A DNA stretch of 32,000 bases. Origin: Halogeometricum borinquense DSM 11551 (GTDB lineage: Archaea > Halobacteriota > Halobacteria > Halobacteriales > Haloferacaceae). The notes under the pieces were generated by a model. It saw nothing but the letters and a program-made list of their open reading frames with translations. It was not told the DNA's origin and ran no database searches. The stretch spans positions 2,760,001 to 2,792,000 of the forward strand of contig NC_014729.1 in the NCBI RefSeq assembly GCF_000172995.2, in the 5' to 3' direction. A program made the position numbers and the translations under genes. Positions 1 to 32,000 of the stretch are shown here, piece by piece. How positions within the stretch are numbered: the first letter of the stretch is position 1; every line of letters starts with the position of its first letter.

Positions 1-1689
1 CACGAGTTCTCCGCGTACCTCAAGTACGACAACGCGCTGAGTACGTACTTCGGTCTCGTCTCCCTGTACAAAATGCACGATTTCGAGGAGTACGGCCAAC
101 TTCGCGCTGGCCTCGAATTCGACGACAAGGACTGGAACCTCGAATTCGGCTACAAATCGTGCGGCCTCGCACCACCGGACGACGATACTGACCTCGGGCG
201 ATGGGACTGGCGTCTCGACGATCCGCTCGAATTCCGGATCTACGTCTACCCCAGCGCGTACGATAGTTACCAAGACGCGAAAGACGAGAACCGCCAACGC
301 GTCTACTACCGCGTCTCTCCCCGGTGGTCCGACATGGAGTCGGTAAACGGGAAGTCATTCTCGAACCCGCACGATCTCCTGGGCGTAGACATCGAAGTTG
401 ATGGAAGCTACTTCGAGTTCGATCAGTACGCCGACGTCCTCTACCAAGCACTCGACGTCCTTCGAGATCGGCAACAAGAGTTCGGATGGAATTCCTACAC
501 TGCTATCGACGCAGACGCGTGCCATCCCGAGGAGACTCACGAGTCCTCGAACGTCATCGACGCGGAGTACTACGTGCGCGTGAAGAAAGAACTCACCGGG
601 AAGGTCTACGCGTTCGACGGGACGCTTCACCGTATTTCGATGCTTCTCGGCCGCGAGCGCAGCGGCTACTCGAAGACAGTCCGTGACGACCGGAAGTGCG
701 AAGGGCACTATCACACGGCCACAATAGGCGCGATGCGCGCGGCCGCGTTGGTCGGCGGTCACGAACTCCCGAAGGAGTTCAAGCACTACCACGTCAAGGA
801 ACCCGACGCTGTCGAAGGAACGGTTCTCGAGAACCCGAAAATGGGCGTGTCCTTCCAGCACGGCCTCTATGATGACACGCTGTACTGGGACGATCTCGAC
901 CGGCTGAAGCGAGAACTTGACGAGGGACTGTTGAACCTGCTTCAGTGGTCAGACCTGCCGATTACTCCGGACCACCAAGTGTTCGTGGCGGATGATTACT
1001 TCGCCGTAGAGGGCAGTCGGCGGTTCCGGAAGGTGATCGATGATCCGCTTCCGCGGATTGCTCAGCAGCAGGACGAAGAAGTGCGGCGCTTCGCTGTCGC
1101 TGGGAATCTCACGGAGACCGACGTCAACCTCGTTGATGAACTCCTGACTGACGGGGGGCACATCTCGCCTGCCGATCTCGCCGAACGGATCGGCGTCCAC
1201 ATCAACACCTGCTACAAGTCGCTGAAGCGACTGGGGAACATCGTCCAGCATGATTACGGGTCGGTCGAACTCGCCTCGAAGCACATCGCGCAGGGAGTCG
1301 TCGAACATATCGACTCCGCGCGGTCTGTCGTCGAGAACACGCTCGAGGAAGCGGCCGACGATCTCGTGCGTGCAGAGACGTTCGGTGACGATGATCCGTG
1401 GAGCCGGTGGCTCGATCACTACGTCGAAGACGTTGAAGAGGGAGCGGGAAGCGGGAACCGCGACGTTCTGGAGTTCGGGTGGAAGCCGAGTGACCGACAC
1501 GACGCGAAGCGACTCATCCGCGCGGGCGCGATGAAGTGGGCGGAAGTCGCGGGTGAGGATATGCCGCGATTTGCGAGGGAGTTTGAGGTTGAAATGACGC
1601 TCGCGGATAACTCACGGTTCAACCTCGACTGGAGAGCCTTGAAGAAACTCCTGCCACGGAACTACTCGCTGACGCCGTCGCACGGCTGA
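1..1689 (+). CDS. Hypothetical acidic protein, 5'-truncated by the window edge, with an HTH-like C-terminal segment. It may be the element's replication or regulatory protein.
   Basis: Frame 1 is open from nt 1 (HEFSAYLKYDNALSTYF...) into the listed ORF 73..1689. Composition is D/E-rich and halophile-like. There is an HTH-like stretch ISPADLAERIGVHINTCYKSLKRLG. Long antisense ORFs are Arg-rich artefacts. Confidence 0.75.
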   Translation, partial: HEFSAYLKYDNALSTYFGLVSLYKMHDFEEYGQLRAGLEFDDKDWNLEFGYKSCGLAPPDDDTDLGRWDWRLDDPLEFRIYVYPSAYDSYQDAKDENRQRVYYRVSPRWSDMESVNGKSFSNPHDLLGVDIEVDGSYFEFDQYADVLYQALDVLRDRQQEFGWNSYTAIDADACHPEETHESSNVIDAEYYVRVKKELTGKVYAFDGTLHRISMLLGRERSGYSKTVRDDRKCEGHYHTATIGAMRAAALVGGHELPKEFKHYHVKEPDAVEGTVLENPKMGVSFQHGLYDDTLYWDDLDRLKRELDEGLLNLLQWSDLPITPDHQVFVADDYFAVEGSRRFRKVIDDPLPRIAQQQDEEVRRFAVAGNLTETDVNLVDELLTDGGHISPADLAERIGVHINTCYKSLKRLGNIVQHDYGSVELASKHIAQGVVEHIDSARSVVENTLEEAADDLVRAETFGDDDPWSRWLDHYVEDVEEGAGSGNRDVLEFGWKPSDRHDAKRLIRAGAMKWAEVAGEDMPRFAREFEVEMTLADNSRFNLDWRALKKLLPRNYSLTPSHG

Positions 1690-1727
1690 GGCGGGGCCTC
1701 GTGAGTGGCAACACTATTCGTCGCCTG

Positions 1728-1732
1728 TTTTT
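1728..1732 (+). terminator. Oligo-T tract downstream of the 1..1689 CDS
   Basis: A TTTTT run lies 39 nt after the stop, followed by a second T4 run. Archaeal terminators are typically oligo-T. Confidence 0.35.
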
Positions 1733-2478
1733 GCGGTAATCATTTCTGCTTTTCTGCCGGTTCTGGTACTTGGCTGGAGGTTCTTGATCGGCATCGTCAT
1801 CGAGGCCGACGAGCGACTGCCTTCGAAACTGGCGGGGGTACCCCACTTGTCCGTTAGGGGTGTCGGTAAAGACCGACACGGACAGATTACCTCAGCCTTC
1901 GCTTCGCTCAGGCTTCAGATGAAACAGACGAAGCATGGTCGCCGCGCCTACTCGGCGCGGCTTGGCGCGTATTAGATGTAGTGTGAGCCGCCGTTTCCTT
2001 CTACTTGTCAATTATAGCTTATCTATGTAGAGAGAAGATACTCCTCACTGTTGAGGTAATCACTTGGGTGAAGGAGCGACAATTGATTGGTCCAAGTTCA
2101 GAGTACACGGGAAGTCTCCCAGGACATTTTCGTTCTCGTTTAACTCAGGAGAATCTAGTCTATCATATCCATACTATAATATATATAGATGACAAATATT
2201 GTCGGGAGGTATGCCAACGAGATTGTTGTCGTTTTTTGGATCTTATGACTTTTTAGCTAAGACCTTGCCCGGAATTGCATTCGTTGCAGGAATATTTCCA
2301 TTATGTTGAATTAACCCCCGACGTATCTGCTGAGCCGCCAAGAGTTTCATTGCTTTGGAGGCCACATAACCAAGGGTCTTCCACCGGATCTTCGAGGGGG
2401 TGAGTTTCCCGCTGGCAGTGTTCGCCTTCAGTCACAGCACGGTGACAAAGAAGACCGAACTGGCGTCAAAATACGATG

Positions 2479-2901
2479 TTAGAAGCTGATGCCGTACTCG
2501 TTCTTTTTTGCGAACTCAATGAGGTTAATGCACATCTCAATCGTTCGATCTTTTCCTTCAGAGAGATCTCCATCGCGCTGCAAGTTTTCGCGGGCGGTTT
2601 CGAGCGATTGGATGAACAGATCGAGGCCTTCCGGATCACGAACGACATGGTCATCATCTTCGTATTTGTATTGGATTTCCTGCATCGAGGGTTCGCCAGC
2701 GTCTACGACTGACGTTGTCGGCTTTTCATAGATCATAAATGTCCCATCTTGTTGCAGATCATTCTTGAAGTACTGATACGGTGGTAGATCTGCTAGAGTG
2801 TCGTCGTATTTTGAGTTCTCCACGTGGTACTGGTAGACCGTTTTTCCTGTTTCGAGTGTCTGTTCCTCATTGGGAACGACTAGTAGAAATGTAGCACCCA
2901 T
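2479..2901 (-). CDS. Hypothetical acidic 140-aa protein; candidate immunity partner of the upstream DUF4157 toxin-like gene
   Basis: It starts 6 nt after the toxin stop on the same strand and shares the same AT-richer composition. It has no signal peptide or TM segment. Its position and size are typical of polymorphic-toxin immunity genes. Confidence 0.6.
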   Translation of the reverse strand: MGATFLLVVPNEEQTLETGKTVYQYHVENSKYDDTLADLPPYQYFKNDLQQDGTFMIYEKPTTSVVDAGEPSMQEIQYKYEDDDHVVRDPEGLDLFIQSLETARENLQRDGDLSEGKDRTIEMCINLIEFAKKNEYGISF

Positions 2902-2907
2902 ACGTTC

Positions 2908-4452
2908 TCACCACGGCCTCACATCATGAGCAATGTTGTACATCAACTTAAGTTCCTCAGAGGTCCACTTGTACGTTTCAACGTGGGTGCTTTCTTCATG
3001 GCTGTCGTCCATCCCCTTTGGGACTATTGTACACGCCTCAGCATTCCCAAAGTCTTCCTCTGATAGGTCGTTAATGCAGTCGTTTAATCGATCAATGTTT
3101 TCGATTTTAGGTTTGCCAGTCTCACCCCGTGGAATCCCGTAATCTATGTCCTTGAGTGCACGTTTCGCTTGTTTAGTTGCCTTACTCGCATAATCATCGT
3201 CAGTTGAACCAACTTTTTCTTCGACCACCTTCACAACCTCTCCCGACTTTTTGTCCACGATTAGTTTATCGAATTCCGGATTTCTACTGGAATTCACTTG
3301 GACTCCTTTGACCATGGAGTCGTGGCCGGGAACCACGGCAAGTTCGCCTCTCTCGTCGGAGTCCTCAACGAAGCTTTCGACGAGATTTTTCTCAGGGTGC
3401 GACGAAAGGACCTCTCCTACATCTCCTTCACTGGCCCCAAGATCCTTCGGAGAGTCACCGATTCTCCAGAGGTCCTCGAAAAACTCATCATATTTGTCGT
3501 CGTCTACGGTCTGTTCTAACTCAGCGAGTAACTCGTCACTCAATCCCATCTCTTTGAGCGCCACCAGTGGTGACGCCACAGTATCCCGATCAGGGAGGTT
3601 GTTCCAGCGGGGCATCCGCTGAACGTGCACGTCTGAGTGCTCCATGCGATGCACGCCAATCTTTCCGCCTTGCATCACGCGCTGAGCGGTTTCTTCGGCT
3701 TCCCGTTCCAAGCGTGGGTCAGGATCAATCTCTAACTCGCCTGCTTGGGGAAGCATCGACACCGCGCCACCAGTCTGCTGGCGCACGTGCGCGAGTTCGT
3801 GGGCGAGAATATGCTGACCTTCAGCACTCGATGGATCGTATTCGCCGTGGTTGAACGCGATGTGATTCCCGACGGTAAACGCGCGGGCGTTGATATCCTC
3901 GCAAGCTTTCGCGGCCGATGGACCCGTATGGATGCGTACATCGCCCAGATTGTCGCCCATCCGATCTTCCATCGCACGCTGGATGCTCGTGTCGAGTTGC
4001 TGGCCCGGCGAGGAAATCACGTCTCGTACGGAGTCAGGCACGTTCGTGTCGCCAGCTTTCGACGCCTCGTGGTGCGCGCCGCGACTACGCTGGACAGATT
4101 TAGCGTTCCGGCGTTCGATGTCCTTTGGGACTTCTGCGGGGCGTTCTTTCTGACGCTGGCGGAACGCGCGCATGTCGCGTGGCTTGCCCATCGTATCGAC
4201 GGTCATGCCTTCGTCGGCCCATTCTCGGACTTGGTCTGCGCCGTGTTTCTTGGCCAGTCGCTGAATCTTCGTATCCAGCCCGTCCATGTATATTTCGACG
4301 CCGAATCGTGATTCACACTCTTGGGGCGTTAGCGGACCACCGCCACCACGACTCCGAGTCCGATTCAAGCCTCCCGTCAACTCTTGAATAGACGGAACGG
4401 ACGAGGATCGATCACCCTCACGGGCCCGTTCCTCTGTAGATCGAAATTCCAT
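2908..4452 (-). CDS. DUF4157 (zincin-like HExxH) domain protein with a divergent C-terminal domain; polymorphic-toxin-like effector
   Basis: The stretch LGDVRIHTGPSAAKACEDINARAFTVGNHIAFNHGEYDPSSAEGQHILAHELAHVRQQ matches the DUF4157 signature (VRIHt..A..a...A.AfT.G..I.F....y.P....G..LLAHELtHVvQQ). The C-terminal 230 aa are unrelated to this domain. A TATA-like TTATAT lies about 30 nt upstream. Confidence 0.9.
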   Translation of the reverse strand: MEFRSTEERAREGDRSSSVPSIQELTGGLNRTRSRGGGGPLTPQECESRFGVEIYMDGLDTKIQRLAKKHGADQVREWADEGMTVDTMGKPRDMRAFRQRQKERPAEVPKDIERRNAKSVQRSRGAHHEASKAGDTNVPDSVRDVISSPGQQLDTSIQRAMEDRMGDNLGDVRIHTGPSAAKACEDINARAFTVGNHIAFNHGEYDPSSAEGQHILAHELAHVRQQTGGAVSMLPQAGELEIDPDPRLEREAEETAQRVMQGGKIGVHRMEHSDVHVQRMPRWNNLPDRDTVASPLVALKEMGLSDELLAELEQTVDDDKYDEFFEDLWRIGDSPKDLGASEGDVGEVLSSHPEKNLVESFVEDSDERGELAVVPGHDSMVKGVQVNSSRNPEFDKLIVDKKSGEVVKVVEEKVGSTDDDYASKATKQAKRALKDIDYGIPRGETGKPKIENIDRLNDCINDLSEEDFGNAEACTIVPKGMDDSHEESTHVETYKWTSEELKLMYNIAHDVRPW

Positions 4453-4542
4453 CTTTCTACCTGATTGACAGCAACCCCATATAATTCCTCTCCGTTCGAG
4501 ACCGAACGTTTCTGTACGGACGAGGACAGTGCGTGAGCGCCG

Positions 4543-4926
4543 TTAGAACAGCGCAGAGAGAACGGCGAGGTCGTCGGCCGACGGCCACGTGTAGAGCGCC
4601 CACGCGCCGAACACGTAGGTCATGAGCGGGACTTCGAGGCCGAACGCCCACGGGACCACGAACGGCGTGAGGAGTGCCCCGACCATCGTCGGCGCGAGGT
4701 TCGCAACGACGACGACGACCACGGGCGTCCCAGCGGGGTAGTTGAGTTCGAGACGCGGTGGAACGAGTCGATCGACGAGATCCAACGGGCGGGTTGCCTC
4801 GATCCACGGCCACGCCACCGCAGCATGCGTGAGTTCGTGCGCGAGTACTGCGGGGAACATAACGAGCGCCCCGAGGAGATCGACGAGGCCGACATTCTCT
4901 GAATCCGTATCAGAGGTCGTCGTCAT
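4543..4926 (-). CDS. Small polytopic membrane protein with an HExxH motif (putative membrane-embedded zinc metallopeptidase); last gene of the long operon
   Basis: AHELTHAAV sits at the edge of a hydrophobic helix and there are about 4 TM segments. I chose the start at ATG 4926 because it overlaps the upstream stop (ATGA) and GGAGGTG lies 10 nt upstream. The track ORF extends to 4953. Confidence 0.7.
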   Translation of the reverse strand: MTTTSDTDSENVGLVDLLGALVMFPAVLAHELTHAAVAWPWIEATRPLDLVDRLVPPRLELNYPAGTPVVVVVVANLAPTMVGALLTPFVVPWAFGLEVPLMTYVFGAWALYTWPSADDLAVLSALF

Positions 4927-5282
4927 CGCGGACGAGCACCTCCGCCGTTCCATAAGCTAAACAGTGCAAGCGCCGCGCCGAACAGGATCGACATGAACGC
5001 TCCAATCTTGGCCGCAGGCGGGAGGAACGGCATGAGGAACCCGCCGATCAGGATCGAAATCACTGCGGGGAGATCAGCGCGACCCTCAGTGAGGATGTAG
5101 AGAATCGTGCCGATCCCGATCCCGAGCATGGCCGGCGCAACCGGCCCAAGGAGATCCATGAACGGCTTGACGAACCCCGCCCACGCGTCGCCCTCTTTCC
5201 ACGGATCGTCGTAGGGGCTGTCGTACTGTGCGACCGTACTCGAGAGAACCCACGCGACCTCCAAGAGAACCGAGGACGTCAC
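4923..5282 (-). CDS. Polytopic membrane protein (119 aa) ending NGGGARPR
   Basis: It has 3-4 hydrophobic helices. I chose the GTG start at 5282 because it overlaps the upstream stop (GTGA) and GGGGGTG lies 8 nt upstream. The longer track ORF (to 5375) would overlap the upstream gene by 97 nt. Confidence 0.7.
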   Translation of the reverse strand: MTSSVLLEVAWVLSSTVAQYDSPYDDPWKEGDAWAGFVKPFMDLLGPVAPAMLGIGIGTILYILTEGRADLPAVISILIGGFLMPFLPPAAKIGAFMSILFGAALALFSLWNGGGARPR

Positions 5283-5659
5283 CGCGGACGCACCCCCGAA
5301 CGCCCGGTGAACATGTAGATCACAAATAGACCCATTGACCACGTGAGTGGCGACGCGATCATAACCGCACCCCACGACGGAAGGCCCGCATTGACGAGCA
5401 TATCCGCTAAGGCGTATATCAATACGAACGACGAAACGACCTCGTCAGTACCGGAGATCGTCGCGCCGATAAACGAGGTATCGCTCGAGCCACGACTCGC
5501 TGAGTAGTCCTTGAGATCGCCTTTGCTCTGCGCGACGTCGTCTTGAACGCCCGTGTCCGGTTGCATCCCGAGCCAGTCAGCAGTTCCCGAGGCAGTCATG
5601 GCCCCACCGACGCCCGCTACGCAAACGATGAACAGGAGGATCGTCGCCGGGTGTCTCAT
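5279..5659 (-). CDS. Small secreted/membrane-anchored protein (126 aa)
   Basis: The N-terminal signal-like segment is MRHPATILLFIVCVAGVGGAMTASG, and there are C-terminal TM helices plus a GRSGVRPR tail. ATG 5659 overlaps the upstream stop (ATGA), with GGAGGTG 7 nt upstream. The N-terminal extension of the track ORF is Arg-rich junk. Confidence 0.7.
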   Translation of the reverse strand: MRHPATILLFIVCVAGVGGAMTASGTADWLGMQPDTGVQDDVAQSKGDLKDYSASRGSSDTSFIGATISGTDEVVSSFVLIYALADMLVNAGLPSWGAVMIASPLTWSMGLFVIYMFTGRSGVRPR

Positions 5660-8600
5660 CGCCGACCACCTCCGCCAACGGCCATAGCGACTGCGACGAG
5701 TCCAGCAAACACGACCACCCCGCCGCTCGCGGTGTACCACCCGAGCCACCACATGACCGCGGCAACTCCGGTAACCGCAAGGGAGCCGATCGACGAGAGG
5801 CGACCACCGAACAGCATCCCCACGAACAGGAACAGGCAGGTGAGGATCACAGGCGTCCACTTCGGGCCTATCGGGTTCTCGATGACGTACCGCTTGCCGT
5901 CTGCGAGGTCATTCGAACTCTCGATTACTGTGTTCGACGAGTTGTAAGCGTACCACGTGACCTCCCAATCCGTTTCGGTGAGATTACCAGAGACGGTCTT
6001 GTTGAGGCTGAACGTTCCGTATCCTTCCGTGTACGTGCTGTTCATGATCTCGTTGCTTGAGTTGTTCGCCGCGTGGATGATGACGCGGAGCTTGCTCGTG
6101 TTCTGTGTTGGATCATGGTATTGGAAGTGCACGACGCCGTTCGGTTCCTCGTTGCCGTCGGTGAGGTCGATGTACGCGGCAGAGTGTCTGATCGCCTGCG
6201 TGTTGTCCTCGACTTTCCACGATACCTGGCCGACGTTGAGAGTAACAGTTCCCTTTCGCGTCGCCGTGTAGGCACCGAGCACGCGGCTTGAGTTATGTTC
6301 GCCGACGATACGAATCCGGTATCGACGATCCTTCTCAAGGGTTGCCTCGAAGCGTCCCTCGGCTCCGAAGAAGTCTCCGGAGACCGTGACCCACTCAAGG
6401 CCGCTCGACGTGTTCACCGCGCGCTCGATGTAGAGTTTTGCTCGTTCGTTGGATCCGGAGAACTCACCAGTGAGGTCGTTGAGGACGAACTCGGTGTAGT
6501 AGGCCGTCTTGCTGTCGTTAAGGAGATAGACCGAATCTTGCTCATAGAGTGACGTGATGATCACTGTGCGACGGTTGTGACCGTCCGCCTCGAGGACGAG
6601 GACGTAGGTCCGATCGACTGGCAGATCCGTGAGATTGAGCTTGCCGTTCTCTGTCGATCGCTCAAAGACGAGTTCCCCGGAGAAGAACCGTCCAGTGACG
6701 GTGACATTCGTCCCGTTGATCAACTCCTTGGGTTGGTTGACCGGGCGGATGTAGAGCGTCGATGGGACGAGATAGGTCTTATTCGCCGAGGTCGCGTCAG
6801 GGTTGCTCGAATTTCCCGAACCGTACTCGTCGTAGACGCGCACGTACCAGGAGTGATTGCCTCCGCCGACGTCGGTGATTGTCGTTGACGCCGTCCCGTT
6901 CGCCGAGAGCGTGTCAGTCCCAACGACCTCGCTATCGACGACGAACTCGGCTGTGACGGTGTCGCCGTCGAGCTGGAAGTCCCGGTCGGAGACGTTGACC
7001 GAGAGGGTAACGTCCTTGCTCGTCAACTTCGCCCCGTCCTCCGGGCTCATGCTTGAGGAGTTGACCGTCGGCTCGTAGTGGTCGATCTCCCAGGTGAACG
7101 AGTCCGACTCGGAGGTGAGGCCGTACTCGTCGGTCATCTCGACGTGCCACGTGTGGTTGCCGTCCTCGAGCGGGCCGACGTCGAACGTCACCGTCCCGTT
7201 CTTCGTGACGTTCTTGCTGCCGGCGACGGCGCCGTCGAGCACGAGATCGACCTTGACCTCGTCGCCGCTCGGCTCCGCAAAGTCCCGGTCGGAGACGTCG
7301 ATCGAGATCGTCTCGTTCGCGTATCTCGAGGTCGAACCGTCCGGGCTCGCCGAGCTGTTGTCGACGTCCGCCGCGTAGTGGTTGACCGTAAAGTTCCACG
7401 TCGACGACGTCGTCGCCTCCCCATACTCGTCGGTCGTCTCGACGTGCCACGTGTGGTTGCCGTCCTCGAGCTCGGTTACGGTCGTCGAGACGGTCTGGTT
7501 CGACGTGATCGTTTGTGTGTCGACGATCTCACCGTCGAGATAAACGTCGACGGTGACCGAGTCGCCTTGTGGTGTCGAAAAGTCCGAGTCGGAGATCGGG
7601 ACCGAGAGCGTTACATCCTCGTTGTTGGTGTCGCTCCCGCCGCTTGGAGCCGCCTCAGCTCCGTCTATCGACGGCGCTCGAGGTTGGAACCAAACGCCCT
7701 CGTCATGGATCTCGGCGACCGTCCCCGCCGGTTCGTCGTCGAAGACGACCTTCGTCCGCCACATCTCGTAGCTGGTGTTCCCGAGGTCAAGCGTGTAGTT
7801 CCCCGTCGACGAGTAGGTCGAGCTCTCGACGTCCGTCCAAGACGACGTCGAGGAGTCGTAGGCCTGGATTGTGACCGTCGCGCTCGCGTTCTGGAGCGTG
7901 AGGTCCGCCCACGCCTTCTTTGCGTTCCCAACGTCGTGAGGCTGCGAGATGTACGTCCCGCTGGACTTCTCACCGTTGAGATCGATCGCGTCGAAGTATT
8001 GGGCGTTGTGTTTCCACGCCTCCATCATGATACCGCCGGATTTGACCGTCTCATTGGAATCCGTCGCGGAGAGGGACGCGACGACGTTCCCGGCTTCGTC
8101 GTAGACCGTATAGTTCAGCTCGCCGTTCTCACCCCACTCAATTTTTCCACGGACCCACTCGCCCGAGGGAGTCCCAATATCCTTGTCGCGTAGGGTCGTG
8201 GACGTCCCATTGACGACCTTGATGATTCGGATGTCTTGAACGGTGTAGCCGTGCCTGACCCGATAATAGTTATTCGAGTCCTTCCCGAAATTGAACGCCC
8301 ACCCACCGCCAGAACCATCGTGGTAGGTGCGGAACGAGATCGTGTCGCCCGCGGACGGGTACTTCGGTAGCCCACTCGTCGAAACGAGATCCTCATCGAC
8401 GCTTGGGTCCATCTCGACCGCGTAGTCTCCGCTCCAGACCATCGAGGACTGAACGGTGTCGCCTGTCGTTTGCGTGTATTCGGACAGATCACCGTCCTCG
8501 AAGCCGTCTACGGTCTGGTTTAGCTGTCCTTCCAGCGCCACGGACGCCGACGTGCCGGACCCTTCGACGGAGACGTTCGTGAGCTCGGTCGCGTCGTTGA

Positions 8601-8751
8601 AGTCGCTCGCCGTGGTGTGGGAGCTCCCGACCGCAAGATCGCCGCTACTTGCCGCCGCAACCGGCGCGGTGCTCACGACGAGGTAGGTCGCGAACAGCGC
8701 GAACGCGACGATCGCCGGTCGGCGAGCGTCCTCGAGGCGGTCGCGGATCAC
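5656..8751 (-). CDS. Large secreted protein rich in N-glycosylation sequons, with a C-terminal TM anchor; spike/adhesin-like envelope glycoprotein candidate
   Basis: Signal peptide RRPAIVAFALFATYLVVSTAPVAAASS. More than 30 N-x-S/T sequons. LamG/ConA-like N-terminal region, then three 100-aa beta-sandwich-like repeats. C-terminal TM helices end in VGGGGRR. The probable start is GTG 8751 (GTGA overlap with the upstream stop, GGGGGTG 7 nt upstream). The track start is 8805. Confidence 0.9.
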   Translation of the reverse strand: MIRDRLEDARRPAIVAFALFATYLVVSTAPVAAASSGDLAVGSSHTTASDFNDATELTNVSVEGSGTSASVALEGQLNQTVDGFEDGDLSEYTQTTGDTVQSSMVWSGDYAVEMDPSVDEDLVSTSGLPKYPSAGDTISFRTYHDGSGGGWAFNFGKDSNNYYRVRHGYTVQDIRIIKVVNGTSTTLRDKDIGTPSGEWVRGKIEWGENGELNYTVYDEAGNVVASLSATDSNETVKSGGIMMEAWKHNAQYFDAIDLNGEKSSGTYISQPHDVGNAKKAWADLTLQNASATVTIQAYDSSTSSWTDVESSTYSSTGNYTLDLGNTSYEMWRTKVVFDDEPAGTVAEIHDEGVWFQPRAPSIDGAEAAPSGGSDTNNEDVTLSVPISDSDFSTPQGDSVTVDVYLDGEIVDTQTITSNQTVSTTVTELEDGNHTWHVETTDEYGEATTSSTWNFTVNHYAADVDNSSASPDGSTSRYANETISIDVSDRDFAEPSGDEVKVDLVLDGAVAGSKNVTKNGTVTFDVGPLEDGNHTWHVEMTDEYGLTSESDSFTWEIDHYEPTVNSSSMSPEDGAKLTSKDVTLSVNVSDRDFQLDGDTVTAEFVVDSEVVGTDTLSANGTASTTITDVGGGNHSWYVRVYDEYGSGNSSNPDATSANKTYLVPSTLYIRPVNQPKELINGTNVTVTGRFFSGELVFERSTENGKLNLTDLPVDRTYVLVLEADGHNRRTVIITSLYEQDSVYLLNDSKTAYYTEFVLNDLTGEFSGSNERAKLYIERAVNTSSGLEWVTVSGDFFGAEGRFEATLEKDRRYRIRIVGEHNSSRVLGAYTATRKGTVTLNVGQVSWKVEDNTQAIRHSAAYIDLTDGNEEPNGVVHFQYHDPTQNTSKLRVIIHAANNSSNEIMNSTYTEGYGTFSLNKTVSGNLTETDWEVTWYAYNSSNTVIESSNDLADGKRYVIENPIGPKWTPVILTCLFLFVGMLFGGRLSSIGSLAVTGVAAVMWWLGWYTASGGVVVFAGLVAVAMAVGGGGRR
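6766..7659 (-). repeat. Three tandem 300-nt (100-aa) domain repeats inside the glycoprotein gene
   Basis: Repeat landmarks LEDGNHTWHVETTDEYG, LEDGNHTWHVEMTDEYG and VGGGNHSWYVRVYDEYG are spaced exactly 100 aa apart. Each is preceded by (D/S)VSDRDF-like strands. Confidence 0.85.
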
Positions 8752-9041
8752 CGCGGACCACCCCCACGGAACGATCCCTTGCCCGCGACGACGGCGTAAA
8801 GCCACGCCACGATCCCGATCATAAGGAACGTGGGAGCGATCACGAGCCCGACATCGAGCGTGAAACTCAGGTTGTCGTCAAGGCCCTCCTCCTCGATCGC
8901 GCCGTTGTCAGCTTTCTTGACGGCGTCAGCGGTCCCATCAATCGTCGGGATCCCCACGACGACGAAGATACCACCGAGGAACAGGAGGAGCACCACGATC
9001 ACGAACGCGGAGAGATAGGACCCTCGGCTCTGTCGTCGCAT
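8748..9041 (-). CDS. Small 2-TM membrane protein (97 aa)
   Basis: Two hydrophobic helices flank an acidic loop, and the tail is FRGGGPR. ATG 9041 has GGAGGT 8 nt upstream, inside the end of the preceding gene. Confidence 0.75.
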   Translation of the reverse strand: MRRQSRGSYLSAFVIVVLLLFLGGIFVVVGIPTIDGTADAVKKADNGAIEEEGLDDNLSFTLDVGLVIAPTFLMIGIVAWLYAVVAGKGSFRGGGPR

Positions 9042-9044
9042 GAG

Positions 9045-9341
9045 TTAGAACCTCCGTCCAGTTTCGTTGATGGAGCGCCGAAACGAGATCAGTAAGGCTG
9101 CGAGTGCCGCTCCCCACAACGGCCAATACTCCCACAGGAGCCGATACCGTCGAACCGTCTCCTCGCCCCGGCTTGAATCGGCCATGCTGTTGCTCATGTT
9201 GAACAGCATGTGCTGCGGGCCGTCGAGGAACGACCACAACATAACGGCGAGGAACAGCACGCCGAACAGGAACAGGCCGAACCACGCGAAACTCGCATGG
9301 ACGGTGAGGTTCTCGTCGAGTTCACCGAACCAGTGAGTCAC
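9045..9341 (-). CDS. Small 2-TM membrane protein (98 aa)
   Basis: The GTG start overlaps the upstream stop (GTGA), with GGAGGTG 7 nt upstream. There are two hydrophobic helices. Confidence 0.75.
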   Translation of the reverse strand: MTHWFGELDENLTVHASFAWFGLFLFGVLFLAVMLWSFLDGPQHMLFNMSNSMADSSRGEETVRRYRLLWEYWPLWGAALAALLISFRRSINETGRRF

Positions 9342-12300
9342 CGATGGCCACCTCCGTATCCGGCGTTATCGTCGATGCCCGCAAGCGTCTCCTCGAAGGC
9401 AGCGTTGGCAGAATCGAGAGCGTCGTCAACCGCGGTGGAACGCTCAGCGCTCGCAAGCGTAGCGTCGAGCGCCTCTGTGGCGCTCGCGACGGGATTCACC
9501 CAGTCCTCTCCGTAGCCGACGAGCGGAGCGAACTGATCGATGCGCTCTTGCTCGTCGTCGTTGCTGTCGTCACGTCGGCGGCGATCGTCATCATCCCATG
9601 GACCACGAAGAGGGAGTCCCCCGTCTCCACCTCCACTCCCACCGCTGCTCGACGGAGGATACGACGGGCCACCACCACTGCCATCGCCACCCCCATCGCC
9701 GCCCGGCGGAGGATATGACGGACCCGGACCACCGCCACCGTCGTTACTATCACCGCCTGGCGGGGGATATGACGGGTCAGAGCCACCGCTGCCATCACCA
9801 CCCGACGGTGGATATGACGAGTCAGGACTACCGACACCACCGCTTGGTGGCAAATACCCCGAGCCGGGACCACCACTACCCGATCCACCGTAGGGTGGGA
9901 CGTCCGGCTCGCCACCGGTCGGAGCGCCACCGTAACCGCTCCCGACATCCGGATCAGGATAGCCGAGCGGGACGACGGGGGTAGGATCTGACGCGTCCGC
10001 GCCGTCTTTGTAGGCGTACTGTGAGGCGCGTGCACCGTCAGAATCTGAATCTGTGTCAGGAGACCTATCGGGCCCGTTGTAGGTATTCGTATCCGAGTCG
10101 GCAACTCGTGCTGTCGTGTCAGTATCGACATCGACAGCCCGTCCGGAGGGAAGACCCGCCTGACCTCGGGAGTCTGCGAGGAACGCCTGAGCCTCCTGGG
10201 GGAGATCAACATCGGGGATTTCCGGCGACGGTGGGTTCGGGTTTCTCAAGGTCGTGGTGCCGAACTCGTCTTCGAGATCGCCCCACGATCCGTAGTTTTC
10301 GTCCGGGAGCGACAGATCACCCCACGCGTCTTGCCACGAATCGGCCGCCGCTTTCGTCCCACGAGCCCGCCACCGAGTGATAGGATTGAGCGACTTGCTT
10401 TGCTGTTCGGCCATCCGTTCTGCGATCGTGCCGACGTCAACGACGTCTTTCGACCGCCATGTCTTCGGGGCGATCTCGCCCTCGCCGAACAGCCTCATTC
10501 CCCCTTCGATCTTCGCGTTTACCTGACTCTCAACGGGTTGGATTTTGACACCGTCGGCGGATCGGGTCGGGCCGTGGAGGTCGCCTGACCAATCTTTTTT
10601 CCCACGAGCACGGGAGCGGTCGTTTATATCGACCATGTGATCCCACCCATCCTCGGTCTTGACCTCGATTCCCCCTCGGCGCTGCATGGGACGGTCTTCG
10701 TACTTGCTGAGTATGTCGAAAAGTTCCTTCTGAGCCTTATCGGTATCACCAGTGTAGATGTCTATGTCATCGGGCGTACGGGCCTTCCCCGTCTGCATGA
10801 GTTGTGAGACACTTCCTCCGAGCTCCGAGTCGGTTGTTTTCAGCCACTCAGTGACTTCGGGAGCTGCCTCGTCGGGAATCTGTTGCGCGTTTCGAATCCC
10901 CTTCTCGGCCGTGGTGTCGGTGCCACCACTGACACGATCAACAACGGCATCTGTTCGAGAGCGGTCGCCGAGTCGCTCTGCGATTTCACGTCCTGCCTCG
11001 TATCGTTGCAGATCCGTCCCTTCTAGTTGGTTTCGGAGATTTGTGTCCCATATCGATGTCTCGATGGGCGAGGTTGGGGCAACCCCGCTTGAGTCCGGTC
11101 TCTTTGGAGGCCCTTGGAGATCGACATCCGGCGTTCCCACAGTCGGGCGGTGGTTGGTGACCCCGATTCGAGGAGTCGGGTTCGATCCTGGTAGCTTGGT
11201 TGTAAGGCCGCGGTAGGTCGTGACGTCGCCTCCATCTGGGACCTTCGCCGTCTCTACGCGTACCGGCATCTTTGACCCGATACCGACTTTTGTCGTGAGT
11301 CGCCCCACACCGAACCCAGTCAAGAGACCCAAACCAGCACCACCGACGAACTCAACGGGGCTAGATCGCGCTTCATTGACCATTGCTTCTCCCGCTTCCC
11401 GTCCGAACGCGGTCACGGTTTCACCAACAGCACCCGGCCCGTACTCTTCGACCGCATCGGGAGCGTTCTGTGCGACCTCGATACCCGTCTCGGCAGTTGT
11501 GATGTGCTGCGGAACGTTCAGAAAGTCAACTCCTGCCTTAGCAGCACCTTCGAGCAGTTGTTCCGGGACTCCTTCCTGCGAGTCAGGTACTCCGCCTTCA
11601 TCGGTTTCGATCGTCTTTTTGTAGTCATTAATGTCTTTAGCAACGCTCCTTACCTGCTGTTCTTGATCCTCAGAAAGGAGTCCTCCACTCTTCGTGAGGT
11701 CGTCACTGATATTCGTATTGAATTCAGCGTTGTTGACTGCCTCTCCCGTGTTTTCGGCCGAATTCTCTACACTTTCTTCTACTGCATTTCCAACGTTCGA
11801 GGCAGTCTCACCGACCGTATCCACACCACCACTGACAGAGTTTCCTACGTCACTCACGACGTCCGTGGCGGTATCAGTGGCCGAATCAATGCCACTGTCC
11901 ACGGAGTTGCCAACGTCATTCGTGACGTCAGAGGCAGTATCGGTTACTGTATCAACCCCCTCACCGACAGAATCTCCAACGCCGTTCACGACATCGGAGG
12001 CAGTATCGGTTACCGAGTCGATCCCGTCGTCAACAGAGTTTCCCACATCGTTCCCGATGTCTGAGGCGGTATCGGTGACTGAGTCGATACCATCGTCAAC
12101 AGAGCTGCCTACATCGTTTCCAATGTCTGAGGCGGTGTCGGTAACTGTGTCAACACCGGACTCCACCGCACTCCCAACATCGTCGAAGAATCCGCCACTG
12201 TCGCTGGACGATGAACTCGAGGAGGTTGGCGAGTCCAAGGACGAACCAGAGTGGTCTCGCCCCGCCTCTTGCGATGACCCTGACGAGCCGCCGATCCCGA

Positions 12301-12523
12301 CCGAGTCGGTCACGGAGTCAGCAGCGTCCGAGACGGTGTCGGTGATGCCGTCCCAGAACCCGCCACCGCCGCCCGAGTCGTTCGACGAGGACGAAGAGTG
12401 GGACGATCCCGAGGACCCCGACGAGCCGCTGCTCGAGGAACTACTCGACTGAGAGCCCGACGAACTACCGGAATCACCCGATTCGGATCCGGAATAGCCG
12501 GGGATGTTGTCTAAGAATCCCAT
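9338..12523 (-). CDS. Giant (1061 aa) low-complexity/repeat protein with poly-Ser/Gly tracts, 22-aa tandem repeats, a Gly-rich hydrophobic segment, a globular middle region and a Pro/Gly-rich SYPPxGG region
   Basis: A single uninterrupted ORF. The ATG directly abuts the upstream stop (TAGATG). Composition is extremely acidic, S/G/D/T-rich at the N-terminus. See the repeat features and findings. Confidence 0.9.
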   Translation of the reverse strand: MGFLDNIPGYSGSESGDSGSSSGSQSSSSSSSGSSGSSGSSHSSSSSNDSGGGGGFWDGITDTVSDAADSVTDSVGIGGSSGSSQEAGRDHSGSSLDSPTSSSSSSSDSGGFFDDVGSAVESGVDTVTDTASDIGNDVGSSVDDGIDSVTDTASDIGNDVGNSVDDGIDSVTDTASDVVNGVGDSVGEGVDTVTDTASDVTNDVGNSVDSGIDSATDTATDVVSDVGNSVSGGVDTVGETASNVGNAVEESVENSAENTGEAVNNAEFNTNISDDLTKSGGLLSEDQEQQVRSVAKDINDYKKTIETDEGGVPDSQEGVPEQLLEGAAKAGVDFLNVPQHITTAETGIEVAQNAPDAVEEYGPGAVGETVTAFGREAGEAMVNEARSSPVEFVGGAGLGLLTGFGVGRLTTKVGIGSKMPVRVETAKVPDGGDVTTYRGLTTKLPGSNPTPRIGVTNHRPTVGTPDVDLQGPPKRPDSSGVAPTSPIETSIWDTNLRNQLEGTDLQRYEAGREIAERLGDRSRTDAVVDRVSGGTDTTAEKGIRNAQQIPDEAAPEVTEWLKTTDSELGGSVSQLMQTGKARTPDDIDIYTGDTDKAQKELFDILSKYEDRPMQRRGGIEVKTEDGWDHMVDINDRSRARGKKDWSGDLHGPTRSADGVKIQPVESQVNAKIEGGMRLFGEGEIAPKTWRSKDVVDVGTIAERMAEQQSKSLNPITRWRARGTKAAADSWQDAWGDLSLPDENYGSWGDLEDEFGTTTLRNPNPPSPEIPDVDLPQEAQAFLADSRGQAGLPSGRAVDVDTDTTARVADSDTNTYNGPDRSPDTDSDSDGARASQYAYKDGADASDPTPVVPLGYPDPDVGSGYGGAPTGGEPDVPPYGGSGSGGPGSGYLPPSGGVGSPDSSYPPSGGDGSGGSDPSYPPPGGDSNDGGGGPGPSYPPPGGDGGGDGSGGGPSYPPSSSGGSGGGDGGLPLRGPWDDDDRRRRDDSNDDEQERIDQFAPLVGYGEDWVNPVASATEALDATLASAERSTAVDDALDSANAAFEETLAGIDDNAGYGGGHR
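9614..9961 (-). repeat. Pro/Gly-rich degenerate repeats (SYPPxGG-type motif, about 5 copies) near the C-terminus of the giant protein
   Basis: Protein stretch PPYGGSGSGGPGSGYLPPSGGVGSPDSSYPPSGGDGSGGSDPSYPPPGGDSNDGGGGPGPSYPPPGGDGGGDGSGGGPSYPPSSSGG. Confidence 0.8.
11750..12187 (-). repeat. About 6.5 tandem copies of a 66-nt (22-aa = 2 x 11-aa) repeat in the giant protein gene
   Basis: The units are DSVTDTASDIGNDVGSSVDDGI / DSVTDTASDIGNDVGNSVDDGI / DSVTDTASDVVNGVGDSVGEGV / DTVTDTASDVTNDVGNSVDSGI / DSATDTATDVVSDVGNSVSGGV / DTVGETASNVGNAVEESVENSA. The DNA copies are visibly similar but not identical. Confidence 0.9.
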
Positions 12524-13528
12524 CTACGGGAGCACCCCCGACGGTGGCATAATCATACCCGCGCCGCCCATCGGGATCGAGATCCCACCACCACTGCCAG
12601 CCGCAGTGAACCCGATGTACGCGACAATCGCACCAAGCATGAACGCGCCCATGAGCAGTCCCGCTTGCCCGAGCGGACCGAGCGACGCGAAGCCCTGTTG
12701 ACCTTTCTTCGCATTCTCCGCAACGCGGTGGAACTGTTGCGGCTTGACGTTGAACGGCGCGGCGTGGATCGTATCACGGAGGTCCACGACCTTCCGAGTC
12801 GGGAGCATCGTCTCCCACTCGTCGATCACCGTCTTGCCGCCGTCCGTGAGCGGATCATCCTCGTCGTCTCCGACGCGGTCGCGGGCGGCATCAACACCGT
12901 CACCGAGCCGGTCCCGAGCCGATCCGACGCTCTCACCGAGCTTATCGCGGGCGCGACGACCTTCATCCGCGAGGACCTGCGTGCCGTTCACGAGGCTATC
13001 TGCGATCTGGGTTCCGGCCGCAGCGATCAGTTCCGGACCGTCCTCTTGGGCTTTCCACGTCGCATAGTCAATCGTCGAGAGGTCCTCGGCGTAGTGCTGC
13101 ATCTTGATCCGTGCCTGCCGTCCGACCTCACCGGAGGCCGGTTCGGCAAGCGCGCCGAGGCCGTCGTAGGCGATTGCGAGCGCAGTCCCGCCATACCAAC
13201 CGCCCGGATCTCCGCCGACGCCGCTCGCGTCGTAGAACTCACGACCGTCGGCTGTCGGGACCCAGTACCCGTTATTCTCGCCGTCGTAGGTCGCCGGCTT
13301 GAGCGACCACAGGCCGTCCTCGTCCTTGATCGCCATGAGCGTCTTGCCCATAATCCGTGATCCACGGCCGATCAGTCGCCGCCCGAGCTTGTCTCGGACA
13401 CTGCCGACCGGGATATTGTGACCGCCCATGATCAGGAATATCGAGAGAACCGAGATCACCCCGACGATCGGCATGACCTTGTCCCACAAAATCTGCAAGA
13501 ACAGATTGAGCCACGGCATGAGCGCCAT
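12524..13528 (-). CDS. Membrane protein (334 aa) with an N-terminal TM, a soluble middle and Gly-rich C-terminal TM segments
   Basis: N-terminal helix VMPIVGVISVLSIFLIMGG and C-terminal helices LGQAGLLMGAFMLGAIVAYIGFTAAGSGGG. There is an internal 11-aa periodic stretch ARDKLGESVGS/ARDRLGDGVDA/ARDRVGDDEDD. GGAGGTG lies 8 nt upstream of the ATG. Confidence 0.85.
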   Translation of the reverse strand: MALMPWLNLFLQILWDKVMPIVGVISVLSIFLIMGGHNIPVGSVRDKLGRRLIGRGSRIMGKTLMAIKDEDGLWSLKPATYDGENNGYWVPTADGREFYDASGVGGDPGGWYGGTALAIAYDGLGALAEPASGEVGRQARIKMQHYAEDLSTIDYATWKAQEDGPELIAAAGTQIADSLVNGTQVLADEGRRARDKLGESVGSARDRLGDGVDAARDRVGDDEDDPLTDGGKTVIDEWETMLPTRKVVDLRDTIHAAPFNVKPQQFHRVAENAKKGQQGFASLGPLGQAGLLMGAFMLGAIVAYIGFTAAGSGGGISIPMGGAGMIMPPSGVLP

Positions 13529-13600
13529 CTACGGCTCACCTCCGTTGGATTTCAGCTGTTCGTCCATCGTGAAGTACACGATATTTTCGTTGTTTGACAT
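13529..13600 (-). CDS. Possible 23-codon micro-ORF (MSNNENIVYFTMDEQLKSNGGEP) bridging two operon genes
   Basis: It is not in the ORF track because it is under 60 aa. Its ATG lies 3 nt after the upstream TAA, and its TAG directly abuts the next ATG (TAGATG). Its last codons carry the GGAGGTG that serves the next gene. Confidence 0.3.
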   Translation of the reverse strand: MSNNENIVYFTMDEQLKSNGGEP

Positions 13601-13603
13601 GGG

Positions 13604-14164
13604 TTATCCCACCAATTTCGAGAGAAGACCGCCGCTGCTGTCGTCGCGTTCCTCGACGATTCTGCGCTCTGACTGTTGCTCTGCGAGGAGCTTCTGTTGC
13701 CACCCGTCCCGGGAACGTGTGTTGCGCTCGTAGGCCGCGTCGCGGGTGTCCCGGGCCTCGTGGATCTCTGTCGGCGAGAACGGCCACGGTTTGCCGTCAA
13801 GGCCGGCCACCCTCCGTCGCGGCCCCTGCCATATCGACTCCGAGGGCGGTGCGCTCGCGAGGAGGAGATCCATGTTGATATCGAGCTCGTGCCGGCGATA
13901 CCACAGCTCCGCCTCGTCGAGTTTGCCGAGGATATGGTCCTGGTTCAGCTCCGACGCCCACAACTTCGCGGCGTCGGGCGGCGCTCCCGACCGCGAGAGG
14001 GTCGAGAGGAGATCGCCAGCCGGGTGGTCACCGTAGTTCATGCCACGCGTTGCGGCATCGCGGTCCCACGTCCGGGGTTGCCAGTCATCGTTATTCGCCG
14101 TACTCCGTCCGTTTGCGGGGTTCTCTACAGTCTTCGTGTGTCCGTTAGTTCGTGCGTTACCCAC
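13604..14164 (-). CDS. Soluble hypothetical protein (186 aa), the only clearly non-membrane protein of the operon
   Basis: It has no hydrophobic helices. The GTG start has GAGGTGA 6 nt upstream. Composition is mixed-charge and W-rich. Confidence 0.8.
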   Translation of the reverse strand: MGNARTNGHTKTVENPANGRSTANNDDWQPRTWDRDAATRGMNYGDHPAGDLLSTLSRSGAPPDAAKLWASELNQDHILGKLDEAELWYRRHELDINMDLLLASAPPSESIWQGPRRRVAGLDGKPWPFSPTEIHEARDTRDAAYERNTRSRDGWQQKLLAEQQSERRIVEERDDSSGGLLSKLVG

Positions 14165-14166
14165 GT

Positions 14167-14514
14167 TTAGTCACCTCGTTGGGGTTTTTCGCGCTGTTCG
14201 GGTCCGGTCGGAGCCACCGGGTTATCCTTCCCGAGGACCGCCTCGACCGGATGTTCGGGGAGCTTGTCGAGTCCTTCGAGTATCGTCATGGCGAGCATAA
14301 ACAGGAGACCGCCGAGCCCGAGCGCGAACATGCCGAGCATTGTCCGCGGATCGCCGCCGGTGAGAGGTTCAACAGCGAACGAACTGATTGAGAACGCGCC
14401 GAAGAACACCATGCTCGCCGGCATGGTCGTGAGCGGTGCTCGACGGTCTATGAGTGCTATTTTGGCAGCCCCGAGCGCACCGAAAAGAAGTGCGAGATAA
14501 ACAGGTACGAGCAA
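14167..14514 (-). CDS. Small 3-TM membrane protein (115 aa)
   Basis: The TTG start follows a perfect GGAGGTGATC located in the end of the upstream gene. There are three hydrophobic helices. Confidence 0.75.
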   Translation of the reverse strand: MLVPVYLALLFGALGAAKIALIDRRAPLTTMPASMVFFGAFSISSFAVEPLTGGDPRTMLGMFALGLGGLLFMLAMTILEGLDKLPEHPVEAVLGKDNPVAPTGPEQREKPQRGD

Positions 14515-14520
14515 CGAAGA

Positions 14521-14997
14521 TCACCTCCGTCCACGTCGCCCGCCGCCACCGAACCCGCCGACGAGCCCCAGAATGAGGGCTGCGACGAGGACGATCACGG
14601 CGACCGCGCCGAGGACGAACGCGCTCCCGATCGTGCCGATCGAGTTGCGCGCCATGTCCGGCTTGTGGTCGAAAGCGTAGTCGATCTCCGCGGTCGCACC
14701 GTCTGTTGTACTCGTCGTACTATACCATGCTACCGAGTGATTTCCGGGATACCACTCATAGTCGGTTCCCTCAGTGAGGTTCGTACCCGAACTGTTCGTG
14801 ATCGTCTCGTTTTCATAGTATTTCTCGCCGTACGTCTTGTCAACCGACGTTGCGTTGCCCACGTCTATCGTGATCGACTCGTTCGCGACGCTCGATGTCG
14901 CCATAGCCGGCATCGTGCCGAAAATCGAGGACACAACGTAGATCCCGACGATCAGCATGACCGCCACGGTGACCATCTGGTTAAACGAGTCTTCCAC
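14521..14997 (-). CDS. 2-TM protein with a sequon-rich ectodomain; paralog of the C-terminal half of 15047..15625
   Basis: It shares FNQMVTVAVMLIVGIYV... and ...AVIVLVAALILGLVGGFGGGGRRGRR with its neighbour. The loop has NES, NAT, NET, NSS, NLT and NHS sequons. The track start GTG 15006 lies inside the SD GGAGGTGA, so GTG 14997 (5 nt after it) is preferred. Confidence 0.8.
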   Translation of the reverse strand: MEDSFNQMVTVAVMLIVGIYVVSSIFGTMPAMATSSVANESITIDVGNATSVDKTYGEKYYENETITNSSGTNLTEGTDYEWYPGNHSVAWYSTTSTTDGATAEIDYAFDHKPDMARNSIGTIGSAFVLGAVAVIVLVAALILGLVGGFGGGGRRGRR

Positions 14998-15046
14998 GTG
15001 TCTCACCTCCGTTCATAAGAGTGGTTTTAGGGTGTGAGATGGGTGT

Positions 15047-15625
15047 TTAGCGGCGACCCCGTCCGCGACCACCGAAGCCGCCGACGAGCCCGAGGATCAC
15101 CGAGGCGACGAGGACGATAATCGCGACAGACCCAAGAGTGAACGCGTTACCCGTCGTTGACTTGACGGTGTTTGTTGAGTTCGCGAGTTCGGGGTTCGAC
15201 GGCGTCGGCATCGTCGAACTGATCTGAGCGAACACGTAGATCCCGACGATCAGCGTGACCGCGGCCGACACCATGCGAGTGAATGTCGCTTCAATCGCCG
15301 CGTAGACCTGGGAATCCTCACCGAGGCGCTCGCCGATACCGAGTTCCTCGTCAACCTCATCCCACTGCCGTCCGGCGTAGAGATCGGCCATTTCCTGCTG
15401 AATCTCCGCGGCCGTGCGGACGTCCTCGATCCCACCCTTGAGGCGCTCGCGAACGTCGTTCACGCCGTTGATGATTGCCGCCTGTCCGATAGCGACGAGA
15501 CCCGCACGCTGTTCGGAGCTGAGTCCTTCTGTCTCGATCTCAGCGTCGAGAACGTGGTCGTCGAACTGTTCCGCGTCGTTGCTGCGCCGGTCGTATCCGG
15601 CGTGGGGGGTTGCATGAACCTCCAT
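15047..15625 (-). CDS. First gene of the long operon: an acidic N-terminal soluble domain plus two TM helices, ending GLVGGFGGRGRGRR
   Basis: The ATG start sits at the edge of a 114-nt divergent intergenic region. TM helices are TFTRMVSAAVTLIVGIYVFAQI and GSVAIIVLVASVILGLVGG. Confidence 0.85.
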   Translation of the reverse strand: MEVHATPHAGYDRRSNDAEQFDDHVLDAEIETEGLSSEQRAGLVAIGQAAIINGVNDVRERLKGGIEDVRTAAEIQQEMADLYAGRQWDEVDEELGIGERLGEDSQVYAAIEATFTRMVSAAVTLIVGIYVFAQISSTMPTPSNPELANSTNTVKSTTGNAFTLGSVAIIVLVASVILGLVGGFGGRGRGRR

Positions 15626-15739
15626 ACAGCCGAGAATTATCTCCGCTCGCTTAGATTGGCCAACTTAAGGGCCATTGGCGTGGTTTTGATAAGGTTAAGG
15701 ACAACCGTTTTTGTAAGACTATCAGTATTGAGTATATGT
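15626..15739. promoter_or_regulatory. Divergent promoter region between the minus-strand membrane operon and the plus-strand NTPase module
   Basis: It is AT-richer than its flanks. A TTTTTGTAA element is centred about 28 nt upstream of ATG 15740, and an AATCTAA element about 29 nt upstream of ATG 15625. This spacing fits leaderless haloarchaeal transcripts. Confidence 0.5.
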
Positions 15740-16012
15740 ATGGCAAGCGCCAATCCATCTACCCAAGGCGCGGACGGGACGCGAAAGACGACCCCGCAAG
15801 GCGACGTCAACAGTGAGGTACTCGGGGAGAAAGTGCACGATGATATAAAGACGAGGCAGGCCCAACAAAATGGGAACTCTGAGAACTGCATTGAGGTCAA
15901 TCTCACAAAATTCGGAAAGCAATATCACGGAATCGAGAAAGGACAGCTCCTTGAGGTCGAAGTTCGCGAAGGCGGTATTCTGATCAAACCCTGTGAATTC
16001 GCCGAACGATGA
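15740..16012 (+). CDS. AbrB/SpoVT-like small DNA-binding protein (90 aa)
   Basis: The C-terminal IEVNLTKFGKQYHGIEKGQLLEVEVREGGILIKP resembles the swapped-hairpin AbrB/MazE fold motif. I chose internal ATG 15740 because the N-terminus of the track ORF from 15554 overlaps the divergent gene and reads as junk. Confidence 0.7.
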   Translation: MASANPSTQGADGTRKTTPQGDVNSEVLGEKVHDDIKTRQAQQNGNSENCIEVNLTKFGKQYHGIEKGQLLEVEVREGGILIKPCEFAER

Positions 16013-16632
16013 GCGACAGTCGCCCCGATAACCGTGACAAGGACGGCCCGACGGGCTCTGATCGACTGATACTCGACGCTTACGAACGAGCCGCTGAACA
16101 CCGCGAGCGCGCGGAACTTGCTCCGTTCGTTCCCGACAACGTGGTGAATTCGGAGATCGCCTCGGCCGAATACTTCGCGTCGGTGATCGAGTATTACAGT
16201 CGGCTTGAGCCGCACCTCCCCGACCGACCGCACTATTGGGAACAGGTCGCGCTCATGCCGAATCCCGTCGGATCCGACCGGAACAAGGTCGTCGATGCGC
16301 TCATGGATTTCTACAACGTCGATGCGGAGACAGCGCTCAACTGCCTTGAGTGGATGGAGGAAGATCCGAGCTTCCCAATCGAGGCACGCGACGACGAACA
16401 GATTATGCACGGGCTCCGCTCCCTGCAAGCGTGGCGCTCGCGCACGACACCAGACACCCAACAGTACGACGACGTCCTTGAGGGCCGCGTCACCGTTCGC
16501 CGCGAACTCCCACAGTATCTCCCGCGTAAGCACACTCTTCGGGTACACACGGTTCTCGACGAGGCGGCGAGCAAGCTCGGGTTCGGTCCCGAGGGTGACA
16601 TCCCCGAAGAATGGGAGAAAGACCCGATCTAA
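16009..16632 (+). CDS. Hypothetical acidic protein (207 aa)
   Basis: ATGA overlap with the AbrB-like gene. Composition is halophile-like. I recognise no motif. Confidence 0.8.
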   Translation: MSDSRPDNRDKDGPTGSDRLILDAYERAAEHRERAELAPFVPDNVVNSEIASAEYFASVIEYYSRLEPHLPDRPHYWEQVALMPNPVGSDRNKVVDALMDFYNVDAETALNCLEWMEEDPSFPIEARDDEQIMHGLRSLQAWRSRTTPDTQQYDDVLEGRVTVRRELPQYLPRKHTLRVHTVLDEAASKLGFGPEGDIPEEWEKDPI

Positions 16633-16647
16633 CCGAGGTATCTTTTC

Positions 16648-17547
16648 ATGGCGAAAGCTCAAATCACACATCCCACGGCCGACCGTATCCCCGAACCCGT
16701 CCGGAACTCTCCAATCCTCCGCAAGGTGATCTACCGGCGGGTTCACGAATGGAACCAGAACTTCATGGGCGTCGTCGTCGGCGAGACGGGCAAGGGCAAG
16801 TCCTACGCCGCTCTCCGTCTCGCCGAGGCTCTCTACCCCGATTTCGACGTCGACAACGTCGCATTCACTCTCGAGGAGTTTTTCGGACTCGTCGAGGAGG
16901 ACCAACCCGAGGGATCGGTGATCGTCCTCGACGAGGCCGGCGTCGGCGCCTCACATCGCGACTGGTACGACGACGCCCACCAGCACCTCAACTACGTGTT
17001 GCAAACGTGGCGCCACCAGAACCGGATCGCGATCCTCACGCTTCCCGAGCTCGACAAGCTCGATCCCGTCGCTCGGTCCCGGCTCCACGGCTATTTCGAG
17101 ATGATCCGGATCAACCACGACGAGGAGTGGTCGCGGGCTCAGTTCAAGAGGATCAAGACGAACCCGAGGACCGGCGAGAACCACTACCCGTACCCTCGAC
17201 TCCGGTGGGACGGGACCAAACGGAAATATAAAGGACTCACCTTCGGCCTCCCGTCCGTGGATCTGATCGGTGCTTATGAAGAACGTAAAGAGAAGTTCAC
17301 AGACTCCCTAAACAAGACGGCAAAGGAGGCCGTTGCCCCTGACGATGATGACGAGGAGGAGTATAGCCCGCGTGAGGCCGTTGACGAGATCGAGTCACGC
17401 GACGCCGTTGACGCCTACCTTGAGGACTCGCCCGGTGGACAGTACATCAACCGGAACCTCCTCAAGGTGGACTACGGGCTTACAGAGAACGAGAGTAAGA
17501 CCGTCAAGAGTCTGCTAAAGCGGAGGTTCGACCTTGACGTCATGTGA
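16648..17547 (+). CDS. P-loop NTPase (299 aa), a small virus/plasmid-type morphogenesis or packaging-like ATPase candidate
   Basis: Walker A is GVVVGETGKGKSYAA and Walker B is SVIVLDEAGV. GAGGT lies 9 nt upstream of the ATG. The C-terminal tail is acidic. Confidence 0.9.
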   Translation: MAKAQITHPTADRIPEPVRNSPILRKVIYRRVHEWNQNFMGVVVGETGKGKSYAALRLAEALYPDFDVDNVAFTLEEFFGLVEEDQPEGSVIVLDEAGVGASHRDWYDDAHQHLNYVLQTWRHQNRIAILTLPELDKLDPVARSRLHGYFEMIRINHDEEWSRAQFKRIKTNPRTGENHYPYPRLRWDGTKRKYKGLTFGLPSVDLIGAYEERKEKFTDSLNKTAKEAVAPDDDDEEEYSPREAVDEIESRDAVDAYLEDSPGGQYINRNLLKVDYGLTENESKTVKSLLKRRFDLDVM

Positions 17548-17565
17548 CGCTCTAAGGGCATATCC

Positions 17566-17590
17566 GAGGGGGACCCTCCCCCTCCCCCCC
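17566..17590 (+). terminator. G/C homopolymer hairpin (GAGGGGG-ACCCT-CCCCCTC) followed by a C7 run after the NTPase gene
   Basis: A 7-bp perfect stem at 17566-17572/17578-17584 and a C7 run at 17584-17590, located 19 nt after the stop codon. Confidence 0.35.
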
Positions 17591-17712
17591 TTATGGTCAG
17601 TTAGCTGTACGCGTGTTATATCGCGGGCCGGTTCGGCGCCGCAACGATGCTGCCACCATGATACCGGGGTTGCACCCACGGCGAAGCGCGGAGCGCGAGG
17701 AGGTCGCTCGAC

Positions 17713-18891
17713 ATGAGTTCGCACTTAAAAATAGAAGACGTTCACGACGCGATTGAGAACGGCGCTCGGACGAAGAATGAAATCGCCGAGGTCGTTGGTA
17801 AATCGCCCTCGAATACGAACCGCAAACTCAAGGCGTGGGTCGAGAACGAGGACGTCCGCCTGGATCGGCACTGGAACCACGGCGACGGTGGCGGCTACGT
17901 CTACACGATTCCCGCCAAGGACGAGATCGACGATGCGGAGGACCTGCCGATCCTCGGCTCTCGCAACTACGACTGGGACCGGTTCGTTCCCGACACCGAG
18001 GACGTTCCCGTGTACCGGCAGGCCGAGCGCGAACTCGACGAGATCAAGGCCGTCCTCAAGGCGCGCGGCGCGACCGGGCAACTCCCACGGTTCCAGATCT
18101 CCGGTCCGACTGGGTGCGGCAAGACGACCCTCGCCGAGTATCTTGCTGCTGACCGCGGCGCGCCCATGATCACGATTCAATGCAACTACGCGCTCCGCGG
18201 CGCGGAACTCCTCGGAACGCCTCAGATCGTCGGTGGTGACGTCATGTGGGTGGACGGTCCGCTCACTCGTGCCCTCCTCGCCTCACGAGAACGCGAGGTC
18301 CTTGTCCTGATCGACGAGGTCACACGCGCAACCGCGCGGTCGAAAGGAACGCTGTTTCCGGCGCTCGATCACCGCGCCGAGGTCAAGATCAAGCCCCGCG
18401 GCAATGAGTTGATCTCCGGCGTAGCCGAGGACATGATCACAGTCGCCACGATGAACGAAGGGCAGGATTACGAAACGGAGGAGCTTGACGCCGCTGAGGA
18501 GCGTCGTCTCGGACTCAAGTGGGAGCTTCCTTACCTCGGGCAGCACTCGCCCGACCTCGAGGCCGAACTCGTTGCGACCAAGACACCGATGCCGAGTACC
18601 GACGCCCGCGTTCTCGTCGATGCCGCCAACGTCGTACGCGACGCCGCCGAGGACGAGTCGGAGCCCGCGATCACCCGCGGTGTCCCGACTCCTGCGGTGA
18701 TCTCTTGGGCACAAACTGCCTACGCGTTCGCTGAGCGTGGGCTCAACGATCCTGTCGGTCGTGCCATGCAGTCCGCGGTCGTCAAGCCCGTCTACGACGA
18801 GGTCGCGGGTGACGTCGCCGGTAAGATACACTCAGCGTTGAAGCGAGCCGACCATGAGCCCGACCTCGGCCCCGAAGAGGTGACGGCATGA
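17713..18891 (+). CDS. MoxR/CbbQ/GvpN-like AAA+ (AAA_5) ATPase with an N-terminal wHTH-like domain
   Basis: Walker A is ISGPTGCGKTTLAEYL and Walker B is VLVLIDEVTRA. The N-terminal TKNEIAEVVGKSPSNTNRKLKAWVEN is HTH-like. GGAGGT lies 9 nt upstream of the ATG. Confidence 0.9.
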   Translation: MSSHLKIEDVHDAIENGARTKNEIAEVVGKSPSNTNRKLKAWVENEDVRLDRHWNHGDGGGYVYTIPAKDEIDDAEDLPILGSRNYDWDRFVPDTEDVPVYRQAERELDEIKAVLKARGATGQLPRFQISGPTGCGKTTLAEYLAADRGAPMITIQCNYALRGAELLGTPQIVGGDVMWVDGPLTRALLASREREVLVLIDEVTRATARSKGTLFPALDHRAEVKIKPRGNELISGVAEDMITVATMNEGQDYETEELDAAEERRLGLKWELPYLGQHSPDLEAELVATKTPMPSTDARVLVDAANVVRDAAEDESEPAITRGVPTPAVISWAQTAYAFAERGLNDPVGRAMQSAVVKPVYDEVAGDVAGKIHSALKRADHEPDLGPEEVTA

Positions 18892-19073
18892 GCGCGGTCG
18901 TCGCGAGGGCGTTCGCTCGATTCGTCTCTTGGCTTTCTCCTCCGGAGGACGTCGCCGACGAGCTCCCCGCGTGGGACGAGTGCTACAACTGTGGAGGGAC
19001 GATTGAGCCGCCCGAGCGTCCGAGCATGGTCCTCGTCGAGTGTTCAGAGTGCGGCCGTCGAAACATCCGATGA
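18888..19073 (+). CDS. Small zinc-ribbon protein (61 aa)
   Basis: CYNCGG...x17...CSECG gives two CxxC pairs. There is an ATGA overlap with the AAA+ gene. Confidence 0.7.
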   Translation: MSAVVARAFARFVSWLSPPEDVADELPAWDECYNCGGTIEPPERPSMVLVECSECGRRNIR

Positions 19074-19092
19074 ACGAACCGCGACGCCACCG

Positions 19093-19129
19093 CGCACCGG
19101 AGCGGTGCGGTTCGGTGCGCCTCGCACCG
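19093..19129 (+). promoter_or_regulatory. Four-segment alternative-hairpin element upstream of the VWA gene
   Basis: The segments are CGCACCG (19093-19099), CGGTGCG (19103-19109), CGGTGCG (19113-19119) and CGCACCG (19123-19129). Segments 1 and 4 can each pair with either 2 or 3. Confidence 0.4.
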
Positions 19130-19139
19130 TCACGACGCT

Positions 19140-20348
19140 ATGAGTGAGATCGGCGACGTGATCGCGGTGATCCCGCAGCACTACGTTAACGAGGCCGACG
19201 TCTCGTTTACCACCGAATCCCTCGACGTCTCTGGTGTCCTCGTCGATGTCCTCGAGCCCGAGGAGAATGACGGCCGCCGCACTCTGGTTGTTGACAACGA
19301 CGGATCCGAGTACCATCTCGCCGCCCGCGAGCGCATGGCCGCCGACGGACTCACCGAGTGGACACCCGGGCCCGTGCGGACGAGCTCGAGCGTCGAACTC
19401 GGTGAACTCCGCTCAATCGACGTCGATCCACCTGACGAGGATGAGGGTGCTGCCGTCATTGATGACGTCGAGGCGCTCGACAGTGAGGATCTCTCTAGCG
19501 AAATCGGCGAGATAGGAGGGATCCACCGCGGTGGCAAAGCGACCTCAAGGCTCGCTGATCGGCGGAGCGCCCGGAACCACCGCGTCGATAACTACTCTGG
19601 GAGCGCGCCCGCGAGCGACGTTCGCGACGAGCTCCGAGCCGGTGGGACCGCAGCGGCGGTCGTGCGCGAATTCAAACGCCTTGTCGCCGAGGAAATCCGT
19701 GTCACTGATCGCGTCGGTGAGCGGCCGGATGTCCGCAACGTGATCCGGTTCCTTGCGGGTGACGACACCGTTTTCGACGATCTGTGGTCCCGCACCGAGA
19801 CGAACGACACTGGCGACCGCGTCGTCGGAATCGCACTCGACATGAGTGGCAGTATGGGCAACGCCGAGCATGATGCGAAAGCTGCGGTCGGCGCGCTCGC
19901 CCTTGCCGCGAGTGCCGTCGATGACGATGTCGTGATCACCGCGTTCCCCCAGGGAAAGCGTAAGAGTGCGCTCGTCACCGGTCCCTACGAGTCGTGGCGG
20001 TGGCAGCACCTCGATGCCACGGAACCCGGCGGTGGGACGCCCATGCTTCCGGCACTCCGCGACGTTACCCGACTTATGCGTCCACTCAAGGGTCGTGAGC
20101 GCGTGCTGTTTGCGATCACCGATGGCCGGCCGAGTCGCGCCGATAGGGTCGCCGAGCTCGTCGAAGATCTCCGAACCTACGGGACAGCGGTCGTTGGGTT
20201 TGGGTTCGGTCGCGTGAACGAGTCCACGCTCGAAGAGCTATTTGGGAGAGACGGCTACCGGCACGTTGACGTTGAGGATCTCCCGCGGGCGCTCGTCGGT
20301 GCGTACCTGGATCAACTCGAACTCGACGCGACGCTCGACAGGCAGTGA
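19140..20348 (+). CDS. von Willebrand factor A (VWA) domain protein with a complete MIDAS motif, CobT/NorD-like partner of the AAA+ ATPase
   Basis: MIDAS elements are GIALDMSGSMG (DxSxS), GGGTP (Thr) and AITDGRP (Asp). The N-terminal region is about 200 aa and acidic. Confidence 0.9.
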   Translation: MSEIGDVIAVIPQHYVNEADVSFTTESLDVSGVLVDVLEPEENDGRRTLVVDNDGSEYHLAARERMAADGLTEWTPGPVRTSSSVELGELRSIDVDPPDEDEGAAVIDDVEALDSEDLSSEIGEIGGIHRGGKATSRLADRRSARNHRVDNYSGSAPASDVRDELRAGGTAAAVVREFKRLVAEEIRVTDRVGERPDVRNVIRFLAGDDTVFDDLWSRTETNDTGDRVVGIALDMSGSMGNAEHDAKAAVGALALAASAVDDDVVITAFPQGKRKSALVTGPYESWRWQHLDATEPGGGTPMLPALRDVTRLMRPLKGRERVLFAITDGRPSRADRVAELVEDLRTYGTAVVGFGFGRVNESTLEELFGRDGYRHVDVEDLPRALVGAYLDQLELDATLDRQ

Positions 20349-20353
20349 GGCAG

Positions 20354-20358
20354 AAAAA
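20354..20358 (-). terminator. Oligo-T (minus strand) immediately after the 3-gene membrane operon, within the 12-nt convergent gap to the VWA gene
   Basis: The minus strand reads TAG TCTTTTTCTGCC directly after the stop at 20361. Confidence 0.35.
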
Positions 20359-20360
20359 GA

Positions 20361-20690
20361 CTACAGGTTGAACAACTCGCGGACACCGCCGCCTCCGCTG
20401 TCAATTCCCGTCTCGTTGTGCTTGAGCCATGCGTGGGCTCGTTCCTGTGCTTCGTCTGTAGTGTAGCATGTCGAGACGAGTTCGGCAGCAAGCGGTTCCC
20501 CGTGTTCATCAACGTCGCTTGCGAGGACGAGCACGATCTCCCCGGAATCAACGGCGATGACATGGGTACGGTCGCTGTTGCGGTGCTCGCGCTCCCACAC
20601 CTCGAGGACTTCGCCGCCGATCTCCTCGTAGCCGTGGCGATGACGGCGGTTTCGAGGGCCGGTGGCGCGGTGGTCCCCGCGTTCGCTCAT
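20361..20690 (-). CDS. Small soluble acidic protein (109 aa)
   Basis: ATG 20690 overlaps the upstream stop (ATGA). The N-terminal 104 residues of the track ORF 20361..21002 are Arg/Ser-rich read-through of the neighbouring gene. Confidence 0.65.
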   Translation of the reverse strand: MSERGDHRATGPRNRRHRHGYEEIGGEVLEVWEREHRNSDRTHVIAVDSGEIVLVLASDVDEHGEPLAAELVSTCYTTDEAQERAHAWLKHNETGIDSGGGGVRELFNL

Positions 20691-20920
20691 GCGATCTCCG
20701 TGCCCTCCGCCTCGTTCTTCTCGGATCCGACGACCTGGCTTAGGTAGATCAGGCCGTTCTGGATCGTGAGTACGGCGAGCCCACCCAACGCGATCAACGC
20801 CGGGAGGAACGACACCGGGGAACTCACGATCAGGTGCGCGAGAAGCGCGACCGCGAGGAGTCCAAGCATTAGTGAGAGTGCGATACGTCCCTCGACGACA
20901 TCGTAGTGCGTTACGGTCAT
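20687..20920 (-). CDS. Small 2-TM membrane protein (77 aa)
   Basis: ATG 20920 overlaps the upstream stop (ATGA). There are two hydrophobic helices. Confidence 0.65.
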   Translation of the reverse strand: MTVTHYDVVEGRIALSLMLGLLAVALLAHLIVSSPVSFLPALIALGGLAVLTIQNGLIYLSQVVGSEKNEAEGTEIA

Positions 20921-21348
20921 TGTTCTGTGAACAGGATCGGCTTCTCCGACACTCCGTAGGCGACGAGCACCTCGCCGAGTTCGAGGAGTACGACGACGAC
21001 ACACCCCGTGACGACGAGCGGCGTGAACGCGTTGGCCGTCATCGAGGCGACGATCAACGCCAACACTGCCATCAATCCCGCTGCGGCGAGGCCGTTCTTA
21101 GCGACCCGCTCGAGATCCTCCGAAGTCGGCTCGTCCGGAAGGATCTGGGCTGCGAATCGGCTCGCGAGGATGTCGGCGACGCGGTCAGTCACTCGAGGTG
21201 GGGCAAGGAACTCACGCGGTTCCCGAGCGCCGCTCAGGAGACGGGAAACGACCCACCCGAGTGAGAGACCGAACGTGGCGATCAACACGTAGGCAACGGG
21301 ACCGGAGGGCGCTGCCACCGCGCCAGCCGTAGTCGGTACGCTCGGCAC
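20917..21348 (-). CDS. Membrane protein (143 aa, about 4 TM)
   Basis: The GTG start has GAGGTG 9 nt upstream. Hydrophobic helices are separated by a charged loop. Confidence 0.7.
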   Translation of the reverse strand: MPSVPTTAGAVAAPSGPVAYVLIATFGLSLGWVVSRLLSGAREPREFLAPPRVTDRVADILASRFAAQILPDEPTSEDLERVAKNGLAAAGLMAVLALIVASMTANAFTPLVVTGCVVVVLLELGEVLVAYGVSEKPILFTEQ

Positions 21349-21560
21349 TATGGGGCACCTCGGTTCGGGAGTAGTCGGAGAGTCATACGGTCGTGTAGTG
21401 GCTGCAACTACGCCCTAACCGTCTCCTCGCGGTTTCATAAACCACGGCGGATAACCTTATTCGAATAAGATTTGGTTTAAACAGTTTACTCCCGCTATCT
21501 GTTGTGTTGAATCTCAACATCTGCCAAACTCTTATCAATTCACATCGCAGAGAACCGCAT

Positions 21561-21743
21561 ATGCCGAAGATATTCAGAAACAACATGAATTGGCATCATG
21601 ATGGTCCTGGTGGTTGCAAAGTTGTTGATCCAGCAGGTGTCGATAATCACCTTGTTCACAACAAGGACTGGGGTGAAGCACTCGGTCTAATAGAGGATGA
21701 CGCTGGTGATCGGTGCGGCCAATGCAATTGGCCTGACGGATAG
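21561..21743 (+). CDS. Possible small Cys-containing protein (60 aa)
   Basis: The ATG lies within the track ORF 21504..21743, and there is a C...CxxC pattern (CKVV...CGQC). It sits in an AT-rich region. Support is weak. Confidence 0.3.
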   Translation: MPKIFRNNMNWHHDGPGGCKVVDPAGVDNHLVHNKDWGEALGLIEDDAGDRCGQCNWPDG

Positions 21744-21924
21744 TTTGGTTAGCGCTAAGTAGTCGTTGGCAATTAACGTCGAGCTATTCTGGTTTCATCG
21801 CAACTTTCTCTGCAAGATGTACTGAACAGTCTCCTCGATATAGACGAAGCTGTAGGAATACGATTCTTTCCGTGTTCAGCAGCTATCCTGTCATTTGAAA
21901 TATTTTTGTCCTATACAGATATAT

Positions 21925-22263
21925 ATGGGAAATAAAGACCTTAGAACTGCATTCAAGCAGTCGATCAATTGCATGGATGATGATGTTGATTGGGTAGCTA
22001 CGACAAACCTAGACGATCCGTCATCTGAAATGACCGGTTACGAGTCCTTCGATGTTGTACTCCATTTGAATACGACCGATACGCAGATTGCACGCGAGAT
22101 TGTGGGAGATGCTGGTGAGAAGATTAAAGACCGAGACGACTGGGACGGCAAGTTACTGTTTGAAACTATCTGGGAGGGGTCCCCAGAAATCGAGATGAGA
22201 GTACGGGTGTACTTGACGTCTGAGGCAAGACAGAACGGGAGTGGCGCTGAGTTATATTTCTAG
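21925..22263 (+). CDS. Hypothetical acidic protein (112 aa)
   Basis: ATG 21925 is preceded by an AT-rich TATA-like AAATATTT about 25 nt upstream. The track ORF starts at TTG 21895. Confidence 0.45.
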   Translation: MGNKDLRTAFKQSINCMDDDVDWVATTNLDDPSSEMTGYESFDVVLHLNTTDTQIAREIVGDAGEKIKDRDDWDGKLLFETIWEGSPEIEMRVRVYLTSEARQNGSGAELYF

Positions 22264-22467
22264 TAGCCGTTGATTCACCACGGATGCCTTTCAGGTTGTA
22301 ACTCTCCGTTTATCCGATGCCGTATGGTTTCTACGATTGTTTGAATACTTTCCCATTACCGACAACAACCGTTTATGACGACGTGATCACGGTGAACCTG
22401 GTGCTGCTATTGATGCTAAACGTTTGTCGTACTTCTTGAACTGATTTGATTTGCATTAAGCACATTG

Positions 22468-22488
22468 CCGACTTGTTATACAAGTCGG
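22468..22488. promoter_or_regulatory. Perfect 21-nt palindrome CCGACTTGT-TAT-ACAAGTCGG, 89 nt upstream of the small recombinase gene
   Basis: The 9-bp arms are exactly complementary around a 3-nt centre. This geometry is typical of a tyrosine-recombinase core site or an operator. Confidence 0.4.
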
Positions 22489-22576
22489 AAGCGAACCCCC
22501 TGTATCACCCACACTTGCACCTCGATCACGTCGGTGTCCGGTGCCTCTAAGTGAAATGTTGTTATAAGAAATCTTC

Positions 22577-23182
22577 ATGCGATTGGAAGCGACCGCGAAA
22601 GAGGATCAGTACAAGATCTGGATGACTGATTCCGAACTCAAACAGTTAGAGCGCGTGGCCGCAAATCAACGCGACTACTTGATCATTCGACTTGGGGGGC
22701 GAGTCGGTCTCCGCGCCTTCGAGATTCCACAGATTTGCCCGAAGCACGTGAAGCGGACCGACGATGGCGAGCACTATCGCCTGCGCGTGCCCGAAGGAAA
22801 GGACACGACCGGGAACGGTGGAAAGCCTCGGGACGCCTATCTGCCGAAAGACGTCGAAGGAGACATACACCGGTTTCAGAACGCCGAGGACATCGGACGG
22901 AATCAGCCACTTGTTGACCTCACTGAGCGCGGTGTTCGCAATGTCGTGAAGCGCACGGCCACCCGTGCAGCTGAAGAGACCGGCGACGAGGACTTTCGAC
23001 ACGTCAGTAGCCACGATCTCCGGCGTCGGTTCGCTCAACGCCTCTTGGTTGACCGGCAGATGAACCCGCGAGTCGTCATGGCTGTTGGCGGGTGGGACTC
23101 CTTTCAGGCAATCGAACCCTACCTCAACGCACCGACGCCCGAGGTCGTCAATCAGGCCTTCGAAGAGGCAGAGCTGTCGTAA
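22577..23182 (+). CDS. Minimal tyrosine recombinase (201 aa, catalytic domain only)
   Basis: Catalytic signature: R in GGRVGLRAFE, K in GGKPRDAYLP, HxxR in SSHDLRRRFA, W in GGWDS and Y in IEPYL. There is no N-terminal SAM-like core-binding domain. Confidence 0.85.
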   Translation: MRLEATAKEDQYKIWMTDSELKQLERVAANQRDYLIIRLGGRVGLRAFEIPQICPKHVKRTDDGEHYRLRVPEGKDTTGNGGKPRDAYLPKDVEGDIHRFQNAEDIGRNQPLVDLTERGVRNVVKRTATRAAEETGDEDFRHVSSHDLRRRFAQRLLVDRQMNPRVVMAVGGWDSFQAIEPYLNAPTPEVVNQAFEEAELS

Positions 23183-23411
23183 CGTCGTTGAGAAGTAAAT
23201 CTTGGTGGCTCTGTTGGAAGTTCCAGAAATTGATGTATCTCGCGTGCTGAATTTGAATATCTATCCTCCTGAACCAGCTGTTAGAATCACTAAGAGAACT
23301 CACATGTAGGAGTTCTAATTGTTCCCGATCCACCTTCTACTCGCCGTATAATCTGGTTTGACCGTCTGTATAGGCTAAGTTTGATATGTTGCCATACCAT
23401 AATATACAATC

Positions 23412-23636
23412 ATGTCTAAAGAGCGAGCAAAATCCCGAATCGAGGCTGAATTTTCGGATAGGAGTGAAATCCCAGACGCCAGCGGTAGCAAGAGCATAGA
23501 TGTGCGTATCCCGAATTCAGGCTTGGATATTGATGACGTTCAGGAAATCGACTACGTAAACGACGTACTTGAGGAAGAAGACGAGTTCCGAGTCTATGTT
23601 TCGGCGGACTCTAACGTGGGCGTCTGGACGACCTAA
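23412..23636 (+). CDS. Hypothetical acidic protein (74 aa)
   Basis: An ATG ORF in the AT-rich island with an acidic C-terminal half. I recognise no motif. Confidence 0.4.
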   Translation: MSKERAKSRIEAEFSDRSEIPDASGSKSIDVRIPNSGLDIDDVQEIDYVNDVLEEEDEFRVYVSADSNVGVWTT

Positions 23637-23866
23637 GTCAGTATCGACCAGCCATCCGCGCTACTGCAAAGCTTACCGTCTGTATCTACCAATCTATTCA
23701 TCCCAGACTGTGATTGGTCAATCAACGATGCACGCTCTGTATTCAGCACACTCACGAGTCCCATCAAGTTTTGAGGATTTCAACAGAGCCATCCTAATCT
23801 ATTCGCGGTCGGTGTCACGGAATATCTCAGGTGCCGCGTCTTCAATATCGAGGACGTTGAACATGG

Positions 23867-24067
23867 TTACGCCCGGAGAATCGCCGCTTCGTCAACCATT
23901 CCGTCGAGATGATCCTCAAGCGCCTCAGCATTCTTGTCGTCGAGTCCGACGAGCACGATCCCGGTGAGATCCGTCTCGGCGAGTTTGTCAAGGAGTTCCT
24001 CCTGATCGGTTGTTGCCTCCGTGACGAGTCGTGTTTGTATGGGTGTGCCGTCGTTCTCGGTACTCAT
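23867..24067 (-). CDS. Hypothetical acidic protein (66 aa)
   Basis: ATG 24067 overlaps the upstream stop (ATGA). The track ORF starts at 24082. Confidence 0.45.
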   Translation of the reverse strand: MSTENDGTPIQTRLVTEATTDQEELLDKLAETDLTGIVLVGLDDKNAEALEDHLDGMVDEAAILRA

Positions 24068-24264
24068 GCTCTCACCGTCCAAGAGTCCCGCACGCGTCCG
24101 CCCGTTCCGTGTATATTGATCTCGTCGCCGGGGGCCGCCCGACGCCGGGCTGCATCGACCGCGTTCTGCTGCGTGCGATGAGAACTTGTTTTTCTACCGT
24201 TCGCTTCGACTTTCCAGTCGTAGGGCTCGCCGCGCGCGGTCGGCATGATGTTGTACCGCGTCAT
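24064..24264 (-). CDS. DUF2188-like small protein (66 aa)
   Basis: WKVEANGRKTSSHRTQQNAVDAARRRAAPGDEINIHGTGGRVRDS fits the DUF2188 pattern as I remember it (W.V...g......t...Ai..Ar..A......l.IHg.dG.ir). Confidence 0.55.
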   Translation of the reverse strand: MTRYNIMPTARGEPYDWKVEANGRKTSSHRTQQNAVDAARRRAAPGDEINIHGTGGRVRDSWTVRA

Positions 24265-24370
24265 GAGACTCTCTCGACGCCGTTCATCCTAATCACCCCA
24301 TGTTTAACCTTCTGCGATAGGTTCCAGGGGCAGAAATTTAGGCAAGAGAGCGTGTCGGATAGTGGTACAC

Positions 24371-24655
24371 ATGAGTCTCCGAAGCTTCCTCAACAATGCA
24401 CTCGGATTTGGTGGCAGTAGTCCGCAGTATACGCCCGGCGAGGTGACCTGGTCCGTTGCATACGACGTTGACGATTACGATGGGCCAGGTTGGTATCTCA
24501 CTGCAAAAGGTCCGGAGGTACACGAGACGGATGGCCCCTTCCGCTCGAAAGGAGCGGCAATAGATGCTGCACGGGAAAGGGGATCCGAAGGAGACGAACT
24601 CAGAACCTGGGACAAAGACGCCTTAGAACCAGAAATAACAACGATAAGGCGTTGA
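24371..24655 (+). CDS. Second, divergent DUF2188-like small protein (94 aa)
   Basis: GWYLTAKGPEVHETDGPFRSKGAAIDAARERGSEGDELRTWDKD has the same pattern with a degenerate C-terminal half. I preferred ATG 24371 over the track GTG 24362. Confidence 0.5.
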   Translation: MSLRSFLNNALGFGGSSPQYTPGEVTWSVAYDVDDYDGPGWYLTAKGPEVHETDGPFRSKGAAIDAARERGSEGDELRTWDKDALEPEITTIRR

Positions 24656-24682
24656 GTTACTCTATCTAGTCCACCGATTTAG

Positions 24683-25921
24683 TTAGTCCCACCAGCTGCT
24701 ACGCTGCTCCTCGTAGCTTGGATCCTCGAAAACTGGCGGGATGTTGCCTGGTGCTAAGTTATGAGCTAGTCCCCAGCCGACGTACCATCCTCGAGCATCT
24801 ACATCTGTTTCCGACTCGATCGTTATTGTTGCTTGAGTCAAGTACTCAAACTCCCCATCATTGTCAAAGTCACGGGCTGTCCCGCCATCACCGCAGACAG
24901 TATATTCTCCCTCGCACCTATCTTGAGCGAATGTTATGACTATGTCGGCTTTCCAGGGGTCCTGTACTCGTGTGAAGGAAACGTCCGAAGGGACTTCTTT
25001 GGCCTTCCACTCTTCAAAATAGGTGACGGCGTGGTTTACTTGCGACTTGGTCTCTGTCAAACTGTTCTTCGAAACATTAGAATAATCGACATACACGGAG
25101 AGATTCGTACTCCGCCACGCGAGGCTTTGGTTCTCGACACTGGGAGCGTCGAAAGTCGGATTTTTGCACCCGTGAGAACCTGACCAGTACGACATCACCC
25201 AGTGTGGTTTTTCACAGTGAGTAATTCCGAGAATATGGCCGAACTCATGGATGATCGTATTCTTGACTGTACGGTAGTTATTCGACTTGTTGTAGAGAAT
25301 TTGGACGTTTTCAGGTGGACGGGCACTGGTTGTCCTGTTTAGCCGATGAGCGCAACCAGAGGCCCCCTGTGGACAGTTAATCGTATTATTGTACCAGACG
25401 ATTATGTCGGGGTTTTCAGCATCTGGTCTGAGTACGAAATCGACGGAATATACACCATACTCCGGATGATCTTCCCAATAATTGAGTGATTCAGCCACGG
25501 CACCAGTCAAATTCCGGGACGGTGCGGCTTGATTTCGTATTCCCACGACGACAGTCTCCTTATTCCACGGGTTCTGAACCGTCTGATCAGCCGTTTCTGA
25601 GACGGTCGTGTTAGTCGGTCCTGATACCGTTGATCCACTACCTCCAGTGTCTGGCCCCGTGAGTACGCCAACTCCCGCAAATAGAACCGTGAAGAGAATA
25701 TAGGCACCAAATCCGAATTTGATGATCTCCCACAAACCAGAGAGCGGATTGTTCCGGAACTGGCTCAAGTAATATTTCGCCCAAGAGGGGTTAGTGATCC
25801 ATCTGATAACCGGATAGCTTACGGTCCAACCACACCGATGGCATTTGAGAAATTTGTCGTGGGATAGTCTCCAGACCCTTTGTCCACACTTCGGACAAGT
25901 CCGACCTTCGCTGCTCGGCAT
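24683..25921 (-). CDS. Membrane-tethered metzincin-type zinc metalloprotease with an N-terminal cytoplasmic zinc ribbon
   Basis: The zinc ribbon is CPKCGQ...x14...CHRCG. A single TM follows (GFGAYILFTVLFAGVGVL). The ectodomain has HEFGHILGITH (HExxHxxGxxH), a downstream Met-turn-like VMSY, and many N-x-S/T sequons. Confidence 0.85.
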   Translation of the reverse strand: MPSSEGRTCPKCGQRVWRLSHDKFLKCHRCGWTVSYPVIRWITNPSWAKYYLSQFRNNPLSGLWEIIKFGFGAYILFTVLFAGVGVLTGPDTGGSGSTVSGPTNTTVSETADQTVQNPWNKETVVVGIRNQAAPSRNLTGAVAESLNYWEDHPEYGVYSVDFVLRPDAENPDIIVWYNNTINCPQGASGCAHRLNRTTSARPPENVQILYNKSNNYRTVKNTIIHEFGHILGITHCEKPHWVMSYWSGSHGCKNPTFDAPSVENQSLAWRSTNLSVYVDYSNVSKNSLTETKSQVNHAVTYFEEWKAKEVPSDVSFTRVQDPWKADIVITFAQDRCEGEYTVCGDGGTARDFDNDGEFEYLTQATITIESETDVDARGWYVGWGLAHNLAPGNIPPVFEDPSYEEQRSSWWD

Positions 25922-25977
25922 TTGAGCAGACTACTTTCACATACTGTGATAATTACTTCGACCAAGAAGCTCAACAA

Positions 25978-26283
25978 TTACTCGTCAGGTTCAAGCTCTT
26001 CGGCCTTAATCTCGCCTTCAAGATACGCTAATCCCTTTTCAGTAATTCGATAATAACGTTTAGTCTCGTCAGTAAGCTCTAACAAGCCTATTTTTTCCAA
26101 GTCACCTATCCGACGCGAAAAGGTACTCCGACTCTTCTCTGAATAACCGCGTACTTCCGCAATATTGTGATGAACGGTTCCCGGCTGAAGCTCTACCCGT
26201 TCCCCCGATATAGACTCCATTTCCCGGAAAAACTCCAAGATGGCGTCATCTACTTCGTTCATCCACGGTACCCGGGGGCGCAT
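25978..26283 (-). CDS. phiH1-repressor-like winged-helix transcription regulator
   Basis: The N-terminal PWMNEVDDAILEFF, followed by NIAEVRGYSEKSRSTFSRRIGDLEKIGLLE...YYRITEKG, is typical of the haloarchaeal virus/plasmid wHTH repressor family. Confidence 0.85.
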   Translation of the reverse strand: MRPRVPWMNEVDDAILEFFREMESISGERVELQPGTVHHNIAEVRGYSEKSRSTFSRRIGDLEKIGLLELTDETKRYYRITEKGLAYLEGEIKAEELEPDE

Positions 26284-26463
26284 GTCCCCTTATCTTTGGT
26301 TCCGATGTATAGCCGCACCGAAAAGTCTGCTGACTGAATCATATATCCTATGTATGAGTAATATTGTGCAAACATATAAATAGGACGGACATTACGAGAG
26401 TTATAACGGAAGCACTTCGCGGACCCGTCGCTCTTCGGCGGTGGGTCCACTTGTCAGAACAAA

Positions 26464-26493
26464 GCGGACCCCGTGTTAGGGGCACGGGTCCGC
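26464..26493. other. Strong GC hairpin (11 bp with one bulge, 7-nt loop) in the repressor/integrase-operon intergenic region
   Basis: GCGGACCCCGTG-TTAGGGG-CACGGGTCCGC. A related imperfect GGACCC...GGGTCC hairpin lies about 40 nt upstream. Confidence 0.4.
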
Positions 26494-26578
26494 GTGGACT
26501 TCCGTGACCTACCACGAAAGCCATGTACAACGACTCGATATGGGGGCTTGAAACCCTCGAACGAACGACAGTATCGGT

Positions 26579-26649
26579 GACTACTTTCACCGCCTGCGAT
26601 CCCGAAATAACGGGGGGCGGTGCGGATTTACGACTACTTTCACTTTCAC
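26579..26649 (+). promoter_or_regulatory. Direct 12-nt repeats GACTACTTTCAC (26579-26590 and 26632-26643, the second followed by TTTCAC); candidate operator
   Basis: This is an exact 12-mer duplication 53 nt apart, 50-120 nt upstream of the integrase-operon start and next to a divergent repressor gene. Confidence 0.35.
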
Positions 26650-26702
26650 TCCCCATACAAGGCTCGACTCTTTTATGGGGGAAATCATCGGCATCGACTG
26701 CG

Positions 26703-26969
26703 ATGCCTAAGACGCTGACGACGATTGAGCTTGAGGATGATGTGGACCGCTGGCGGTACGTGTGTCCGCGTGGTCACCGCGATTGGGAGCCGACGAACAA
26801 CCACTTTTGGTGTGCGGCATGCGCTCGGACATATCACGACGACATCGATCCGGAGTTTCAGGAGCTGAGGGATCGTCGTGACGGCGAGCCACTGTCGCGT
26901 GATGAAGTGCGGTTGATGACGCCCGCGGGGCCGTACCGCGAGGTCTACAAGGGCGGTGGTCACGCGTGA
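26703..26969 (+). CDS. Small zinc-binding protein (88 aa), first gene of the integrase operon
   Basis: CPRGH...x14...CAAC gives Cys/His ligands. I chose internal ATG 26703 because the upstream part of the track ORF 26523.. reads as non-halophilic junk. Confidence 0.65.
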   Translation: MPKTLTTIELEDDVDRWRYVCPRGHRDWEPTNNHFWCAACARTYHDDIDPEFQELRDRRDGEPLSRDEVRLMTPAGPYREVYKGGGHA

Positions 26970-27139
26970 CCCATCACGTCAGCTGCCACGAGTGCGATTT
27001 CGACGCACTGATTGAGGGGGCGTTCGCCACCGAGCGCGCTATCGAACGCCACCAAGAAGAGACCGGTCATAGGGTCAGTCAGGAGTACGTTGCTCCTAGG
27101 GAAACGACACGAGTCGCCACAGACGGAGGAGATCACTGA
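26966..27139 (+). CDS. Small C2H2-like zinc-finger protein (57 aa)
   Basis: It is not in the track (GTG start, under 60 aa). There is a GTGA overlap with the upstream stop. The protein reads VTHHVSCHECDFD...ERHQEETGH (CxxC...HxxxxxH). Confidence 0.45.
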   Translation: MTHHVSCHECDFDALIEGAFATERAIERHQEETGHRVSQEYVAPRETTRVATDGGDH

Positions 27140-27270
27140 TGTCGTGCGTTGAATGTGGTTCTCCAGCGCGGGGGCTTCGGTGTCAGACCTGCCAACGCAC
27201 GCGTGATCTTGAGGAATTCTGGGAATCGATCAAGTTCGACGATGACCCCGAGGAGGAGTCTGATGAGTGA
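27139..27270 (+). CDS. Small zinc-ribbon protein (43 aa) with an acidic tail
   Basis: It is not in the track. MSCVECGSPARGLRCQTCQ has CxxC-x8-CxxC. The ATG overlaps the upstream TGA by 1 nt. Confidence 0.5.
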   Translation: MSCVECGSPARGLRCQTCQRTRDLEEFWESIKFDDDPEEESDE

Positions 27271-27871
27271 CGGTACTGCTCAGGGCGAATTAGATTGGCC
27301 ACCGGAGTTTGAGCGAACACCCGCTGACGAACGCCGATCCTACCCGCACGGATTCGAGGTGACACGGAGTGAGGCATTCGATTCGGTTCTGAAACAGCTC
27401 CGGAGGATGGACGCGAAGAACGTCCGACTCGATACCGACGCAGAGCATCAAAAACGGAACCCAAACAAGCCCTACGCGAACTCATCGTTTGATGACCCTG
27501 GTGTAGTCGTTCGCTTCGAACACGATGGTGAGCAGTACGCGATGCCGATGGACAAGTGGGACAACCCGAGGGACAACGCTCGGGCTATCGCTCTCACACT
27601 AAAAGCGAAACGCGCCCTCACGCGCTACGGTGTCGAGACCATCGAATCGGAGTTCTCAGCTCACCAACTCCCGCCTGGAGACGACCGAGAGAATGTCGTT
27701 GTCTCCGGGGCGATCGAGGAACCGCACGAAATTCTCGGAGTCGCATCAGACGCACCAGAGAGTGTTGTGAAGGCCGCTGCGCGGACTCGGAAGAAAGAGA
27801 CGCACCCAGACAATGGGGGCGACGTAAGTGAGTTCAAGCGTGTCGTGAACGCCGAGGAGGAGTTGCTGTGA
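27263..27871 (+). CDS. J-domain (DnaJ-like, HPD motif) protein with a conserved-looking prophage-type N-terminal domain
   Basis: The C-terminal PHEILGVASDAPESVVKAAARTRKKETHPDNGGDVSEFKRVVNAEEEL is a J domain with HPD. I chose ATG 27263 (8-nt overlap with the upstream gene) over the track start 27149. Confidence 0.85.
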   Translation: MSDGTAQGELDWPPEFERTPADERRSYPHGFEVTRSEAFDSVLKQLRRMDAKNVRLDTDAEHQKRNPNKPYANSSFDDPGVVVRFEHDGEQYAMPMDKWDNPRDNARAIALTLKAKRALTRYGVETIESEFSAHQLPPGDDRENVVVSGAIEEPHEILGVASDAPESVVKAAARTRKKETHPDNGGDVSEFKRVVNAEEELL

Positions 27872-27902
27872 TGCTCGCAGATAACCACGGTGAGGTGCGA
27901 GA

Positions 27903-28931
27903 ATGAAGACACCCTCCGACCTGACGCCTCGAGAAGCAGTTCGTCGATATCTCGACCGACGGAGTACTGAACTCTCCGAGTCGTCGGTTCGTACCTACCG
28001 GTACCGTCTGAAACTATGGGTTGAGTGGTGCGAGGATGAGAACATCGAGCGGGTTGAAGACCTGACTGGCTGGACCTTCGAGCAGTTCGAGGCGTTCCGT
28101 TCAGGACAGGGTATTGCCTCCCCCACGCTCCACGGCGAGATGGAGACGCTGAAAGGTCACATAGAGTACCTTGAACGCATCGAGGCCGTTGATGACGGAC
28201 TCGCTGACAAGGTCCATGTGCCGGACGTTCCGGATTCGGAAATGTCGCGCGATACGATGCTCCGGCCGGAGGACGCAGAGGACCTGATTCGTTACTACCG
28301 TACGCACGATAACGTCTACGGAACTCGGTTCCACGCTGCTCTCGAACTCGCGTTTCACACTGGCGCTCGACTCGGTGCGCTTCGCGGAATCGATCTCCGC
28401 GATTACCACTCGGACGAGCAATTCGTTGAGTTCGTTCATCGGCCGGAGACTAATACGCCGTTGAAGAATCAGCGAAGTGGCGAACGCTCTGTTTCGCTAC
28501 TGTCCGAGGTCTGTGACGCCATCGACGAGTTCATCGCTCACAATCGGCCGTCGGGTCACGACGAGTTCGGACGGTCGCCGCTGTTTCTCACGTATCACGA
28601 GAACCGAGTCTCTAAGAACGCGTTTAGAGCGTGGATATACCGTGCGACGCAGCCCTGTGTGGCGGGTACGTGCCCACACAACTACGACCGTGAGACGTGC
28701 GACTTCCGTCGTCACTCGACCGCAAGCCAGTGTCCGTCCTCAAGGGCACCACATCACGTTCGCACTGGTTCGATTACGTGGCATCGAGACCGGGGATTTC
28801 CTCCGGAGGTGACCGCTGAACGCGTGAATGCGTCTCAGGAGGTTATCGAGAAGCACTACGACAAGGCTTCCCAGCGAGAGCGGATGGAGTTGCGCCGTCG
28901 CCCTCACCTGGGGAAGCTCGAAATCGAGTGA
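27903..28931 (+). CDS. Tyrosine integrase (342 aa) with an N-terminal SAM-like core-binding domain and a Cys-rich insertion
   Basis: Catalytic R in HTGARLGALRGIDL, HxxR in PHHVRTGSITW, and HRD...EKHY (Tyr). The four-Cys insertion is CVAGTCPHNYDRETCDFRRHSTASQC. GGTGAGGTG lies upstream of the ATG. Confidence 0.92.
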   Translation: MKTPSDLTPREAVRRYLDRRSTELSESSVRTYRYRLKLWVEWCEDENIERVEDLTGWTFEQFEAFRSGQGIASPTLHGEMETLKGHIEYLERIEAVDDGLADKVHVPDVPDSEMSRDTMLRPEDAEDLIRYYRTHDNVYGTRFHAALELAFHTGARLGALRGIDLRDYHSDEQFVEFVHRPETNTPLKNQRSGERSVSLLSEVCDAIDEFIAHNRPSGHDEFGRSPLFLTYHENRVSKNAFRAWIYRATQPCVAGTCPHNYDRETCDFRRHSTASQCPSSRAPHHVRTGSITWHRDRGFPPEVTAERVNASQEVIEKHYDKASQRERMELRRRPHLGKLEIE

Positions 28932-28949
28932 GTCTGCTCCAGCAGACTC
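28930..28949 (+). terminator. Perfect 9-bp hairpin GAGTCTGCT-CC-AGCAGACTC overlapping the integrase stop codon
   Basis: The arms are exactly complementary with a 2-nt loop. It could be a terminator or a recombinase-binding palindrome. Confidence 0.45.
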
Positions 28950-29011
28950 ACCCAGTGAAGTGAGCCACACATCCCACTGTTTGGCTCACTCAACAGCATG
29001 AGCCAGAATTC

Positions 29012-29070
29012 CACGTCAGACATCACGACTCACCAATCATGATGAGCATCACGTCAGACTTCATGACTCA
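29012..29070. repeat. Two 21-nt near-identical direct repeats, CACGTCAGAC(A/T)TCA(C/T)GACTCA, 38 nt apart
   Basis: The copies are at 29012-29032 and 29050-29070, with 19/21 identity, just downstream of the integrase gene. Confidence 0.5.
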
Positions 29071-29280
29071 ACGGAGAGAGGTACCGGAGTGTAAAGAAAA
29101 TCAGGGTGGTTGCGGGCCGGGCGGTCCCACTATTTCTGTCCGAACGAAGTGAGGATGAAATCGTCACGAGCGGCTGGTTTAAACTAGCGAGTGCAGCGAA
29201 TCGGAACGAGTGAGAGGTCATATCCGGGCAGTTCCACTGCTACGCGAACGGTACCAACTCACCGCACGAAAAGTTGAACC

Positions 29281-29358
29281 GGGAGGATGGGAGGGGGGAA
29301 ACCCGGCAACTTGGGAGGGGGGGGGAACGCCCTGACCACAGGGGGGGAAGGGACAGGG
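29281..29358 (+). repeat. Cluster of G-runs (G3, G3, G6, G3, G9, G7, G3, G3); G-quadruplex-prone, homopolymer-rich segment
   Basis: GGGAGGATGGGAGGGGGGAAACCCGGCAACTTGGGAGGGGGGGGGAACGCCCTGACCACAGGGGGGGAAGGGACAGGG. The G9 run is at 29317-29325 and the G7 run at 29341-29347. Confidence 0.6.
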
Positions 29359-29633
29359 CTACATGTCGTTTGTAGATACAATTACAAATACTCACTGGTA
29401 CAGCTCAGTATATCGGAGCTAGATCATGCTCACCGCCTTAATAACGGAGGTGCAGATCCGATCACTCAGTGCCTCTAAAGTGCAACCTATTGGGATCACG
29501 TCATATATTGTCATGAAGAGATGACAATCGATATCCTCGAAACGGGTCCCCCGGCCGTCTCGTAGTGTGGTCGGAGCATCGCAAGGAAGGTGACGGCGAC
29601 GACAGATTGAAGATCAGCGTTTCGTCGAATCAG

Positions 29634-30518
29634 TCACGCGGAGGTGCCACGTACTGCGGCGTCGTTTGCGTCGTCCGCGTTGTCCGAAGTGGCGAGCGAG
29701 CGATAGAACGCGACGGAAAACGTCAGCAAGAGGCCCGCGGACAGCCCCATCAGAATCGTCGCAAAGAGCGTGAGTGCGGCGGAAGCCACGATGGAGATCT
29801 GGGGAACCCCGGAGAGGACCTCGGAAAGGAGTGTGTTCGTCGCCGATGGCGAGAGTTGCGAGGAGAGAGTCGAAGCGGGAAGGCTCCCGAAGAATCCGAA
29901 AACGAGACTGATACCGAACACGACTACTGAGTAGCCGACCACTGGCCAGAAATTCTGCCGGACGATGCTGACGCTCCGAAAGAAACTGCTGAAAGCGCCC
30001 TCGTCGTCGAAGACGATGGCTTGTCCGTAGAACTGGATGAAAATGAAGGGAATGAGAAACAGAAGAAGGAACAGGACACTGCCGACGACCATGATCAACA
30101 GTAAGACGGGGAAGAGTGCCTGAGGCGAGTCGAAAACAGGAATAATGGCAACAAGCGTACCGAGACCAACGACCACCCACGCGATGGTTCCGAAGACGAT
30201 GCTCCCGCCGAGAAGCAAGAGGTACGCTCCCAGCATCGACGTGTAGTGCCGTTTCCCCATCTCGACAAAGGTACCGAAGTTCGTCGTTCCGTCGAGTGCT
30301 TCGTCGGCCATGCCGAAGATTCCGCCGAAGATGAACGGAAGTACCAGCACCGTAGCGACGAGGGATACCGCCGAAGCGATGATCGTGGTAGACGGTGCTG
30401 CCAACGGCACAAACTGGAGCGGGAGTTGGAAAAGTGCGAGAAGAACTGTGATACCAGCAATGACGGGATTTCGTCGGAGGGCCTCAACCGCAGTTTGGAG
30501 GGAGTGGGCGACGACCAT
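29634..30518 (-). CDS. Polytopic membrane protein (294 aa, 6-7 TM), probably a host gene
   Basis: Hydrophobic helices run throughout. ATG 30518 has a TTTTTCAA element about 30 nt upstream. The N-terminal 37 aa of the track ORF look non-coding. Confidence 0.8.
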   Translation of the reverse strand: MVVAHSLQTAVEALRRNPVIAGITVLLALFQLPLQFVPLAAPSTTIIASAVSLVATVLVLPFIFGGIFGMADEALDGTTNFGTFVEMGKRHYTSMLGAYLLLLGGSIVFGTIAWVVVGLGTLVAIIPVFDSPQALFPVLLLIMVVGSVLFLLLFLIPFIFIQFYGQAIVFDDEGAFSSFFRSVSIVRQNFWPVVGYSVVVFGISLVFGFFGSLPASTLSSQLSPSATNTLLSEVLSGVPQISIVASAALTLFATILMGLSAGLLLTFSVAFYRSLATSDNADDANDAAVRGTSA

Positions 30519-30645
30519 AGTCGGATATTCCCGTCCTCGCGTTGAAAAACTTGGTGTTAGGTTGACAGATATTCGGATGTGCGGAGACGTTGAACGTTCG
30601 GAGACGACCGCCGGGTCTGGAACGAACACGAGGCGATGAAAGCGC

Positions 30646-31332
30646 TCAATCGTTCATATGCGCTTGCTCGAACGGATACGGCGGTAGGCGAAGTTCGTCC
30701 AGTCCGGGGAGGTGTTTGACGTTAAAGACGACTTTCATGTCATCAGTGAGGGGTGCACCCATACAGGAGAGTCGGATGTCGCTGTCGAGCATCGTCGAAG
30801 GGAGGATATGATCACCGGGCGTATCCATCTCGCCTTCAAAGACGGCGACAGCGCAGTTCGCGCACGCTCCACCACGGCAGGCGTACGGCCACGCATAGCC
30901 GCGGTTCTCGGCCGCTTCGAGAAGTGTCTCGTTCTCCTGAACGAGGAACTGTCCGTAGTCTTCGTGTGGGAGATTTGCCGCGGCCGCCTTCTCAAACAGG
31001 TCGTCGTCACCGAGATCCCACCCGTGGTCGTCGAGTACTTCGTAGTTCAGATACTCGATTTTCGATCTCAGTTCGTCCTCGTCTTCGTCGCCGTCATCCG
31101 GGACGCTTGCTGAGGAGGACGAAGAAGGCGTGTCACCCGAAACTTCGCCGTTGACGGCCTCAATCGGATGGCCCTCCTTGATCATCTCGTACGCCGAGCG
31201 GACGCGATTAAACTCCGCTGCGGAACCCCCTTGGTCGGGGTGCACCTCGATGACCCGGCGTCTGAACGCTCGATCAACCTCCGCGTCGTCCGCATCCGGT
31301 TCGATCCCGAGAATCTCGAACGGAGAATCCAC
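30646..31332 (-). CDS. J-domain / plant-type [2Fe-2S] ferredoxin fusion protein
   Basis: The J domain is FEILGIEPDADDAEVDRAFRRRVIEVHPDQGG (HPD). The ferredoxin cluster motif is CRGGACANC (Cx4Cx2C) plus LSCMG. I preferred GTG 31332 because an ATTTAC element lies about 28 nt upstream. The maximal ORF (TTG) extends to 31476. Confidence 0.85.
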   Translation of the reverse strand: MDSPFEILGIEPDADDAEVDRAFRRRVIEVHPDQGGSAAEFNRVRSAYEMIKEGHPIEAVNGEVSGDTPSSSSSASVPDDGDEDEDELRSKIEYLNYEVLDDHGWDLGDDDLFEKAAAANLPHEDYGQFLVQENETLLEAAENRGYAWPYACRGGACANCAVAVFEGEMDTPGDHILPSTMLDSDIRLSCMGAPLTDDMKVVFNVKHLPGLDELRLPPYPFEQAHMND

Positions 31333-31615
31333 GCCGACGAGTACGGGATGAGAACGTAAATCCTCTCCCTTCTCGGTAACACGAACGACGCGTACACTAC
31401 AGCATTGACGGCGATTTGTACGTTCGACTGCACAGCCAGCCACCAGCGAGTGAGTGGGGGCTTGCAGACGGAACAAGGGAGAATTTCGGAGACCGTCAGA
31501 CGCGCGTCAGACGCTCCGATGACGCCGCTCGTGAGTGATTATCAGAATCGTGAATCGCTGGATTAACTATAACTATTCTCGGCGTAGATTGCCAGAAAGT
31601 ATCAGAGGTCAACCC

Positions 31616-32000
31616 GTGTCACGAGACTCACCCCCCGGGAGCAATTCCGGACTTGAAACCGTCGGCGACGAACAGAAGAACCGGTCGGTCGAACAGACAT
31701 CCGACGAGGAGCGTGCGACCGGCATTGTCGCCGAAACGTCGGACGAGTCCGTCGAGCCGACCGAATTTGTCGATTCGGTGGTCGAGACGGCGCTCACTAA
31801 CCCGGTGGCGGCAGGCGACGCTATTGGTGACCTCTTAGCCATCGTCCGCGACTGCGATGAGGACGCGAGAGTAGCGGCCGAGGAAGCGCTCGATTTGATG
31901 GGACTCCTCCGTCCTGTCGAGTTTGAGGTGTGGATAGGCGACATAGTACAATTTGCGTCTGCCGACCGCGACGAACTCTCATTCGTCGGGTTGCGGGCAC
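31616..32000 (+). CDS. Acidic protein, 3'-truncated by the window edge; HEAT/PBS-lyase-repeat-like
   Basis: It is not in the track because there is no stop within the window. The frame is open from GTG 31616 (GAGGT 7 nt upstream) to nt 32000. The sequence is D/E-rich: ...AAGDAIGDLLAIVRDCDEDARVAAEEALDLMG.... The listed antisense ORF 31609..31944 is Ser-rich junk. Confidence 0.6.
   Translation, partial: MSRDSPPGSNSGLETVGDEQKNRSVEQTSDEERATGIVAETSDESVEPTEFVDSVVETALTNPVAAGDAIGDLLAIVRDCDEDARVAAEEALDLMGLLRPVEFEVWIGDIVQFASADRDELSFVGLRA

Follow-up and report, generated by a model that had tools for sequence, protein, structure and literature searches.

The window analysed here, a 32,000-nt stretch of the Halogeometricum borinquense genome, contains an integrase operon that belongs to a virus-like element inserted into that genome. 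The operon is typical of the SNJ2 type and has its own set of small genes, including one for a J-domain protein (J202). Our preferred reading, which we hold at a probability of roughly 60%, is that the integrated element carries an integrase operon built on the SNJ2 plan with a mosaic of small genes, and that J202 is a co-chaperone of DnaK whose client is a general start-up component. SNJ2 is the one virus for which the lysogeny–replication switching of haloarchaeal temperate elements has been worked out in detail, and the present locus points to one regulatory chassis (a putative repressor, a candidate operator, a structured leader and an integrase) with interchangeable gene modules. The first-pass annotation had described a translationally coupled integrase operon with a J-domain protein implying recruitment of host Hsp70; this interpretation was partly supported overall, whereas its integrase-specific mechanism was unsupported.

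The five-gene order proposed in that annotation was recovered in full by an ORF check of the window sequence, which placed all five co-directional ORFs on the + strand at the coordinates given there: ORF A in its annotated 88-aa form (A88, 26703-26969), B57 (26966-27139; starts with GTG and overlaps A at GTGA), C43 (27139-27270; shares one nucleotide with B at TGATG), J202 (27263-27871; shares the 8 nt ATGAGTGA with C43) and the 342-aa SNJ2-type tyrosine integrase Int342 (27903-28931). Public protein databases already list A88, C43 (RefSeq WP_275039854.1), J202 and Int342 for H. borinquense. All five genes had been thought to be translationally coupled. The overlaps uphold this for A-B-C-J and not for the integrase: J202 and Int342 do not overlap and are separated by a 31-nt spacer, with a Shine-Dalgarno-like GGTGAGGTG at 27889, so that coupling is limited to A-B-C-J. 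No T-run of five or more and no TATA-like motif was found on the + strand between 26703 and 29000. Together with the overlaps, this is consistent with transcription of A-B-C-J-int as a single unit.

Int342 scored above the Pfam Phage_integrase threshold and was 61% identical to the integrase of LSV-48N, 47% to that of Humcor2, 38% to that of HRPV-9 and 37% to Int-SNJ2 (over 95% of the query, E = 2e-63). The catalytic residues R156, K188, H284, R287 and Y319 were invariant in an eight-sequence alignment. Upstream of box II lies the segment PC-x4-CPH-x6-C-x10-CPSSR, whose four cysteines (C252, C257, C266 and C277) were invariant in eight SNJ2-type integrases including Int-SNJ2, which bears out the earlier remark that the Cys-rich insertion resembles the SNJ2 type. 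The four-Cys segment appears to be a hallmark of the SNJ2-type integrase family. Downstream of int, a non-coding segment (28932..29240, + strand) is conserved with the elements of H. rufum and Halogeometricum sp. CBA1124; the alignment with their loci (L056, L058) was conserved to approximately 29240 and divergent beyond. This segment contains the repeats GCCGGGCGGTCCCA at 29116 and TCCGGGCAGTTCCA at 29223, and further repeats with CACGTCAGAC at 29012 and 29050; a hairpin occupies 28930-28949. As attP lies ca. 55-65 nt after int in Humcor2, Halfgib1 and Harhisp1, the attachment site is expected somewhere within 28932..29240. SNJ2 sits in a tRNA-Met gene (PMC5861418), whereas the window contained no tRNA gene and no recognisable att site. 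Direct repeats flanking the element were likewise not found within the window, and its other end may lie outside. As neither its boundaries nor an att site could be located in the window, what is present may be the remains of an element that has decayed.

The operon is preceded by a conserved structured 5′UTR of ca. 118 nt (26404..26522, + strand), defined by covariance and homology. An outer stem (ACGGAAG at 26406, CTTCCGT at 26499) surrounds two GC-rich hairpins. The leader DNA shared approximately 75% identity with HRPV-9 and with several haloarchaeal plasmids, whose flanking sequences diverged. A covariance model (R1) recovered 12 leader copies, all of them preceding the operon and in its orientation, including those of SNJ2, HRPV-9, Humcor2, Halfgib1, H. 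rufum, Halorubrum tebenquichense and Halorubellus salinus, with scores of 117.7 bits on the window leader and 93.6 bits on SNJ2. In the leader alignment, 96% of cells were paired and compensatory changes occurred in 14 of 34 pairs, a level of covariation matched by none of 500 shuffles (slid controls gave 0-2). The outer stem also covaried in a plain MAFFT alignment, and several G-U pairs are possible solely on the operon strand. No Rfam family matched the leader, and a covariance-model search of the LSV-48N stretch returned no copy. Transcription starts of SNJ2 have been mapped 114 and 132 nt upstream of orf3 (PMC5861418; PMC10123103), which fits the position of the leader. A conserved 5′UTR has been described for Tebi-SV1, Tebi-PV1, LN27-SSV and SNJ2 (PMC13612827). 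The covariation data add evidence for this recently proposed regulatory 5′UTR of integrase operons.

A divergent gene on the − strand (25978..26283) encodes a 101-aa winged-helix protein homologous to SNJ2 Orf4 and phiH1-type repressors. Its product was 39% identical to SNJ2 Orf4 (E = 3e-17) and matched PHROG 2440, 'transcriptional regulator' (E = 6e-23). Homologous divergent genes adjoin the operon in HRPV-9 and in loci L038-L040, L056, L059, L008 and L012. SNJ2 Orf4 represses the integrase operon, a role demonstrated for SNJ2 alone (PMC10123103). By analogy, the window protein is a putative repressor that would silence the integrase operon in lysogeny. An imperfect palindrome, TATGTATGAGTAATATTGTGCAAACATA, detected as an inverted repeat within 26349..26381, abuts the TATA box ATATAAAT (26374-26381), which lies ca. 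25-30 nt upstream of the conserved leader. In SNJ2, an Orf4-dependent palindrome likewise adjoins the TATA box (PMC10123103), and we infer that TATGTATGAGTAATATTGTGCAAACATA is a candidate operator. Following the SNJ2 model, the operon would be kept under repression during lysogeny, and induction or entry into a new cell would lead to its transcription as a single unit.

The leader is directly followed by an invariant ATG (26523), homologous in position to the start codon annotated for SNJ2 orf3. This ATG is in frame with A88, with no stop between, 180 nt upstream of the annotated start. ORF A therefore probably starts at 26523 and encodes 148 aa (26523..26969, + strand) rather than 88, the 88-aa form corresponding to the conserved Cys/His domain CPRGH...CAAC. 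The same long layout was found in HRPV-9 ORF4 (133 aa) and in the metagenomic contig L059 (147 aa). Over the first 14 codons (MYxxxxxGLE[T/S]P..), seven elements keep the frame with mostly third-position variation; resemblance to SNJ2 Orf3 is confined to the first 11 residues. The Cys/His domain matched PHROG 36874 and 18310 (E = 2e-31), and stand-alone homologues of ca. 85 aa occur on plasmids. Two observations run counter to the long form: the 45-codon linker shows seven non-synonymous and no synonymous differences from L059, and TTTTAT occurs ca. 30 nt upstream of 26703.

The linker differences are also part of an alternative reading, which we regard as unlikely, that B57, and perhaps the 60-codon extension of ORF A too, are not genuine coding sequences and that the operon has fewer genes. 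B57, a small C2H2-like protein (C-x2-C...H-x5-H), is called as a gene in no annotation source for the H. borinquense strain. Its sole homologue family, within this single species, is a 66-aa protein found in a second H. borinquense strain and in contig L059 (81-83% identity); substitutions by codon position (9/4/12) give a weak coding signature with a modest third-position bias, and the Pfam match to DUF7542 was sub-threshold. Against this reading, the B57 frame remains open in the second element although it has another 3′ end and is followed by another integrase there, its start overlaps the A stop in both elements, and the long-A frame is uninterrupted in three elements including HRPV-9 (59% identity). 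C43, a mini-protein with the pattern CxxC-x8-CxxC and an acidic tail, has a coding signature (7/3/19 by codon position). A 45-aa ORF of H. rufum and Halogeometricum sp. CBA1124 shares 72-74% identity with it and has the same position and the same 8-nt overlap with J. Homologues of C43 were found in Halogeometricum alone, and B57 and C43 are thus both confined to one genus. From their Cys/His spacing and sub-threshold Pfam matches, A, B and C are presumably metal (zinc) binders. Judging only from position and Cys/His motifs, they could act as DNA- or protein-binding accessory factors in the place of SNJ2 Orf3/Orf2; this is the weakest step of the proposed mechanism.

Conservation of the mini-ORFs upstream of orthologous integrases, which the first-pass annotation had anticipated, was found only in part. 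The nearest orthologous integrases (H. rufum and Halogeometricum sp. CBA1124; 88% identity) are accompanied by C43 and J, with A and B absent and four other ORFs between J and Int. Conversely, A and B recur in L059 beside a 40%-identical integrase without C or J. HRPV-9 retains A alone, and the small genes of LSV-48N, Humcor2 and SNJ2 are unrelated to the window set. At the level of sequence homology, these arrangements show the window small genes to be a mosaic of two-gene modules, A-B and C-J, each recurring independently elsewhere.

In J202 (27263..27871, + strand), a linker joins an N-domain (residues ca. 1-133) to a minimal J domain of three helices (residues ca. 152-202; nt 27716-27868) with the HPD motif H181-P182-D183 (27803-27811). 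The Pfam DnaJ score (PF00226, 22.3 bits) was below the gathering score of 27.8, although many J202 homologues carry a precomputed PF00226 match. The J-domain identity was confirmed by the predicted fold and by the HPD motif. The AF2 model had a mean pLDDT of 85.8 (93-97 in the J-domain segment), and Foldseek matched the J domain to 5nro_B and 4j7z, among other structures, with a probability of 1.0 and an rmsd of 1.7-1.8 Å for these two; the match to 5nro_B, the DnaK-bound E. coli DnaJ J-domain, covered 54 residues at 1.8 Å. Helices I-III with the II-III loop are present and helix IV is absent; the model contains no G/F domain and no substrate-binding domain. The HPD motif, on whose conservation the earlier J-domain assignment had been staked, held across 38 homologues, with H and D invariant and P replaced by A or S in a few (by G in the BJ1 homologue).

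The J202 family is large. J202 matched PHROG 9210, listed as of unknown function in PHROGs, over its full length (E = 2.1e-57; residues 3-202 on profile positions 3-200 of 204). At least 247 homologues occur in haloarchaea, and an N-domain profile search returned 2,851 cluster representatives at 50% identity. The fusion of this N-domain to a J domain, which the first-pass annotation had placed in bacterial prophages, proved to be present at full length in bacteriophages of six host genera (Microbacterium, Gordonia, Mycobacterium, Synechococcus, Microcystis and Erythrobacter), as well as in the haloarchaeal tailed viruses BJ1 and HCTV-2. The N-domain had no sequence match in Pfam, NCBIfam or PDB and no significant fold match, the best being RaiA/HPF-like (E = 0.08). 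In archaeal and bacterial members alike, it is better conserved than the J domain, with W12-P13, D97, N105 and R117 invariant and shared with the phage members of PHROG 9210.

Following established J-domain biochemistry, J202 would be a virus-borne class-C J-domain protein: its minimal J domain, with the HPD motif, would activate the ATPase of host DnaK (Hsp70), and the conserved N-domain would pick the client. Halobacteria encode DnaK, DnaJ and GrpE; the host dnaK gene does not lie within the window. A host gene for a J-domain–ferredoxin fusion does (30646-31476), indicating that the host uses J-domain proteins. Most likely, J202 recruits host DnaK to a client chosen by the N-domain. This client may be a general start-up component, such as a replication/recombination complex or a host factor; as the N-domain gave no informative fold match, its identity is a guess.

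The distribution of J genes speaks against the integrase-specific chaperone role raised in the first-pass annotation. In its fullest form, this role would make J together with A, B and C a dedicated integrase accessory set replacing SNJ2 Orf2/Orf3, with DnaK folding the Cys-rich integrase or remodelling the Int-DNA complex. SNJ2 orf3 and orf2 are required for efficient integration, not for excision, and Orf2 was proposed to be chaperone-like (prefoldin-like) (PMC5861418); the conserved four-Cys motif could make integrase folding demanding. An SNJ2-type integrase follows J directly in the window and in five of 22 genomic loci (L006, L008, L010, L012 and L015), and J shares an operon with the integrase in L056 and L058. 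However, no integrase homologue was detected downstream at 17 of the 22 genomic J loci, within a flank of up to 6 kb that was shorter where the contig ended. The closest metagenomic J homologues examined (P0003, P0006 and P0009; 67-72% identity, seven contigs) had no integrase among the called genes, J and int are four ORFs apart in H. rufum, and the operons of the close integrase relatives LSV-48N, Humcor2, HRPV-9, SNJ2 and L059 have no J gene. The viral and phage homologues adjoin Bet, exonuclease, recombinase, MazG and ParB-like genes, again with no adjacent integrase. A dedicated integrase set is therefore rather improbable, and the location of J homologues among early, replication or recombination genes of tailed haloviruses, plasmids and bacteriophages makes a general client more likely than an SNJ2-type integrase. 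J occurs between the conserved 5′UTR and the integrase in four elements of three genera (the window, L008, L012 and L056). The recurrence of J directly upstream of SNJ2-type integrases could mean a real functional link.

A further alternative is that J202 does not work as a productive co-chaperone but serves as a decoy or modulator, titrating host DnaK or redirecting it, for instance to perturb the host stress response. A precedent is Rki, the J-domain protein of phage RB43, which is reported to alter host regulation via DnaK and to act through sigma32 in E. coli (PMC3486835). The J domain of J202 is minimal, lacking G/F and substrate-binding domains, and the family is widespread in phages. 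Nevertheless, we consider this reading very unlikely. The greater conservation of the N-domain in both archaea and bacteria suggests a specific partner present in both, not a host-specific regulator. Sigma32 is not known from archaea, and the architecture of J202 is unlike that of Rki, whose J domain is reportedly N-terminal and whose C-terminal domain is said to be unrelated.

We found no publication discussing the recurrent J-domain module. If J202 works with haloarchaeal DnaK as in our preferred reading, archaeal mobile elements would exploit a bacterial-type Hsp70 acquired by their hosts, and J202 would give a handle on a large uncharacterised family of phage co-chaperones. A bolder and doubtful proposal is that J202, possibly with C43, is the first recognised Hsp70-hijacking device of an archaeal virus: within a lysogeny-switch operon, it would bring DnaK to the integrase synapse or a replication initiator, as one member of an uncharacterised co-chaperone family of ca. 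2,850 clusters, found in archaeal viruses and bacteriophages alike, with a client common to archaea and bacteria.

Among known systems, SNJ2, a pleolipovirus of Natrinema sp. J7-1, resembles the window in its integrase (37% identity, with the four Cys and the catalytic residues), its divergent repressor (39%), its homologous structured 5′UTR (ca. 115-130 nt), the start-codon context and N-terminal peptide of the first ORF, and the short overlapping genes before int. The co-transcription of small accessory ORFs with the SNJ2 integrase, noted in the first-pass annotation, was confirmed in the literature for orf3 and orf2, which overlap by 8 and 20 bp (PMC5861418). Unlike in SNJ2, int in the window does not overlap the preceding gene. 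SNJ2 carries Orf3 (MarR-like winged-helix) and Orf2 (coiled-coil), whereas the window has three Cys/His mini-proteins and the J protein; a Pfam search of the window operon detected no winged-helix or coiled-coil protein. Homologues of Orf2/Orf3 were found in just 5 of the ca. 39 elements surveyed by the SNJ2 authors (PMC5861418), and these proteins are thus not defining for the wider family.

The pleolipoviruses and spindle- or lemon-shaped haloviruses Humcor2, HRPV-9, Halfgib1, LSV-48N, Tebi-SV1 and Tebi-PV1 share the integrase family of the window, and their published genomes have no J-domain gene in the operon. The leader is shared by Humcor2, HRPV-9 and Halfgib1 according to the covariance model, and by Tebi-SV1 and Tebi-PV1 according to the literature (PMC13612827). 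LSV-48N encodes a 189-aa Zn-ribbon-containing protein instead; the genes of two 'CxxC motif proteins' annotated in Humcor2 overlap one another as well as int, and ORF4 of HRPV-9 is homologous to ORF A.

For J202 itself, the nearest counterparts are the viral members of PHROG 9210 (Halorubrum virus BJ1 ORF5, HCTV-2 gp5 and proteins of Microbacterium, Gordonia and Synechococcus phages), annotated as 'DnaJ-like chaperonin' or 'J domain-containing protein'. They have the same ca. 130-aa N-domain, linker with LP and minimal C-terminal J domain with HPD, and are 28-44% identical to J202 over 95-100% of the protein. Tailed viruses carry these genes in their early, replication or recombination modules, in contrast to the integrase operon that houses J202. 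In the lambda P/DnaK-DnaJ logic, the phage uses host DnaJ and encodes none itself. Rki of RB43 is reported to be the first characterised phage-encoded J-domain protein (PMC3486835). Both resemble the role proposed for J202 in that a virus exploits the Hsp70 cycle of its host, a likeness in logic with no sequence relationship seen.

By homology or structure, the locus was shown to have the organisation of the integrase module of the pleolipovirus SNJ2. The five co-directional forward-strand ORFs proposed in the first-pass annotation were all present: A88 (26703–26969; numbers in the names are lengths in amino acids), B57 (26966–27139), C43 (27139–27270), J202 (27263–27871) and the integrase gene Int342 (27903–28931). 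B57 begins with a GTG within a GTGA overlap with A88, C43 overlaps B57 through TGATG, and J202 overlaps C43 by 8 nt. The suggestion that all five are translationally coupled thus held for the four mutually overlapping ORFs A88 to J202, but not for the integrase, which follows a 31-nt spacer containing the Shine–Dalgarno-like sequence GGTGAGGTG. Neither a run of at least five T residues nor a TATA-like motif was found on the forward strand between 26703 and 29000, which fits a single transcription unit. Public databases name A88, C43, J202 and Int342 as “hypothetical protein”, “J domain-containing protein” or “tyrosine-type recombinase/integrase”, and B57 is not called as a gene in any source for H. 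borinquense DSM 11551. In SNJ2, int is co-transcribed with orf3 (MarR-like) and orf2 (coiled-coil), with overlaps of 8 and 20 bp, bearing out the earlier statement on small ORFs co-transcribed with the SNJ2 integrase (PMC5861418). These two genes strongly boost integration and are not needed for excision, and their homologues occur in only five of ca. 39 SNJ2-related elements (PMC5861418). As carried over from the SNJ2 experiments, the present operon would be co-transcribed and induced after DNA damage.

Int342 was most similar to the integrase of the lemon-shaped virus LSV-48N (61% identity), followed by those of Humcor2 (47%), HRPV-9 (38%) and SNJ2 (37%, E = 2e-63). Homology or structure established both its type and its intact catalytic residues, with R156, K188, H284, R287 and Y319 invariant in an alignment of eight SNJ2-type integrases. 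Four Cys residues were likewise invariant (8/8) in the segment PC-x4-CPH-x6-C-x10-CPSSR (residues 252–277; 28656–28733), just before the catalytic H-x-x-R. The Cys-rich insertion, previously likened to the SNJ2 type, thus characterises this type of integrase, and the invariance of its Cys residues points to a structural metal site. The SNJ2 integrase paper nowhere uses the word “cysteine” (PMC5861418). Homology with the H. rufum element runs past int to about 29240 and then ends, so the element junction is probably located there. The region downstream of int contains the repeat CACGTCAGAC(A/T)TCA(C/T)GACTCA (29012–29033 and 29050–29071), the repeat GCCGGGCGGTCCCA / TCCGGGCAGTTCCA (29116–29129 and 29223–29236), which H. 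rufum has in the form of exact 14-mers, and an inverted repeat, GTGAGCCA...TGGCTCAC (28960–28989), all of which are candidate integrase-binding or att sequences. No tRNA gene was detected within the window, and searches for convincing flanking direct repeats marking an att site and for an Rfam family returned none.

Directly upstream and divergent from the operon, a reverse-strand gene (25978–26283) encodes a 101-aa winged-helix protein homologous to SNJ2 Orf4 (39% identity, E = 3e-17), a phiH1-like repressor that experimentally silences the SNJ2 integrase operon in lysogeny (PMC10123103). A motif search placed a TATA box, ATATAAAT, at 26374, ca. 25–30 nt before a conserved structured 5′UTR (hereafter, the leader; 26404–26522). 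An imperfect palindrome (26349–26376) abuts this TATA box and may be a candidate operator; by analogy with the SNJ2 experiments, the winged-helix protein would repress transcription at this site. The 12-mer GACTACTTTCAC occurs three times, at 25929 on the 3′ side of the repressor gene region and at 26579 and 26632 between the leader and the ATG at 26703.

Positions 26400–26576 (the first 170 nt of the query) shared ca. 75% DNA identity with HRPV-9 and four haloarchaeal plasmids, with diverging surroundings, and in every matched case the leader had a winged-helix gene pointing leftward on one side and a small-gene operon pointing rightward on the other. In SNJ2, the homologous sequence is located between the orf3 ATG and the mapped transcription starts, 114 and 132 nt upstream of orf3 (PMC5861418, PMC10123103). 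A covariance model built from seven copies and searched against the loci already collected for this study identified 12 copies, each preceding its operon on the same strand, including those in H. rufum, Halorubellus salinus, Halfgib1 and Humcor2. Copies were located at 26404–26522 (+) in the window and, in the compared loci, at 1841–1956 (−) in L060, 2501–2623 in L037, 1503–1626 in L056 (H. rufum/Halogeometricum sp. CBA1124), 3434–3554 in L012 (Halorubellus salinus), 3569–3680 in L062 and 3158–3250 in L061. Based on homology or structure, we propose that the leader RNA folds into two GC-rich hairpins inside an outer stem. In the alignment, which was fitted to the covariance model, 96% of cells were paired and compensatory double changes occurred in 14 of the 34 pairs, a level attained by none of 500 shuffles; register-shifted controls gave 0–2. 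The outer stem also covaried in plain MAFFT alignments (ACGGAAG/CTTCCGT vs. ACGAAGG/CCTTCGT vs. ACGCGAG/CTCGCGT), and several positions formed G–U pairs on the forward strand only. In the Humcor2 leader, the first inner hairpin is missing, whereas the outer stem and second hairpin are present. The palindromic GGACCC/GGGTCC motifs were considered as repressor operators and rejected in favour of RNA structure, because the stems covary with one-strand G–U pairs and because mutation of the 5′UTR palindrome in SNJ2 leaves Orf4 repression unaffected (PMC10123103). The leader matched no Rfam family, and scanning viral and metagenome collections with exact leader core motifs yielded nearly exclusively chance matches in unrelated GC-rich DNA.

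The first gene of the operon might begin at the end of the leader. The ATG at 26523, within an invariant GCCATG, is homologous in position to the start codon annotated for SNJ2 orf3 and is in frame with A88 with no intervening stop, giving a 148-aa product. The frame of the 14 codons that follow (MYxxxxxGLE[T/S]P..) was kept in all seven elements, with changes largely in third positions. The same long layout was found in HRPV-9 ORF4 (133 aa; 59% identity over the A88 domain) and in a metagenomic relative (L059; 147 aa), and the A88 domain corresponds to positions 67–142 of the 152 in the PHROG 36874 profile. Against the long form, the seven differences that separate the 45-codon linker of the window from that of L059 are all non-synonymous, and a TTTTAT is located ca. 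30 nt upstream of 26703. We regard the 148-aa form with moderate confidence as the more likely primary product; internal initiation at 26703 is possible. The A88 domain itself (CPRGH...CAAC) is a real protein family, matching PHROG 18310 and 36874 (E about 1e-31), and plasmids of four other genera carry stand-alone homologues of ca. 85 aa, which are not in every case close to an integrase. The first-ORF products are unrelated between these operons: MarR-like in SNJ2, a Cys/His domain in the window and a Zn ribbon in Halorubrum tebenquichense. Despite this, the first ca. 14 codons, MYxxxxxGLE[T/S]P.., are common to them (window 26523–26564; L060 1846–1805 (−)) and include GGGGnTTGAAAnCCCC, a potential hairpin. 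These codons may represent a conserved peptide, an RNA structure or both; PMC13612827 reports having found no conserved ORF in the leader/start region.

Homology further showed the gene set of the operon to be a mosaic. In L059, the A–B pair adjoins an integrase of 40% identity, with C and J absent, whereas the C–J pair is found in L056 and L058 (H. rufum and Halogeometricum sp. CBA1124) in elements with an 88%-identical integrase, in the order PadR-fusion, 45-aa C homologue, J, ORFs of 73, 48, 56 and 96 aa, and int. Upstream of orthologous integrases, the mini-ORFs were therefore conserved in part, as C–J and A–B separately, but not as an intact set, with four ORFs intervening between J and int in the former and no C or J in the latter. 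B57 (C-x2-C...H-x5-H) has a single homologue family of 66 aa (81%–83% identity), in another H. borinquense strain and L059, which likewise starts overlapping the stop of A; its substitutions by codon position (9/4/12) give a modest coding signal. Homologues of C43 (CxxC-x8-CxxC) were confined to H. rufum and Halogeometricum sp. CBA1124 (72%–74% identity, same 8-nt overlap with J), and its coding signature is clear (7/3/19). Neither B57 nor C43 had plasmid homologues, and among 5.8 billion proteins only genus-level homologues were found. A tblastn comparison of A88, B57 and C43 with 22 J loci gave just one stray A88 match. All Pfam matches of the mini-proteins were sub-threshold; judging from their motifs, A, B and C would bind metal and serve as accessory factors.

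J202 contains a real J domain despite a Pfam DnaJ match below threshold, given its HPD conservation and structural superposition. In 38 haloarchaeal homologues, H181 and D183 were invariant and P182 nearly so, and HPD was also retained in bacterial phage members, so the motif whose lack of conservation had been named beforehand as refuting the first-pass reading is conserved. The AlphaFold model (mean pLDDT 85.8; C-terminal segment above 93) superposed on the DnaK-bound J domain of E. coli DnaJ at 1.8 Å over 54 residues and matched many further J domains at probability 1.0. The domain is minimal, comprising helices I–III without helix IV. An alpha/beta domain, modelled with confidence, spans the N-terminal ca. 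130 residues and has no sequence match in Pfam, NCBIfam or PDB. Foldseek searches of PDB and BFVD with the full-length and N-domain models gave nothing significant for this domain; an RNA-binding fold is not claimed, as the best matches, RaiA/HPF- and dsRBD-like alpha/beta folds, were insignificant (E ≥ 0.08, TM 0.4–0.5). A profile of the N-domain alone retrieved 2,851 cluster representatives, mostly about 200 aa with a C-terminal HPD segment; since the distant cluster names carry no taxonomy, bacterial membership was established via annotated phage genomes. The whole protein matched PHROG 9210 (function unknown; E = 2e-57). Halorubrum virus BJ1 (44% identity) and HCTV-2 (36%) encode full-length homologues (95%–100% coverage), as do, in agreement with what the first-pass annotation stated for bacterial prophages, phages of Synechococcus, Microcystis, Microbacterium, Gordonia, Mycobacterium and Erythrobacter, where the label “DnaJ-like chaperonin” is frequent. 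W12-P13, D97, N105 and R117 were invariant from archaeal elements through bacterial phages.

An SNJ2-type integrase was located 20–580 nt downstream of J in five of the 22 genomic loci (L006, L008, L010, L012 and L015). J is positioned between the conserved leader and the integrase in the window, L008 (Halorubrum tebenquichense), L012 and L056, indicating that it recurs in integrase operons across three genera. The other 17 loci had no integrase homologue in the downstream flank searched, nor was an integrase found among the called genes of the three closest metagenomic J homologues examined (67%–72% identity) or in the two plasmid J loci examined. In these loci, J resides within long operons of small genes; one in the metagenomic locus L032 ends with a DUF7845 protein (4010–5674), like that at 73–1689 in the window. 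Bacteriophage J genes neighbour Bet, recombinase, exonuclease, MazG and HNH genes, and that of HCTV-2 belongs to the early operon at the left end, with a ParB-like nuclease/methylase downstream. Conversely, LSV-48N, Humcor2, HRPV-9, SNJ2 and L059 have an integrase with no J gene in the operon. A direct action of J in integrase folding or synapse remodelling is unlikely, and this distribution weakens an integrase-specific role, although the chaperone-like role suggested for SNJ2 Orf2 by its authors (PMC5861418) lends the idea some support. Most simply, J can be read as a portable early-gene module whose client, plausibly a replication or recombination start-up step, would be shared by many mobile elements of archaea and bacteria, and the integrase operon would be where small haloarchaeal elements keep genes needed at the lysogeny switch. 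J domains stimulate the Hsp70 ATPase in an HPD-dependent manner, and Halobacteria possess DnaK, DnaJ and GrpE. J202 would accordingly be expected to work with host DnaK, with its N-domain picking the client. In L012, an ORF overlapping the J start (5327–6004) carries the motifs CVRCRGSG and CALCSGVG and a weak sigma-70 region 4 match. A DnaJ-type zinc finger, suggested by eye from these two CxxCxGxG motifs, was rejected because Pfam found no such domain.

The operon is located in a low-GC stretch (about 21000–29000) that also holds a 201-aa tyrosine recombinase ORF (22577–23182, +; Pfam Phage_integrase, E = 6e-9), which may be left over from another element or may instead be Xer-like, and a 412-aa protein combining a matrixin-like (M10) metalloprotease domain with a zinc ribbon at its N-terminus (24683–25921, −). 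In the Halorubrum tebenquichense element, the integrase is closely followed by a 26%-identical homologue of the latter (L008 8165–9088, −), so the metalloprotease may be cargo of the element family. A probable host gene, 1.7 kb away from the J gene of the element, encodes a fusion of a J domain and a 2Fe-2S ferredoxin domain (30646–31476, −; Pfam DnaJ, E = 7e-10; Fer2, E = 5e-12). In the left 21 kb, the DUF7845 and HTH protein (73–1689, +; PHROG 3288, E = 4e-110), an eCIS-core-domain ORF (2908–4452) and a tape-measure-like ORF of 1,060 aa (9338–12523) suggest a second or larger virus-like region.

The 5′UTR of SNJ2-type integrase operons has recently been reported, and the accessible portion of that report contains no covariation analysis (PMC13612827); thus, the element itself is not new, and the present analysis adds further members and covariation counts. 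The recurrent residence of J in integrase operons appears unreported in the literature searched, and the J family is annotated yet uncharacterised. The module chassis is already known. In other relatives, the same operon slot holds PadR-like and assorted Cys-rich proteins, two annotated “CxxC motif proteins” in Humcor2 or a Zn-ribbon protein in LSV-48N; therefore, chains of short Cys-rich genes leading into an SNJ2-type integrase are a theme that existing annotations already contain.
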